64,000 bases of DNA from an uncultured Clostridia bacterium (GCA_947625145.1 CANQNC010000002.1:22576-86575); one strand, 5' to 3'; counted from the first letter of the stretch, positions 1 through 64,000 are shown. Notes: a model not told the origin generated them from the sequence alone. Numbers and translations: made by a program.

Positions 1-214
1 GTCCTATCGGGCCGATGGGACCTTGAGGACCTTGAGGGCCGGGAGGGCAGGAGCAGGAAGAGGCGGAAAGCCCGCATCTGCAATTGCTCATGCCCATCCA
101 AGAGCCTCCGCCCATGCCATTGCCGAAAGAAGGATTTGCGCCGTTGCCACAGCCGCAACCCTGAAAGGGATAACCCGCGTTTGCGGAGTTGTTGCATCCG
201 AAATTGAAAAACAT
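1..214 (-). CDS. Collagen-like (Gly-X-Y) protein with Cys/Gly/Asn-rich N-terminus, probable spore-surface protein; partial, runs off the window edge
   Basis: Not in the ORF track. Manual translation from ATG at 214 (AGGAGG RBS upstream): MFFNFGCNNSANAGYPFQGCGCGNGANPSFGNGMGGGSWMGMSNCRCGLSASSCSCPPGPQGPQGPIGPIG..., open to position 1. Confidence 0.85.
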   Translation of the reverse strand, partial: MFFNFGCNNSANAGYPFQGCGCGNGANPSFGNGMGGGSWMGMSNCRCGLSASSCSCPPGPQGPQGPIGPIG

Positions 215-380
215 ATTGATGACCTCCTCTGAAATATGTACGGCTTGCGAGGCGGCCCGATATATCCTATTCTCAAAACGAAAACTGCGTGAATATTTTG
301 CGCTCAAACGGCGATTTGCCCATGAAAAACGCGCAGGCGTATATAATAGGAAAAAATCTTTCCGAAGCGCCGCAAAACGT

Positions 381-410
381 TTGACAAACCGCGCTTATAT
401 TTGTTATAAA
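381..410 (+). promoter_or_regulatory. Putative sigmaA promoter for the 446 gene
   Basis: TTGACA 381-386, 18-nt spacer, TG-n-TATAAA 402-410. Confidence 0.55.
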
Positions 411-445
411 TAAATAGACAACTAAGACGTCACGGAGGCTTGGAT

Positions 446-1879
446 ATGCAAGAGGAGTCGAAAACGCAAAAGGCTGTCGAGCGCAGGGCGGAGACGCTCA
501 GGCAAAGAGGCATGTCGAGCGAAGGACTTGTGCAAAAGATAATCGCGGAGGAGTTCGCGCGTCCCGAGGAATATCGCAAGGAGATCGGCAAGGGCAGATT
601 GAAGGCGCAAATGTGGGACAGGATGCAATATCTTTTCAGAAATTTTTACGATCGCATGGAGCATATGAGGCTCAGTTTCGAGGGGTTTTTCGACGTCGCG
701 GCGCTCTCGGACGCGCTGATGTACGCAATAGAACGCGCCCCCGTGCTCCATTCGAGCTTTCATACGACTCCGCTTCGGCCATATTGGCGGATAGAGGACT
801 ACAAAATCGGCGACTTCTTGACCGTGGAAAAGGCGGAGGATCCCGAAGAGGCGGCGGAGCGCTTTTTGCAAACGCAAATACCATCCAAATCCAACGCTCA
901 GCTGAGGCTGGGCTTGTTCGAGGGGGCAGAGGGCACTGAGCTTGCGCTTGTCGTCAACCACATGTGCTTTGACGGAGGCGACCTCAAATATTTTGTCTAC
1001 ACTCTGTTCGACAACTACGGCAAGCTGCTTGCGGGGGACTTGGACGGCGTGAGGATCAAGCGCGGAGATCGCGCGTACGAGCAGGTTTATTCCAAATTTG
1101 AGGGGGAACAGCTCAAGCACGCGCGCGGGCTGTACAAAAACACCGCTAAGTGCAAGGACAAAGTGGGGCTTCCCTTCGCGAAGCCGAAAAAGACGGATAC
1201 GAACAGGATACTCCGAAAAAAGCTGTCCGAGGAAGGTACGGCGGCGCTCGTCGCAAAGTGCAAACGCGAGGGGATCACCGTAAACGACGCCATCATGGCA
1301 TGTTATGCGCATGCGGTCGCGCGACTTTTGGAGCTTGAGGAGGGGCAAACCGCCACCTTCTCCTGCGCGATAGACCTACGCAGGCACATAAAAAACGGCG
1401 GGCTGGACGGCGGCCTCACCAATCACACCGCGTGGCTTGCGTGCAGAGTGCCCGCGTCAGACCTGTTTTGCACGCTTGACGAGATCCGCAAAAGCATGAA
1501 CGCATACAAGCTCGACCCGTACATAGGGCTGTACTCCCTGCCTCTTTTGAAGTTGGGCTTCACGATATTCCCGCAACCGCTGGCGGAGTTTGCGATAAAG
1601 CTGGGGTACGACAATCCGAGGCTTGCAATCAGCAACATGGGCAGGTTGGACGACGCCCGTCTCACCCCGCGCGGCATGGCGCTTAAGGGCGGCTCCATCA
1701 CGGGCACGACAAAATACAAGCCCTATTTCCTGATGTCCGTGACGACCTTGAAAAATGCCGTCACCATATCGACGGCGTACAGGGGAAGCGACGCGGACGC
1801 GGAAATGATGGACAGACTTTTCGAGCTGATCGCGGCAAGCATCTCTGTTTTTACGGAAGCGGAGAAAGCGCGCGCGTGA
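446..1879 (+). CDS. Stand-alone condensation-domain / alcohol acetyltransferase-like CoA-dependent acyltransferase
   Basis: NHMCFDGG matches the HHxxxDG motif with the second His kept; GITVNDAIMA, IDLRR and ISNMGRL motifs are typical of the family; GGAGG at 434-438 favours ATG 446 over TTG 440. Confidence 0.8.
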   Translation: MQEESKTQKAVERRAETLRQRGMSSEGLVQKIIAEEFARPEEYRKEIGKGRLKAQMWDRMQYLFRNFYDRMEHMRLSFEGFFDVAALSDALMYAIERAPVLHSSFHTTPLRPYWRIEDYKIGDFLTVEKAEDPEEAAERFLQTQIPSKSNAQLRLGLFEGAEGTELALVVNHMCFDGGDLKYFVYTLFDNYGKLLAGDLDGVRIKRGDRAYEQVYSKFEGEQLKHARGLYKNTAKCKDKVGLPFAKPKKTDTNRILRKKLSEEGTAALVAKCKREGITVNDAIMACYAHAVARLLELEEGQTATFSCAIDLRRHIKNGGLDGGLTNHTAWLACRVPASDLFCTLDEIRKSMNAYKLDPYIGLYSLPLLKLGFTIFPQPLAEFAIKLGYDNPRLAISNMGRLDDARLTPRGMALKGGSITGTTKYKPYFLMSVTTLKNAVTISTAYRGSDADAEMMDRLFELIAASISVFTEAEKARA

Positions 1880-1903
1880 TAGAGGTAAAACGGATATAAT
1901 GTC

Positions 1904-1931
1904 AAAAACGGCGCTTTACGCGCCGTTTTTT
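1904..1931. terminator. Bidirectional intrinsic terminator between convergent genes
   Basis: AAAAACGGCGC-TTTAC-GCGCCGTTTTTT. Confidence 0.85.
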
Positions 1932-1964
1932 GATATATAAAACATTGATTTTGAAAAATAATTC

Positions 1965-2651
1965 CTATTTGTACAAGTGCTCTTTGAAAGAATCCATGGC
2001 GGAATGTTTTTTCTCCTTGCCGTTGGCAAAGCGTTTTATGCGCACGCGATATCCCTTTGCGACGTGTTTGCGTCTTGCGCGCATAAACAGCAAAGTCAGT
2101 TTCAGCGCGAGTTGCACGACGGCGACAAGCAGAGTGACGCCTAGGATGAGATAGCGCAAAAATCCCGCGCCGTGCGCGTCCGTCAGCGCGACGATCTGCA
2201 TGATGGCAAGCACGATGAAGGCGATGTTCATGAAGGTCTTCAAAATGGAGAAGAGCTTTTTGAAAACTTTCGCCTTTTCCCCCGAGCGTTTCGGGTTGTC
2301 AAAGGCGAACGCGATCAGCCCTATGAATATGCCCACATACAGCACCATCACTCCGATCAGGACGTAGGAAAAAACGTGGTCCACCCAGCGCCTAGAGATG
2401 AGGAAGCAGGTGGACGCGATGGTGTAGATCGTGGAGATAAGGGTCCACACAACGCTCAGGCGGCTGACCAAACTCACGCGCTTGTCCTTGGCTTTGACCT
2501 CCTCGATCGCGCGCCGAATTTCCTCTTCTTCGTATTGCGAAAGGTCCACGCCCTCTTCGGCGTAGTCCTTTGGGACGAAGCGGGGTTTGCGACGGCTTCC
2601 GCGCCGTTTTTCCGCCTTTGGCTTTTTGGTTTTTTCCTCGTCGTTTTCCAT
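1965..2651 (-). CDS. Hypothetical membrane protein (about 4 TM segments, charged N-terminus)
   Basis: Four hydrophobic stretches in the ORF; start taken as MENDEEK because the longer ORF overlaps the upstream gene end and a hairpin; start uncertain. Confidence 0.7.
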   Translation of the reverse strand: MENDEEKTKKPKAEKRRGSRRKPRFVPKDYAEEGVDLSQYEEEEIRRAIEEVKAKDKRVSLVSRLSVVWTLISTIYTIASTCFLISRRWVDHVFSYVLIGVMVLYVGIFIGLIAFAFDNPKRSGEKAKVFKKLFSILKTFMNIAFIVLAIMQIVALTDAHGAGFLRYLILGVTLLVAVVQLALKLTLLFMRARRKHVAKGYRVRIKRFANGKEKKHSAMDSFKEHLYK

Positions 2652-2749
2652 ATTTAGCAGTCGGGCTGCCTTACGGCAGCCCATTTTGTTTTTTTGCCAA
2701 CAGAATTTCGCGTTTCCGCTTAGAGCTTCTGCCTGTTCAGGCTCCGAAG

Positions 2750-3664
2750 TCAAATCTCCTTTGCGGCGGCGCGGCGCAGGAAGTCCTCGACAAGCACGAC
2801 GTTTTCCTTTGCGGCTCCCTTTGTCCAGTTCAGAGGATATGTATGGTTGTCGAAGAATTTTGTGGAGTGATGCTGTTCGACATGTACTCCCAAGCCTTGC
2901 AACTTTTCAATGAGTTTTTGCCCTTGACCCTTGCAGAAGATGTCCTTTTCGGCGTATGTGATGAAGGAGATGGGGAAGGTCGCGTCCGCAAGTTCGTAGG
3001 GCGCGAGGACGGATTTGTATTCATACTCGTCAAGCTGTTTGATGTGAATGCCCGAGAAGTCGTACAGCACGCTGTCCGTCAGGTTGAAGGGCAGTTTGTG
3101 GCTGAGCGCCTCGGACACGTCGTAGATGCCGCAATTGAGCATCGCCGTGCGGAAGCGCAGGTCCGTATGCTCGCCGAAAGTGTCTTGCAACTCTTTGTTG
3201 GTCGCCACGCACGCCAACAGAGCGGAGTAGTATCCGCCCGCCGAATCGCCCGACACGCACATGTTGTCGAGGTCGAGGTTGTACTTTTCGGCGTTGGCGC
3301 CCACCCAATTCAGCGCGCGCACAAGCTGTTGAATGCCCGCGGGGAAGTGCTCCTTGGGGCCGAGCGCGTAGTTGACGTTGACCACGAAGTATCCCATGTT
3401 GGCGACCCATTTGGCAAGTCCTCTGCGATGATGTTTGTCACCCGCAACAAACCCGCCGCCGTGTATCTCGAAAAACACGGGATATTTTTCATCACCCTCT
3501 TTTTTGACGTAGTAGATGTCCAGCTTTTCCTTTTCGGTTTCGCCGTAAGGGATGTCGAGTTCGATTTCAAAATCGACGTCCTTGAATTTCAGCATCTTTT
3601 TTTCGTTTTGAGATTTATCGAACATCTTGTCGATGGCGATAAACAATGTTGTTGCGAGCGACAT
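2750..3664 (-). CDS. Alpha/beta hydrolase, hormone-sensitive-lipase-type esterase/lipase
   Basis: HGGGF oxyanion motif, GDSAG nucleophile elbow, C-terminal Asp (EKD) and His (NHTY); GAGGTGG RBS. Confidence 0.9.
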   Translation of the reverse strand: MSLATTLFIAIDKMFDKSQNEKKMLKFKDVDFEIELDIPYGETEKEKLDIYYVKKEGDEKYPVFFEIHGGGFVAGDKHHRRGLAKWVANMGYFVVNVNYALGPKEHFPAGIQQLVRALNWVGANAEKYNLDLDNMCVSGDSAGGYYSALLACVATNKELQDTFGEHTDLRFRTAMLNCGIYDVSEALSHKLPFNLTDSVLYDFSGIHIKQLDEYEYKSVLAPYELADATFPISFITYAEKDIFCKGQGQKLIEKLQGLGVHVEQHHSTKFFDNHTYPLNWTKGAAKENVVLVEDFLRRAAAKEI

Positions 3665-3809
3665 ATTTCCACCTCTATGTTTTTATTAACCAATTTTAGC
3701 ACACGTCTTGTCCTTTTGCAACAGGTTGACAAGATTTTGCCCTTCCGCCGCGCGACCCGTCATACGCGCATGCCCCGCGACGCGCCATACGCGTATGCCT
3801 CGCGCCCTG

Positions 3810-4409
3810 TCACGGCTTCCGCAATTTTCCGTTCAGCCCCTTGATGAGGAAGCACCGCCCCTCCACGCAGTCAAGACTTATTGGCCCGTAGACCCTGCAA
3901 TCCAGCGAAAAGTTGCGGTTGTCCCCCATGCAGAAGATATATCCTTCCGCGACCTTCCATATGCCCGTCTCTTCGGGGGACATGGGCTGATTGATATACG
4001 GCTCGGCAATGGCGGCTCCGTTCAGAAACACTTTGCCGTCCTTCACTTCCACTGTGTCTCCCGCGACGCCGATGACGCGCTTGACGAGGGATCTGTCCTC
4101 CGAGTCCCAGCCGGGAGTGAAAACCACGATATCTCCTCGGCGGATCTTCGCGAGGCGGTTGAGATATAGGATCTCCCCGTTTGTGGGATCTCCGTCCGAC
4201 TCCGCTCCCGCGCCGCCGTCCAGAGTGGGATACATGGACACGCCCTCCACCACAAACGTGGATATCACGCACAGCTTGACGATAAGCGCGGACGCTACGG
4301 CAAGCACGACGACCAAAAGCACGATCACCGTGATGATGATCGCCTTGTTGCGCGGACGGGGAGCCAACATCCCGCCGTCTAGGTTGGAAGCGTCAAATTC
4401 GTTCGACAT
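3810..4409 (-). CDS. lepB: Signal peptidase I
   Basis: Single N-terminal TM; GVSMYPTL (Ser), RGDIVVF, LVKRVIG (Lys), GDNRNFSLDCR boxes. Confidence 0.93.
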   Translation of the reverse strand: MSNEFDASNLDGGMLAPRPRNKAIIITVIVLLVVVLAVASALIVKLCVISTFVVEGVSMYPTLDGGAGAESDGDPTNGEILYLNRLAKIRRGDIVVFTPGWDSEDRSLVKRVIGVAGDTVEVKDGKVFLNGAAIAEPYINQPMSPEETGIWKVAEGYIFCMGDNRNFSLDCRVYGPISLDCVEGRCFLIKGLNGKLRKP

Positions 4410-4436
4410 ACAATGATTATATGGCAAAAAGCCCCT

Positions 4437-6101
4437 CTATATCCACAGGAAGTTGTTCAAGAGCACGTTTGCCGCGTCCGACACCGAGATCATCTTTGCG
4501 TTTGTAAACTTGGACATGTTGCGCCCCTCGTCGGACTTGAAGTCGGAAGCGCAAAGCAACAGCTTTTGCCAAAACTCTCCGCCTTTCAGATGAGCGCGCG
4601 CGGAATAGCGCTTGCCGTCGGGATGGACGTACACGCTTACGCGTATGTCGCGCGGCTCCTTTGAGTAGGCGTCAAAGTGAAGCGCGGAAGTGGCGGTGAG
4701 TTCGGATATCTCCTTCGCGCTTCTGCACACCGCGATCATGCCCTCGCTGACAGTCACGCCCTCTATGTCGTAGGGACCTTTCGCCTTGTGCAACACGCCT
4801 TTTTTCAGCACGAAGGACGGCGTTTTGACAAGGAATATGTCCATGGAAGAGCCGTTGTCGTAGATGATCTGCCGCTGTTCGGGGACGGAGGAGGATTGCG
4901 TTGCTCCCAGCTTTGCGGGGATGACCGCCTGAACGGGAGTGGAAGCCATGCTTCCGTCGCCGTATGCGCAGGTGGCGTACGCGATGGCGACTTCTGATGG
5001 GTTGGAGATGGGAATGTTTGCAATGTATTCGTGCAGACCCACCTTTTGCGGCTTTGCGGTCTCCACCCAATTTCTGAACAGGGGGGATATTTCGCCCGTG
5101 TTGGCGAAAATTTTTATGTTGTCCGCCTTGGATATGGTTTTTACGCGCACGTAAAGGGACTGCTCCATCGCCTCAAAACTCATCTGCGGAATGATGGGCG
5201 CGGGGGCGTCCTCCTCGAAACTGCTTCTGAGCCACTTCATCAGCGCGACGTACGCGGCTTCGGTGATCTGATTTTCCATACTGCGTACGATCAGCAGTTT
5301 TTTGTTTGCGCTTTTGACGAAGTTCAAAATGTCGCCCGCCCTGTCAACGTCGCTGTTTACGCTGAACACCGAGGTGATGAAAAAGGTGGGGCAGGTCACA
5401 AATTTTGCGTAAGTCTCCGCGCCAACTCCCGTGGAGTAGGCGATCTCCTCTTCCGTGGAGGGGACGTTGCCGAAGGAAAAGCGCGGCTCGCCGTGCGTCC
5501 AGCGATATCCGCCTCCGCATATCGGCGCCAAACAGCGCACTCTTCTGTCCATGCCCGCGACCTGCCATGCGAGATGTCCGCCCGCGCCTATGCCGATTAT
5601 GCCTATCCGACGCGCGTCCGCAAGGCGCTGCTCTTCAAGCAGACTTATCGCGCGCCTGACCAGCTTGCTCCACACAAACCAAGGGGATTGCCTCGCCGAG
5701 CCCTCTAGGTTGTTGAGGCGGGACATGCACGCGGGATACGCCGCAAAGGACAGGTCGGTGGGGAATGACGTGCGCGTTTTGTCGTCCTTGCGCGCGCCGC
5801 AGTAGTCGGGGACCGCCACGACATAGCCCTCATGCACCAGCCTTTTGATGAATTCCCCCATGTTGTCGCCTATGTCCTGCAACAGCAAAAGGGTAGGGCG
5901 CGCGTCCGCCCAGCGGTTGTCGTAATATATCTCTATATAAGCGCGAAGTCTGCCCTGCGCGGAGGTCTCGGACGTGAAAAACTGACGGGAGCAGACAAGA
6001 TTGCCCCACTCCTCAGCCGAGATTATTGAGCTTTCCAAGGGCGCTGTTGACGGATCGAAGCCCTCCCACACCTCTGTGGGCGTCAAAAATTTGAGTTCCA
6101 T
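4437..6101 (-). CDS. Alpha/beta-hydrolase-fold protein (acetylxylan esterase/dienelactone hydrolase-like) with a C-terminal beta-sandwich; nucleophile Ser apparently missing
   Basis: RRAISLL...DARRIGIIGIGAGG...DRRVRCLAPICGGG context matches the family but has GxGxG instead of GxSxG; start MELKF lies 7 nt after TATAAT. Confidence 0.7.
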   Translation of the reverse strand: MELKFLTPTEVWEGFDPSTAPLESSIISAEEWGNLVCSRQFFTSETSAQGRLRAYIEIYYDNRWADARPTLLLLQDIGDNMGEFIKRLVHEGYVVAVPDYCGARKDDKTRTSFPTDLSFAAYPACMSRLNNLEGSARQSPWFVWSKLVRRAISLLEEQRLADARRIGIIGIGAGGHLAWQVAGMDRRVRCLAPICGGGYRWTHGEPRFSFGNVPSTEEEIAYSTGVGAETYAKFVTCPTFFITSVFSVNSDVDRAGDILNFVKSANKKLLIVRSMENQITEAAYVALMKWLRSSFEEDAPAPIIPQMSFEAMEQSLYVRVKTISKADNIKIFANTGEISPLFRNWVETAKPQKVGLHEYIANIPISNPSEVAIAYATCAYGDGSMASTPVQAVIPAKLGATQSSSVPEQRQIIYDNGSSMDIFLVKTPSFVLKKGVLHKAKGPYDIEGVTVSEGMIAVCRSAKEISELTATSALHFDAYSKEPRDIRVSVYVHPDGKRYSARAHLKGGEFWQKLLLCASDFKSDEGRNMSKFTNAKMISVSDAANVLLNNFLWI

Positions 6102-6388
6102 ACTGCACATTATAGCCCAAAACACCCGCAAAGTAAAGATATAAAAGGCACAACGCCATTGTTTTTATGTTTATGCCGCGGATTTGACGGGGGAGGACGG
6201 GCGCTTCGGACGCGCGCGCTTTGCCAAGCTCCGCGCTTGCCGTCCTTGCCAACCTTTCCACGCCGAGTTTGGCGTATTCCTCGCGCATGAGCGCCATCTC
6301 GCGCTCGTCGGGCAAAATCAGATCCGTATCCATATCCACCTCCGAGCATTTTATGCCGCAAAGCGGAAAGGCGTGCGCACGCATGATT

Positions 6389-6417
6389 GCATAAAAATTC
6401 GGTTTGCTCACAGAATA
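6389..6417 (+). promoter_or_regulatory. Putative forespore (sigmaG-type) promoter
   Basis: GCATA 6389-6393, 17 nt, CAGAATA 6411-6417, followed by GGGAGG RBS. Confidence 0.45.
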
Positions 6418-6432
6418 TGTCGGGAGGAAGTT

Positions 6433-6849
6433 ATGAAAATATTCAGAGAAATCGTAAGAAACACCGCAATGGGAGCGCAATCCATAGACAACATTTTGCC
6501 GTATGTGGAGTGCGACAAGCTGAAAAATCTTATCCTTTCGCAAAAAGAGGTCATGGAAGATTTTTATCGGCGCGGCAAACAGGAACTGGGCGACGACGAG
6601 CTTGAGGACGCAAAGACGAAGCCCGTTCAGCGCATGATGCTCAAAGCGGGCGTGAAGATGAACGCGGGCTTTGACAACAGCAATTCGCATCTTGCAAGCA
6701 TGCTGATCGACGGCTACAACATGGGCATAACCAGCGTGCAAAAATGCATCAACGAGCTGAACCGCGACGGCGTGGAAGTCCCTGATATGGCGCGGGACCT
6801 GATGAAGGTCTACGACAAAAACATAAAGACGCTTCGCAACTATCTGTGA
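6433..6849 (+). CDS. Small helical hypothetical protein (138 aa), probably sporulation-associated
   Basis: GGGAGG RBS then ATG 6433; native codon usage; followed by a terminator. Confidence 0.75.
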   Translation: MKIFREIVRNTAMGAQSIDNILPYVECDKLKNLILSQKEVMEDFYRRGKQELGDDELEDAKTKPVQRMMLKAGVKMNAGFDNSNSHLASMLIDGYNMGITSVQKCINELNRDGVEVPDMARDLMKVYDKNIKTLRNYL

Positions 6850-6910
6850 CTGCCGTCTGTGATTATCTGTGACGCTCGTCCGTAAATATCCGTGACTGTC
6901 GCTATTATCC
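6841..6910. repeat. Degenerate 23-bp tandem repeat (3 copies)
   Basis: TATCYGTGAC at 6841, 6864, 6887. Confidence 0.65.
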
Positions 6911-6943
6911 TTGATCGCCGTCGGCGGAAGTCTCAAAGCGGAC

Positions 6944-6973
6944 AAAAAGCGCAACTTGCCGTTGCGCTTTTTT
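6944..6973. terminator. Bidirectional intrinsic terminator
   Basis: AAAAAGCGCAAC-TTGCC-GTTGCGCTTTTTT between convergent genes. Confidence 0.85.
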
Positions 6974-6977
6974 CCGT

Positions 6978-7532
6978 TCAGCCGAAAAGCTTGTCAAGGA
7001 CTTCTTTTATCCACGACTTGTACACGATCTTTTCCCCGCCCGAGCCGGACGGCACAAAGCAAAGGGGAGGGAACGCGACGCACCACCAATTGTCTCCCGC
7101 GCCGCTTCCAAGGTTTATGACAAGCGCTTCATAGTCCCCTTCGGGAAACACATAGCCCTCGTAATCCCTGTCGGGAAAATGTTCGACTCCCAACCGAATA
7201 GAGGTTTTATATTCAAAATCGTTTTCGTAAAGTGTGGAATTTGCGATTTCAACAAGTTTTTGTTCGCAAGCGATCAGCGCTTCGCGAGCCTCGTCTTTTG
7301 AGGCGCATCCCGCAAGTTCGTCTTGCAAAAACGCCGTGATTTTGTCGCGGACTTTCAGCTTGACGGCTTGGTCCTCTTCGCTGTTTGAGTTGGCGCGGAT
7401 GTGGATGCGTATGCACTCGTCCGCAAGCGCGGGGCGCCGTGTGCAGGCGCAAAGGCAAACGGACAAAAGGGCGGCGATCAACAATATGACGGAAAGGAGG
7501 ATAGAACGACGGATATGTACGGAAGTTTTCAT
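6978..7532 (-). CDS. spoIIR: Stage II sporulation protein R
   Basis: IRIHIRANSNSEEDQAVKLKVRD, FPDRDY...PEGDYEAL, GAGDNWWCVAFPPLCF signature; N-terminal signal-like segment from ATG 7532. Confidence 0.95.
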   Translation of the reverse strand: MKTSVHIRRSILLSVILLIAALLSVCLCACTRRPALADECIRIHIRANSNSEEDQAVKLKVRDKITAFLQDELAGCASKDEAREALIACEQKLVEIANSTLYENDFEYKTSIRLGVEHFPDRDYEGYVFPEGDYEALVINLGSGAGDNWWCVAFPPLCFVPSGSGGEKIVYKSWIKEVLDKLFG

Positions 7533-7537
7533 GCCCT

Positions 7538-7567
7538 GATTGTTGCCGCAAAAGAAGATTTTTATTC
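7538..7567 (-). promoter_or_regulatory. sigmaF-type promoter of spoIIR
   Basis: Minus strand GAATA-15 nt-GGCAACAATC; spoIIR is sigmaF-dependent in Bacillus and Clostridium. Confidence 0.7.
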
Positions 7568-7598
7568 TTCCTCGGAAACATTCGGGCGGGCGGACTTT

Positions 7599-7627
7599 GC
7601 ATAAAAATCGGGCGCGTATGCAAACTA
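7599..7627 (+). promoter_or_regulatory. sigmaG-type promoter of sleB-ypeB
   Basis: GCATA-17 nt-CAAACTA; sleB is sigmaG-dependent in Bacillus. Confidence 0.7.
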
Positions 7628-7644
7628 GGGCTATCGAGGTGAAT

Positions 7645-8346
7645 ATGAAAGCGAAAACAGGGATTTTTAAGACGCTTGCGGTCTGCGCGCTTGTCGTCTG
7701 CGTGCTCGCCGCGTTGACCTGCGCCGTGTTCGCCCCCGAGCGCGACGGCGTGGCGGAGGCGGCGGTGTTGAAGCAAGGCTCCACGGGCGCGCTTGTCAAG
7801 ACCCTTCAGACCAAGCTGATCAATTGGGGCTATATGACGGGGAAGGCAGACGGCATTTTCGGCTCAAAGACAAAGGCGGGAGTGATCAAGTTTCAAAAGC
7901 GCAACGGGCTGACGGCGGACGGCATTGTCGGCACAAAGACGGCTCAGGCGCTCGGGATGTCGCTCGGCGGCTCTTCAAATTCGGGCGGCGGCTCGTCCTC
8001 GACGGATCTGAACCTTCTGTCGCGCGTGGTGTACGGAGAGGCGAGAGGGGAGCCCTATACGGGTCAAGTCGCGGTCGCGGCGGTCGTGCTGAACAGGGTC
8101 AAAAGCTCCTCCTTCCCAAACACCGTGGCAGGAGTCGTGTATCAAGCGGGGGCGTTCGACTGCGTTTCGGACGGACAGATCAACATGTCGCCCTCACAAA
8201 GTTGTATCAACGCGGCAAGGGACGCGCTCAATGGTTGGGATCCGACCTACGGCTGTTTGTACTATTACAATCCGCGCACCGCGACAAACAAGTGGATGCT
8301 GTCCCGCACGATCAAATTGAAGATCGGAAATCATTCGTTCTGCTAA
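7645..8346 (+). CDS. sleB: Spore cortex-lytic enzyme (peptidoglycan-binding + Hydrolase_2 domains)
   Basis: Signal peptide; DGIFGSKT...ADGIVG PG-binding motif; VYGEARGEPYTGQVAVAAVVLNR, GWDPTYGCLYYYNP, IGNHSFC; GAGGTG RBS. Confidence 0.95.
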   Translation: MKAKTGIFKTLAVCALVVCVLAALTCAVFAPERDGVAEAAVLKQGSTGALVKTLQTKLINWGYMTGKADGIFGSKTKAGVIKFQKRNGLTADGIVGTKTAQALGMSLGGSSNSGGGSSSTDLNLLSRVVYGEARGEPYTGQVAVAAVVLNRVKSSSFPNTVAGVVYQAGAFDCVSDGQINMSPSQSCINAARDALNGWDPTYGCLYYYNPRTATNKWMLSRTIKLKIGNHSFC

Positions 8347-8358
8347 TGGAGGTGAAAT

Positions 8359-9756
8359 ATGGCAAAAAAGAACAATGTCTGCGTAGAACCGCAGGAGGAA
8401 AAAAAGAAGAAACGCGGCTCGAAAGCGGTCAAAGCGACGATCATCACGCTCGCGTTCGGACTGCTTGCAAGCACGGTGGCGGGGTTGTCCGTCGCGCTGT
8501 ACTACTCAAACCGAACGTTGCAAACGCACGAGAGCTATCAGCGCCAGATGGACGCGGTGTACTTCAAGGCGTACTACGACCTCATTGACGGAGCAAACGA
8601 CATGGGCGTCACCCTGCGCAAGATAGGAGTGTCAAACACTCCGTCCATGCAACAGTCCATGCTGTACGAGGTGTGGAGCGCGGCGGAGCTTGCGGAAAAC
8701 AGCCTCGGCGTGTTCGAGGCTGCAAGCGACGGGCTTGTCAAGGCGCAGAAGTTTGTCAATCAGCTTGGAGACTATGCGCATGCGCTCGCCCTCCGCATAT
8801 CTGACGGCGAGGCGCTGACCGAGGAGGAAAAGGCTACGCTCGCGAAGCTCGGCGATGTCGCGCAGGCGTATCTCAGAGCGCTCGAACGCTTGAAGGAGAG
8901 CGTGGACGAGGGCAAACTGTTTGTGGGCGAAGGCGGCGCCTTGGACGGCGTCGAGGACGCGTTTTCGGAGTTTGCCGAACCGAGTTTCGCGTATCCCGAG
9001 ATGATCTACGACGGGCCCTTTTCGGACGCCCTCGAAAATCGAGCTCCCAAGGGGCTTGGCGGCGAGGAAATATCCGAGGAGAGGGGGAAAGAACTCGTTG
9101 CAAAAATGTTTGAATGTTCGGACATAGCGTATCTCGGCGAGGGGGAAGGAGACATACCCACCCTCAACTTCTCCTTTGAAGAGGAAGGGGCAAACGCGTT
9201 TGTCCAGCTTGCAAAAAGGGGCGGCGCGCTTGTGTCTTACAATCGCGGATACGCGGACGACGCCCTCCCTTCCGCCACAGAGGAAGCGGGAGCGTCCTGT
9301 CAACGCGCGGCGCTTGAATTTGCAAGCAAAATGGGCTTCGAGGACATGCAAGTGGTGTGGTCGTCCTCCGCGGACGGGGAGTGCGTGATCAATCTTGCGC
9401 CCGTACGCGACGGCGTTATCCTCTATCCCGACCTCGTAAAGATCAAGGTCAGGGAGAACGGCTCCGTCGTGACGGGAGCGGACGCTTCGCACTATGCGCT
9501 CAATCACGCCGAGAGGACCCTCCCCGCGCCCGCGCTGAGCGAGGCGGAAGCGGCGAAAGCGCTCTCTGTCCCCGCGGACTCCGAGGGCAAACTGTCCCTC
9601 ATCCCTCTGCGCGGAACGAGGGAGTATCTCGCGTACGAGTTCGAGTGCCACGTGGGCGACGCGACCTATTACGTCTATGTGGACGCCGCCACGGGCAAGG
9701 AGATCAACATACTCTACGTCCTCGACGACTCGAGGATGGGCGCGCGCACGGTCTGA
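8359..9756 (+). CDS. ypeB: Germination protein YpeB
   Basis: Directly downstream of sleB; N-terminal TM, YPEMIYDGPFSD, ILYPDLVKIKV, YVYVDAATGKE (PepSY) motifs. Confidence 0.93.
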   Translation: MAKKNNVCVEPQEEKKKKRGSKAVKATIITLAFGLLASTVAGLSVALYYSNRTLQTHESYQRQMDAVYFKAYYDLIDGANDMGVTLRKIGVSNTPSMQQSMLYEVWSAAELAENSLGVFEAASDGLVKAQKFVNQLGDYAHALALRISDGEALTEEEKATLAKLGDVAQAYLRALERLKESVDEGKLFVGEGGALDGVEDAFSEFAEPSFAYPEMIYDGPFSDALENRAPKGLGGEEISEERGKELVAKMFECSDIAYLGEGEGDIPTLNFSFEEEGANAFVQLAKRGGALVSYNRGYADDALPSATEEAGASCQRAALEFASKMGFEDMQVVWSSSADGECVINLAPVRDGVILYPDLVKIKVRENGSVVTGADASHYALNHAERTLPAPALSEAEAAKALSVPADSEGKLSLIPLRGTREYLAYEFECHVGDATYYVYVDAATGKEINILYVLDDSRMGARTV

Positions 9757-9780
9757 AAAAGGCCCAAAAACAGCTCATAT

Positions 9781-9935
9781 CGTCTTGAAAGAGAGTTTTA
9801 AGACGACTTGAAAATGAAGTGTCCGAAAAGACTTGAAGAAAAGGCTCCAAAAGGCTTGAAAGAGAAGTCTAAAACGGATTGAAAGAAAGGGGCAATCGGC
9901 TTGAAAAAGGACTCGAAACGGCTTGAAAGAAAAAG
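9781..9935. repeat. Array of 7 degenerate 22-25-bp units with a (C/A)TTGAA core
   Basis: TTGAA at 9785, 9808, 9833, 9856, 9879, 9901, 9923. Confidence 0.75.
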
Positions 9936-9967
9936 CCGAAACCCGAAAGATATAAAAACCGAAAAAT

Positions 9968-10000
9968 AAAAAAACGGCATTGCGGAAGCGTGCCGTTTTT
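9968..10000. terminator. Bidirectional intrinsic terminator
   Basis: AAAAAAACGGCATTGC-GGAA-GCGTGCCGTTTTT. Confidence 0.8.
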
Positions 10001-10021
10001 GTCGTTTGTCATTTTTGCGGC

Positions 10022-11122
10022 TCAAAACTCTTTGGAGCTTTTGAAGGTCAGTTTCCCCTCCGCGGACACTGTTGCAAGCACGGTGCCGAGTTCGTCCGTG
10101 CGGTATATCTCCATACCTCTTGCCGTCAGGCGTTCCAGCAGCTCCGCCGTGGGATGCCCATACGAGTTGCCCGCGCCGCTGCTTATCACGGCGTATTCGC
10201 AATTGACCGCCCGCAAAAACTCCTCCGAGGAGGACGTCGTACTGCCGTGGTGCGCGACTTTGAGGACGTCGCAGTCCTTGAAGCCTATGCGCTCCGTGAC
10301 GGACGGTTCGTTCATCTCGTTGCTGTCCCCCGTAAAGACGAAGCGGATGGAGTTGTATTCCAAAATGCCCACAGGGGACACGGCGTTCAAATTAAGCGCG
10401 TCGCGCGTGTTGTCGGTGTCCGCGTAGTAGTCCGCGGTCGGGCAGTAAAAGGTGAACGTGTAGGTGTTGCCCTCGTCCTTTATGACGATGTTGTTTGTGC
10501 GCTCGGAGTCGTCCATGTTCAGGTGGACGGCGCAATTCGGCTCGTTCAGCGCGGCGACGAAAAAGTTTGCGTAATCCGTGGTGTCCACATAGTCCTTGTC
10601 CGTGAACATGGCAAGTTTTTTCGCGTTTACGGAGGGGTATGCGCTCATCTTTTCGTCCGAGGGGCGAAGCGCGGGCATATACACGTTTTCCACCGAATAT
10701 CTTTCAAGCACGTCGTCCAGATATCGTACGTGGTCCGCGTCCGTGTGCGTGAGCATAAGATGATTCAGCTTGCCGTCCGTGACAAGCGTGTCCAAATACG
10801 CAAGCACGCCCTCGGACGCGCCCAGCCCGCCCGACTTTGTGCTTCCGCCGTCGATCAGCATGTCGTTGCCGTCGGGGAAGGAGATGTAGACGCAATCCCC
10901 CTGTCCCACGTCTATGAAGTAGACCGCAAGCTCCCCTTCGCCATGGTTGAGAGGCTCGCCGAACAGCGCGGCAATGATGTTGTTCCACGCGCTCGGAAAG
11001 CCGAAGCGAAGTATGCATATCGTCGCAATCGCGATCACAAGGACCACGGCGATCACGATTATCGCGATTTTGGGATTTTTTCTCGCGGCGCGTTTTGCCG
11101 CGCGCACAGCCCTGTTTGACAT
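10022..11122 (-). CDS. Membrane-anchored ComEC/Rec2-like metallo-beta-lactamase-fold hydrolase
   Basis: FIDVGQGD, LIDGG, THTDADH, FTGD, KVAHHGS, NSYGHP, YRTDELG motifs; N-terminal TM; true start MSNRAV 6 nt after TATAAT. Confidence 0.9.
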   Translation of the reverse strand: MSNRAVRAAKRAARKNPKIAIIVIAVVLVIAIATICILRFGFPSAWNNIIAALFGEPLNHGEGELAVYFIDVGQGDCVYISFPDGNDMLIDGGSTKSGGLGASEGVLAYLDTLVTDGKLNHLMLTHTDADHVRYLDDVLERYSVENVYMPALRPSDEKMSAYPSVNAKKLAMFTDKDYVDTTDYANFFVAALNEPNCAVHLNMDDSERTNNIVIKDEGNTYTFTFYCPTADYYADTDNTRDALNLNAVSPVGILEYNSIRFVFTGDSNEMNEPSVTERIGFKDCDVLKVAHHGSTTSSSEEFLRAVNCEYAVISSGAGNSYGHPTAELLERLTARGMEIYRTDELGTVLATVSAEGKLTFKSSKEF

Positions 11123-11427
11123 GCTTACATTATATAAAATTCTTCCGCGCAAAGCAATTTGTATTTTCTCTTTTTCAAAAAATCCGCGCTTTCTTGCGCA
11201 AACGCTTGCGGAGCATGGAGAAGCTCTTCCTTGCGCAAACGCTTCGGAGCAAGAGGAAGCGCTTTCAAATTTTCGTCCGACGCCGCGCATAGAGCGGGGA
11301 GTAGCGCATGCAAACAGCTCTCGCGATTTTTTACAGGTTCTCCCGTCAAAAACAAGTCGGCACGCGCAAACGGCGTTTGCGCGGCGCTCAAAGAGGCGGA
11401 CGTCCGCCGAAAGAGCCTCTTTCAAAC

Positions 11428-11456
11428 TTGACAATCGCGCGCAAAGATCTTATGAT
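11428..11456 (+). promoter_or_regulatory. sigmaA promoter
   Basis: TTGACA-17 nt-TATGAT. Confidence 0.7.
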
Positions 11457-11482
11457 ATAGGTATAAATCAACGGAGGCTGTT

Positions 11483-12205
11483 ATGGCATACAGCGGCGAG
11501 GGAGTCAACGCGCTTGTCTGCGCGATCGACGATTTGAAAAACACGACGATCCTTGCGGTCGAAACAAGAGTCAGAGCCATCCTCAAATGCTTGGCGTATT
11601 ACAAGGAGTTCAGGGACGTGCTCGAAGTCTGCAATCGAGGCTTCGATTTTCAGGCGGAACAGGCGAGAGCGTTCGGCAAAATAGGGGATTCGGACGTGCT
11701 CCGTCTGCCCAAGGAAAAAAAAGCGCTTGTCGCGTTTGTCGCGGCAATGCTTGTGGAGTTCGACGCGGGCACGGCGGACATAGTGCTGTTTGTCACCCGC
11801 CTCTATCCCTCCCCCTCGAAACAGGAGAGCCTCGCCGTGTTCTGCGACAAGGTTATGGAGCCTTTCAAGCTGGCGATCGTGGATTTTGTGTGCAACGGCT
11901 GTGAAGAGGATCCCGTCGCGGTGGAGCGTACCGTGCAATTTGCGCCAAACGGGCTTCAACAGCAGACGGCGCATCTGCTTGTCGCGATGATGAACGCCGT
12001 GCGCGAGGCGGCAATGGACACGGACGAAAGGGCGGAGCTTACCGTGATGCTTGAGGGGCTAGCCGCCGCGCTTGACGCAAGAGATACGCTGATGATCAAG
12101 GCGGTTTGGCTTGGGCTTCGCTTCCGCCTCGCCTCCAAGAAGCTGTGCAAAAAAGAGGTCGCCGCCCTTGACGACGCGCTAAGGCTGTATTTGGTGCAAA
12201 AGTGA
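11483..12205 (+). CDS. Hypothetical helical protein (240 aa)
   Basis: GGAGG RBS, promoter upstream, native codon usage; no family recognised. Confidence 0.8.
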   Translation: MAYSGEGVNALVCAIDDLKNTTILAVETRVRAILKCLAYYKEFRDVLEVCNRGFDFQAEQARAFGKIGDSDVLRLPKEKKALVAFVAAMLVEFDAGTADIVLFVTRLYPSPSKQESLAVFCDKVMEPFKLAIVDFVCNGCEEDPVAVERTVQFAPNGLQQQTAHLLVAMMNAVREAAMDTDERAELTVMLEGLAAALDARDTLMIKAVWLGLRFRLASKKLCKKEVAALDDALRLYLVQK

Positions 12206-12375
12206 TCTGACTTTTTTCAAAAGAAGGCGAAATCGTCAAACGAAGCGCACCGTTTTGTCAAACGCGTCGCCGTCCCGCTCTTCCGAATTTGTCGAGGCAG
12301 TCGGGCTTTATATGAACTTTTGCTTTTATCCATGGCGGCGCGCATAGGCGCATAAAAAATCATCAACGCAAAACG

Positions 12376-12399
12376 AACGGCTTGACAGAGCCGTTTTTT
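12376..12399. terminator. Intrinsic terminator between convergent genes
   Basis: AACGGCTT-GACA-GAGCCGTTTTTT. Confidence 0.65.
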
Positions 12400-12401
12400 G
12401 T

Positions 12402-12908
12402 TTACATGACGCGACACAGCGCGCACGCCGTGACTGTGCCCAAGAGAGTGCAAAACAGGGATACGGGTATGGCATAGCGCAACTTTTTTGTTTTGCAGGC
12501 GGACAGATACACCGCGGAGATATAAAAGATGGTCTCGGACGCGCCCGAGATCACGGCGGCGCATCTTGCGACATAGCTGTCCACGCCGTGTTCTGCTATG
12601 ATGGATTCCAAAAGCGCGACCGTCCCGTTGCCCGACAGCGGGACGAGCAACATAAGTTGAGCGATCTCGGACGGAATGCCTATGTAGGACAGCGGCTTTT
12701 GAAGCGCGCGCGCAACCATGTCCGCAAGCCCGCTTGCCTTGAACGCCTCTATGCACACGAATATCGCGGCGATATACGGGAACACGCTTTTGACAAGGGA
12801 GAGGCTGTCCCTCGCTCCGCCCAAAAAGCAGTCGTACACCTTGACGCGCTTTATCACGCACACGACAAGCAGGACAAGCAACAAGACGGGCAGGATATAC
12901 GCGCTCAT
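12402..12908 (-). CDS. spmB: Spore maturation protein B
   Basis: RVKVYDCFLGGA, PLSGNG, GASETIFYISAVY, KKLRYAIP; 4-nt overlap with spmA. Confidence 0.92.
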   Translation of the reverse strand: MSAYILPVLLLVLLVVCVIKRVKVYDCFLGGARDSLSLVKSVFPYIAAIFVCIEAFKASGLADMVARALQKPLSYIGIPSEIAQLMLLVPLSGNGTVALLESIIAEHGVDSYVARCAAVISGASETIFYISAVYLSACKTKKLRYAIPVSLFCTLLGTVTACALCRVM

Positions 12909-13543
12909 TTTTTCAAACTCCTCGCCTTATGATTTTTGCAAATCGAGGGCTTTATCGCATGAAAATCCGAGGATAAACCCTTGTTTTTGGCGTTTGACGG
13001 CAAGGACAGCGCCTTGCAAAGCAACACTCCCGACGCCGTGGAGATCGTCGTGGAGATCAGCGTGGGCAAAAAGACGGACGCCGCGTTCTCACTGCCGGCC
13101 GCGGCGCGTATCGCAATGACCGTGGCGGGGATAAGCTGAATGGACGTCGCGTTGATCACAAGCAACAAGATCATGTTGTCCGTCGCCCTTTCCCCGCGCT
13201 CCATTGCGCTCATTGCCCTGATCCCCGCGGGCGTAGCCACTCCTCCCATGCCAAGCATGTTTGCCGCGAGGTTGACGGATATCCAATCGTACGCCTCGTC
13301 GGATTCCTTTTTGAACAGCCGCACGACGACGGGGCGAAGCAGGCGGGATAGCTTTTTGTCCAAGCCCGTCGCCTCAGCCATTTGCAGTACGCTCAGCCAA
13401 ACCGCGTAGATCGCGGCGAGCTTCAGCGCAAGCACTATTGCGTTCCGCACTCCATCTATCATCACGGGAAACGCCGTCGCGGGTGCCGTGACTGTCAATA
13501 TCACAAGTGAAACAAGGGTGAGCGCGGTGAATGCGACGTTCAT
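12905..13543 (-). CDS. spmA: Spore maturation protein A
   Basis: NLAANMLGMGGVATPAGIRAM and LVINATSIQLIPATVIAIR signatures. Confidence 0.93.
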   Translation of the reverse strand: MNVAFTALTLVSLVILTVTAPATAFPVMIDGVRNAIVLALKLAAIYAVWLSVLQMAEATGLDKKLSRLLRPVVVRLFKKESDEAYDWISVNLAANMLGMGGVATPAGIRAMSAMERGERATDNMILLLVINATSIQLIPATVIAIRAAAGSENAASVFLPTLISTTISTASGVLLCKALSLPSNAKNKGLSSDFHAIKPSICKNHKARSLKK

Positions 13544-13548
13544 ATCAA

Positions 13549-13576
13549 AACGTATGCCCGAAAGGGATTTTTATGA
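13549..13576 (-). promoter_or_regulatory. sigmaE-type promoter of spmAB
   Basis: Minus strand TCATAAA-13 nt-CATACGTT; spmAB is sigmaE-dependent in Bacillus. Confidence 0.65.
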
Positions 13577-13595
13577 GCGCGGCGGACAAAAAGTG

Positions 13596-13624
13596 TTTAC
13601 AATCTTTCGCTTTGTATGTATAAT
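13596..13624 (+). promoter_or_regulatory. sigmaA promoter for the LRR cluster
   Basis: TTTACA-17 nt-TATAAT. Confidence 0.7.
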
Positions 13625-13750
13625 ATTTATTTAGCATGGTGTCCGCACGTTCGCACGCGCGAGGTGCGCGTGATCGGCACGCGCGAAGTCGGCAACGAGT
13701 TTTGCGCGCGGCGAGACTTTGCGGAAAGGACGAAACCGAGAGGAAAGCGT

Positions 13751-15016
13751 ATGCAAACGGACAATTTGGGCGAAAAAGAGTTTGTGATCGAGGGCTCCGC
13801 GCTTGTGAAGTACAAGGGCGAGGGCGGCGAGGTTGTCGTCCCCGCGGGAGTGACCGAGATCGGCGAGGACGCGTTTTACAAATGTGAAAACGTGACGTCC
13901 GTCGTTCTTCCCGAAGGCGTGACGAAGATCGGGAAGGGGGCTTTTTACGGCTGTGAAAAATTGGAGTCCGTCCTCTTTCCGAGCACTTTGACCGAGATAT
14001 GCGGCAACGCGTTTGGTTGGTGCGTAAGACTGAGCGCGTTGACCCTCCCCGAGGGCTTGACCGACATCGGCGAAAAAGCGTTTGAATATTGCCTCGGACT
14101 CAAGTCCGTTGCGCTTCCCGACAGCGTGACGACGCTTGGCGCCTCGGCGTTTGAAAATTGCAGAAATCTTACGTCCGCGACCCTTTCCGAGGGATTGACG
14201 GAGTTGCGGAGCGCGGTCTTTATGTATTGCGAAAACCTGACCTCGATCGTCATCCCCGAGGGCGTGGTCGAGATTTTTTACAGAGCGTTCAACGGGTGCG
14301 TAAAACTGTCGTCCGTCGTCCTGCCCGATAGCTTGGCGATGATAGACGACGAGGCGTTTTCGCATTGCGAAAGTCTTGTGTCGCTGATCCTCCCCGAATG
14401 TTTGATGCGGATAGGCGGCATGGCGTTTTACTGTTGCGAGAATTTGGATATCGCCGTCCTGCCCGAGCGCGTGACAAAAATCGGCGGCATGGCGTTTTAC
14501 GGGTGCAAAAGTTTGAGCTCCGTCGTCATTCCGAACGGCGTGACGGAGATAGAAAGATGCGCGTTCGAGCGTTGCGAAAATCTGACGTCCGTGGTTTTGC
14601 CTGCGGGCTTGACCAAGATCGAGATGAGCGCGTTTGAGGATTGCAAAAGTCTGACGTCCGTCGTCCTTCCCGAGGGCGTGACCGAGATCGGAATGAACGC
14701 GTTTTACGGTTGCGTGAAGTTGGAGGAGATCGACATCCCCGAAAGCGTGAAGCGCATAGATTTCAAGGCGTTCGGGCATTGCGCGAGCCTGAGGGAGATG
14801 ACCATTCCCTACGGCGTGGAAGAGATGGGCCATGTGGACGTCGATTGGGAAGAGGTTTACGATCATATGGGCGCGCCTCATCAACTGCAAGTGAAGATCG
14901 AGCGCCGCGCGATTTTCGAGGATTGCGACAACTTGCAGACGGTCAGGCTCCCCAAAGGGTTCAAGTATACGCCCTCCGAGCTTGGCTTGACGGACGAACA
15001 GGTCGCCTACTATTGA
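13751..15016 (+). CDS. BspA/Treponema-type leucine-rich repeat (LRR_5) protein, no signal peptide
   Basis: About 15 consecutive 23-aa repeats LxSVxLPEGVTEIGxxAFxxC; GAGAGG RBS before ATG 13751. Confidence 0.9.
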   Translation: MQTDNLGEKEFVIEGSALVKYKGEGGEVVVPAGVTEIGEDAFYKCENVTSVVLPEGVTKIGKGAFYGCEKLESVLFPSTLTEICGNAFGWCVRLSALTLPEGLTDIGEKAFEYCLGLKSVALPDSVTTLGASAFENCRNLTSATLSEGLTELRSAVFMYCENLTSIVIPEGVVEIFYRAFNGCVKLSSVVLPDSLAMIDDEAFSHCESLVSLILPECLMRIGGMAFYCCENLDIAVLPERVTKIGGMAFYGCKSLSSVVIPNGVTEIERCAFERCENLTSVVLPAGLTKIEMSAFEDCKSLTSVVLPEGVTEIGMNAFYGCVKLEEIDIPESVKRIDFKAFGHCASLREMTIPYGVEEMGHVDVDWEEVYDHMGAPHQLQVKIERRAIFEDCDNLQTVRLPKGFKYTPSELGLTDEQVAYY

Positions 15017-15085
15017 CGAGCGGGCGCAACGACATTGCGATATCAAAAATCAAACAAATATAACCAAAAAATTCAGGAGAAAAAT

Positions 15086-16357
15086 GTGACTACGCTTGAA
15101 AATTACGACAGAAACGAGTTTGAGATCGAAGGCTCCACGCTTGTGCGATACAAGGGCGAGGGCGGCGACGTCCTCATCCCCGCGGGCGTGACCGAGATAG
15201 GCGAAGAGGCGTTCGGCAATTGGTGCGGCGGATGCGAGGGGCTGAAATCCGTGACCCTACCCGATGGCATGATCGAGATTGGCGAAAACGCGTTTGAAAA
15301 TTGCAAAAATCTGACGTCCGTCCTCATTCCAAACGGATTGACGAGGATAGGAAAGTCCGCGTTTTCCGCGTGCGCAAGCCTGACAAGTTTGGTCCTCCCC
15401 GACAGCGTGACCGAGATCGGCGGTTTTGCGTTTGCAAAAAGCGGCTTGACGTCCATGACCCTCCCCGCGAGCGTGACAAAGATCGAGGCTTGGACGTTCA
15501 GCGATTGCAAAGATCTGAAGTCGGTCGTCATTCCAAACAGCGTTACGGAGATAGGGAATGGGGCGTTTGCAAGGAGCGGCTTGACGTCGGTTGCGATACC
15601 CGAGGGCGTGACAAAGATCGAAGCGTGGACGTTCAGCGAATGCGCGGATCTGACGTCCGCCGTCCTGCCAAGCGGCGTGACCTTCATCGGGGAAGGCGCG
15701 TTTGAAAACAGCGCTCTCGAGATGGCGGAGCTTCCCTTGCGAGTGACAAGCATAGGGGACTTTGCGTTTGAAGATTGCCACATCGTTGGCAGATTGATCA
15801 TTCCCTCGTCTTTGACGAATATCGGGGAAGCGGCGCTTCCTTTGACGGATATCGACAGCGTCGTGGTCGAGGAGGGAAATCCCAAATACAAGTCGGACGG
15901 AAACTGCGTGATAGAGACCGCCACAAACAGACTTGTCGCGGGTTGTCAAACAAGCGTGATACCCGAATATGTCACAAGCATAGGGGCGCGGGCGTTTTTC
16001 AATTGCTCGCATTTGAAGAGCGTCGTCATTCCGAACAGCGTGACGAGCATAGGAATAGAAGCCTTTTGCGGGTGCGAAGGCTTGCGGGAGATCCTCATCC
16101 CAAACAGCGTAACAAGCATAGAAGTGAACGCATTTGACAGGTGCAAGAATCTGACCTCTGTCGACATCCCCGAAAGCGTGACCGAAATCGGCCATGAGGT
16201 CGAGGTGTACGACGATCAAGAGGACCGCTACGGGACTGTCGAATATCGCTGTCTGTTTAAGGACTGCCCCGCGCTTAAGACCGTTCGGCTCCCGAAAAAA
16301 TTCAAATGGTACGGGATCTTGGGTTCGGGGACTTCCGCCGACGTCGTGCTCTATTGA
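15086..16357 (+). CDS. BspA-type LRR_5 protein, no signal peptide
   Basis: AGGAGA RBS before GTG 15086; LRR_5 repeats interrupted by the VEEGNPKYKSDGNC insert typical of this family. Confidence 0.9.
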   Translation: MTTLENYDRNEFEIEGSTLVRYKGEGGDVLIPAGVTEIGEEAFGNWCGGCEGLKSVTLPDGMIEIGENAFENCKNLTSVLIPNGLTRIGKSAFSACASLTSLVLPDSVTEIGGFAFAKSGLTSMTLPASVTKIEAWTFSDCKDLKSVVIPNSVTEIGNGAFARSGLTSVAIPEGVTKIEAWTFSECADLTSAVLPSGVTFIGEGAFENSALEMAELPLRVTSIGDFAFEDCHIVGRLIIPSSLTNIGEAALPLTDIDSVVVEEGNPKYKSDGNCVIETATNRLVAGCQTSVIPEYVTSIGARAFFNCSHLKSVVIPNSVTSIGIEAFCGCEGLREILIPNSVTSIEVNAFDRCKNLTSVDIPESVTEIGHEVEVYDDQEDRYGTVEYRCLFKDCPALKTVRLPKKFKWYGILGSGTSADVVLY

Positions 16358-16484
16358 TCGCGGGAGCGGAAACGCGGCATAGAGCGTGATGCGGGCAAAA
16401 ACAACGGACATATAAACATATAAAACGAAAATCAAAACGCCTACAACAAAAACGAAAATACAGACAAATAAGGAGAAACAAAAT

Positions 16485-17537
16485 ATGCAAACTGCGGCAC
16501 AACTTTATGAAGAAGGTCAAAGGCTGTTGTTGAGCGGGGACAGAGAGGGCGCGTTCTCGAAGTTTTCGCTTGCGGCGGCGATGGGCAGCGAGGAGGCAAA
16601 ACTTATGCTCGGTTCGGTCTACGGCTTCGACGCGTCCGTGTTCGGAGCGTCCAACGGGGCAAGCGCGCAGAGCGGCGCAACGCAACAAAGAGGAAGCGCG
16701 TCTTCCTCGCAACAGCGTCCCGCCCCGTCCGCGGCAAGACAGGCCGCGCCCGCAAGAAGTTCGATCGGCGGGGGATACGCGCCAAGCGCAAGGCACGAAA
16801 GCGGAGCCTCTTCCCACGCGTCCTCGGCTCCGAGGATTTCCGCCTATGACGCGAATGAATTTGAGATCGTCGGCACAGTGCTTGTAAAATACAAGGGCAG
16901 GGGTCGCGACGTCACAATTCCGCAGGGCGTGACGGAGATCGGATTTCAAGCGTTTGTGAGTTGTTCGACCTTAGAGTCCGTCACAATCCCCGAGGGAGTG
17001 ACAAAAATCGACAAATGCGCGTTTTCGGGTTGTTTGAATCTGGTGAGCGTCTATCTTCCGAAGAGCGTCAGAACAATAGGAGAGAAAGCGTTTGAGGATT
17101 GCGACAATTTGCCGTCGATCGCCATTCCCGACGGCGTAAAGGACATAGACAAAGGCGTCTTTTCGGGGTGCGCCGCGCTCAGGTCCGTCACCATTCCCGA
17201 CAGCGTGTCTTCTGTGTGCGACGAGGCGTTTTTGTATTGCATAAGTTTGAATGATATCCCCAGAATGCGCGGCGTGATCAGCATAGGGGCAAACGCGTTT
17301 TGCGCATGCGAAAGTTTTACGGACATTCGCGTCCCCGACGGCGTTAAGTCTTTGGGAGAAGAGGCGTTCAAAGGTTGCAAGATGTTGAAAACCGCCTATA
17401 TCCCGTCAAGCGTGACGTATATTGGCGCAAACGTGTTTGCAGAGTGTCCCGACCTTCGCAAAGTCGAGTTGCCGTACAGACTGAACGCGGACCTCGGCGT
17501 GCGCACGTGGACGGAAGTCAAATATTATAGGGGTTGA
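16485..17537 (+). CDS. LRR_5 protein with an N-terminal SEL1/TPR-like helical hairpin and Ser/Ala-rich linker
   Basis: AAQLYEEGQRLL...AFSKFSLAAAMGSEEAKLMLG, low-complexity linker, then about 8-9 LRR_5 repeats; AGGAGA RBS. Confidence 0.88.
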   Translation: MQTAAQLYEEGQRLLLSGDREGAFSKFSLAAAMGSEEAKLMLGSVYGFDASVFGASNGASAQSGATQQRGSASSSQQRPAPSAARQAAPARSSIGGGYAPSARHESGASSHASSAPRISAYDANEFEIVGTVLVKYKGRGRDVTIPQGVTEIGFQAFVSCSTLESVTIPEGVTKIDKCAFSGCLNLVSVYLPKSVRTIGEKAFEDCDNLPSIAIPDGVKDIDKGVFSGCAALRSVTIPDSVSSVCDEAFLYCISLNDIPRMRGVISIGANAFCACESFTDIRVPDGVKSLGEEAFKGCKMLKTAYIPSSVTYIGANVFAECPDLRKVELPYRLNADLGVRTWTEVKYYRG

Positions 17538-17580
17538 TCTTGCGCCGAAAAAAGGCAAAACAAGTTCAATCGAGGAGCAT

Positions 17581-19575
17581 ATGGACAAGAAAGACAAAAA
17601 GAAGTTTTATTTGACAACGGCGATCACATATACGTCGGGCAAGCCGCACGTGGGCAACACCTACGAGGTCGTGCTTGCGGATCTCGTCGCGCGCGCAAAG
17701 CGTATGCAGGGCTACGACGTGTTCTTCCAAACGGGCACGGACGAGCACGGCGAAAAGATAGAGCAAAAAGCGCAGGCGGCGGGAGTCTCTCCCAAGCAAT
17801 TCGTGGACGGCGTTGCAAGGGACATCAAGCGGATTTGGGATCTTATGGGCGCCTCGTACGACAAGTTTGTCCGTACCACGGACGAACGCCACGAGGAGCA
17901 GGTGAAAAAGATCTTCCGCAAACTGTACGAGCAGGGCGACATCTACAAGGGCAAGTACAGCGGGTGGTATTGCACGCCGTGCGAGTCCTTTTGGACGGAA
18001 AGTCAGCTTGTGGACGGCAAATGCCCCGATTGCGGCAGAGAGGTCAAGATGGCGGAAGAGGAGGCGTATTTCTTTGCCATGAGCAAGTATGCCGACAGGT
18101 TGACGAAGTATTATGACGAGCACCCCGAATTTATCCTCCCTCTTTCGCGCAAAAACGAGATGGTCAACAACTTTTTGAAGCCCGGGCTTCAGGACCTTTG
18201 CGTGTCCCGCTCGTCGTTCAGCTGGGGCATACCCGTGGATTTCGACCCGAAGCACGTCGTGTACGTGTGGCTGGACGCACTTACAAACTATATCACGGGC
18301 ATAGGCTACGGAGTGGACGGCAGCGACGAGGACTTCGAGAGGCTCTGGCCCGCGGACGTGCATATCATAGGCAAGGATATCGTGCGCTTCCACGTGATAT
18401 ATTGGCCCATATTCCTTATGGCGCTTGGCTTGCCCCTGCCGAAGAGGATATACGGGCATCCGTGGCTGTTGCAAAACGGCGGAAAGATGTCCAAATCAAA
18501 GGGCAACGTGATCTACGCGGACGACCTCGCGGAAGTGTTCGGCGTAGACGCGACAAGATACTTCATGCTGTCGCAAATGCCCTTCGACAACGACGGCTTG
18601 ATAAGTTGGGAGCAGGTGACGGAAGTCGTAAACAGCGAGCTTGTCAACGTCTACGGCAACCTCGTCCAGCGCACTGTCGCAATGGCAAACAAGTATTTCG
18701 GCGGAGTCGTGGAGGACAAGGGCGCGCACGAGGACGTGGACGCGGAACTTGAAAGCGTCGTGTCCGCGGTCCGCGACAAGGCGTTCGGCGCATTGGAGGA
18801 CTTCAAAGCCGCAGAGGCGGCCTCCGAGATATTTACCGCGCTGAGGCGCGCGAACAAGTATATCGACGAGACCACGCCTTGGGCGCTCGCCAAGGACGAG
18901 AGCAAAAGGGACAGGTTGGAGACCGTGCTTCACGAGCTGTTGGAATCCATCGCCATTTTGTCAGAACTGCTGACGCCCTTCATGCCCGCCGCGGCAGAGA
19001 AGGCGCTCGCGCAGTGCGGCGCGGAGCCCAGAGGTTATGATGATCTGAATCGTTTTGGCGTGCTCGGGAAGGTGCGGGTGGCGCAAAAGCCCGAATATCT
19101 GTTTGTGCGGCTTGATTGGGAGAGCATAAAGAAGTCCTTGATCGAGCGCGGCTTGCTCGGCGAGGAAGAGGCTCCCGCGCAAAAGAAGGAAGCCCCGCGC
19201 GAGGAAAGAAAAAAGGAGGCGGACAACGTCATGGATATATCTCAGATCACCATAGATGATTTTGCAAAGATAAGGCTTCAAGTGGGCAAGATAGTCGCCG
19301 CCGAAAAGGTGGAAAAGTCGGACAAACTCCTCAAATTCCGCGTGCGGATAGGAGAGGAGGAGAGGACGATCGTCAGCGGGATAGCAAAGCACTATACGCC
19401 CGAAGAAACAATAGGCATGGAAGTTGTCGTCGTCACCAATCTCAAGCCCGCAAAACTCAGGGGCATAGAGAGTCAGGGCATGATACTTTGCGCGTGCTAC
19501 GACGGCGAGGACGGCGAGGACGTCGTGATAATATCCCCCAAAAAGGACGTGCCGAGCGGCGCGACGGTGAGATGA
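17581..19575 (+). CDS. metG: Methionine--tRNA ligase with C-terminal tRNA-binding domain
   Basis: FYLTTAITY, HVGN (HIGH), TGTDEHG, CTPCE/CPDC Zn knuckle, KMSKS, NLKPAKLRGIESQGM. Confidence 0.98.
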   Translation: MDKKDKKKFYLTTAITYTSGKPHVGNTYEVVLADLVARAKRMQGYDVFFQTGTDEHGEKIEQKAQAAGVSPKQFVDGVARDIKRIWDLMGASYDKFVRTTDERHEEQVKKIFRKLYEQGDIYKGKYSGWYCTPCESFWTESQLVDGKCPDCGREVKMAEEEAYFFAMSKYADRLTKYYDEHPEFILPLSRKNEMVNNFLKPGLQDLCVSRSSFSWGIPVDFDPKHVVYVWLDALTNYITGIGYGVDGSDEDFERLWPADVHIIGKDIVRFHVIYWPIFLMALGLPLPKRIYGHPWLLQNGGKMSKSKGNVIYADDLAEVFGVDATRYFMLSQMPFDNDGLISWEQVTEVVNSELVNVYGNLVQRTVAMANKYFGGVVEDKGAHEDVDAELESVVSAVRDKAFGALEDFKAAEAASEIFTALRRANKYIDETTPWALAKDESKRDRLETVLHELLESIAILSELLTPFMPAAAEKALAQCGAEPRGYDDLNRFGVLGKVRVAQKPEYLFVRLDWESIKKSLIERGLLGEEEAPAQKKEAPREERKKEADNVMDISQITIDDFAKIRLQVGKIVAAEKVEKSDKLLKFRVRIGEEERTIVSGIAKHYTPEETIGMEVVVVTNLKPAKLRGIESQGMILCACYDGEDGEDVVIISPKKDVPSGATVR

Positions 19576-20348
19576 TGCTGATCGACACACATTGCCATCT
19601 GAATGACGAAAAGCTGTCGGACAGGGCGGAACAGATTGTTGCGTCCTTCAAGGACGACGGGATAGAGAGCGCAGTCTGCGTGGGCTATGACATGCCATCG
19701 AGCGAGCTTGCCGTCAAGCAGGCGGAGCGCTTCGACTCTCTTTATGCCGCGATAGGCATACATCCGCATGACGCGACTTCCGCGGACTATGACGCGTACG
19801 AGCGCCTCGCGACCCTTTCTTCCTCAAAAAAAGTCGTGGCGATAGGCGAGATAGGGCTGGACTATCACTACGACCTCAGCCCGCACGCGATACAAAAGGG
19901 CGCGATGAGCGAGCAGATCGAGCTGGCTTGCACTTTGGGGCTTCCCGTTGTGTTGCACATACGCGACGCCTACGAGGAGGCGAGGAGGACGCTTTCCGAA
20001 ATGAGCGCGTACCTCACAAGCGGCGTGTTGTTGCACTGCTATTCGGGCTCGGCGGAGATGGTCAAACAATTCGACCGCTTCGATTGCTTCTATGCGTTCG
20101 GGGGCGCGATCACATTCAAAAACGCCGTACACAACCTCGAGGCGTTGGCGGCGGTCCCGCGCGACAGGCTTGTGCTGGAGACGGATTGTCCGTACATGAC
20201 TCCCGTCCCGCACAGGGGGGAAGTCAACGAGCCGAAGTATATATCACTTGTCGCGGACAAGGCGGCAGAGGTTTTACACCTAAGCCGCGAGGAAATAGAG
20301 GAGATCACCACTTACAACGCAAAACAGCTGTTTATCCGCATGAAATGA
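19572..20348 (+). CDS. tatD: TatD family DNase
   Basis: IDTHCHL, GIHPH, AIGEIGLDY, LHCYSG, LETDCPY; ATGA overlap with metG. Confidence 0.95.
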   Translation: MMLIDTHCHLNDEKLSDRAEQIVASFKDDGIESAVCVGYDMPSSELAVKQAERFDSLYAAIGIHPHDATSADYDAYERLATLSSSKKVVAIGEIGLDYHYDLSPHAIQKGAMSEQIELACTLGLPVVLHIRDAYEEARRTLSEMSAYLTSGVLLHCYSGSAEMVKQFDRFDCFYAFGGAITFKNAVHNLEALAAVPRDRLVLETDCPYMTPVPHRGEVNEPKYISLVADKAAEVLHLSREEIEEITTYNAKQLFIRMK

Positions 20349-20399
20349 GAGGATAAAGTCCGAGTTTTGCTTGTATGACTCTGCGTTGGAGAAGATAGA

Positions 20400-21017
20400 A
20401 TGACAAACAACTACGTATATGAATTTGGGGACAGCCTTTATCTCAATCTCACAAACCGCTGTCCCAATCGCTGCGAATTTTGCATTCGCAACGTGAAAAA
20501 CGGCGTGGGCGGGAGCGACCTCAGATTGCTCAAAGAGCCCACTTTCGACGAGCTGAAAGAGGACATCGGGCTGTTTCCGCTTTCGTCCTACAAAGAGGTG
20601 GTCTTTTGCGGATTCGGGGAGCCGACTTGCAATCTGTCCATGATGTCGCAAGTGGGGCCTTGGCTCAAGCACAATGGCTGTCGCACGCGGCTCAACACCA
20701 ACGGGCTGGGCGGGCTTATCAACAAGCGCGACGACGTGCCCAAACTGATTGCGTCCTACATCGACTGCGTGTCCATATCCCTCAACGCGTCCACGGCGGA
20801 GCTGTATCAGGAGATATGCCGAAGCAAGTTCGGCGAGGCGGCGTTTTACGCCATGCTCGACTTCGCAAAGGGCTGCGTGGAGCAGGGGATAGACACGACC
20901 ATGAGCGTTGTGGACTTCATAGGAGAAGAGGAGATAGAGGCTTGCAGACAGCTCGTCGCCACGACGGGCGCAAAGTTCAGGGTGCGCGAGACCATACGCG
21001 AGGATACGGTCTATTGA
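20400..21017 (+). CDS. TatD-associated radical SAM protein
   Basis: LYLNLTNRCPNRCEFCIR (CxxxCxxC), EVVFCGFGEPT, RLNTNG, SISLNA; adjacent to tatD. Confidence 0.9.
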   Translation: MTNNYVYEFGDSLYLNLTNRCPNRCEFCIRNVKNGVGGSDLRLLKEPTFDELKEDIGLFPLSSYKEVVFCGFGEPTCNLSMMSQVGPWLKHNGCRTRLNTNGLGGLINKRDDVPKLIASYIDCVSISLNASTAELYQEICRSKFGEAAFYAMLDFAKGCVEQGIDTTMSVVDFIGEEEIEACRQLVATTGAKFRVRETIREDTVY

Positions 21018-21158
21018 CCCTGTTCACAAAGACGCAACAAGACAAAAATGCATTGCGGAAGGTTCCGCACACTGCTTCGCCTTCCGCTCGCTTGTACCTA
21101 TCCGTTTTTCATCGGTACGGAATTAGCTTGCGCGGGCGGGACGAATTTATACGGACTC

Positions 21159-22001
21159 ATGAGTGAAGATCTGGATCTTAAGGACATCTTAAAGGCAAGC
21201 GGCTTTCGCTTCAACAAAGCGCTCGGGCAAAATTTCATCACCGACGGCAACCTCCTTTGCGCCATTGTCGCGGACAGCGGCGTGACAAGCGAGGACGTCG
21301 TGATCGAGATAGGCACGGGCGCGGGCACGCTTACGCGCGCGCTTGCCGCAACGGCAAAAAGGGTGATATCCTTTGAGGTGGACAAAAACCTCGCCCCCGT
21401 GCTCGATCTGTCCTTGAAAGGAATTGAAAACGCGGAAGTCGTGTTCCGCGATATCCTGCGCATGACGGACGAGGAGTTGACGGCAATTGTCGGCTGTCCG
21501 TTCAAGGTGGTCGCAAATCTGCCGTATTACGTGACAACGCCCATGATCTTGCGCTTTTTGGAGAGCGAGCTTCCCTCGCTGTCCTTGACGGTGATGGTGC
21601 AAAAGGAAGTTGCGGATCGCTTGGTCGCAAACGTGGGCAGTCCTGACTACTCCTCCATATCCCTTGCGGTGCAGGCGGCGGGCAACGCGCGTATCACGCG
21701 CGCGGTCGGCAAAAAGATGTTTTATCCCATGCCGAGCGTGGACAGCGCGGTGGTGCGCATTGACGTGGACCGCAACAAACTGAGCGGCGAAAACGTCGCC
21801 CTCGTCAAAAAGATAATTCGCGCCGCGTTTGCCATGCGCCGAAAGACTCTTGTCAACAACCTTGTGGTGGCGTTCGGCGTTTCAAAGGCGGAGGGAACGG
21901 CGATCGTGGAAGATGTCGGACTAAGTCCGCTTGTCAGAGGAGAGGCGCTCTCCCTTTCGGATTTCGTCGCGCTTTCAAGGTCACCTTTGCTTTGCCGCTG
22001 A
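21159..22001 (+). CDS. rsmA: 16S rRNA A1518/A1519 dimethyltransferase (KsgA)
   Basis: KALGQNF, VIEIGTGAGTLT, VVANLPYYVTTP, MVQKEVADR, AFAMRRKTL. Confidence 0.96.
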   Translation: MSEDLDLKDILKASGFRFNKALGQNFITDGNLLCAIVADSGVTSEDVVIEIGTGAGTLTRALAATAKRVISFEVDKNLAPVLDLSLKGIENAEVVFRDILRMTDEELTAIVGCPFKVVANLPYYVTTPMILRFLESELPSLSLTVMVQKEVADRLVANVGSPDYSSISLAVQAAGNARITRAVGKKMFYPMPSVDSAVVRIDVDRNKLSGENVALVKKIIRAAFAMRRKTLVNNLVVAFGVSKAEGTAIVEDVGLSPLVRGEALSLSDFVALSRSPLLCR

Positions 22002-22046
22002 GCTTGAATGCGCAGAGCCGAGGACAAAAAGGGCAACGACTGGGAC

Positions 22047-22080
22047 AAAAAAACGCCGCCGTCCAAACGGACGGCGGTTT
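22047..22080. terminator. Intrinsic terminator between rsmA and pgm
   Basis: A-tract, CCGCCGTCC-AAAC-GGACGGCGG, TTT. Confidence 0.7.
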
Positions 22081-22132
22081 CGTATCGCTTGATTTTCAAG
22101 TTTGCGGGATTTGCCCCGCTTGAATTTGCCTT

Positions 22133-23875
22133 TTATTCCACCATTTGAGACATATAGGTGAGATATTCGTTCGCCTTTGCCTCCGCCTCTTCCCGCGTGG
22201 GCTTTGACGTCGCGACGTAAAATTTGAGTTTCGGCTCGGTGCCGCTCGGGCGCACGCATATCCAATCCCCGCCCTCGAGGTGGAGTTTGAGCGCGTTTGT
22301 CTTTGGCAGGTTGATCTCTTCCTTCCTGCCGTCCGCAAAGGTCTTGACTCTTGCCACAAAGTCGCTTTGCGCAAGGACGTCCGTGTCCGCGAGTTTGATG
22401 AATACCGTGTCGCGCAACTCCTGCATGATCGCTTTCATCTTGTCCATGCCGTCCACGCCGCCGAAGGTGATGGACTTCGCCTTTTCCACAAAGAAGCCGT
22501 GCTTTGCATAGATGTCCTGAAGCACGCCGTAAACGCTTTGCCCCTTGGACTCCAAATAGCATACCATCTCGGCAAACATCATGCTTGCGACGACCGCGTC
22601 CTTGTCCCTAGAGTGGGTGCCCACCAAGGAGCCGTAGCTTTCTTCGAAGCCGAACAGATAGACATATTCGCCGCTCTCTTCCCACTCCTTGATCTTTTCG
22701 CCGATAAATTTGAAGCCCGTCAGCACGTCGAACGTGGTCACGCCGTAGCTGTCCGCCACTTTGCGCGCAAGCTCGGTCGTGACGATCGTCTTGACGACGG
22801 CGCCGTTTGAGGGCAGGACTCCCTCCTCTTTTTTGCGGCGGAGTATATAGTTCAAAAGCAACACGCCGATCTGATTCCCGTTCAGCAACACAAACTTGCC
22901 CTCGTCGTCGCGGATGGCGATCCCCATGCGGTCGGAGTCGGGATCCGTGCCTATCACGATATCGCTTCCTATCTTGTCCGCAAGCTCCACGCCCAACTTG
23001 AGCGTGTCCGCCTCTTCGGGGTTGGGCACGCGCACTGTGGAGAAGTCGGGATCGGGGTCTTTTTGCTCTTCGACCACGTTGACCTTTATGCCCATGCGGC
23101 CGAGGATGGTGGTGACTGGCATATAGCCGCTGCCGTGTATGGGGGTGTAGACGATGCGCACGTCCTTTCCGAACTTTTTCACCGCGTCGCCCGACAGCGC
23201 GAGCGCCTCTATCGCGTCGAAATAGCGATCGTCCACGCTCTTGCCGATGATGGTGATGTGCTTGTGCAACTTCTTGCCGTCCAAGCCGCGTATCTTCTTT
23301 TCGGACAGCTTGACCGAAGCCTCTTTTATGCCGAAATATGGGGTTTTGTCAATAAATTCCACCACTTTAGCCGTGGATTCGGGAGACATCTGCGCTCCGT
23401 CCTCGCCGTAGACCTTGTAGCCGTTGTATATCTTGGGATTGTGGGAAGCGGTGATCATCACGCCCGCGATCGCATGAAGATGCCTTATCGCAAACGAGCA
23501 CATGGGCACGGGACGGACGTTTTCATACAAAAACGCGTTTATCCCCGCCGCGGCAAGCACAGTCGCCACTTTGCACGCAAACTCCGTGGACATGCGCCTC
23601 GTGTCGTAAGATATGACGACGCCGCGCTCCATAGCCTCCTCGCCAAGGGTGGTTATGTAGTCGGCAAGCCCCTTTGTGGCGCGCATGACGGTGTAGACGT
23701 TCATTCTGTTTGTGCCGAGTTCGAGGACGCCGCGCATGCCCGCGGTGCCGAATTCGAGCGGCATAAAAAACGCCTCTCTGCGCTGATCCTCGCTCATGGC
23801 GGCGAGTTCCGCTTTTTCCGCGTTTGAAAGCGCTTTGCTCTGCGCCCACTCGGCGTAGCTCTCTTTATATCCCAT
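22133..23875 (-). CDS. pgm: Phosphoglucomutase/phosphomannomutase
   Basis: LEFGTAGMRG, TASHNP, DPDSDR, FEESYG, RPSGTEPKLK; GGAGG RBS before ATG 23875. Confidence 0.95.
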   Translation of the reverse strand: MGYKESYAEWAQSKALSNAEKAELAAMSEDQRREAFFMPLEFGTAGMRGVLELGTNRMNVYTVMRATKGLADYITTLGEEAMERGVVISYDTRRMSTEFACKVATVLAAAGINAFLYENVRPVPMCSFAIRHLHAIAGVMITASHNPKIYNGYKVYGEDGAQMSPESTAKVVEFIDKTPYFGIKEASVKLSEKKIRGLDGKKLHKHITIIGKSVDDRYFDAIEALALSGDAVKKFGKDVRIVYTPIHGSGYMPVTTILGRMGIKVNVVEEQKDPDPDFSTVRVPNPEEADTLKLGVELADKIGSDIVIGTDPDSDRMGIAIRDDEGKFVLLNGNQIGVLLLNYILRRKKEEGVLPSNGAVVKTIVTTELARKVADSYGVTTFDVLTGFKFIGEKIKEWEESGEYVYLFGFEESYGSLVGTHSRDKDAVVASMMFAEMVCYLESKGQSVYGVLQDIYAKHGFFVEKAKSITFGGVDGMDKMKAIMQELRDTVFIKLADTDVLAQSDFVARVKTFADGRKEEINLPKTNALKLHLEGGDWICVRPSGTEPKLKFYVATSKPTREEAEAKANEYLTYMSQMVE

Positions 23876-23920
23876 AAAAAACCTCCGATACAACAGCCGT
23901 AAAGGCATTATACTGAAAAC

Positions 23921-23949
23921 ATTATAAAATCAATATGAAAATAAGTCAA
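23921..23949 (-). promoter_or_regulatory. sigmaA promoter of pgm
   Basis: Minus strand TTGACT-17 nt-TATAAT. Confidence 0.7.
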
Positions 23950-23974
23950 GACCGCATTGGAAACAACGGCGGAA

Positions 23975-24000
23975 ACAAAAAGCGCTCCGTCGGGGAGCGC
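23975..24000 (-). terminator. Intrinsic terminator (minus strand)
   Basis: Minus strand GCGCTCC-CCGAC-GGAGCGC-TTTTTG. Confidence 0.6.
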
Positions 24001-24268
24001 ACAGCGCGGATATGCAACATTTGACGCGGCATACGTTGAGCTTTTAAGGAGCGCACAGCGCGGTTGTTTTACGTTTAACGCGGTATAGATATTTGAGTTC
24101 AGGTTCCGTCAAAGAGATCAAATGCGGTTTTGAAACGGTTGAAGCGGCATAGATCGTACTTATGTTTCAGTCAAGGAGAGCAAACCCGAGAAAGGATATG
24201 GTTTGGCATAGATGAGAATTTCCCTTTCAAGTGGCGCGAAACGCCGAAATGCGGGGCGGGATACGGGC

Positions 24269-24715
24269 TTATTCGTCGAAAACCTCTTCCTCGCCGTCTC
24301 CGTCGTACTCCTCATCATATTCGTCCTTGTCATCATCGTCGTACTCGTCCTCGTCGTCATCATCGTCGATGATTTTCGGATAGAGTTCTTCTTCGGGGAC
24401 GGGCGTTGCGCCCGCAAAATCGCAGAGGAGTTCGAGATGCCTCGGCGTGCCATAGCGCGCCACTTCGTCCACAAAGCGCAACTTTTCAAACGGATATGGC
24501 GCCTCGGAGGACGTGCCGTAGCTCACGGCGCTCACAAAAACCGCCTTCTTTTCGTTTGAGACAGTCACGACCGCCATGTCTCCCTCCTGCACGTCTCCGT
24601 CGCAAAGGTAGGTGTAGCCGTACGAGCCCGTGCGGAAAAGCGCCTTCACGTAGGTGTAGACCTTGCGGTCCTCTCTGCTTTTTGCCTGTAAAAAATCTTT
24701 CAGATCGGTGAACAT
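24269..24715 (-). CDS. Hypothetical protein with a long Asp/Glu tail
   Basis: YTYLCDGDVQEGDMAVV small beta domain, then DDDDDEDEYDDDDKDEY tail; TTGACA-17-TACAAT ends 6 nt before ATG 24715. Confidence 0.8.
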   Translation of the reverse strand: MFTDLKDFLQAKSREDRKVYTYVKALFRTGSYGYTYLCDGDVQEGDMAVVTVSNEKKAVFVSAVSYGTSSEAPYPFEKLRFVDEVARYGTPRHLELLCDFAGATPVPEEELYPKIIDDDDDEDEYDDDDKDEYDEEYDGDGEEEVFDE

Positions 24716-25036
24716 GAAAAAATTGTAGTACGGGCGCAAAATTTTGTCAACTCAAATCCTTTTTCGCGTTTAGAGGCAATGAAAAAGGAAAGATTCAATG
24801 CGTATGCCGCAAATTCATTCTTTTCTATTTCATCCGATTAGAAGTGCGTTTTACGCTTCGTCGTTTCCTCTGCATTGCGTTTTGCTTTATTTTTTCCGTC
24901 TTGGTTGTATGTTTGAGTTTTGCTTTGACAGTGTTATTTGTTCCTTCCCTCTTCGTTTATTTCCGCCCTTGGCAGTGCGCTTTGTCTCTCCGTGAATCAG
25001 CTCTTTTTTCGGCTTTTCGGCATATGGGCGCGGAGT

Positions 25037-25843
25037 TTAAGTTTTGGTTTGTTGTTCGGGCAACGCGGTGCCGCGCAAGATTATCTGCTTTTTGGGCGCG
25101 TACGTGTCGCGGCGTATCAGCACGGATCTGACAAGTTTTCCGTCCTCGAAATAGTCCAGATAGCCCTCCGAGACAATGCCGTTTGCGCCGTACGCGTCCA
25201 CGACTTCCTCGCCGAGGGGCAGGGTTGCGTCGTCGCGGAATTCGGTGGAAAAGGGCAGGGTGTCCAGCGTTTGCGAGCGCCGTCTTATGTTGGCTTCGTC
25301 CACGCCGTAGATCTCGGCGCGCAGATATTTGCCGTCCGCGATCATCTTTATCGTGATGGGGGAGGAGAGCGTGTTGACAAAGCGCAGGTCGCTCGCGGTG
25401 GAGACCATTGCGTCAAAAGAGGGCGCGACGTAGCTTACGGGCAGGGAGTGCGCGCGCACTTGCGATATGTCCAGCCCCGCAAGCAGAGCGCAGTTGTAAA
25501 GGGTGCTCGAAACTTGACAGACTCCCCCTCCCACGCCCTCGACAAACTCGCCGTCGCTGATGATGTACGCCTTTTGAAAGCCGTTCGCCTCCGTGCGCCT
25601 GCCAACCGCGTCGTTGAAGGAAAACTCCTCTTCGGGGTAAAGCACGGCGCCGCTTATCTTTCTTGCCGCAAGCGCGATATTGTGCTTTCTGCCCTCTCCG
25701 CTTTCCCCGTAGTAGGTGGAAAAATGCGCGATCAGCTTCACTTCGGGCGCTTCGGCAAAGGCAACGCGTAAAGTCATATTCAGCCCTCCCAAGACGGCGA
25801 ACAACAACGTCGCCGCCAACAAAATGCAAACTCTTCTTCTCAT
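25037..25843 (-). CDS. VanW-family exported protein with C-terminal G5-like domain (YoaR-like)
   Basis: Signal peptide; FSTYY...RKHNIALAA, FSFNDAVGRRT, GVGGGVCQVSSTLYN, HSLPVSYV, DLRFVN. Confidence 0.9.
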   Translation of the reverse strand: MRRRVCILLAATLLFAVLGGLNMTLRVAFAEAPEVKLIAHFSTYYGESGEGRKHNIALAARKISGAVLYPEEEFSFNDAVGRRTEANGFQKAYIISDGEFVEGVGGGVCQVSSTLYNCALLAGLDISQVRAHSLPVSYVAPSFDAMVSTASDLRFVNTLSSPITIKMIADGKYLRAEIYGVDEANIRRRSQTLDTLPFSTEFRDDATLPLGEEVVDAYGANGIVSEGYLDYFEDGKLVRSVLIRRDTYAPKKQIILRGTALPEQQTKT

Positions 25844-26067
25844 GAGCATAGTATGCGTAAAAATCAAAAAAGCTGTTTCCGCTTCCCGACAAAAATCCCT
25901 ATGTTCGCGAAGTTTTTCCGCCGAAAAGGAGAAATGTACGCTTCTCGTGCGGCGCGGGAAGAGGAAAAAGCGCGCGATCTGTCCGCGTATGTCCGCAAAA
26001 TTTGTCGATATATGTCCGAAAAAGGGGTATACGCATAAGCGCGTGGGCAAGAAAATAATTTTTTTTG

Positions 26068-26883
26068 ATGAGTTCCGATTTGCTTCTTATCATATCGGCG
26101 TTGCTTGCGGGCGTGGTCGGCACGGGCGCGGGCGGGATCTTGGGCGCTATCTTTGCGGACAAGGGGGACGCGGTGAGCGGCAGGGTGCTCGGCTTTGCGG
26201 CGGGAGTCATGCTTGGCGTGGTGTGTTTCGATATGCTGCCCGAGGCTATGTCCTCGGCTTGCGGCAGACACGGCAACATTTTGACGATAGTCGCTCTTGT
26301 CGGCGGAATGATCGCGATTTGGGGGCTTTCAAAACTGCTCGGGCTTGTAGAGAAAAAACTCTTAAAGCGTTCGGAAAAGAAAAAAGGCGCGGACGCTTTC
26401 CACTCCGTCGCCATGGTGCAGTCCGCAAAAGAGGGAAGGTCGGCGCAACTGCGGGCGGGTCTTATCATGCTTGTCGCGATATCCCTGCACAACGTGCCCG
26501 AAGGCATGGCGATCGGCGCGGCGGGCGCGGCGCAGATTGAGGCGGGAGTGCTTGTCGCAATTGTGATCGCGGTGCACAACGTCCCCGAGGGCATGGCGAT
26601 CGGCGCTCCTCTTTGCGGCGGAGGGGTGAAACCATGGGTCGCCGTTCTGCTTTCCGCGGTGGCGGGAGGCGCAACGGCGATAGGGGCGCTTGTCGGGCTT
26701 GCGGTCGGCTCCGCAAGCGCGTACGCGGTGGGTATATGCCTTGCGGTGGCGGGCGGCGCGATGCTCGAGGTCAGCGCGCTCGAACTTTTGCCAGAGGCGT
26801 GCGGGCTTGCCCCCGCAAAGGGGACGTTTTTTTGCACTTTGCTTGGGATATGCACGGCGGCGATATTTGTGTTTGTGTTTTGA
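26068..26883 (+). CDS. zupT: ZIP-family divalent metal transporter
   Basis: GFAAGVML, two HNVPEG motifs, AVAGGAML...ELLPEA; multiple TMs. Confidence 0.88.
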   Translation: MSSDLLLIISALLAGVVGTGAGGILGAIFADKGDAVSGRVLGFAAGVMLGVVCFDMLPEAMSSACGRHGNILTIVALVGGMIAIWGLSKLLGLVEKKLLKRSEKKKGADAFHSVAMVQSAKEGRSAQLRAGLIMLVAISLHNVPEGMAIGAAGAAQIEAGVLVAIVIAVHNVPEGMAIGAPLCGGGVKPWVAVLLSAVAGGATAIGALVGLAVGSASAYAVGICLAVAGGAMLEVSALELLPEACGLAPAKGTFFCTLLGICTAAIFVFVF

Positions 26884-26986
26884 AAAACGCGATATGTGAT
26901 GAGTTTCGACAAAAATCGCGGGGATTTTCCGTGAAGATCGCGGAGATTTTTCCGTTCTTTTCCTCGCATGGAAATTCGCATAATCC

Positions 26987-27015
26987 TTGCAAGCCGCTTG
27001 AATATGTGCTAAAAT
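26987..27015 (+). promoter_or_regulatory. sigmaA promoter with extended -10
   Basis: TTGCAA-17 nt-TAAAAT with TG at 27007-27008. Confidence 0.65.
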
Positions 27016-27046
27016 ATACGCAAGACCGAATTGACGGGAGACGGCT

Positions 27047-29002
27047 GTGGCAAAAGCGCTCGACAAAAATCTGAAGAAGTTGCCGCTCGGCGCGATCCGC
27101 CCCACGGGTTGGTTGTTGGATCAGATGAAACTGATGAACAATCTTCAAAAGAGGCTGGGCGCGTTGCAGGGGCTCGTCAAAAACGGCGAGTGGGAGAGCG
27201 GCGAAAATCTTCCGCGCTATGTGCGGGGAGTGCTTTTGCTGTCCGCCGCATTGGACGACAAGTTGTTGAAAGACAAAGCCACGGGATATCTTCAATCCAT
27301 TCTGAACAGCGCGAGAGAGGGGGGAGATTTCGGCCCCAAAGGCATACGCTCGCTGACGCCGAAGATAGAGGCGGTCAAGACGCTTTTGACCTACTATGAG
27401 TACACGGGCGAGGAGAGAGTGCTTCATTTTTTGAAAAAGTTTTTCAAAAATCAATACAACACTTTCAACGTGTCCCCATGTTGGTACGATTCCCGCGCAA
27501 GGCTTTTGGAGGAGATCACCGCGCTTGAGGCGGTGTATCGCGAGACCGACCTCGAGTGGCTTCACGACCTAGGCGAGAAGCTGAGAGATCGTTGCACCGA
27601 GTGGTTCAAGTTGGCGGACAAATTCCCCTACAAGCGCCCCGCAAGCAAGTATGTCTCGCAGGGCTCGCTCAAGCGCTTGCTCAAAACGGTAAACGCGTAC
27701 GAAAAGGTGGAGCCGACGTCCTCGCGCAAGCTGAAACCGCTCACTCCCGACCTCATTGAAAAGAAGTGGAAAAAACAGCAGACCGCGGTGCAACTTGACG
27801 GCGTAAACCTCGCAAAAGCGGTCAAATATCCCGCGACCTACGGCAGGTTCATAGGGGACGATTCGCTGAAAAACCTGTCTCTCAAACTGATCCATCAGCT
27901 GATGAAATACCACTCCACCGCGGCGGGCATGTTCACATGCGACCTTCGCTTGGCGGGGGACGACCCGTCAAAGGGCGTGGACGTGCAGGCAAGCGTGGAG
28001 ATGATAGAATCCCTCGTGGAGGTCATAAGTCAGACCCGCGACTATTCCTGCGTGGACAGGCTTGAAAGGATAGTTTTCAACGTGATCTCCGCCGCGTGTT
28101 TGGACGACTGCTCCGCGGTGCAGGACCTCGTTTTGGTCAACCAAGTCGAGGCGTCCGACGCCCGCAAATATCCCAGCATAGAGGCGGCCTACTCCAACGC
28201 GTTTTTGACCAAAAAGTTGTCAAGAGGCGCGGTGGCGGCGCTCAGCGCTTATCCCCTCTTCATGCAGGCGACGTGCATGCTGAAAGACAACGAGGTCAAC
28301 TTCCTCGCCTACGCGCCGTGCACCATGAACTTCACCGTGGACGGATGCAAGCTGACCATCAGCGAAAAGACGGGATATCCTTTCAGAAACACTGTCGTGT
28401 TCAAGGTGGAGCAGGCGAGCGGCGAACCCGAAGTCAAGATCAACTTCCGCGTCCCCAAAAACGTCAGCATGCAACTGATATCGGGGGGAGAGGTCGTCGC
28501 GACGGGCACCAAGGAGATCTCGGTCAAGTGCGTGCTCCGCACGGGCAGCACCTTCATGCTGAAGATGGCGATCCCTCTGACCGTAGAGGAAAATTCGGAC
28601 GGAAGTTGCAGCCTGTTCAAGGGCAACGTGCTGATGTCGGTCAAACTGCCTTACAGCGTGGAAGAGGACTCGCAGGATAGAAGAATTTTGAACATCTATA
28701 CGGATAAAAAATGGAACGTCGCGCCCGTCTTGTCAAGGCGCGCGCCGGGGGGCACTAGGACGCTGTACGAGCCCGAAACCACGGTCGTGCACGATCTGAA
28801 AGAGAAACCTTTGAACTTGGAGGAACCGCCCTTCGAATTGCAGATCAGGGCGAAAAACGTGTTGAATTGGGGGTTTGGAGTGCAATCTTTCCTCGAATTT
28901 CCGCGCAAGCCCGAGTTTTCGGAGGAGAGCTTGGAGAGGACTTTCATCCCCTTCGGATGCGAGCCGCTTCATATTGCGCAATTCCCGAAGTGTCTGAAAT
29001 GA
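27047..29002 (+). CDS. GH127 (beta-L-arabinofuranosidase/DUF1680)-like protein, catalytic and Zn-binding residues apparently lost
   Basis: LPLGAIRPTGWLLDQ, WESGENLPRYVRG, GVNLAKAVKYP, DRLERIVFN, YAPC...EKTGYPFRNTV, FRVP, FIPFGC recall the family; GGGAG RBS and GTG start. Confidence 0.75.
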   Translation: MAKALDKNLKKLPLGAIRPTGWLLDQMKLMNNLQKRLGALQGLVKNGEWESGENLPRYVRGVLLLSAALDDKLLKDKATGYLQSILNSAREGGDFGPKGIRSLTPKIEAVKTLLTYYEYTGEERVLHFLKKFFKNQYNTFNVSPCWYDSRARLLEEITALEAVYRETDLEWLHDLGEKLRDRCTEWFKLADKFPYKRPASKYVSQGSLKRLLKTVNAYEKVEPTSSRKLKPLTPDLIEKKWKKQQTAVQLDGVNLAKAVKYPATYGRFIGDDSLKNLSLKLIHQLMKYHSTAAGMFTCDLRLAGDDPSKGVDVQASVEMIESLVEVISQTRDYSCVDRLERIVFNVISAACLDDCSAVQDLVLVNQVEASDARKYPSIEAAYSNAFLTKKLSRGAVAALSAYPLFMQATCMLKDNEVNFLAYAPCTMNFTVDGCKLTISEKTGYPFRNTVVFKVEQASGEPEVKINFRVPKNVSMQLISGGEVVATGTKEISVKCVLRTGSTFMLKMAIPLTVEENSDGSCSLFKGNVLMSVKLPYSVEEDSQDRRILNIYTDKKWNVAPVLSRRAPGGTRTLYEPETTVVHDLKEKPLNLEEPPFELQIRAKNVLNWGFGVQSFLEFPRKPEFSEESLERTFIPFGCEPLHIAQFPKCLK

Positions 29003-29014
29003 TAGGAGATCGCT

Positions 29015-29590
29015 ATGAGAACGCTTGAAAAAAAATATTCGCGTACCGAACGTATCGTCGCCAAGGCAAAGTTTTCGTGCTGGGTCTATATGTGGGCGGT
29101 CGCGCTTGCCGTTTTGCTTGGCGGGATCATCGCGGCGCTGTGGGTGTTCAGGGCGCAGATCGAGGGGCTGTTTGGCAACGAGCAGGTCAAGATCCTCACC
29201 GACGCAAACCTGCGTTGGGCGCTTTTGGGCGCGGCCGGCGTGGTTTTGCTGACCGTGTTGGGGATATCCATATCCCTTTACAGCCGTGAACTGATCGTGA
29301 CCGAGGACAAGGTGGTGTATCGCAAGGGCGTCGCCGCCGTGACAAACATTGTCATTCCCCTTTCCGAGATCCGCATTGTGGAAACCGAACAGAACGGCAT
29401 ACAGCGCGTGTTCGGCGTGGGCGCGGTGACCATCATATCCGACGCCGTTCAGCCCTATCGCATCAAGGGCGTGAAGGGAGCGGATCGCCTTACGCGCAGG
29501 TTGATGAGGCAACTCGGCGACGCGCGCAAGGAGAGCGAAGGTCGCCGTATGCAACTTCAACTCGCCTCAAGACCCGTGCCGCACAAGTGA
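29015..29590 (+). CDS. Bacterial PH-domain (bPH_2) membrane protein
   Basis: Two TMs followed by ELIVTEDKVVYRKG...IPLSEI...QNGIQRVFGVGAVTI; AGGAG RBS. Confidence 0.85.
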   Translation: MRTLEKKYSRTERIVAKAKFSCWVYMWAVALAVLLGGIIAALWVFRAQIEGLFGNEQVKILTDANLRWALLGAAGVVLLTVLGISISLYSRELIVTEDKVVYRKGVAAVTNIVIPLSEIRIVETEQNGIQRVFGVGAVTIISDAVQPYRIKGVKGADRLTRRLMRQLGDARKESEGRRMQLQLASRPVPHK

Positions 29591-29611
29591 TTTTTCGAAA
29601 ATACGAATTTC

Positions 29612-29647
29612 AAAGCCGCTCGTCGAAGTCCGTCGGGCGGTTTTTTT
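29612..29647 (+). terminator. Intrinsic terminator
   Basis: AAAGCCGCTCG...CGGGCGGTTTTTTT. Confidence 0.7.
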
Positions 29648-29777
29648 GACGCGTTGCAGGCGTAAAAGGATATGCAAAAAGGCTTTTCAAACGACAAAAA
29701 ATCGCGCAAAAAAACAGCGCGAGTTTGTCGCGCCTTGAGGGTGGTTTTGTCAAAAACCAAGCATCTGTTGCGGTTTT

Positions 29778-30689
29778 TCAGAAAATTCCCCAAGATCCCG
29801 GGGTGACGAAGAGGTAGGTCACAAGCGCGCATATCGCCGCCATCAAGGGGACGTGGATGAGGTAGACGACAAGCGCGTGTCTGCCCACAAAGCACAGGGG
29901 CTTGTTCCAACGTCCGTCCAACCTTGGCAAAATGGAATTGCGGTCGTTGTAGACAAAAGGCGCGATGATCCCGCCCCAAAAGAAGAACGCCGCGTAGGGA
30001 ATCAGCGTAAACAGATCCCCGGGGGAGATCTCCGCCGCGCTGTAAAACAGGCTCGGATTTCCGAAGATGTCCCTGCAGGGGAAGAGGAACGCGAAGTACA
30101 CGGGAGTGCTTGCGGGCGGGGTGTAGCAGAAGTACAAAATCAGCGTGATGCCCACGATGCCCGCGCAACAAATGGCGACGCTTCTGCCGTTGCGCATGCA
30201 GAGGAAGTCCACAAGCGCGTAGATCAGCATACAAGTCGCCAAAAAGTGCAAAACGCCGTAGGTGACGAGAATACCGCTTATGCCCAGCACGTCCTCGCCC
30301 AGCACCGTCGCCGCGGTGTAGAGTAGGGCGACGATCATCAAGACGGCGCCGCGCTTGCGGTTTGAGCGGGAAAATGAGCACGCCATGCCCGAAACTCCCA
30401 AAAAGAACACCAAAACTATGTTGTGTATGACTGTCCGCACGTCGCTGTACGTCCAAAAATGGCAGAAGCGAGTGAGCGCGTCCCCTCTGCCCATATAGTA
30501 CCAATAGCTTCCGTACCAGCTGTCCCCGAACATGTCGAGGAGCATGGCGAGGTGGTCCAAGATCATCAAAACGACGCAAATTCCTCGCAAAAAATCCAGC
30601 TCCCAAATTCGGCGATCGAAGCCGGGGAGATATCTTCGCTGAACTTTGAGCGGGATCAGCCCGCGGTTGTCGTCCGGGAAAAACGTCAT
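29778..30689 (-). CDS. DUF1624 / HGSNAT-like membrane acyltransferase
   Basis: RIWELDFLRGICVVLMILDH, FFLGVSG, YGVLHFL, GRHALVVYLIHVP; start MTFFPDD 6 nt after TATAAT. Confidence 0.85.
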   Translation of the reverse strand: MTFFPDDNRGLIPLKVQRRYLPGFDRRIWELDFLRGICVVLMILDHLAMLLDMFGDSWYGSYWYYMGRGDALTRFCHFWTYSDVRTVIHNIVLVFFLGVSGMACSFSRSNRKRGAVLMIVALLYTAATVLGEDVLGISGILVTYGVLHFLATCMLIYALVDFLCMRNGRSVAICCAGIVGITLILYFCYTPPASTPVYFAFLFPCRDIFGNPSLFYSAAEISPGDLFTLIPYAAFFFWGGIIAPFVYNDRNSILPRLDGRWNKPLCFVGRHALVVYLIHVPLMAAICALVTYLFVTPGSWGIF

Positions 30690-30695
30690 GAAAAA

Positions 30696-30724
30696 ATTAT
30701 AGCACCAAGCGGCGGGCGTGTCAA
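30696..30724 (-). promoter_or_regulatory. Consensus sigmaA promoter (leaderless transcript)
   Basis: Minus strand TTGACA-17 nt-TATAAT with extended TG. Confidence 0.8.
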
Positions 30725-30917
30725 TCGAGCGCGCAGGGCGCGATTTTGCACTTAAAACCGCTTGAAACGACAAAAAATTTTTTGTTTTTCCGCCTTGACA
30801 AAGGGCGTTTTTCGCGGGGTTTTTTAAGGCAAAAGCGCAATACATTGGGGGAATAGGAGGGCGGGGCACAATATCTTGAAGCGCAATTAAAATGAGCCCG
30901 TCCGAGAGAAGGGGGTA

Positions 30918-30946
30918 TTGACAAGGGTTATCGCATAGGGTATAAT
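30918..30946 (+). promoter_or_regulatory. Perfect-consensus sigmaA promoter of the giant lipoprotein gene
   Basis: TTGACA 30918-30923, 17 nt, TATAAT 30941-30946; AGGAGGG RBS at 30991-30997. Confidence 0.85.
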
Positions 30947-31001
30947 AATTGCGTATAATAATTCGCACATGTGTAGCGCGTGTACGGATTAGGAGGGAAT
31001 T

Positions 31002-34000
31002 ATGAGAAAACGTAGCTTAGCGATTGCGCTTGTGATGATCATCGTGGTTTTGGCGACCATGATCCTTGCGGCGTGCAATCCCGAGACTTTGCCGGACGAG
31101 CCGCCCAAGCTTCCCGACAATCCCGACATCGGCGGCGATATTGTCGACGATCAAAATTATGTAAGCTCGCAATGGGCGTGGCAGCGTATCAAGGAAACGG
31201 CGTACGCGGCGGCGTCCGATCAGCATGACGCGAGGTACATAAACGGCGACAATTGCTTTGTGCTCGGCTATTCGAAGGACGAATACGACGTGGCGCTGGT
31301 GCTGAGGATGGCGTATGCCATAGACTTGTTGGCGGATTCGAAAGAGGACGATTCACAACTCTTGATCGAACTGAGGAAGTTTGCAAAGGACGAGATCGGC
31401 GACGCCTCTCCCGAGGATCTGAGCGAGCTTTGCGCGCAAGAGCAAGGCGACCTTCTGGTCGGGATTTACTATTTCGAAGGCATTCTCGCCGCGGACGTCA
31501 GAGGCCTCAAAAAGGACGAGGGCGGCGTGCACGTCATGTACACGGACGACGTCAGCGTTTCCTATCTCGGCAGCAAGATCGAAAAGATCTTGAAGGACGT
31601 CAATTTGACGGACGTCATCTTCACAAAACTGCTCGGCTACAATGTGGACTCCCTTTTGCAATCCCTCGTGCAATCGTCGGTCCCGAGTCTGGGCGGCATA
31701 AGCCTTGTCGATTTGACGATAGAAGATTTTTTGGTCAAGATCCTGTTTGCATCCTCCAAAGCCCGCTACGTTGACGAAGGCAACGGCATTCAGACGATCG
31801 AACTTCCTTGCGACCTTTCCATGCTTGTCGGCATTGTTTTCCCCGCCATTCAAGGACTTATCAACGATCAAGTGCAAATTGTGGATCTTGTCAAAAAGAT
31901 CACGGGCATAGACCTTGGCAAGCTCGGCTCCCTCGCGGGCATGGCTGTGGTCATCAACGCCACCGTGAAGGACGACAAACTTCAATCCGTCAACCTCGGC
32001 GTTGACGTCAACCTCAATTCAAACGGACTTCCCTCCCTTCAAGAACAATACGGTTCCTTCCAAAACGACATCGGCATAGACTTCTGCCTTGACAGATTGC
32101 AGTTTTCAAACGACGTGAAATTGGACGTCGTAAGCGTTTTGGACGCTCGCCCCGAAAAGCCCACTTTGGAGGACGGCTCGGACAATTCCTTCTACAAAAA
32201 AATCAAAAAGACGGAAAAGGAATATTCCTTGCTCACATTCGACGGACAACTGGATCTTGTGCTCGACATAGAGGACAAGACGGTCACTCCGCAAAACATA
32301 CTCGACTCTTTCGGCACGCTGTTGACCAACCTTCTGTTTTCGGAAATGGACGACTCCATGAAGGAGAGCCTCGGCGCTTTGCTGAGCAAAGACATTGTTT
32401 TTGAAAAGAGTCAAATTCCTCTTTCGCTCAAACTGAAAGGGCAGATCAATCTGAAAGACAGCAGACAGACCAAGATCGCCGCGCAACTTACGGGCACAAA
32501 CGAAAAGGTGCGGCTTGGGCTTTATTACGACGGAAACTACGACTCCGTGTTTTTGGACGCGAGCGGTTTGCTCGGCGAAGGAAGCACGAAGTTTAAGATC
32601 GAAGGCTTCAACTTCAATCAGCTGATCGACAAATTGTTCGACAAAGTTTACACGCTGATCACAAACGCGATCAACGGCGAGGGCGGCGGAAGCTCCGCTC
32701 AGGACGAATACTCTCAACTTTTGCAAAACGCGGACCTGATCACTCAGCACACCGGCAGAACGGCGGAGGAGAGCGAGGGCGAAGGCGAAGCGGAAGAAGA
32801 GGGCTTGGACACCCTCGGCCTCGTCGTCGCGATCGTGGATCAGATATCCATTGCCAAAAACGGGGACATCTTCAACATCACGGGCATTGATTTCACCATG
32901 ACTCAAGAGATCCTCGACGCGATCTTCGGCATGATCTTCAAGGACGATCTTGCGGGCGGCAAAGTGCCTCTCGTCACAGATCCCATGCCCAAACTGTCCT
33001 ATGCAAATCAGGGCACGGGCAAACCCAAGACCTTGAAGCTGGAAAACGTCGCGCTCGGCGTGGAGAGCCCGCTTGTGGGCCTCGGGATAGGTCTGTCCGT
33101 ACAATTCGGCACAATCAAAGACGTAGAAAACTTCAACAGCCTGTTCGCGGGCATAAACGAAGGGGAATATCTGTCCGTCTCCACAGACGGCGGGAAGACC
33201 TTCAACATGGACTTCCTGCATATAGAGCTAAGCACCGCGCTCAACATAGACTTGCAGACTTTGAGGAGCAGACTCGGCGAGTTGAACATCGCTATCGACA
33301 ACTTGAAGATCGGAGACAGCTACGAAGGGCTGTTGCTGAACATCTTGCTTGAGCTTGGCAGCATAGACGCCGGGCTCACCCTCGACGTCAAGGCGGACCT
33401 TGACCTTACGACGCAAAACATTTCGCTTGACACGCTCAACACGTCCTCGGCGAAGATAGAGATCAAAACGCGCGAGCAGGAGCCTCGCACCATGGTCGAG
33501 CTGTACTTGCAGGACGGCGCGCTTTATCTCAACACACCCGGGCTTGAGAGCATCTCCGTAAAGCAGATCAAGATCACGCTTGCAGAACTGTTTGATATAG
33601 CCAATCTGACCCCGAGCGCTACGGACGGCGAGTCGGGCGCGCTTGTCGCGGAGGATCCCGCCCCCAAAGAGGAAGAAAAGGGCACGGATATTATCGGCTT
33701 GATCGCAAGCCTTGTCACCGAATTCAGGATAGGCAACAACGCGATCAGCATAGGCTTGGTCTCCAACATTGTCGATCAATTGTTGACCACGCTTCAAATC
33801 GACAACGTGGAGTTTAAGTTTGACAATTCGGACGTCAACGGCGGCATAAGGCTGGAATTCCCCGCGGGATTGGAACTGCCCGAGGCAAAGTTCAGCGTAT
33901 TTTTGGCGTTTGGCGATTCCGCAAACCTCAACGTGTCGCTCAACGGCATAAACGTGGGCGCGGGCATGCAGACCACGCGCTATTTGCAGGACACGGAAGC

Positions 34001-37000
34001 GCGGCTTTACACAAACATTCTTGAAAACCCCTATGTGTACGTTGACTTGACTTTGGGCGTCGACTTCCAAGCGGACGAGGGCAAATCTTCGCTGGAATTC
34101 GGGCACAAGGGCACGCATTGGATGGACGGCGACGGCAACTACAAGGATATGAAGGAGACGCCTCCTCCCCAAAACTACAAGGGCAAATATTATTACGTGG
34201 ACGAGGAAGGCAAATATGTCGTTGAGGACTATCAATCCACGGACCTCTTCTTCGGCACGCACATGGACATCAACTACGAGCTGAGAGTGGCGGCAAGTTT
34301 GGATCTGTCTCCCGTCATCGCGTATCTGTTGGGCGCGACCTCGTTGCAGACCAACTACAACGCTTCCGAGATCATGATCGAGCTTACGGGCACGAAGTTC
34401 GGAGGGGAGCGCGAAGTGCTTCTCGGGCTGTACCTTGCGGGCGGCTCGGCGTTCATCGACGCCTCTCGCTTCGGCTTGAACCGCGTGGAAGTGGACGTGG
34501 ACGTGTACGGATTGCTCCTCAAATATCTCAGCGTCAATTCCAATATCACCATAAACAGCGCGGGCTCGGGTTCGGATGCTTTGGCGGCGGCGGGACCCGA
34601 TTTGTCCGACATTGCGGACAACGAGACCCTGTTCGGGCTCACCTTGCTTGCGACGCTCACCTCGCGCGGGCTCAGCATAGAGCTTACGCAGGGCATCGTC
34701 TCCTTGCTTTACGAGCTTGTGGGCATAGAGGCAAGCGATCTGACGGCGTGGGCGGAGATCGCGTGGCAAGCGCTCGAGGAGGAGGAATACAAGCCCTTCC
34801 GCCTCGGCGTCGACGTCAAAAACGACAACAACCAGACCATTTCCAACGCGGAGATTTACGCGAGAGAGATCTCGGTCATCGCGGGCGGCGAAAAGATGCG
34901 TGAGATCCGCCTCAGAAGGCAGACGGACGACGCAGGCCAAGGCAAGTTGTTGGATCAATATATCAGCGAACTCATCAATGAGGACGAAAATCCCTTCGTG
35001 GTGGTGCCGCTGTTCAACGAATACTCTGACATCGTTGTCCCGTCCGTGTCCGTCGAACTGAAAGGCGCGCTGACCGTGGGCACTGCCGCGGACAACGCGG
35101 AGTGGACTCTCGGACAGTGGATCGCGGCGGTGACGGAAGCCATGCCGAGTCAAGACAACCCCGATCAAGGCAAGGAGAAAAACCCCAACCTCGAAGCGTT
35201 CCTGCACAAACTTGTGCTTCAGATCAACGCGCCCGTGGAAGTGGGCACGAAGATAGGGTTCAGAATTGCGGCGAAACTTCGTCTCAATCCCGAATTCCCC
35301 GTCAACTCCATGCCCAACGTCAAGTTTATGCTCTATGAAGAGAGCATGGGCTTGCTTGACAACTTCACCGAGATCTACACAAAGACGGTGGACGGCTCCG
35401 CAAAATACAAAAAGATAGAGCTTGCGGACGCAAAAGTCAAGTTTGCGGAGGGCGAGGAGCTGTATATAAGGACTTATATCCCCGAGGGCATCTCGCTCAG
35501 CGAGATCAAGACGACGGACGATACCTTTGAGATAGACGGCACCTATTACGTCCTGCTTTCGGACGGCACGTATTACAAGACAGTCATCAGCGCGGCAAAC
35601 AAAGCGCAATTTGACGTGGTGTACACGCCCACAAATCTGTTTGACATAGACTATTTGCTCGCGCATGCGGACATTTCCATCGAATTGTACAACCGCGACA
35701 TCGTGGAAGTGGAAAATCTCATAAGCGGCACGGCGATAGGCGCGGACGAAAGACAAGAGCTTGTGGACAGCACTCTCGTCGCGCTGAGATTGATCTACAA
35801 CGGGGAATCCATGGGCTATCCCACAAGCAACCTGTATGTGGATCTTATGGACGACTTCCACGTGTCCATCGCAAACATGCAGGTCAAAGAGACGATAGAC
35901 TCCTTGATGTCCTTGTTCAGTGGCAACGGAGACAAGAATCAGTCCGAAGAGGGCGGGCCCGAAGCGGCAAACAACATCGCCGTCACCGCGGCGGCGGAGA
36001 ACGCGGACGGCTCGGAGGAGAAGGGGCTTGTTGACACACTGTACGACATACTCGGCGGCTTCGTGGGCAGGCTCGGCGCGGACAGCAACGGCATTACCGT
36101 CAATTTTGCAAGCGGACTTCTCGCAAACCTGCTCAACATGCTCCTCAACACAAACCTCGCGCCCGAGGACATGCTTCAGATCAACGGCGAAGAGAGCTAC
36201 TTCACCTTTGCGTGGACGTACGCGGTGGACGCTCTGCTCAAGATAGACCCAATCTATATGGGGCTCAGGCTTGACAGCATCAAGATCGGATTGGGGCAGG
36301 AGGATTCCATCCTTCCCGCGGCGTTTGACAGAAGCATCTACACGGGCTTCGATCGCCTCGACAACATATCCTTCGAGGTCGCGCTGGACGCGGAGATCGT
36401 GCTGAAACAGCAGGAGGACGAAGTCAAGCTCCAAAACTATGTGGACGCCTTCGTGCAGGGCTTGGAGATCGCCCTCGGCTTCACTGTGGACAAGGATATC
36501 ACCTACGACTTGGGCATCATGCTGGGCGGCAATATCGAGCTCGGCGACCCCGACAAGACGGTCGTGGCAATTTCTTTAAGGATAAACGAAGAAGATAAGA
36601 TAGCTATATATATTAAGGGCTCGTCCATGTACGTTGACCTCGGCGATCTGTCCGACAGGGCGATCTACATTGAAAACACGGGCGTGTCCGACCTCATCTG
36701 CGGCTCCATATCCGAGCTTTTGGGCAGAGCGGCGGACGCCGAGAGCGGAGACGCGCTTGCCTCTGCGGAACCCGAGGTTTCCCCCGAAGAGCAATTGCAG
36801 ATCATGCTTGACATCTCGGACGGGCGTTTGGGGCTGTTGGTCACCGAACAGGTGATCGTAGGATTGCTCGCTTCCTTCCTCAATGACGAAAAGGCGGGCG
36901 CGACGCTTGACGAGGTCATCGAAAAGATACAACAACTCAACCTCAACCTCAGCGCGGATGTGGAACTGCAATTCAGCCCCGGCATCGCGCTTGCGATTGC

Positions 37001-40000
37001 AATTTCCAGCGACCTCATTGACATCGAGGCGGCGCTCAGCACCATCAACCTCGCGACGGGCACAAACCCCGAAGTCAACGACATCTACGAGCAACTTCAA
37101 ACTCGCGTGGACGACGCGATAAACGCGGTGGACTACGTCGTCGCGGAGGCGGAATACAGCGGCACAAAATTCTACAAAGTCACCCAAAAAGAGGGAGACG
37201 GCCGCTATGAGTACGTCGAAGCGGGCAAGTTTGACGACGGCGCTTACGACAGAGTGGACGAGCAGGAATACAAAGCCGTGCCGCACTTCAACAAGCAAAA
37301 CGATTCGACGATCATCAACCTCTCCTTGGATCTGTACATAGACTACTCCACAAGCGCGACATACATGCTTGTGACGGATTCCAAGGTGCTTGAAAGCTAC
37401 AGGGAATCCGAAAGATATTCGTACAGCGAAGTCAGCGATTCCTTCGTGCAGGATCCGCACGGGACGTTCATCAGGGACGGCTTCTCCTTCGACTCGTTGC
37501 TTGCAAAGATATTCGGCTTCGAGGACCTTCAGTCCGCGCTTAAGGGGGTCAAACTGCCTCGTATCCTCTTCGACGTGAAAGACGGCAAGTTTGACGTCGG
37601 AACGCAGGAAAACGCGTTCTCGTTGTACGATCTGTTTGCGCAGCTCGGGCTGAGAATGTTCCTCGACGACAGCATGGACGACGGCTTCAAGCTCGCAATT
37701 GAGGCGCAATTCGATCTGAGTAAATTCGGCATCGAGACCCTTTCGGACCTCGACGGCATTTACGCTCTTATCCAAAAACTCACGTCCAAAGATCCTATTG
37801 TACAAAAAGAGGTAAGAAGCATTCTGCTGAGCGCATTGGAGCTTTCCGTCATCGTGGACTTCACCTACGAACTCGGCGAAAACAGCACGAGGAAGATCGC
37901 GATTTACTTGGTCAACAACGAGATATATATCGACATGAGCGGTCTCGAAGGCCCGAAGGCGAAGATGGGCGTTTACGACCTGCTCGGCTTGTTCCCGTCA
38001 AACGGAGACGCATTGGCGGCGGCCGGCAATACGACCGAGGGCGACGTGACGGGGGAGAACAACTCCGCGCTTAACACGGTGTTTGCCATCCTCAACGACC
38101 TCGCAAAGACCCTCATCTTCCAAAGCACTCCGTGGCTTGCAAACAGCAAACTCAGTCAGCTTGGCAGTTTGACTTTGCTGTTCAACTCCAACGCTTTCAA
38201 CTCCATTTTGACCACTCTGTTCCAAACCCTGTTGCAAATGGACACGCAATTCGATTCGGATCAGCTGTTGCTTGACGACGAAAAGAGCGGATTGTTCATC
38301 AGGCCGGGAGACGCGCGCTTTGGCAACAGCGTCGTCACGGCGGAGGCAAGGTTCGAACTTCTCAACAGACAAAATCCCGCCTCAAAGGGCGAGGACGACA
38401 AAAACTTCTTCTTCGATCTTATGATAGGCATAGGCGTGACCGCCAACATGCTCAACGACGAGATCGTGGAAAGCGTACTGCCCGTCGAGGACAGATACGA
38501 ATTTATGAATTTGAAGGAGCTGATCGACAATGTGATGTCCATTGTCAACGGCTTCTATACGCACAGCTACAGTGCGGTCGACGCGGAAACCGAAGGATTT
38601 GTGCAGGGCGGAATATACTATCGCTTTGTGCAATCCGCGGACGGCGGCTTCGTGCTGAAAGGCGAAAACTATCGCGCGCTCAACAAGGGCGAGAAAGTGG
38701 CGGACGGCACCGCGCTGTATGACAGGCAGTACGCGCAAGTCGTGGGCGATCAAGTCGTCATAGTCAGATACGTCGAGGATCCCGCGGGCGAGTATGTCTA
38801 CGTCAAGGACGAGGACAAATACGTCAAAGCCTCCGACCTCGAGAAAGTGCCCGACGACGCGCCCCGCTTCAGACAGGAAAACACGGACGCGGACGGCAAC
38901 ACCGACTTCCTTAAAGACGAAGCGGGCAACCCCGTCGCGCCCAAGGACGCCAAGCTGTACGCAAGACGCGGCATCCCCGTCTACTCCGAGCAAGTGATCT
39001 CGCTCAGCATAAGCGGAATTCTGTATTTCAGCAGCGACGGAGTGGACGAGTACGACATCAGCGGCTTGTTCGGCAAGATCCCCATGCTGTCCGACATGTT
39101 GCTTATGCTTCAAGCTCAAAGCCGTTTCTTCGGCGGCGTGGGCATAAGGCTCAGCGCAAGCGTGGACCTTGCCGCGATCGACATCAGAGGACTTCTGTCA
39201 AGCGAACAGGAAAAAGCAATGGACAAATTCGAGGAGTTCATTGCAAACAGCAATCTCAGTCAGCTTGAGCTTGCGGTCGAGTTTATCGAAGTCAACGAAA
39301 ACGGCAATTTTGCAAGATACGACGACGGCGGCGACAACGGCGCGGGCAGTCTGAAAGTTTTGGGCGGCGTCTATCTGTCCGACGGCACGCTGTATCTTGA
39401 CGCGACGGGCATCGCCTCCGCGCAGCAATACTCCCGCATAGACAACTTCATGGACTATGTGCACAGGATAGCCCAAAACGGCGTCGGCGGCTTGTTCGGC
39501 GGCACGGCGACCGAAGCGCTTGCGGCTGACGACCCCACAACTTTTGACGTCACGGACGCGGAGTACAGAAACGCGCTCGTGTACTTGCTGTACACAGACA
39601 CCGCGTTCCAGTTGCAATTTGCGCAATCCTTCTTGGCGTATGCGCTGAGTCTGCTCATCCCCAATCTGGATCCCTTGACGGACGTCTTCGACGTGGCGGG
39701 CGTCACCGTAGGCTTGGTCCACGGCGAGGCGGAGTTCAGACGGATAGACGCAATTCAAAATCCCGAACTCAGGGCAAAATTCGACAGCGATCCCGCGTAC
39801 AGAAGCGAGCGCTATGCCTATTACGACTCCGTGCATTGGGAGACCTACGATCCCCTCGCGGGCAAACTCGAAGATCATCCCGAGGACCCAAGCTCCACGG
39901 AATTTTACAGCGACACGTATCTTGTGGTCATGACGAAAAACGAGCAAGGCCACACCATTCCCAACATTTTCGAGCTTGAGTACACGCAAATGTTCTCGAA

Positions 40001-43000
40001 GCAAGCGGGAGAGGGGGACGTCTACGTCTTGACGGACGAGTACAAGCAGGGCGAGACCTATGTCCGCATAGGCAACGAGTACAAACTTGTCGAATACGAG
40101 ATCTCGGGCAAGGCGATAGGCAGTACGACCAATCTTTATGCCACGATAGGCGTGGGCACGGACTCGACAGAGCATATCGCGCTCAGAGGCTCCAAGATCT
40201 ATCACAACGTCGACGACGCGGACGGCAATGTCGTGGACTATGTTGAGGCAAGCGAATATATCGATGACAAGACATTGAACATCCACACCTACATCGTGCG
40301 CAACGGCGTCTACACGCACATCGACATGCTCAGCGAAAGGCAGTACGGCTATGTCAAGGATCCCGACGGCGCATATTATCGCACTGTCGTCAGCTACGGC
40401 GGGATCAGCGAATACATGCTCGGCCTCGACATTACCACGGGCGTGCTGAAAGCGGGCTTGAAACTCGGCAGACTCGATATCGATTTCGGCGGCGGCACGA
40501 AGTATTTGCCCGACTATATCAAAGACGAAAAACAGCACACCTACACTCTGACAGACGGCGACGTGTCGAGGACGGTGCCTTACACAACGGACGGCTATGC
40601 CGCGCTCACCGATGCGCAAAAAGAGGCGGCGGGCGACATAGACATGCCTGTCAACCCATTCTATGACACCATAGTCACCATCGGCTTCTCGGTGGACCTC
40701 AGCTTGGGCATCACGGAGGGCTTGCTCGACTTCGGCACCATCATCAGCGAGATCGTGGGCAACCTCGCGGGCATCAACGTGGAAATGCCCGCCACCACCA
40801 AGGGCTTCTCGTCCGCGCACCTCAGGCTTGACGTGTCCTTGATGCTGGACATGTACGACGTGACAAATTCCGAGTTGAAGCTGGAACTGGTGTCCGTCAC
40901 CGAATCCGGCTACGACGCGCTGTGGGCGGGCATCTACTTCATCAACGACACCCTCTATTTCGACCTCAGCGAAGTGTTCAATCTGCCCAAGATGAGCATA
41001 AGCAACGTGGGCATAGAGGACATGTTGGAAAAATTGCTCAAGATAGACAACAACGATCCTCTGTTCGTCGCGGGCAACAACGAAAAATACAAGGCTTCGG
41101 GCGACGCGCTTGTCGCGGCAAACGACTCCGCGGGCGAGGATTCGGACGGCAACGGTTCTGTGGACATCCATGACAAGAATTTGGGCTTCGCGATCCTGTT
41201 CGACAAGGATCTGTTGACCATCATGATCGGCGACAAGCTGTTCGATTCAATCATCAGCATGTTGCCCGACAGCGTAAGCGAAAAGCTGGGATTCGAGCTG
41301 AAAGAGCTGTTCTATGAAGAGATAAACGGCAGTTTGCAGATAGAGCTTAACACCAAGGACGACTTTGACCTCGAGTTGAAGATGTCCCTCGGGCTCGACG
41401 GCAGCAGATACAATCAAGCGGCGACTGTGACCGCGCCGAACATCACCCTCGAAATGTCGGGGGACGGCGCTTCCTTCTCGCCCGACGAAAGGACCGTCGC
41501 GCAGAACATCCAAAGCGGCCTCGACAACAAATACTATGTGTTCAGAGAGGACGCAAACGGTCACTATGTCGTCAACGCTTCGGGCGGCTATGTACGTGCG
41601 CTCAAGCCCGACGACGTGTTGCAACCCACGGACAAGAAGTACGCCAAATACAGGCTGTACTACAACGGCGCGAAGGGCTTCTATCTGAAGAAGATAGTTG
41701 ACAGCGAGATCGCGGGCGGCGCGGAGACGGAAGGCGACGAATTTGCGGTGCAGACGGGAGATATCATCTATGTGCTCGTCCCGGGCGCAGTCGCCAACCA
41801 GTCCTATGTTGCGGACGGCGGCGTGTACGACATGTACCTCGACCTCACTCTCGGCATCCGCAACGTCAAGATCGCATTCTCAAACGCGCGCAGCTACACG
41901 CTGACGGGTTCGGACCTCGCGGGCTATGTGGACTTCGGCGACCTCGACCATATCAAGATCGCCGCGTACCTCAACTTCGACACTTCCTTCAAGACTGGGG
42001 ATGAAAACGTCATCGACCTCACTCCCGTGCTGACCAACTTCCTGCCCGGACTGACCGAGGATGACATCGCGCAGATCATTGCGCTCGGCGACGATGGCAA
42101 GGACGTCAATCGCAAGAACAGGATCAAGATAGAGGCGGAGATCCAGACCATGGCTCTGATCAACTATCTGAGGTCGCAATTGCTCAAGGACTTCGAAAAC
42201 GTGGAAGGCGACATGTCGTTGTACGACACCATGGACCTCATCGGCAAACTTCTCGGCATAGGCTCGGAAGGAGGCTCGGAAGAGGAGAGCGGCAGCGTGT
42301 TCGACGACTTGATCGGCTTGCTTGACGACATCGCCAGCTTCTTCAACGTATCCATCGAGATCCAGACGAAGGGCGGAAACGACGCGGACTATCACAACCT
42401 TGTGGGCATCTACATGTCCACGGGCACATTCTCTCTGTTGACAGAGGACGAGTTGTTGCCCGAAAGCGACGATTTCGTGCCCGAAGAGGAGCGCTTTGAC
42501 CATTACTATCCGTCATTTGACGGCAAGTATTATTACGACGAAGCCGCGCAGGACGGCAACGGCGAGTACAGACTTCTGACGGACGAAAGCTACACGGGGC
42601 AGAAGTACGCCTACGACAGCAGCTATTATTATCAAAACGACATCGGCAGATACAAGCGCGCAAGAGGCGGCCTGTATGTGGACCTCAGCTATTTCAACAT
42701 CCCCAGCGTCTACGTCAATTCGGCGATCGTAAGGGACGTGTTTGCGGCTGTGTTCGGCTCGGGCGACGCGGGTGACGCGAGCGACGCGCTTGCCGCCGCA
42801 CAAGCGCAAGGCGCGGACGAAACCGAGGAAGAGGGCATATTCCCGCTCATCAAGGACGACTCCATCCTGTCCTACATAAGGATGTTTGTCTCCTCCTTTG
42901 TCGTCACGTCCAAGTATGTCAGACTGTTGGCAAATCCGACCTACATCAATCAACTGCTCGTCATCCTCATGGGCGAGGAGGGCGCGATCCAATTCGATCC

Positions 43001-46000
43001 CGCCGAGTTTGTCAACTCGCCCTCTTTGACGATAAACATAGATCCTTCGCAAACCACCTACGAGGATATGACCGAAGCGATAGAAGCCTCAAAAGCCGCA
43101 TACGAAGCGGCGGATGGGAATGCCGAAAAGCAAAAATCCATCGCGACTCAGCTTGGCGAATTGCTGTCCTTGACCAAAAACAGATTTGCCATCACCGAGC
43201 ACTTCGGCACCGAGGACGAGGCGAAGTTGGGGACCTATTACGTCGACGAGGAAAGCGGCGCGTACGTCATGAAAAACAACCTCAGCGCCACCGAGCGCAA
43301 GGCGTACGACGCGGCGGTCGCCAAGGGCGAAAAGAAGTATTTCGAGATAGTCTCCGTCCCCACCTACATCAGGCTGATGGACGACGCGGGCAACAGGACG
43401 GACAACTTTGTGTTGTACACCTCGGCCTCGGACAGGCAGGTCGCGCGCAGCGAGCAGGACGAGACCCTGATCCCGCTCGGGCTGTACTATCCTCAGCTGT
43501 ATGTGATAGAGGAGTATGAGCTCGAGGCGCCCGAAAACGGCGTGCCCATCGTGGACACGAACACCGCGTATGTGCCTGCGGACGACAAGGGGCTGTACTG
43601 CGTAAGGACGCTTGAGGAGCGCAATCCCTTCATCGCGTTGAAGGTGTTCTTGTGGAACCATGAGATCGAACTCAGCCTCGAGTCTCCCGGCTTCGAAGCG
43701 ATCCCGTTCAACTATGTCACGGGCGCGGAGGCGGAAGCGAACGGTCTGACAAACGTCCCCGTCGAGCACTGGTACAAAGACGTGCAAAACGTGTTCTTCA
43801 CAAGCGAGGACAAGGTCGAGGACGGCCTGTTCAGTTGGAGGTCGGACTATTACACCATGGGCGCGTTCGATCCCGCCAAATACAGCAAGGATCCTCGCTT
43901 CATCGAGAACAAGAATCAATATTATCCAATCGACTATACGACCCTTTACAAGTATGAGGGCGGCGCGTACTCGCGCGTCACCGAGGACGAAAACAGTCTG
44001 CCCGACTATCTCGCCGACATGGAGAACAACGACGCGGAATACTATGTGTACGTCGACTCCAACTATCAGAAACTGCAAAGAGCGTATATCTACAAAAAGA
44101 ACGTATATCAGACCATATCCAAGAGGGTGATCGACAGCAGCGAAGAGGAGTATTACAGGGCAAATCCCGACCAATACTTCGTGCGTACGCAATCGCCCAG
44201 CAGCGTGGACAGACCCGACCTCACCGAAAAAGAGGGCTATCCTTACAACTATGTGCCTTTGGATCAGCTGTTCTATCTGTCCCTGTCGTTGAAGGGCAGT
44301 CTGTATCTCAACGCGGGCAGGATATACTTCGAATTCGGCGATTTCAAGAAGATCTACAACGCGGTCAACGGCAGAGCCGAGGACACGGATATCGACCTTT
44401 CGGTGTACAAGAACGTGGCGTATAAGAAGTTCCACGGAAGCTACGTGCAGGTCACGGACGGCGCGGAACTTCAAACGCTTCGCGACGCGGGGCAACTTTA
44501 CATTTGGATGAACGCCGCGCTCAAGGAGCAGTATGCCATCGACAAGGCGCTCGGCGAAGTGTTGGGCGGCTTGCTTGGCGACATGAAGGGCAGATTCCAA
44601 GTGCAGAGCAACGAAACGCTTGTGTTCTACTTCTCCATTCGCCTTGACATGAGCTTCGAGTTTGACGTCAAGCTGAACACGGAGACGGTCATCATCCCCG
44701 CGGATCCGTCCAAGGGCGAGACAGAGCCCACGACGAGGACGCGCGCGAAGATCGCGTTGCAACTGTTGATACGCGACGCGGACGTAGCGATCGACATGTG
44801 GGGCGAGCAGAACGACAAGATCCCCGAAGATCAGCGCACAGACGGCAACAAGTACGTGGATTTCGACCACGTGAACGATTACACCGACCTTGAGGACGGC
44901 TCGTTGACGCACTTCCTCGGCATTTATTACAACCATGACGAGGACACGGGCTCGGCGGGGCTGTATCTCGACCTCGAGTGGCTGCTGGGCAAGGACGCGA
45001 AGATCTATGTGGACATGAGCGATTACACACTCGAGGACGTGCTGAACGGCTTCATCGGCGAAAAGCTCGGCACCTCCACGCAGGCCAGCTCGTCCGACGC
45101 GCTCGCGGCGGCGGAAGTCGACGACGAGGGCATGTACAAGGACGGGCAAGCCTCGGACGACACAAGGCTGTATCTGAACATCTTTACGGGCTCGGTGGCG
45201 TTGAACGTCACGTCGGGGCTGTTGAAGGTGCTCCTCAACGAATTGGCGCCCGATCTGAACATAAGTTCGTATCTGCCCAACCTCAAGATATATCTGAAGC
45301 AAGATTTGAACCCGTACAGCCTGACTCTCGGCGCAATGCTGTTTGACGAGACGGGCACTATGCCCATGCTCGACCTCGGGCTTGTGATCGAGGGCACAAA
45401 CGGCACGGACTATTCAAGTTCCGTCGAGTTCGGCCTCGCGGAGGACTTCAGAGACAATCAGTCGGGCGAAAACAACAAAAACGACATCTTCTACTACGCC
45501 AACTTCTATTCCGAGGACGGCGGCGATTGGGCGAAGGACTTCGACGAGAAAGGCTATCTGCAACTTGTGAAGGAGTACAAGCAGGCGGAGACGGGCGGCA
45601 AGTACAAGAAACTTGAGGACGGCTCCTATGCTCCCGTCGAGGACGGCTATGTCGGCGAATCCTACAACCTCAACGAGTATTATGAAAACGCAAACGGCAA
45701 CTATGTGCTCGGCGATGGCGGCATGCGCGAATACAACGCGGAGACGGACGCGAACGCCAAGCGCTATGCGGTTTACGACGGTCCCACGCAGAGATACGCC
45801 AAAGCCCCCGTGCGCATGGTCGAGATCCTTGCCGACAGGCGCTATGCGGACAGCGAGGACAACGATCTGTGGGCGTTTGTGGACGGCAAATACGTGAAGT
45901 TGGGCGAATACCTCAACGTCACCGACGACGGCGTGATCTATCTCAACAGCTACAGACAGCTCAAAGACAGGAAGCCGTTCAAGGAGTACATGAGCCCCAT

Positions 46001-49000
46001 CTTCAAGATGGACGCCAATCAAAACCCCGTGCAGGTCGGCAAAAACGAGCTGAAGGGCTTCACGGGCGAGGGCAATATACAATACGTGCGCGAGGACGAG
46101 CTGAGCGCGTATATTGACGGCCACGCGGACGCGACCGAGCTTGCCGAATTGAAAGCAAGCGGCGTCAAATACGTTGTGGACGGCGTGACGTACATCGCGG
46201 TGGACTTCGGCGAGAAAAAGGACGGCTTTACGGACATCGACGAGGCGGACAAGATCCCCGCGGAGATCCCCGTGTACAAAGTCGTCGAGGACTTCAACAA
46301 CTACACAAGGGCGTTCGGGCTTGATCTCGGCGAACTGCTGAAGGACGACAAAAACAACTCCGCGGAGCAGAAGGAAGCAATGGACGTCATTCTGGACAGC
46401 TTGCTCGGCGGGTTGCAGACCCTCGAGATCGGCGCGAACCTGAGCATAGCCATCAACGTTTCGGACATCCTCAACTGGACGTATCAGCTTACGCAATTCA
46501 TAGGCGAAAGCTCCATAGGCGAGTATCTGTACATGCTGATCGGCGCGCTGAACGGCGACGCGGAGCGCGACAGCAAGATCGGCTTGGAGCTTGCGTTGAA
46601 GCTGCAACTCGACATGAAGGGAGTGGCGCTGTATCTCGCAAACAAAAAAATTGCGGATTCCTTGAGCGGGGAGCTTGCGAAAGCCGCGAGAAGCACGCTC
46701 ATCCTCGACCTGCTCGAAGGATGCAGACTGTACGTCGAGCTGACCTACGACACGGATTTCCACGGTGAAAAATCCGCCAAGGCGTATCTGTGGGCGGGCG
46801 TTGACGACGGCAAACTCAACCTCAAGATGGACTTGTCCGACATCGGCACGATCGTGGGCTGGGGAGACTTCTTCAGCTACGCGCTTGTTGAGGACATGGA
46901 TCTGAAGCAACTGTTTGCAAGCGCGTCCACCGCTTCTTCCGCGGCGCTTGTCGCGGCAAACACGGTTGTGGACGAGTCGTTTGACGACGACTACACGGGC
47001 GTCATCCCCGAAAGCATTTGGGACATCATCAACGCGGTGCTCGGCAGGCTGTACGTTGCAAACGACTTCCTGACCGTGGGCTTGAACGAGGAGTTGATGG
47101 GCGACCTCATGGGCTTGCTTGCGGGCGCGGATAACCAAGTGTTGCAAGACGTCGTGGGCTTCCTGCCCAAGCTGTACGTTTCGGACGGCAACGACACAAG
47201 CGGCATCACGTTCAACATGTTCGGCGAGAGGCCGTCGCTGGATCTCAACCTCAAATTCAGCACGGGCGAGCCGTACTATCTGAAACTTGCCGACTACAAC
47301 AAATTCTACGGTCACAACGGGACGAGGCTGAACGCGGGCGGCGCTTCCGCAAAGGATTACAGCGGCACGCACTTCCACCTCGAGGACGGCGAGTACAAGC
47401 TGTGCACGGATCCCGAGTGTGCAAACGCGGACAAGTACGTGTTGGTCATGGACGACGAGTACGCGCTGATCGGCTATGCGTATCCCGATTGGAAGGGCGA
47501 CAAGTACGCCTTGAACGCGAGCGGCGCGTTTGAACTTGACAACGAAAACGGCATGTACATCAAGCTGGGCAACTTCAGCTTGACCATGCATGTGGGCGAG
47601 CTGTACGCAAAGGTCAACAAGGAATTCTCCGTCCCCGAAAGCACAATGTACGGGCTTATCCACGAGGACGCCGTGACAAAGGACGCGGAAGGATACCTTG
47701 TGGACAGCGAGGGCACGCGTGTGCATGACGAAAGCGGCAAAGAGATCTCGGATCCGTACATCAAAGTGGATCATCTCAAGCTGACGCTTGCGCTGTCCCT
47801 CGGCGTATCCATTTACGGCAAGCCGCAGACAGACAGCGACAACATCATCGACCTCAGCGAGATCCTCGACCTCATCATGGGCGTGATCAATCCCAACAGC
47901 GCGATCGCGGGCAGCACGTTGCAACTGAGGATCACCAACGACCTCGGCAGGGACGACGGCGCGTATCTCACGCTGGATCTGCGCGCGTTCATAGACCTGA
48001 GCGACTTCACGCTTGAGGCGTACATAGGGCTTGTAAGACACAAGACCAACAACAGCAAGAGCACGCTGTTGTCCATCGCGCTGAAAGACGAAACGCTGTA
48101 TCTGGATCTCAGCGGACTTTTGGGCGACACGGCGAAGATCAGCCTCGGCGGGCTGAACACTACGACCTTGCTGAAAAATCTGAAACTCGCGGGCAAGTCC
48201 CTCAGCAATCTTGTGGACATCATCGCGGGCAAAGACGCTTCGGCGGCGGGAGACGCAATGACCGCGGCGGGCGACGACGTGCACGGCACGCTCGAGCAGA
48301 TGATGAGGGATTATGCATACTTCATCCTCATGTTCAATCCGCGCACGACGCTGTTGCAGATCAACGCGGACCTCATCAACGCGATCTACAAGAAGGTCAT
48401 GCAGATCCAAGGCAAGGACTTCAGCAAGAATCTGATCCCCGACATGGGCGACCTGTTGCTTATGCTTGACGCGACGCAGGACGACGGCACGCGGTTCAGC
48501 ATCAATCTGAGGCTGAGCGACAGCCTGTACGTCTGCCTCGACCTCGAGCCGATCGACGCCACAAAGTCGTTTGGCAAGGGCGATATCTTCGTAAGTCACG
48601 GTTCAAACAGGCAATGGGACACGCCGCTTACGGGCTACACGGAGATCGGCACGCTTGACCTCGATCAACTGCTCAACGGCGTCACGGACGACAAGACGGG
48701 CTTGACCACGCCGTACGACATCATGTCCGGGCTTGACAAACTGCCCGACGTGGGCGCGCACCTCTCCCTCGACTTCACGATCTCCACAAGGGGCATGAAG
48801 CGCGGAGACGCACACTTCGACGATACGTTTGCGGGCTGGCTGTGCAACGATCTGATCGGCACTCTGTTTGACGGCAACGAAATGTTCGGCAAATTCGAGC
48901 TGATCACCACCTCTTCCGCGTACAATTCGTACGAAGGTTCCATTTACGTCTACGACGCGGACAGCGAAACCTACGTCAAGCAGGAAACCAAACCCGCGTG

Positions 49001-52000
49001 GAGGGCAAGCACTTACTACAAGTTCACGCCTGCGGAGGTCAATGTGCTGTTCCCCGACTCGGCGTTGTCGCTGACGTTGGATCTGAAGTTGTCCGTCAAC
49101 CTTGCCACGTTGATCGTCAACGGCATTTCGGGCATACTGGGCGCTGACATCGCATTGGAGATTTATGCGGGCACGCCCGTCAACACAAAGATAGCGTCAA
49201 TCTATTATGTCGGCTCGTCAAGGCTGAACAACAGGCACGAGCTTGTCAACAAGACGACGGCGGGCGCAAACATCTTCTCGGACGCGCTGTATCTTGACCT
49301 CAGCGGGCTTGGGCTTGGCAAGATCAAGTTCCAAGGCTTCTCGGGGCTTCTGAACGCCAAACCGTATGCAAACGACGTTGCGACGACCGCAAGCTCTGCG
49401 GGGACCGCCGCGGCATACTCCGCCGCGGATCAAGCGGCTGACGGGGAAGTCACGGAAGGGCTCAGCTCCGCGCTGTACCTGACGATCGACCTCGAAAGCG
49501 GCCGCGTCGCCGTCAACATCGACAGAGGCATGATAGATTTGGTCATGTCCATGCTCGGCGTGGAGCTTGGCTTCGCACTGCCCGACATCCAAAGCGTCGC
49601 GCTTGCGCTTGAGTTTGGGGACAAAGGCGTCAGCTCCATCAACCTCAACGCCATTTTGGACAGCTACGATTCCGCGTTTGACGCCACCATAGACACCTTC
49701 GAGCTTGACCTCGGCAACACCAAAAACTACGTCAACGCCGACGACTTGATCGCGGAGGTCAAATCGGGCTATGCGGGCGTTACGCTTTCAAACACGGCGG
49801 GCACAAACTCCCTCATCCAAAACATTTTGGACGGCATCGATCCGCACATAAACATAGAGATCATCAGCAAGGTCTGGCAGGCTGTGTTGGCGAACGTCCC
49901 GACCGTGGGCACCAGACAGGTCAACGCTTTCCAAGAAAAAGCGGTCACAACTCTGACGGTCACAAAGCAGAAGGCGCTTGTCAAAGGGCTTGGCAACATC
50001 AACCATATGCTGATCGGCATCAAGAGCACAAGACCGTTCTTCAGCAGTGTGAGCAGCAGCAAAGGGACGCTAAGCGCGGAAGCCATACTTGCGTCAAACA
50101 ACCTGTGGCTCACCGAAAACCTTGACATCGCCGGCAACCTTCTCTCGATCGTGGAAGGAGTCAACACGGCTTTCGGTTTGGATCTGTTCCCGCTTGACAT
50201 AGGCGGCTTGATGGGCGGCGGAGGATTGAACCCCACGCCTCACGGACAGATGCTGGACTTTGTCAACGGCTATGACGGCGACAATCAGACATGGTCGTAC
50301 AGCGGCGGCTATTCGGACACGCACGCCACAAGCGGAAGCAGCAGCGGCGGCGGAGGCGGAGGAGGCAGCAGCAGTTCGACAAGCGACGATTGGAGCTATC
50401 CTCTCAACTTGTCCAACCTCATCAAATCCGTGGACGTCTCATTGTTTGACAGCGCCGAGTATCACCCCTATGGCTTCAACATGAGTTCTTCCTTCGCCGA
50501 CAACGGCAGAAGCAAGATCAAGGTGTCCGTCTCCCTCAACAAGGACGCATTCAACGAGTTGTTGTTGATGGTCTACACCGTGGTGCTCAATCTGATGAAG
50601 GACGGCCTTGCGGGCGACAGCGGACAGGAATACTTCTCAACCAACCTGAACACCGTCACAAAAAATTCGGATTACAACAGCAAAGAACAGGTCGCGGACA
50701 TCCTTAAAGAATTGAAGAGATTGGTCGACACGGGCGCGACCACGCAGGCAAAGGTGGACTATCTCGAGCCTTACGTCAGGTCCATCCCCGCCACGTTGTC
50801 GAAGTGGTTGTTCAAAGCCACGCTCGGAAACACCATCTGGAATTTGGGCGGTCTTGCGGGCGCGACCATCGAAGACCTGAGCGGCCTCATTGGCGCGTTG
50901 CTTCCCATTCCGTTTGCGACGGGCACGAAGCTGAACCCGAACATAAACATCTACATTGACATCAATCCCGTGGCGTCCGAGTACAACAAGTCGGGCTATA
51001 CGATGCGTCCCGGCATCCAAGCCATCGAGATCTTTGTCAACGGCGAATCCGCGGGCAACAACTCCTCCGTCACGTATTACACGTCGTCGAGCAAGAACTA
51101 CAAATTGCAACCGTCGACCACACAAACGTCAAACATGACGGCAAGCACGGCGGACTCCTCGTTCCCCGCGTGGGACTTCTGGATGGCGCATATCAACCCG
51201 TACAACACGGTCGAAAAATCGGACACGAGCGACATGTTGTCCTTCAACGACGCGGACAGCGCAAGCAAGTCGAACTCTGTCTCACAACCCGATCCTCCGT
51301 CCGAGATCGTCATAGAGGACGTCGCCACGCGCGAGTTTAAGATCGGCTCCTTGACGTACACCTTGACGGACGACGTGTTCGGCAACAGTTCCCTGTTCCC
51401 GCAATTTGCAGACGTCACGCTGGGCAACAAACTCGGCGGCGGCAGTGCGGTGCACACGGCGGACACCTTGACAAACGGCACATACATCGTTTGGGACGCG
51501 TCCACTGTGGACCTCACGCCCGCAAGCAGAAGCGCGGACGGCGGAAGAAGGCTGGCGGGCTATGTGTACGGCTATGCGCTCAACGCGGTGCTGTACGCCA
51601 TCCCCGTGTATGTCAAAAACAACTCCTACGCGACCAAACTCGAGTCAATGGACAGCGGGTCGGCAAAGACCATCAAACTGGAGACGGACGGCAGCTCGTC
51701 GAGCGCCAACAACGTCCTGCCCGACCTCGTGAAGTTGACATTCAACGGCACGGCTTCCTCGCAATCCTACATTTATCTGGGCACCTATCTCACGGACGAG
51801 ACAGGCGCAATGCAGTACGCCGTGCTCGAAACGTCCACAAACACCTATGAGAAGCTGGGCAAGAGGTTGGTCTACGACAAGAAAGATCCCACAAAGTCCG
51901 AGCAGATGACAAACGCGGACGGCGGCACCTACAAGCTGTATCCCGCGTACATTGCGGGCTTGTCCAAGTCGGGGTCGAGCTACAAGACATTCACCGACTC

Positions 52001-55000
52001 CACGACGGGCAAGAAATATTACGTCATCAAGGCGAGCAACTTCAAGACGGGCGCTGTGCCGCACGGTTGGATCTCGTGGGACTACAGCGACTTCAAGTAC
52101 AGCTGGGCAAACAGCGGCAACATCACCGTGGGCTATGACTATCAATACGGCTTGTCCAACACCATCCACGGCGAGCTGTCCATCTCCGCGTCCTCGTACG
52201 CCGTGCGCGAGCTGACTTCCATGTACAGCTCAAGCCTCGGCTTGACGGTGGACAACAAGGCGGTCGCGGGCGCTTCGCTTGCCTCCACAAGGAAGGCGGA
52301 CGGCTCCTACGACATTACGCTGACCATCGACCCCATGACAGTCGCGGCAGAGTTTACAGAGGGCGAAAAGGACCTTGCCAAGATCATCGCCAAGTTCGAC
52401 AGAGTGTCGGGCACATGGACAAGCGGCGCAAAATTCACCTCGTCCACGTCGTCGAGCGCATCGAGCGCATATTGGATGCTGAAGTGGGACCTCGGTCAGC
52501 TTGAAAAAGCGCTGGACGCCATCCGCAACGCAGGCGGCGGATATGACTATTTCAAGGGCTTGGAGGCGACGGTCACCGCGTATGTGGGCGGCAACCGCTT
52601 CAAAGTGCAGACCTTCGAGACGCAAAACGGCTTGCTGACCGAAGAGTACGGCTTTGTGGGCAACGGCGACAGCCGCTATGCAAACTCGGGCTATGTCGCG
52701 CAACCCTGCAAGGTCAAGATAGTCATGCCGTCCTATGTGTTTGACAGCATGAAGAACGACGTCACATTCGACCCGTACAGCGCGGCGTCCCTCGGCGGCG
52801 ATACTCTGTTTGCGGAAGACGCGAAAGTGGAGTTCTACACTCTGTCCGCGGAAGGGAACAAGGAAGAGCGCAGTCTCACCTACACAAAGGGCGAGGAAGT
52901 CCTCAAAGTGGAAGCTCCGTTCTTCTACAACGCGGACAGAAAGGTCTATGTCGACGCAAAGACCGCGGGCTTGAACGGACACAAGTTTGCGGACAGGGAT
53001 ATCTCTTATCTCGGCTATTCGCAGAGCGGATATCCGCTGTACGCAAAACTGACGATCGGCACCGCATTCAGCGGCTTGCAGGAGGTCTATGTCAGGATCT
53101 CCGTCCCCGAGGTCTCGCCCACTCAGACCACGCTCAACGTCTCGCACACGGATGTGTTCAACCCGCAGTGGTACAACGCGTTCGAAAGCGTGGACGTGTC
53201 CTTCAGAGGCAGAGTCTCCCACAAGATGTATCCGAGGTGGGAGGAAGCGGTCTATTATACGGACAGCGCGTGCACGAAGAAGAAGGCCGAGCAGAATATC
53301 TTCTCGGGCGGCACGATCTACGTCAAAGTGCCCGCGGCAGTCAAAGACGAGTCGACGGGCAAGGAGATAGGCTTGCTGTACAAGGGCTTGGACCAAAACG
53401 GCAGGGAAGTGTTCGAGGCGCAGACGATCACGCTCAGGCTCAACGTGGAGGCGCAACAGATCGCGTCGGCGAAGTTCTTCTACGACGCGTCCGTCGGCGA
53501 CGTCTACGGCAAGGGCAACCTTGACAGCCTCAGACAGAAACTGCTCGACAAATCCAATTACACCGCCGAAGTCTACGCGCAGTCTCATCAAAAGGACGAC
53601 GTGTGGTTCGGCATAGATCCGCTTGCCTACGCGCAAAATCCCGAGCGCTACTTCCTCACGATAGACTCCGAGCAAGACAGACTGTGGGGCGATCCCACAA
53701 AGGTCACCTCGGTGCTCATCGAGCTTGCTCCGAACGTCGCTTTCGGCGGGGACAAGTACATCAAGAACGAGGACGGCTCCTACAGCTTTGACTCGACGGG
53801 CAGCATAGGCACGTACAGAGTGGACGGCGTGGACGAAAACGGCGATCCCAAGTACGTCGAGTTGACCGAGTCGTATATCGCCTACATCTCGGCATTCGAT
53901 CTGTCCGAGTTTGCTCCGAGCAACGACGGCTTGGAGGTCACGCTTGAAGCCACGATAGGCAATCAGACCGTGGACGTCCCCGTGCATATGCCAAGCTATC
54001 ATATCACGGGTCAAACCTCGCTTGAGGGCAGCGATATGGCTGCAAGCGGAAACGCGGGCGCGGACGACGATCAACAGCTGACCCTGACCTACGACGTGTT
54101 CTCGCCATGGGGCTTGCCTACGCACGGCACTTTCCAAACCGCAGAGGGCAATGCGGAAGTCGAGTCCGACATCACGTGGGACAACGCCGCGGCGCCGAGC
54201 AAAGACGAGATAATGGGCGAGGCGGGCGATCGCTATATCCTCCGCACATACCATATGTTCGACGGCACCGCCATTCAGACCGCGGACTATACGGCGAAGA
54301 TCGTGTTGCAAGGCTATGACGATTCGATCGTCCAAGACGTCGTGCTTGACGGCTTGGAGGAGGGCGCGGCAGTCTACGAGCTGTTCGGCGACTTCCAATT
54401 CCCGACCACGGCGTCCGTATGGGTAGGCGGCGTGGAGAAGAAGAACATCCCCGTGGGTTGGCTTGACAAGTCTCAACCCACAGCGGAGGAGATCGCGGCA
54501 GGACAGTTTGTAAGGTCCTACTACGTCACCGTCAAAGACGCGGGCAGGGAAGAGCAGTACACGCGCGCCTTCACCGTCGCCATCAGAAACAGAGTCATCT
54601 TCACGGCGGAAGGCTTTGCGAACAACTCCCTCGACGGACTCTCCTTCAATCTCACCGCGCAAAACTTCTTCAACGGCTTGCCCAAGACTTCGGGAGCGCA
54701 TGTCGCGGACGTCAACGGCGGAAGCGCCACGGAAAAGTCGGGCATAAGCTTAGAATGGAGCGGAGTTTACACCACGGACGGTGCCGTCGGCATGCAAATG
54801 GTCCTTACGGCGACGGGCGGCAAGTTCGAGGGCAAGGACTTCACCACAAGCTACAACGTCGACGTGACCGTTGAGGGCAACTCCGTGCTTGCGCTCAAGG
54901 ATACTGACGAAAACGGCGGCTTGTTCCTGCTCGACGCGTACGCCGCGCTGCGTACGGACGAGAGCGGCGACGCGAACATGCTGTTTGCAAGCGGCTCGAC

Positions 55001-58000
55001 AAAGACCATCAACTCGGTCGGCGGCTCCACCGCGACAGTCAAGGCATTCTACGACTTTGCGGAGCTTGACGGCGTTGAGTCAATCGCGGACTTCTACAGG
55101 CAGATCGAGCGCTTCTTCGGCACTTCCTTCGAACTGCGCGTCACCTACGTCTACAACGGCGGCGCAAGCGATATGACGGAGGAGGGCACGATAAGGATCT
55201 ATGTGCTTGACAGAAGCGTGTCCAGACTGAAAGACGCCTCCTATCGCGCCATCACCATCGACCCGCTGATCACAAGGAACGCCGACGGCTTCAAAGCCGA
55301 GCAGCAAGTCGTGCTCGAGCAGGACGGCACCGAGGCAAGCAAAGAGGCGACGGCGTACTTCGATTGGTCCGTCATCAACAGCTATATCGCGGCAGGCACG
55401 AGCAACAGCAACTTCACGCTTAAGGCGATGATACCCGCCGTGGACAACGCAAACGGCACGTATATCCGCTTCTCTGACATCAACGGGAAGGACGGCATAG
55501 ACGAAAACACCGCGCAGTTTGCAAACAGACTGTACGGCGAGTTTGTCCTCGCCGAGGCCTACGCCGCCTATATGGCAGACAGGGAAGGCAAGGCTTACGA
55601 TTGGAGCAGATACGCTTACGGCGATCGCTATCTGCCGAGCTATCAGACCGTCAACGTGCCTCTCACGGTGTTCAACCGCAACATTCTCGGCGCCGAGTTT
55701 GTGTTTGACAACATGCTGACGCTGTATTACGACAACACCAACTACAACTCCTCCGTGCGCACCTACGTCGGAGCGGGCGAGAACGACGGCAGATACATCG
55801 ACGTGGAGTACAACCGCAACGGCATGCCCATCACAATGACCTTCTACAACAGGTTTGCGTACAGCGCGGAATCTCTGCCCAAGCAGATCAAAGTGACCTT
55901 CGAGGACGGCAACTATCAGCTGTACGACCTGACCTACGACAACCTGCCCACGGACGCGGAGATCATGGCTTCGGGTTCGACGTTCAAGACGTCGGACAGG
56001 GCAAACGGCGCGGTCAGAATGAAGCTGTCAAGCGGCGAGGATCAAATCGTGCTCAAAGTGGGCGGCGAGGAGAAGGAAGCTCTTGCCATAGACTTTGTCG
56101 TCCGCGCGGCGGCGGTCTCGGCAAACAACAGCACGCTGACCTACAACAACATGTCCTACGGCGAGAACAAGTACACCTTCGATCCTTACGTCAACGCGTG
56201 GACGGACAGCCCCTACAACACAGCGCAATATGACAAAGAGATCACCTACTATGTGGACGGTCAATTCCTCATGGCGCAGAGCTGGTGGAACGAGGGCAGG
56301 ACAATATCCCAGAGCACAACGCTGTACACATCGCTTTGGAACAAGCGCCACACCAACTACCACGTGCTCACAAAGACGGGCGAGGGCGACTTCGTTGAGG
56401 GCGCCACGGACAACGTGCGCTTCTACATCGCAAACAGGGGCGGCAGAACGTTCAGACTGTACGAGGGCAACGTCATCTACAGTTCGACGGACGGCTCCTA
56501 CAAGACGGAGAGCGACGAGGATCTGTATGTGTTCATCTACGTGACCACGCAAAAACTTTCCGCAACCTACAACGCGGACGGCCTCAGCTACACCTATATG
56601 GGCGGCGAGTTCAACATATCCGCGGCCCTCACAAGCGACGTCAGCGAGCAGGTCTCGCAGGATATCTCCTTGCCGATCGTGATCAATTCGGGCAGAATAG
56701 ATCGCGAAAACGGCTACAGTATCGCAAAGACAGCCGCGGACGAGTACAAGCTGTGGGACGAGACCGCAAACGCGTTCGTCGTGGATCCTCTCGGCACGAC
56801 AAACATCTTCGAGAGGAACAAGGGCACCTACACAGGCGACAGGTACATCCTCGACGAGTCCTCAAACGAATATGTCAAGGACGACAACGGAACCTACGGC
56901 ATTGATGGCGACAGATACTACGAGCTCAGCTACGAACAGCTCGGCGCGTACAAATATCTGCCTTCCAAGCTCACGCTGATCTCGGCGGACGGCAAGACCT
57001 TCGAGAACGTGGAAGTGCAATGGGATCTCCAAGGCGTCTCCGTCACCTTCGAGGGCGGCACCTATATCGCAAGGGCGATCGTCAACGCAAACGGCAAGTA
57101 CAACTATTCGCCTCACGGCGCGGACAGCGAGGCCGACGTCAACGACCTCGGCTCGCCGAAGATCTCCTTCACGGTGCTCGTCGCAGACAGAAGCGTGTAC
57201 GACATGGACACCTCGACGCACAACATATTCTACAATTCGAGCTCGTCCACCGGGAAGTACGTCGGTTTCCGCGGCGGCAGATCGGGCAGCGTAAACACCT
57301 CCTATGCGATCGATCCTTACAACTACACCGTGCCCGACATGTCCGACTTCACGACATTCAAGGTCAAACTGCGCGCGGCGACATTCGACGCGGACAGAGT
57401 GCAGACGGAAGAAGCGGATTCGTCCAAGATCTTCACGTTCACCACTTCGGGGACAGGATCCGGTGTGAGCGGCAAACTTGTCTGGAACATGAGCAAGTTC
57501 CGTCCCGGCTACAACGGCGGCGTGATCTACATCACCGCGGAGCTGAACTACGGCGAAGGGGAGAGCGCTGTGCATTACAGCTACGACATCCCGTTTGTCG
57601 TGTACAGGAAGCTCGTCTCGCAGGTGAGCACCAAGAAGATAGGATCGGCTCAAAGCGATCTGGCGATCGACACGTCAAACAGCTACACGAGCAACGTGGA
57701 CGCGACGGGCCTTGCGGCGACAACATACACGATCGATCCGATGAACACCAACCGCCTCACTGTCCCGAATTCCCTCAACGTGGCGTTCTCGCGTTACACG
57801 CCGTCCTACAACAGGAACACGGGCGTAGTGACTATGGGGAGCTCGGCAACAACAGAGTACAAGGTGTTCAACTACGTCATCGTCAACATGCCCTCGCACA
57901 GTTGGTCGTTCGGTTCGAGCAAAGTGACGTCATCCGAGCTCGACGGCGCGTATGCGACCATCCAGTTCAGCTCGCAACAGCGCGTCAGAGTGCCTCTTAA

Positions 58001-58451
58001 GGTCTCGTCCGTGTCAGCGCCGTCGTCCACGTGGACAAGCTCGGTGCAGATCAAAGGCACGGTGATGACAAACTATACGACGTCCGCGCAAAGGTCCGCG
58101 ACCACTTTGCCCGCCTCCGTTGCGATAAGCGGCACCACTTACACGCTTGTGTGGTACGGCAGAGCGTTCGTGTCGCCTGTGTCGGGCGGAGACTACGTAA
58201 CGCAGATCCCGCTGTTGCTGTCAGGTCCTACGGGCGCGCAGATCCAACTGCCCACATTCGGCGGACGCGCCGTGACGTTCGTGCTGTATTGCACGATAGG
58301 CTGCGTCGTGAACAGCAACGGCAACGTGGTGACTTCCGCCACGGCAACCTCAGCGGACGGACAGTTTGACGGCAACACCGTTGTCACGGTGGGTCAAAAA
58401 GCCCCGAATTACTTGTTGCGCTCAAGCCTTGTGTACATCTACAACAGCTAA
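31002..58451 (+). CDS. Giant (9149 aa) modular surface lipoprotein: about 14 diverged beta-rich modules plus a C-terminal Ig-like (Big_4-like) repeat region
   Basis: Uninterrupted 27.4-kb ORF with native codon usage; MRKRS-hydrophobic-LAAC lipobox (Cys25); recurring GxY...LYxDLS and DALxAA motifs; LP-x-x-V...V-x-W repeats after aa ~6760; promoter, RBS and terminator all present. Function unknown. Confidence 0.93.
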   Translation: MRKRSLAIALVMIIVVLATMILAACNPETLPDEPPKLPDNPDIGGDIVDDQNYVSSQWAWQRIKETAYAAASDQHDARYINGDNCFVLGYSKDEYDVALVLRMAYAIDLLADSKEDDSQLLIELRKFAKDEIGDASPEDLSELCAQEQGDLLVGIYYFEGILAADVRGLKKDEGGVHVMYTDDVSVSYLGSKIEKILKDVNLTDVIFTKLLGYNVDSLLQSLVQSSVPSLGGISLVDLTIEDFLVKILFASSKARYVDEGNGIQTIELPCDLSMLVGIVFPAIQGLINDQVQIVDLVKKITGIDLGKLGSLAGMAVVINATVKDDKLQSVNLGVDVNLNSNGLPSLQEQYGSFQNDIGIDFCLDRLQFSNDVKLDVVSVLDARPEKPTLEDGSDNSFYKKIKKTEKEYSLLTFDGQLDLVLDIEDKTVTPQNILDSFGTLLTNLLFSEMDDSMKESLGALLSKDIVFEKSQIPLSLKLKGQINLKDSRQTKIAAQLTGTNEKVRLGLYYDGNYDSVFLDASGLLGEGSTKFKIEGFNFNQLIDKLFDKVYTLITNAINGEGGGSSAQDEYSQLLQNADLITQHTGRTAEESEGEGEAEEEGLDTLGLVVAIVDQISIAKNGDIFNITGIDFTMTQEILDAIFGMIFKDDLAGGKVPLVTDPMPKLSYANQGTGKPKTLKLENVALGVESPLVGLGIGLSVQFGTIKDVENFNSLFAGINEGEYLSVSTDGGKTFNMDFLHIELSTALNIDLQTLRSRLGELNIAIDNLKIGDSYEGLLLNILLELGSIDAGLTLDVKADLDLTTQNISLDTLNTSSAKIEIKTREQEPRTMVELYLQDGALYLNTPGLESISVKQIKITLAELFDIANLTPSATDGESGALVAEDPAPKEEEKGTDIIGLIASLVTEFRIGNNAISIGLVSNIVDQLLTTLQIDNVEFKFDNSDVNGGIRLEFPAGLELPEAKFSVFLAFGDSANLNVSLNGINVGAGMQTTRYLQDTEARLYTNILENPYVYVDLTLGVDFQADEGKSSLEFGHKGTHWMDGDGNYKDMKETPPPQNYKGKYYYVDEEGKYVVEDYQSTDLFFGTHMDINYELRVAASLDLSPVIAYLLGATSLQTNYNASEIMIELTGTKFGGEREVLLGLYLAGGSAFIDASRFGLNRVEVDVDVYGLLLKYLSVNSNITINSAGSGSDALAAAGPDLSDIADNETLFGLTLLATLTSRGLSIELTQGIVSLLYELVGIEASDLTAWAEIAWQALEEEEYKPFRLGVDVKNDNNQTISNAEIYAREISVIAGGEKMREIRLRRQTDDAGQGKLLDQYISELINEDENPFVVVPLFNEYSDIVVPSVSVELKGALTVGTAADNAEWTLGQWIAAVTEAMPSQDNPDQGKEKNPNLEAFLHKLVLQINAPVEVGTKIGFRIAAKLRLNPEFPVNSMPNVKFMLYEESMGLLDNFTEIYTKTVDGSAKYKKIELADAKVKFAEGEELYIRTYIPEGISLSEIKTTDDTFEIDGTYYVLLSDGTYYKTVISAANKAQFDVVYTPTNLFDIDYLLAHADISIELYNRDIVEVENLISGTAIGADERQELVDSTLVALRLIYNGESMGYPTSNLYVDLMDDFHVSIANMQVKETIDSLMSLFSGNGDKNQSEEGGPEAANNIAVTAAAENADGSEEKGLVDTLYDILGGFVGRLGADSNGITVNFASGLLANLLNMLLNTNLAPEDMLQINGEESYFTFAWTYAVDALLKIDPIYMGLRLDSIKIGLGQEDSILPAAFDRSIYTGFDRLDNISFEVALDAEIVLKQQEDEVKLQNYVDAFVQGLEIALGFTVDKDITYDLGIMLGGNIELGDPDKTVVAISLRINEEDKIAIYIKGSSMYVDLGDLSDRAIYIENTGVSDLICGSISELLGRAADAESGDALASAEPEVSPEEQLQIMLDISDGRLGLLVTEQVIVGLLASFLNDEKAGATLDEVIEKIQQLNLNLSADVELQFSPGIALAIAISSDLIDIEAALSTINLATGTNPEVNDIYEQLQTRVDDAINAVDYVVAEAEYSGTKFYKVTQKEGDGRYEYVEAGKFDDGAYDRVDEQEYKAVPHFNKQNDSTIINLSLDLYIDYSTSATYMLVTDSKVLESYRESERYSYSEVSDSFVQDPHGTFIRDGFSFDSLLAKIFGFEDLQSALKGVKLPRILFDVKDGKFDVGTQENAFSLYDLFAQLGLRMFLDDSMDDGFKLAIEAQFDLSKFGIETLSDLDGIYALIQKLTSKDPIVQKEVRSILLSALELSVIVDFTYELGENSTRKIAIYLVNNEIYIDMSGLEGPKAKMGVYDLLGLFPSNGDALAAAGNTTEGDVTGENNSALNTVFAILNDLAKTLIFQSTPWLANSKLSQLGSLTLLFNSNAFNSILTTLFQTLLQMDTQFDSDQLLLDDEKSGLFIRPGDARFGNSVVTAEARFELLNRQNPASKGEDDKNFFFDLMIGIGVTANMLNDEIVESVLPVEDRYEFMNLKELIDNVMSIVNGFYTHSYSAVDAETEGFVQGGIYYRFVQSADGGFVLKGENYRALNKGEKVADGTALYDRQYAQVVGDQVVIVRYVEDPAGEYVYVKDEDKYVKASDLEKVPDDAPRFRQENTDADGNTDFLKDEAGNPVAPKDAKLYARRGIPVYSEQVISLSISGILYFSSDGVDEYDISGLFGKIPMLSDMLLMLQAQSRFFGGVGIRLSASVDLAAIDIRGLLSSEQEKAMDKFEEFIANSNLSQLELAVEFIEVNENGNFARYDDGGDNGAGSLKVLGGVYLSDGTLYLDATGIASAQQYSRIDNFMDYVHRIAQNGVGGLFGGTATEALAADDPTTFDVTDAEYRNALVYLLYTDTAFQLQFAQSFLAYALSLLIPNLDPLTDVFDVAGVTVGLVHGEAEFRRIDAIQNPELRAKFDSDPAYRSERYAYYDSVHWETYDPLAGKLEDHPEDPSSTEFYSDTYLVVMTKNEQGHTIPNIFELEYTQMFSKQAGEGDVYVLTDEYKQGETYVRIGNEYKLVEYEISGKAIGSTTNLYATIGVGTDSTEHIALRGSKIYHNVDDADGNVVDYVEASEYIDDKTLNIHTYIVRNGVYTHIDMLSERQYGYVKDPDGAYYRTVVSYGGISEYMLGLDITTGVLKAGLKLGRLDIDFGGGTKYLPDYIKDEKQHTYTLTDGDVSRTVPYTTDGYAALTDAQKEAAGDIDMPVNPFYDTIVTIGFSVDLSLGITEGLLDFGTIISEIVGNLAGINVEMPATTKGFSSAHLRLDVSLMLDMYDVTNSELKLELVSVTESGYDALWAGIYFINDTLYFDLSEVFNLPKMSISNVGIEDMLEKLLKIDNNDPLFVAGNNEKYKASGDALVAANDSAGEDSDGNGSVDIHDKNLGFAILFDKDLLTIMIGDKLFDSIISMLPDSVSEKLGFELKELFYEEINGSLQIELNTKDDFDLELKMSLGLDGSRYNQAATVTAPNITLEMSGDGASFSPDERTVAQNIQSGLDNKYYVFREDANGHYVVNASGGYVRALKPDDVLQPTDKKYAKYRLYYNGAKGFYLKKIVDSEIAGGAETEGDEFAVQTGDIIYVLVPGAVANQSYVADGGVYDMYLDLTLGIRNVKIAFSNARSYTLTGSDLAGYVDFGDLDHIKIAAYLNFDTSFKTGDENVIDLTPVLTNFLPGLTEDDIAQIIALGDDGKDVNRKNRIKIEAEIQTMALINYLRSQLLKDFENVEGDMSLYDTMDLIGKLLGIGSEGGSEEESGSVFDDLIGLLDDIASFFNVSIEIQTKGGNDADYHNLVGIYMSTGTFSLLTEDELLPESDDFVPEEERFDHYYPSFDGKYYYDEAAQDGNGEYRLLTDESYTGQKYAYDSSYYYQNDIGRYKRARGGLYVDLSYFNIPSVYVNSAIVRDVFAAVFGSGDAGDASDALAAAQAQGADETEEEGIFPLIKDDSILSYIRMFVSSFVVTSKYVRLLANPTYINQLLVILMGEEGAIQFDPAEFVNSPSLTINIDPSQTTYEDMTEAIEASKAAYEAADGNAEKQKSIATQLGELLSLTKNRFAITEHFGTEDEAKLGTYYVDEESGAYVMKNNLSATERKAYDAAVAKGEKKYFEIVSVPTYIRLMDDAGNRTDNFVLYTSASDRQVARSEQDETLIPLGLYYPQLYVIEEYELEAPENGVPIVDTNTAYVPADDKGLYCVRTLEERNPFIALKVFLWNHEIELSLESPGFEAIPFNYVTGAEAEANGLTNVPVEHWYKDVQNVFFTSEDKVEDGLFSWRSDYYTMGAFDPAKYSKDPRFIENKNQYYPIDYTTLYKYEGGAYSRVTEDENSLPDYLADMENNDAEYYVYVDSNYQKLQRAYIYKKNVYQTISKRVIDSSEEEYYRANPDQYFVRTQSPSSVDRPDLTEKEGYPYNYVPLDQLFYLSLSLKGSLYLNAGRIYFEFGDFKKIYNAVNGRAEDTDIDLSVYKNVAYKKFHGSYVQVTDGAELQTLRDAGQLYIWMNAALKEQYAIDKALGEVLGGLLGDMKGRFQVQSNETLVFYFSIRLDMSFEFDVKLNTETVIIPADPSKGETEPTTRTRAKIALQLLIRDADVAIDMWGEQNDKIPEDQRTDGNKYVDFDHVNDYTDLEDGSLTHFLGIYYNHDEDTGSAGLYLDLEWLLGKDAKIYVDMSDYTLEDVLNGFIGEKLGTSTQASSSDALAAAEVDDEGMYKDGQASDDTRLYLNIFTGSVALNVTSGLLKVLLNELAPDLNISSYLPNLKIYLKQDLNPYSLTLGAMLFDETGTMPMLDLGLVIEGTNGTDYSSSVEFGLAEDFRDNQSGENNKNDIFYYANFYSEDGGDWAKDFDEKGYLQLVKEYKQAETGGKYKKLEDGSYAPVEDGYVGESYNLNEYYENANGNYVLGDGGMREYNAETDANAKRYAVYDGPTQRYAKAPVRMVEILADRRYADSEDNDLWAFVDGKYVKLGEYLNVTDDGVIYLNSYRQLKDRKPFKEYMSPIFKMDANQNPVQVGKNELKGFTGEGNIQYVREDELSAYIDGHADATELAELKASGVKYVVDGVTYIAVDFGEKKDGFTDIDEADKIPAEIPVYKVVEDFNNYTRAFGLDLGELLKDDKNNSAEQKEAMDVILDSLLGGLQTLEIGANLSIAINVSDILNWTYQLTQFIGESSIGEYLYMLIGALNGDAERDSKIGLELALKLQLDMKGVALYLANKKIADSLSGELAKAARSTLILDLLEGCRLYVELTYDTDFHGEKSAKAYLWAGVDDGKLNLKMDLSDIGTIVGWGDFFSYALVEDMDLKQLFASASTASSAALVAANTVVDESFDDDYTGVIPESIWDIINAVLGRLYVANDFLTVGLNEELMGDLMGLLAGADNQVLQDVVGFLPKLYVSDGNDTSGITFNMFGERPSLDLNLKFSTGEPYYLKLADYNKFYGHNGTRLNAGGASAKDYSGTHFHLEDGEYKLCTDPECANADKYVLVMDDEYALIGYAYPDWKGDKYALNASGAFELDNENGMYIKLGNFSLTMHVGELYAKVNKEFSVPESTMYGLIHEDAVTKDAEGYLVDSEGTRVHDESGKEISDPYIKVDHLKLTLALSLGVSIYGKPQTDSDNIIDLSEILDLIMGVINPNSAIAGSTLQLRITNDLGRDDGAYLTLDLRAFIDLSDFTLEAYIGLVRHKTNNSKSTLLSIALKDETLYLDLSGLLGDTAKISLGGLNTTTLLKNLKLAGKSLSNLVDIIAGKDASAAGDAMTAAGDDVHGTLEQMMRDYAYFILMFNPRTTLLQINADLINAIYKKVMQIQGKDFSKNLIPDMGDLLLMLDATQDDGTRFSINLRLSDSLYVCLDLEPIDATKSFGKGDIFVSHGSNRQWDTPLTGYTEIGTLDLDQLLNGVTDDKTGLTTPYDIMSGLDKLPDVGAHLSLDFTISTRGMKRGDAHFDDTFAGWLCNDLIGTLFDGNEMFGKFELITTSSAYNSYEGSIYVYDADSETYVKQETKPAWRASTYYKFTPAEVNVLFPDSALSLTLDLKLSVNLATLIVNGISGILGADIALEIYAGTPVNTKIASIYYVGSSRLNNRHELVNKTTAGANIFSDALYLDLSGLGLGKIKFQGFSGLLNAKPYANDVATTASSAGTAAAYSAADQAADGEVTEGLSSALYLTIDLESGRVAVNIDRGMIDLVMSMLGVELGFALPDIQSVALALEFGDKGVSSINLNAILDSYDSAFDATIDTFELDLGNTKNYVNADDLIAEVKSGYAGVTLSNTAGTNSLIQNILDGIDPHINIEIISKVWQAVLANVPTVGTRQVNAFQEKAVTTLTVTKQKALVKGLGNINHMLIGIKSTRPFFSSVSSSKGTLSAEAILASNNLWLTENLDIAGNLLSIVEGVNTAFGLDLFPLDIGGLMGGGGLNPTPHGQMLDFVNGYDGDNQTWSYSGGYSDTHATSGSSSGGGGGGGSSSSTSDDWSYPLNLSNLIKSVDVSLFDSAEYHPYGFNMSSSFADNGRSKIKVSVSLNKDAFNELLLMVYTVVLNLMKDGLAGDSGQEYFSTNLNTVTKNSDYNSKEQVADILKELKRLVDTGATTQAKVDYLEPYVRSIPATLSKWLFKATLGNTIWNLGGLAGATIEDLSGLIGALLPIPFATGTKLNPNINIYIDINPVASEYNKSGYTMRPGIQAIEIFVNGESAGNNSSVTYYTSSSKNYKLQPSTTQTSNMTASTADSSFPAWDFWMAHINPYNTVEKSDTSDMLSFNDADSASKSNSVSQPDPPSEIVIEDVATREFKIGSLTYTLTDDVFGNSSLFPQFADVTLGNKLGGGSAVHTADTLTNGTYIVWDASTVDLTPASRSADGGRRLAGYVYGYALNAVLYAIPVYVKNNSYATKLESMDSGSAKTIKLETDGSSSSANNVLPDLVKLTFNGTASSQSYIYLGTYLTDETGAMQYAVLETSTNTYEKLGKRLVYDKKDPTKSEQMTNADGGTYKLYPAYIAGLSKSGSSYKTFTDSTTGKKYYVIKASNFKTGAVPHGWISWDYSDFKYSWANSGNITVGYDYQYGLSNTIHGELSISASSYAVRELTSMYSSSLGLTVDNKAVAGASLASTRKADGSYDITLTIDPMTVAAEFTEGEKDLAKIIAKFDRVSGTWTSGAKFTSSTSSSASSAYWMLKWDLGQLEKALDAIRNAGGGYDYFKGLEATVTAYVGGNRFKVQTFETQNGLLTEEYGFVGNGDSRYANSGYVAQPCKVKIVMPSYVFDSMKNDVTFDPYSAASLGGDTLFAEDAKVEFYTLSAEGNKEERSLTYTKGEEVLKVEAPFFYNADRKVYVDAKTAGLNGHKFADRDISYLGYSQSGYPLYAKLTIGTAFSGLQEVYVRISVPEVSPTQTTLNVSHTDVFNPQWYNAFESVDVSFRGRVSHKMYPRWEEAVYYTDSACTKKKAEQNIFSGGTIYVKVPAAVKDESTGKEIGLLYKGLDQNGREVFEAQTITLRLNVEAQQIASAKFFYDASVGDVYGKGNLDSLRQKLLDKSNYTAEVYAQSHQKDDVWFGIDPLAYAQNPERYFLTIDSEQDRLWGDPTKVTSVLIELAPNVAFGGDKYIKNEDGSYSFDSTGSIGTYRVDGVDENGDPKYVELTESYIAYISAFDLSEFAPSNDGLEVTLEATIGNQTVDVPVHMPSYHITGQTSLEGSDMAASGNAGADDDQQLTLTYDVFSPWGLPTHGTFQTAEGNAEVESDITWDNAAAPSKDEIMGEAGDRYILRTYHMFDGTAIQTADYTAKIVLQGYDDSIVQDVVLDGLEEGAAVYELFGDFQFPTTASVWVGGVEKKNIPVGWLDKSQPTAEEIAAGQFVRSYYVTVKDAGREEQYTRAFTVAIRNRVIFTAEGFANNSLDGLSFNLTAQNFFNGLPKTSGAHVADVNGGSATEKSGISLEWSGVYTTDGAVGMQMVLTATGGKFEGKDFTTSYNVDVTVEGNSVLALKDTDENGGLFLLDAYAALRTDESGDANMLFASGSTKTINSVGGSTATVKAFYDFAELDGVESIADFYRQIERFFGTSFELRVTYVYNGGASDMTEEGTIRIYVLDRSVSRLKDASYRAITIDPLITRNADGFKAEQQVVLEQDGTEASKEATAYFDWSVINSYIAAGTSNSNFTLKAMIPAVDNANGTYIRFSDINGKDGIDENTAQFANRLYGEFVLAEAYAAYMADREGKAYDWSRYAYGDRYLPSYQTVNVPLTVFNRNILGAEFVFDNMLTLYYDNTNYNSSVRTYVGAGENDGRYIDVEYNRNGMPITMTFYNRFAYSAESLPKQIKVTFEDGNYQLYDLTYDNLPTDAEIMASGSTFKTSDRANGAVRMKLSSGEDQIVLKVGGEEKEALAIDFVVRAAAVSANNSTLTYNNMSYGENKYTFDPYVNAWTDSPYNTAQYDKEITYYVDGQFLMAQSWWNEGRTISQSTTLYTSLWNKRHTNYHVLTKTGEGDFVEGATDNVRFYIANRGGRTFRLYEGNVIYSSTDGSYKTESDEDLYVFIYVTTQKLSATYNADGLSYTYMGGEFNISAALTSDVSEQVSQDISLPIVINSGRIDRENGYSIAKTAADEYKLWDETANAFVVDPLGTTNIFERNKGTYTGDRYILDESSNEYVKDDNGTYGIDGDRYYELSYEQLGAYKYLPSKLTLISADGKTFENVEVQWDLQGVSVTFEGGTYIARAIVNANGKYNYSPHGADSEADVNDLGSPKISFTVLVADRSVYDMDTSTHNIFYNSSSSTGKYVGFRGGRSGSVNTSYAIDPYNYTVPDMSDFTTFKVKLRAATFDADRVQTEEADSSKIFTFTTSGTGSGVSGKLVWNMSKFRPGYNGGVIYITAELNYGEGESAVHYSYDIPFVVYRKLVSQVSTKKIGSAQSDLAIDTSNSYTSNVDATGLAATTYTIDPMNTNRLTVPNSLNVAFSRYTPSYNRNTGVVTMGSSATTEYKVFNYVIVNMPSHSWSFGSSKVTSSELDGAYATIQFSSQQRVRVPLKVSSVSAPSSTWTSSVQIKGTVMTNYTTSAQRSATTLPASVAISGTTYTLVWYGRAFVSPVSGGDYVTQIPLLLSGPTGAQIQLPTFGGRAVTFVLYCTIGCVVNSNGNVVTSATATSADGQFDGNTVVTVGQKAPNYLLRSSLVYIYNS

Positions 58452-58465
58452 GCGCATTGGGTTTC

Positions 58466-58506
58466 AACAAAAAAACGCTTCGTCAAGGGACGAAGCGTTT
58501 TTTGTT
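58466..58506. terminator. Strong bidirectional intrinsic terminator
   Basis: AACAAAAAAACGCTTCGTC-AAGG-GACGAAGCGTTTTTTGTT. Confidence 0.9.
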
Positions 58507-58519
58507 TTCAAAGACGCGT

Positions 58520-59764
58520 TCAGCGCCTGCCCAACTTTATGTTGTCCTCGGTGCGACAGCGAAGGGAGGGGATGGGGTTTTCGGCGTGTTCCGCGCGGTA
58601 GTCCTGCCCCATGTTGTCGATATGCGCGCGTATGACCTGATGACTTGCGACAAGTTTGTCGTTGGAGTTGACCGCCTTTTGATATTTGAAGAAGTCCGCG
58701 TCCGCGCCCAGCCTGTGCACGTCCACATAGTCCTCGCGGAGGGCGGTGTTTTCCACTGTTTCCGCGATCACTTTGCGTATATATCCCTCCTGCGGCGCGA
58801 AGTGCAGAAGCTCGGGGAAGTCGCCCGCGGGGATGACCTGTTGCCACTCCTTTTTGCCGTACTTTTTCAGGGCTTCGGCGGCGATGTGCAGATGGACGAT
58901 CTCCTGCCTCAGGCACTGTTCCCAGATCTTCTTGACGTTTTTGTCCGTTTCGTCCTTCCAGCAGGAATAGTAGAGATAGCACTCGGTGTATTCATGGTTC
59001 AGCCAACATTCCAGCCAGCCCTCGTTTACGTCCATAAGCGAGCCGTACTGCGTGACGTGCTGTTCCTCCACCATGGCGATCTCCTGATACAGCCTGCGCC
59101 CGAGGTCGCTCTCGTAAAACGCGCACTGATTCATATAATAGTTCATTGTCTGCTGTTCGGCGGCGGTGATGATGGCAACGTCCAGCTTTGTGATGGGCGC
59201 GCACTTTTTGAAGTTGACGGGACGACGCACGTCGTCGTAGGGGTGGCGATGATGCGCGATCGTGGGGCGGGCGGGAGTGATCTCGGTGTAGCCGCCTACA
59301 AGCATATCCGACTTGATCCCGTGTTCGAGGTCAAGCAGATCCGCGTATCTGTAAAGGTGGTCGAAGTCCTCCAACAGCGCAAAATCCAGCGCCGCTTTGA
59401 CGTATTTGTCCGGCTCTCTCTGCGCAAGTATGGCGGTCAGCTCGACGGCGAGCTGTTCGTAGGCTATCGTGGTCTCCAAAACGCTCTCGTCCTTGGGTTT
59501 GAGGCAGGCGATGCGCTTTTGCTGTTGCTGTTCGCTTTTGCGCACAAACTCCAGTTGTCTGCGCAGATCGTTGTCCTTGCAGTGGCGGAAAAATTGATGG
59601 GAAAACCAAACCGCCTCGTATTCGGTGCCGTTCATCAAAATGACGCGCGTTTTCGTAAATGGGTCCGCGCCGAGTTTTGAATAGCTTTCGGGGTAGATGG
59701 TTTTCCAATCCATAAACAGTTTTTCCGAATTTTCGGGGGTTTCGTTGAACGGATTGAACGACAT
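58520..59764 (-). CDS. Conserved ferritin-like (di-metal, ExxH motifs) hypothetical protein
   Basis: RVILMNGTEYE, YEQLAVELT, LLEDFDHLYRY, AAEQQTMNYY, EEQHVTQY, EIVHLH; AGGAGG RBS before ATG 59764. Confidence 0.8.
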   Translation of the reverse strand: MSFNPFNETPENSEKLFMDWKTIYPESYSKLGADPFTKTRVILMNGTEYEAVWFSHQFFRHCKDNDLRRQLEFVRKSEQQQQKRIACLKPKDESVLETTIAYEQLAVELTAILAQREPDKYVKAALDFALLEDFDHLYRYADLLDLEHGIKSDMLVGGYTEITPARPTIAHHRHPYDDVRRPVNFKKCAPITKLDVAIITAAEQQTMNYYMNQCAFYESDLGRRLYQEIAMVEEQHVTQYGSLMDVNEGWLECWLNHEYTECYLYYSCWKDETDKNVKKIWEQCLRQEIVHLHIAAEALKKYGKKEWQQVIPAGDFPELLHFAPQEGYIRKVIAETVENTALREDYVDVHRLGADADFFKYQKAVNSNDKLVASHQVIRAHIDNMGQDYRAEHAENPIPSLRCRTEDNIKLGRR

Positions 59765-59918
59765 ATTTGTCCTCCTTTTTGTGATGCTTAGATTATTGAC
59801 CCAAGCTCCGCTTTTATTCCGCTTCCGCAAGGAAATATTTTCGAGACGGCAATTTGTGTGTTGCAAAGTCGCACTCGCTGTGCTAAACTGTTATATATAT
59901 GGAATAAGGAGAAAGGTT

Positions 59919-61007
59919 ATGAAACAATATCCCGAGTATATAGCGGATACTCGCGTTCCCGTCCCGACCCCCGAGCATATCGTGGAGGACGGCAAAGTGC
60001 ATTTCGGCACGTTCGACGCGCCTTTCAAGGATCTCAATCTTCTCGACGCGGACAAGCCCTGCGGCAAACGCATGCCCGATTGCATGAAGCGCGGTCGCCT
60101 CACCGAGTGGGAGGCCTTCGAGGTGTATATGGATGAGGGCGCCCTCATCAGCGCGGTCTATAAGATCGGGATGATCTGCTTCTCCATCTTCGTCTGGTAC
60201 GACAAGGCGGAGGACAAGATCTACAGCTGGCGCAATATCGCCCCGAAAAAGAAGGTCAAAGTCGCCTCTCAGCTTGTGGACGACTATTGCTATTGCAAGA
60301 CCAAGCACAGCGAATATCGCATCAACAACGACTTCTTGAACGGCAAAGCGGACGCCAAAGGCTACACCAAGGGCAAGAACGGGGAGTTTTCCATCGAGAT
60401 GCAGTTCGAGCGCGTCTCTCCCCTCGCAAACGGCGTTATGCCCCTCGCAAAAAACAAGGACGGTAGCTTCCGCAACGCCCTGTACAGCGAAAAGGACTTC
60501 TTCAAAGCCACGGGTTGCATAACCCTCAACGGCAAGGCGTACACCACAAACGAGCGCTCGGTCGGCATAATCGACGACCACAAGGGCTATTATCCCTTCC
60601 ATGCGCACTACGATTGGCTCACCGCAATGGGCAGGATAGACATAGACGGGGAGGATAGCCTGTTCGCTTTCAACCTCACGCGCAATCAGTCCGTGGATCA
60701 GGACCACTACAACGAAAACGTGATCTGGCTGAAAGGGGAGTCCTATCCCATGCCCCCCGTCACGTTCGAGCATAAAAACGGCAAGAAAAAAGCCGACGAG
60801 TGGCACGTCCGCGACGAGCACGGCAAAGTGGACATCACGTTCAAGATCAAAAAAGTGTTCTATATGCCCATTCACGCCCTCGTCATTGACTGCTATTACG
60901 CGCTTCCGTTCGGCTATATCTCGGGCTATGTCACCGACACAAACGGCAAACGCTACACAGTCGACGGCATGCTGGGCATCGGCGAGGACAAAACCACAAG
61001 AATGTGA
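59919..61007 (+). CDS. DUF2804-like protein
   Basis: HFGTF...DLNL, LTEWE, GIIDDHKGYYP...YDW, NENVIWL, PFGYISG, GIGEDK motifs; AAGGAG upstream of ATG 59919. Confidence 0.75.
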   Translation: MKQYPEYIADTRVPVPTPEHIVEDGKVHFGTFDAPFKDLNLLDADKPCGKRMPDCMKRGRLTEWEAFEVYMDEGALISAVYKIGMICFSIFVWYDKAEDKIYSWRNIAPKKKVKVASQLVDDYCYCKTKHSEYRINNDFLNGKADAKGYTKGKNGEFSIEMQFERVSPLANGVMPLAKNKDGSFRNALYSEKDFFKATGCITLNGKAYTTNERSVGIIDDHKGYYPFHAHYDWLTAMGRIDIDGEDSLFAFNLTRNQSVDQDHYNENVIWLKGESYPMPPVTFEHKNGKKKADEWHVRDEHGKVDITFKIKKVFYMPIHALVIDCYYALPFGYISGYVTDTNGKRYTVDGMLGIGEDKTTRM

Positions 61008-61042
61008 TCTTTTTACCCTTACAAAAGGGCGTCGCAAAACAT

Positions 61043-61072
61043 GAAAGCGGTTTGCTCGGCAAGCCGCTTTTC
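61043..61072 (+). terminator. Intrinsic terminator
   Basis: GAAAGCGGTTTGC-TCG-GCAAGCCGCTTTTC. Confidence 0.7.
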
Positions 61073-61141
61073 AAATCGCCACCTCGCAAATTCGCAAAAT
61101 TTCCCCGTAACCTAAAATGTTTTGCCAAATTGCGCTCCCGT

Positions 61142-61169
61142 TTGACAATCCTCAAAAAAGTGGTATACT
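61142..61169 (+). promoter_or_regulatory. sigmaA promoter
   Basis: TTGACA-16 nt-TATACT with extended TG. Confidence 0.7.
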
Positions 61170-61198
61170 ATTGTTGAAAAATTTCGGAGGTGTAAACT

Positions 61199-61393
61199 AT
61201 GATTTCAAAAGATATGCTGATCGTTGACATTCTCGAACAGGGCGATTCCGAAAAACTCGCCGAAGTCCTTATGGAAAGCGGTATGCATTGCCTGCATTGC
61301 GCCCTCGCTCACGGCGAAACGCTCGAGCAAGCCGCCGCGGTGCATGGGATAGACGTGGATGAGTTGGTCTCCAAACTCAACTCCGTCCTGTAA
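61199..61393 (+). CDS. DUF1858 small CxxC protein (hybrid-cluster-associated redox disulfide domain)
   Basis: ISKDMLI...GMHCLHC...ETLEQAAAVHGIDVDEL; GGAGGTG RBS. Confidence 0.92.
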   Translation: MISKDMLIVDILEQGDSEKLAEVLMESGMHCLHCALAHGETLEQAAAVHGIDVDELVSKLNSVL

Positions 61394-61518
61394 AACCGCA
61401 CTATTTGACGCTATGCGTTGTCAACAGCCCTATCCCTCGCCGTCGTGTACTTCATGTACACTAGGCGGCTCGTGATAGGGCTGTTTCCTAGCCTAGCATT
61501 CAAATATTGCGGTTTTAC
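61390..61518. repeat. Palindromic MITE/REP-like element copy A (129 bp)
   Basis: Ends GTAAAACCGCA / TGCGGTTTTAC; inner stem AACAGCCCTATC / GATAGGGCTGTT; apical GTGTAC-N5-GTACAC. Confidence 0.8.
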
Positions 61519-61750
61519 CTTTCACTATTATATTTACGTTGACATCATATCCTCTCCACTCGCACTATTTGACGCTAGGGGTTTAACTTTATTAAAACGT
61601 TTCAGTTTGTGAGGGATTTTCGTATCCGCTTAAAAAGCTAAATATTTTCATTGTGTGGATTTAATTTTGACGTTTTGATTTTCACTTTTTGGGGTTGCAC
61701 TTATAAATGTATCCGCATTTATTCGCTCAAAAACCACATAAATATATTAT

Positions 61751-61916
61751 GTAAAACGGCGATATTGAGATGAAGAGCAAGGAAAAGCCCATTTTGCGAA
61801 CCGCCAAATGTACACTTAGTACATGACTTGGCAGACGAGAGTTGTTCGCCCGTATCAATAATAATATATTTGTAAAACCGCAATATTTGGATGCTAGTTG
61901 GTTATAACGCATAGCG
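61751..61916. repeat. Decayed copies of the same element family (copy B and a deleted A-type remnant)
   Basis: 34-nt core 61803-61836 identical to 62021-62054; GATGAAGAGCAAGGAA at 61769 and 61987; 61872-61916 matches both ends of copy A in reverse orientation with the centre missing. Confidence 0.75.
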
Positions 61917-61968
61917 CCGCGTGTGAGGGGATAAGGTATGATGATACAAAATCAAAATATAAGGACGT

Positions 61969-62098
61969 GTAAAACCGCCTGTACGGGATGAAGAGCAAGG
62001 AAGCGCCCCCTGAATGACAAGCCAAATGTACACTTAGTACATGACTTGGCAGACAGGGGGGCGCTGACGCAGCTATTCGCCCGTACAGGCGGTTTTAC
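61969..62098. repeat. Palindromic MITE/REP-like element copy C (130 bp)
   Basis: Perfect 19-bp terminal inverted repeat GTAAAACCGCCTGTACGGG; inner stems AGCGCCCCCTG / CAGGGGGGCGCT and GCCAA / TTGGC; apical ATGTAC-N5-GTACAT. Confidence 0.85.
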
Positions 62099-62958
62099 CT
62101 GAAGAGTTTGAGGGTGTGGGAAATAACGGACCCCTCAATAAACTCCGCGCCGAAGATCTCGCCGTCCGCTTCGAAGCGGCTGTCATCCAGCACTTCTATG
62201 CGCACGGTTTTGCCCTCGAAAACCTCTGTGTAGTCCTTTTTCACATGCTTTGCGGAGAGGAAGCCGGGGAGCTCGATGGGGATACGGCTCTTTTTCATCT
62301 CGTTGACCACGACTATGCTCAGCTTGCCGTCGTCCACAACGCCGCCCGGGCAGATGGGGATCCCGCCGCCGATGCTTTTGCCGTTGCCGATGCCTATCAT
62401 AAACACGCTTCTTTCCATTGGCTCGCCGTCGTCTATCGTAAGGCGCAATTTGTGCCACTTCGGATGCGCCAGCACATAGAACAGCGCAAGATAATATCCT
62501 ATCTTTCCGCCGCCCTTTTCGGCGTGCCGCAAAAGGACATCCACGTCCATTCCCGCGCCCAGCACGTTCAGACAGCGGCGGTCGTTGAGCTGTATGAAGT
62601 CCACATACTGTTCGTTGCCTTTCAAAATCAGCTCCACCGCTTTTTTCACGTCCTTCGGGTGCCCCGAGGCTGTCACAAAGTCGTTGCCCGTGCCGCAGGG
62701 GATAAGCCCCATCGTGACGTTTTCAAAGTTCTGTATGCCGTTCAAGACCTCGTTGAACGAGCCGTCCCCGCCAAGCACAAGCAGTTTGACGTCGGGGGAG
62801 GCGGAAAGCTCCTTCGCGATTTCGGTCGCGTGACCTTTGCGCTCGGTTTTGTGCACTTCGTAGGTCGCTCCCGCTTCGGCGAGCATGCGCTCCACCACCT
62901 TCAAAGCCTTCAGACTTTTGCCTTTGCCGCCCATTGGATTTACGATAATATGATACAT
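62095..62958 (-). CDS. Diacylglycerol/lipid kinase family protein (YegS/BmrU/DagK-like)
   Basis: IIVNPMGG, GGDGSFNEVLNG, IPCGTGNDF, GNGKSIGGG, DDGKL, EADGE. Confidence 0.93.
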   Translation of the reverse strand: MYHIIVNPMGGKGKSLKALKVVERMLAEAGATYEVHKTERKGHATEIAKELSASPDVKLLVLGGDGSFNEVLNGIQNFENVTMGLIPCGTGNDFVTASGHPKDVKKAVELILKGNEQYVDFIQLNDRRCLNVLGAGMDVDVLLRHAEKGGGKIGYYLALFYVLAHPKWHKLRLTIDDGEPMERSVFMIGIGNGKSIGGGIPICPGGVVDDGKLSIVVVNEMKKSRIPIELPGFLSAKHVKKDYTEVFEGKTVRIEVLDDSRFEADGEIFGAEFIEGSVISHTLKLFR

Positions 62959-63026
62959 ATCCTCTCTCCGAGATTTTCTTTTTCCATTTTAGAACAGCGA
63001 GGGGCGGATTGTCAACTCAAAAGCAA

Positions 63027-63053
63027 AAATATCGGACACAATGTCCGATATTT
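63027..63053. promoter_or_regulatory. Perfect inverted repeat (candidate operator) between divergent promoters
   Basis: AAATATCGGACA-CAA-TGTCCGATATTT; flanked by a minus-strand TTGACA (63010-63015) and a plus-strand TTGACA (63104-63109). Confidence 0.5.
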
Positions 63054-63245
63054 CGTCCGCAATTCGTACATCACGGGCGCGGCGCACGCGAGAGGGGGCG
63101 CGCTTGACAGAAAATCGCCGCAATGATAATATATTATTACGCATAATACATATACCGTTCATGCGCGCATGGCGCATGCGCGTTTACACTCGCATGGCGC
63201 GCGTTGTTTGTTCGGGGCGGAACACGCCTCGCATAGGAGGAGACG

Positions 63246-64000
63246 GTGAAGAAGAAAACTTGGCTGATATGTCTTTCGATCGCGGCGGTTGCCGTTTTGG
63301 CGGCGACGCTTTTCGGTTGCAATTTCGGCGGCGGCACACAGAACAACAAAAACAATCCCGTCACGCTGTCGGGTCTGACCTTTCCGGGCAACTACAACGA
63401 CGGGTGGGTCCTTGAGGGCGACACTCTCAAAAAGACCTTTCCCTACACGGGGGAGGAGATCAGGCCCTTCGACTTTTACAAGATCAGAGTGGGCGGCAAG
63501 GACAGCGGGTTTACGCTGAGCTACGCCGACAACGTGGAAGTGGGCAAGGCGTCCTGCACGCTGAAGATGAACGAGGGAGAATTCTTTTCGGGAAGCGTGA
63601 CCTTTTATTTCAACATAACAAAGGGCGAGGCGGTCGCGCAAAACAAGGAGCAACTGCTTGCGTTTTTGCAAAACGATTCCTACGATCTTGTCCTCGTCGA
63701 GGGCGAGTTGGACATGCAGGGCGAGGATCTGATCGTGCCCGAGGGAAAGAGAGTCAGGCTTCGCGAGGGCTACGTGAAGGGCGTAACGCGCTATGGCTAC
63801 GGCGTCTTGAACAGCCTAGACGATCTGACCGTAAACGGCGCCCTCGAAGTTTCGGATTGGGGCAGGCTGTTTGTGCTTGGGAAGTTGACTGTAAACGGCG
63901 AGTTCAAAATGGACGGCGCGAGCTTCCCGCAGGACGCGAAAGTGGAGATAGACGGCGAGACGGAAAACAACGGCATTGTCGAATTGGGCGCAAGCGCGAG
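63246..64000 (+). CDS. Surface lipoprotein with an Ig/MBG-like domain; partial, runs off the window edge
   Basis: Not in the ORF track. AGGAGG RBS, GTG 63246: MKKKTWLICLSIAAVAVLAATLFGC lipobox, then YTGEEIRP...SYADNVEVGKAS...SGSVTFYFNI; open to the end. Confidence 0.88.
   Translation, partial: MKKKTWLICLSIAAVAVLAATLFGCNFGGGTQNNKNNPVTLSGLTFPGNYNDGWVLEGDTLKKTFPYTGEEIRPFDFYKIRVGGKDSGFTLSYADNVEVGKASCTLKMNEGEFFSGSVTFYFNITKGEAVAQNKEQLLAFLQNDSYDLVLVEGELDMQGEDLIVPEGKRVRLREGYVKGVTRYGYGVLNSLDDLTVNGALEVSDWGRLFVLGKLTVNGEFKMDGASFPQDAKVEIDGETENNGIVELGASA

Follow-up and report, generated by a model that had tools for sequence, protein, structure and literature searches.

An alanine-centered motif in the linkers of a giant predicted surface lipoprotein changes its wording in concert between species

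A giant gene with twelve linker motifs

The window analyzed here, a 64,000-nucleotide stretch of DNA, carries an unannotated giant gene (P0001) that accounts for about 1.8% of the 1.54 Mb genome (Table 1). The host appears to be a member of the Clostridia. The N-terminus of the protein, MRKRSLAIALVMIIVVLATMILAAC, has its cysteine at residue 25 and fits the lipobox pattern [LVI]-[ASTVI]-[GAS]-C that closes the N-terminal signal peptide of Lgt/LspA substrates; [LV]-[AV]-A-C is also found in P0004, P0008, P0012 and P0013, four homologues with intact N-termini. From this lipobox match, the giant is predicted to be a surface lipoprotein. Its C-terminus has neither LPXTG nor a hydrophobic tail, and the 98%-complete genome gave no match to sortase (PF04203). 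Searched as a whole against Pfam and NCBIfam, the giant reaches the cut-off of no family, with nothing at E ≤ 0.01 except a sub-threshold kinase row, and the canonical protease signatures HExxH, GDSGG and GTSxA are absent within it.

The gene appears to be a stand-alone transcription unit. The next real gene on its 3' side lies on the minus strand, and an ORF right behind the giant's stop, considered as an operon partner, was rejected: it looks like an antisense frame of that gene, which leaves the giant without an operon partner. A check of the neighborhood found neither a protease gene nor a partner gene adjoining it.

Table 1. Features of the giant gene and other features of the window. Positions are counted from the first nucleotide of the window; for the motifs, the fifth column gives the number of species, out of 20, with x-A-x-x-[AST] in the orthologous linker.
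Feature	Position	Strand	Residue (aa)	Species	Remarks
S26 signal peptidase gene	3810-4427	-			only one encoded
Promoter-like TTGACA, 17 nt spacer, TATAAT	30918-30946	+			read by eye
AGGAGGG	30991-30997	+			precedes ATG at 31002; sequence read directly
Giant ORF P0001	31002-58451	+			9149 aa; bears all 12 motifs
Lipoprotein-type signal peptide	31002-31076	+			lipobox L-A-A-C at end, Cys25
Motif 1 GALVAED	33636-33656	+	879	17	weak form
Motif 2 DALAAAG	34575-34595	+	1192	16	
Motif 3 IAVTAAA	35976-35996	+	1659	13	weak form
Full junction	36405-37124	+	1802-2041		AlphaFold2, 150-row alignment; mean pLDDT 72.9
Motif 4 DALASAE	36750-36770	+	1917	18	target of second structure model
Motif 5 DALAAAG	38007-38027	+	2336	18	
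Motif 6 EALAADD	39513-39533	+	2838	16	
Motif 7 DALVAAN	41103-41123	+	3368	18	
Motif 8 DALAAAQ	42783-42803	+	3928	14	
Motif 9 DALAAAE	45096-45116	+	4699	17	
Motif 10 AALVAAN	46941-46961	+	5314	19	
Motif 11 DAMTAAG	48252-48272	+	5751	14	
Motif 12 AAYSAAD	49410-49430	+	6137	9	weak form
ORF behind the giant's stop	58457-59680	+			apparent antisense frame
Next real gene	58520-59866	-			

A segment of the giant (aa 1830-2420) is matched in 92 of 107 genomes, covering 15 of the 16 genera in a single family of Clostridia with small genomes, and in none of 24 other families of the order, each represented by one genome. A protein-representative search returned 17 representatives only, five shorter homologues are all unnamed or "hypothetical", and a single-protein search of genome contigs for related loci yielded no confirmed locus. 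Our search of the literature for a giant protein of this kind, or for a related precedent, turned up no account of such a family.

Along the giant, a seven-residue, alanine-centered motif recurs in the linkers between modules, with the consensus (S/A/G)n-[D/E]-A-[L/V/M/S]-[T/V/A]-A-[A/S/D]-[D/E]; it contains no Phe, and its flanks are made of S/A/G/T upstream and D/E downstream. A preliminary description had listed twelve copies, all of which prove to lie in frame 0 of the giant ORF. Three of them, GALVAED, IAVTAAA and AAYSAAD, are weak versions, and the last of these, the twelfth copy, is better read one residue further on than first proposed. Every copy follows an [LIVM]-Y-x-D strand, and the surrounding linkers are unconserved, both as described; they vary in length too.

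The motif is far more frequent than composition predicts: the strict form [DEA]A[LM].[AS]A occurs eight times in the giant versus a mean of 0.25 (maximum 3) in 2000 protein shuffles, and DAL.[AS]A six times versus 0.07 in the shuffled giant. An iterated position matrix applied to P0001-P0016 found 134 sites, with 4-13 in each protein; after shuffling, the count fell to 0. Conservation in homologues, a check named at the outset, turned out to be strong, with the motif present in 15 of 15 long homologues. In 20 same-genus orthologues, where the best site was sought within ±45 aa of each of 240 mapped linkers, this site reads x-A-x-x-[A/S/T] in 189 linkers and scores at least 8 bits in 153 (64%), versus 0.5% of 2400 composition-shuffled linker windows. 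The original observation is confirmed in a stronger form than it was made.

The first Ala (position 1) is retained in 215 of 218 junctions and is invariant at motifs 4 and 5 in the 20-species alignment; across 150 junctions with 13% identity elsewhere, just one further column is conserved to at least 90%. D, E or Q is missing at position 0 in 35 of the 218 sites, and the core (positions 1-5) is devoid of any polar or modifiable side chain in 35 of 218. Scanning the whole genome at a threshold of at least 12 bits gave 29 sites, 12 of them in the giant, the top four included; the remainder fall mainly in low-complexity stretches within short frames, and no other protein has a convincing copy. 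A putative reader of the motif would consequently have one substrate only.

Architecture of the repeated junction

In the AlphaFold2 model of a full junction, five beta-strands and a helix are followed by the motif loop, a hairpin, two helices, three strands and a helix, an architecture common to all 12 junctions of the window. The first strands (36-43, 53-60, 63-71, 74-78 and 87-89) and the helix (94-112) are modelled at pLDDT 92-96, and the strand columns show runs of consecutive hydrophobic residues with no strict in/out alternation. The motif comes directly after the confident helix that follows this five-strand meander. As the preliminary description stated, the segment ahead of the motif is not a hydrophobic helix: it is amphipathic, contains D, S and E, and is packed against the sheet (pLDDT 84-96). 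Two AlphaFold2 models show the motif itself as exposed coil with pLDDT 26-59 (53-59 in that of motif 4). In aligned rows picked by motif score, its placement is regular, with a median of 38 residues from the LYxD Asp to the first Ala (range 25-51, interquartile range 34-40, 150 aligned junctions) and an interquartile range of 18-22 residues from the motif to the next hairpin. Docking of the motif as a plug in its own module's groove, one of two readings put forward earlier, is not supported, as the motif is undocked in both models and no module column co-varies with it convincingly; both models being of modest quality, this absence of docking is weak evidence.

Comparisons with known structures were negative within the thresholds used. 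A 20-row profile searched against PDB sequences gave nothing at E ≤ 1, Foldseek found no PDB match at E ≤ 0.001 for either model, and ESM Atlas searches with aa 1830-2420 and aa 26-500 reached at most 0.87 and 0.86, short of the lead level of 0.9. In a wide VIA-align search, the best Z of the two models (5.6 and 6.0) was within noise, the typical best Z for unrelated models being 7-8. LolA/LolB-like open beta-barrels with a helical lid were the commonest among the 50 matches listed per model (11 of 50 and 13 of 50). The best of them, 8v1k_B, aligns over 134 residues and spans the linker, at a Z of 6.0 that is within noise and an rmsd of 5.2 Å; with an identity of 5-10% and no profile match, these matches give only a hint that the sheet may be curved and open. 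RBG and AsmA-TamB proteins are characterized, among other things, by a continuous groove that is hydrophobic on its inner and hydrophilic on its outer face; to our knowledge, the loops of RBG proteins carry no conserved motif. The plan of a five-strand meander, helix and loop, repeated in a very long protein, is one that RBG and AsmA-TamB proteins share with the giant's model (PMC7613979). Structural matches to TamAB (Z 4.4), LptFGC (Z 5.0) and LolA (Z ≤ 6.0) are weak, all under the noise of 7-8, and profile searches did not place the giant in Chorein-N, AsmA, DUF490 or related families.

Concerted wording of the motif

Species have their own wordings of the motif, such as DALAAA, DASTAAD or EAVTVAD, across many linkers at once, and in two species position 4 is Val in the majority of linkers. 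Synonymous codons differ between the 12 copies in the giant, which argues that the motif is not a DNA repeat and that selection acts on the peptide. Gene conversion as the source of the common wording is ruled out by the differing codons between linkers; Ser at position 2, for instance, is encoded by both TCC and AGC within one species.

We measured concerted change by comparing within-species with between-species pairs of different junctions (218 junctions, 122 columns, 60 permutations). The excess of within-species identity is greatest at position 2 (z = 13.7), followed by positions 4 (8.7), 0 (7.7) and 3 (6.2), whereas the columns flanking the motif stay below 3. Among the 122 junction columns, only those of the motif show concerted change that is both strong and survives follow-up. 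Two module columns (z 6.4 and 5.1) were considered as a cis pocket and discarded: their signal comes from one clade that is uniformly Leu at consensus-Leu positions, and neither is associated within clades with Ser at motif position 2 (31/38 vs 43/55; 30/38 vs 33/55).

This concerted wording points to one shared reader of all copies in a cell, and it predicts that such a reader would be specific and co-evolving. Cohesin-dockerin pairs are likewise species-specific, many copies per organism changing their wording together between species, but there folded domains stand on both sides, whereas in the giant only the seven-residue motif changes in concert. Being the best-kept feature of its repeats, with a wording that moves in step across the molecule, the motif offers a handle on function; it supplies exact peptides for metaproteome searches, and the species wordings amount to a natural specificity-swap experiment.

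Candidate readers of the motif

We tentatively propose that the motif is a linear site recognized by a single common factor, the likeliest candidate being an endoprotease that would nick every loop. Each flexible loop would present one recognition site behind the helix of the repeated "five-strand meander + helix" unit, and all copies in a cell would be read by the same factor, whose specificity would drift between species. This reader would most likely be an extracytoplasmic endoprotease; nicking would either cut the giant into modules or leave it nicked yet held together by its sheets. The single reader, which we infer from the wording of the linkers, favors the protease reading, the other of the two offered earlier, in that the concerted pattern fits it; the cutting itself is putative. 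Cores without polar or modifiable side chains leave little scope for side-chain modification or high-energy binding and suit small P1/P1' residues. Three cut registers are compatible with the sites, [D/E/Q]↓A, A↓[L/V/M/S] and A↓[A/S/D], and none fits a known rule at all 218 of them; the neo-N-termini suggested in the preliminary description do not agree on a register, one implying a cut after position 3 and the others after position 4. The genome encodes candidate enzymes in the form of four S8 subtilases, one HtrA-type protease and one signal peptidase I. Against a protease count the lack of an adjoining protease gene or internal protease signature and the single substrate, and the rather tight spacing of the motif would also suit a structural role.

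The proposed nicking would have a parallel in genome-reduced Mycoplasma, whose giant adhesins undergo surface processing directed by a motif. In the P97/P102 adhesins of M. hyopneumoniae, an unidentified protease cuts disordered regions at S/T-X-F↓X-D/E, and the fragments are thought to remain on the cell surface (PMC3322551). The likeness lies in large surface proteins of a genome-reduced relative of the Firmicutes and in a short motif in a disordered region with an acidic residue after it (PMC3322551). The giant differs in having an Ala-centered motif with no aromatic P1, which recurs 12 times at regular places within a single repeated architecture; the two are unrelated in sequence, and cleavage of the giant is only proposed. 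If the reader is a protease, the surface would be built from a polyprotein of about 1 MDa, a strategy documented so far mainly in Mycoplasma. N-terminal Ala-Asp linkage of proteins to peptidoglycan by L,D-transpeptidases has a precedent (PMC10787603); peptidoglycan linkage via a neo-N-terminal Ala-Asp was rejected here, the genome having no match to the YkuD L,D-transpeptidase family (PF03734).

The single-reader signature would be just the same if the motif were an uncut binding site, its twelve copies per molecule recruiting one partner, or a single-copy part of the giant, and so decorating or cross-linking the rod. Such a site would be served by the motif's exposure between flexible residues and by its regular spacing from the neighboring helix and hairpin, but a core built from the smallest side chains, with no polar or modifiable one in 35 of 218 cases, would provide little binding energy, no partner gene lies next to the giant gene, and the motif is found in no other protein. 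We regard this reading as rather unlikely.

Also doubtful, in our judgment, is a structural latch, in which an Ala-faced turn or helix (positions 1, 4 and 5) would pack on its own or a neighboring module, so that the loop would be closed over the sheet or molecules would be linked in a lattice. The invariant Ala and the small positions 4 and 5 do form an i, i+3, i+4 pattern, the motif often has Ser before it and in some copies Gly or Pro after it, the spacing is constrained, and a confident helix comes directly before. If twelve pockets read the twelve motifs, however, their columns should co-change with the motif, and none of the 115 non-motif columns (-80 to +90 window) shows convincing concerted change, the two candidates at z 5-6 having no within-clade association with it; moreover, the motif is undocked in both models, at low pLDDT.

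It seems quite improbable that the loops are straps over the groove of a rod of at least a dozen beta-meander units and that a co-evolving protease cuts them, so that proteolysis would license or open a very long conduit or adhesive surface in an RBG-like machine. No need for lipid bridges is known in the host, a small-genome member of the Clostridia.

Signal peptidase I requires small residues at -1 and -3. The resemblance of the motif to its A-x-A sites, raised in the preliminary description, proved weak: small residues followed by acidic ones and the presence of one S26 signal peptidase gene would suit it, but the (-3,-1) rule holds at best in 163 of 218 sites (163, 61, 139 and 161 by register), position 4 is Val in most linkers of two species, the invariant Ala would occupy -4 or -5, outside the rule, and the motif is preceded by the sheet-packed amphipathic helix instead of a hydrophobic membrane segment. 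We consider cleavage by this enzyme very improbable.

Finally, a motif with no function of its own, arising from the common ancestry of the repeats or from linkers so rich in A, S, G, D and E that a best-hit search favors such matches, has a negligible probability and is contradicted by the rarity of comparable scores in shuffled linker windows, by an Ala column kept better than all core columns but one in repeats so divergent, and by a wording that shifts in parallel across linkers with different codons.

An apparently solitary giant gene found across one bacterial family

The twelve motif coordinates of the preliminary description, which had proposed repeated protease sites or a docking plug peptide, all fall in frame in one ORF, P0001 (hereafter the giant; see the table). 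The giant begins with a lipoprotein-type signal ending in L-A-A-C (Cys25), and a TTGACA-17-TATAAT pair and AGGAGGG are visible by eye upstream. Since the gene 3′ of it sits on the opposite strand, the giant appears to stand alone. Its neighbors encode an acyltransferase, a bPH_2 protein, an unknown minus-strand product, a DUF2804 protein and a diacylglycerol kinase, with no protease among them; another neighbor has a weak, sub-threshold GH127-like match. Neither half of the giant matched a Pfam or NCBIfam family, a 20-species profile found no match among PDB sequences, and literature searches gave no account of this protein family. Pfam PF07532 is present in two homologues.

A word-indexed search recovered 15 long homologues (P0002-P0016; identity 25-41%), two of them named only 'hypothetical protein [Clostridia bacterium]', and 17 proteins turned up in a full HMMER scan of 1.84 billion representatives. 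With the segment aa 1830-2420 alone as the query, matches came from 32 of 36 further genomes in the genus, in open frames that reach about 9,600 aa (some of them curtailed), and from none of 24 other families of the order (one genome per family). Within the family, a profile of this segment matched 92 of 107 genomes, covering 15 of 16 genera, with frames of up to 10,465 aa.

For 20 species in the genus we retrieved 19.5 kb of the giant gene, and each segment is a single open frame. One of them (L035, genome G021) has 38.5% G+C versus 49-56% in the other 19 and still has the open frame and motifs. In a single-contig genome (G035, contig C1, about 668-675 kb), the orthologue shows up as shorter open frames (2645 + 1085 aa), which could be assembly frameshifts or a real split. 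The window's genome (1.54 Mb, 48 contigs) has other very long open frames of 6244, 3673 and 2835 aa on contigs C21, C3 and C11, the 2835-aa frame bearing an S8 subtilase domain. Frames of at least 1200 aa number 27 in all there, with motif enrichment in none.

Features of the giant gene, its motif and its surroundings (residue counts refer to 134 family sites; z scores to concerted change within species)
Feature	Window position	Strand	Residues or remark	z
Giant ORF P0001, 9149 aa	31002-58451	+	carries all twelve motifs	
Upstream of motif			S/A/G run (family consensus)	
Motif position 0			E 78, D 32	7.7
Motif position 1			A 131	
Motif position 2			V/L/M/A	13.7
Motif position 3			T/A/S	6.2
Motif position 4			A 117	8.7
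Motif position 5			A/D/E	3.6
Motif position 6			D 75, E 31	
Immediate flanks of motif				below 3
Two other columns				6.4 and 5.1
Signal peptidase I gene	3810-4427	-	PF10502, E 8e-32	
Tyr-rich inserts	35544-57100			
Ser/Gly tract	50331-50384		aa 6444-6461	
Antisense frames, up to 1068 aa	33228-36434; 45414-48599; others	-	inside giant gene	
407-aa frame	58457-59680	+	opposite a real gene	
Three consecutive BspA-type genes	13616-17537	+	PF13306; E 1e-99, 1e-85, 1e-52	

Conservation and spacing of the linker motif

The motif is conserved in homologues: starting from the twelve copies of P0001, a position matrix iterated across P0001-P0016 located 134 sites of the seven-residue motif, 4-13 in each protein and none in shuffled proteins. 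In P0001 itself, the strict form [DEA]A[LM].[AS]A is present 8 times, where 0.25 would be expected and 2000 shuffles gave 3 at most; 3 of the 12 copies are weak forms, and synonymous codons differ among copies. We then used BLAST to map the twelve linkers in the 20 species. Within 45 aa on either side of the mapped linker, the best site reads x-A-x-x-[A/S/T] in 189 of 240 cases (17, 16, 13, 18, 18, 16, 18, 14, 17, 19, 14 and 9 of 20 species for linkers 1-12). Because a best-hit search favors such matches, linker windows were shuffled as a control (ten shuffles per window): 153/240 real windows score at least 8 bits versus 0.5% of 2400 shuffled ones.

In the alignment of aa 1830-2420 across 20 species, the Ala at position 1 is invariant in both motifs; outside the motif the two linkers differ in sequence and length, agreeing with their earlier characterization as otherwise unconserved. 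We also aligned 150 junctions, the repeat units around single motifs (12 window junctions plus 138 taken from the 20 species), with a mean column identity of 13%. Only two columns reach at least 90%: the Asp of an upstream LYxD (137/150) and the motif's first Ala (141/150). The motif is under strong selection at the peptide level.

An [LIVM]-Y-x-D strand precedes every copy. In the 150 junctions, which are the best motif scorers, a choice that may narrow the spread, the distance from the Asp of LYxD to the first Ala has a median of 38 residues (interquartile range 34-40, range 25-51), and that from the motif to the next hairpin a median of 20 (18-22, range 13-37). Module lengths vary from 260 to 770 aa, largely via Tyr-rich inserts (e.g., aa 1515, 2539, 3511, 3835-3856 and 4893) in which the pattern Y-[YV]-x(2-8)-[DN]-G-x-[YF] recurs; they resemble repeated beta-hairpins, and entire inserts are missing from some orthologues. 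Shortly past the last motif-bearing junction lies a Ser/Gly tract with seven consecutive Gly, where the composition turns Ser/Thr/Tyr/Asn-rich to form the C-terminal third.

Concerted change of the motif within species

The version of the motif is particular to the species or species group and recurs over many linkers. The window and five other species use DAL[A/V]AA, a nine-species group uses [D/E/Q/G]-A-S-[T/V]-A-[A/S]-D, two species use E-A-V-T-V-A-[D/A], with Val at position 4 in 7/10 and 3/8 linkers, and one uses E-A-M/Y-A-A-A-D/P. To quantify this, we took 218 junctions with a motif score of at least 2 (34/252 were dropped for low score or proximity to the locus end) and computed the probability that two different junctions in one species carry an identical residue, minus the corresponding probability between species. 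The test covered 122 columns with at least 70% occupancy, spanning -80 to +90 residues relative to the motif, and its null came from permuting species labels 60 times inside each junction. Among alignable junction columns, the motif alone changes in concert within species (see the table). Two further columns with raised scores are Leu-consensus positions, uniformly Leu in the nine-species group, and Leu usage does not explain them; inside the group neither column is associated with Ser at position 2, and they were therefore not counted as a pocket for the motif. Gene conversion is excluded as the source of the shared versions by the differing codons within one species (both TCC and AGC for Ser at position 2), which points to parallel selection. 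Kin are not independent, and the three main versions probably go back to a small number of events in the lineages, each of which touched many linkers.

Modeled junctions and candidate readers of the motif

Both AlphaFold2 models were built on shallow alignments. For aa 1830-2420 (20 rows), mean pLDDT is 56.7 and both motifs lie in stretches at 26-40; for the junction aa 1802-2041 (150 rows), mean pLDDT is 72.9 and pTM 0.54. In the latter, five strands (36-89) and a helix (94-112) at pLDDT 84-96 lead into the motif (116-122), a predicted exposed coil with pLDDT blocks of 59 and 53, followed by a hairpin at pLDDT 48-56, two helices, three strands and a helix. For repeating-beta-groove proteins, PMC7613979 describes a unit of five-strand meander, helix and loop, an order common to the modeled junction. 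Foldseek gave no match at E ≤ 0.001 for either model. The best VIA-align Z scores, 5.6 and 6.0, fall short of the 7-8 that the tool gives as background; LolA/LolB chains fill 11 and 13 of the best 50 rows, with TamAB and LptFGC also listed, which is only a hint of a curved open sheet.

Concerted change within species is what a single shared reader of the motif predicts. The motif core is built from the smallest residues, and polar side chains are wholly absent from 35 of 218 cores, so side-chain modification cannot be general. Endoprotease sites commonly have small P1/P1′ residues. On these grounds we tentatively place first a reading in which one shared endoprotease would nick each motif-bearing loop. 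The scissile bond cannot be placed within the motif: a cut between [D/E/Q] at position 0 and the following Ala fits 183/218 sites, position 4 is A/S/V/T in 207/218, and position 2, where the species-specific signal is strongest, has a hydrophobic residue in 136 and a small or polar one in 79 of 218.

A partner that binds the motif without cutting, placed second, would likewise be a shared reader, but strong binding to a surface of such small side chains would be unusual, and we consider it unlikely. A structural latch, placed third, is similarly doubtful, as twelve private pockets do not predict the concerted versions. Cleavage by signal peptidase I, whose sites the motif had been said to resemble, is highly improbable. 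The only clear gene for this enzyme in the genome lies 27 kb upstream of the giant gene.

As for enzymes that could perform the proposed nicking, the genome encodes four S8 subtilases, one of them in the 2835-aa frame, and one HtrA-type protease. HExxH, GDSGG and GTSxA are canonical protease signatures, and none occurs within the giant. Neither a sortase nor a YkuD transpeptidase was found in the window's genome, and a genome-wide scan turned up no convincing motif copy beyond the giant. The nearest documented behavior is the motif-directed processing of Mycoplasma hyopneumoniae adhesins (PMC3322551).

The long antisense frames inside the giant gene and the 407-aa frame beyond it look like by-products of composition, not genes. 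Elsewhere in the window, three consecutive genes encode BspA-type leucine-rich-repeat proteins.
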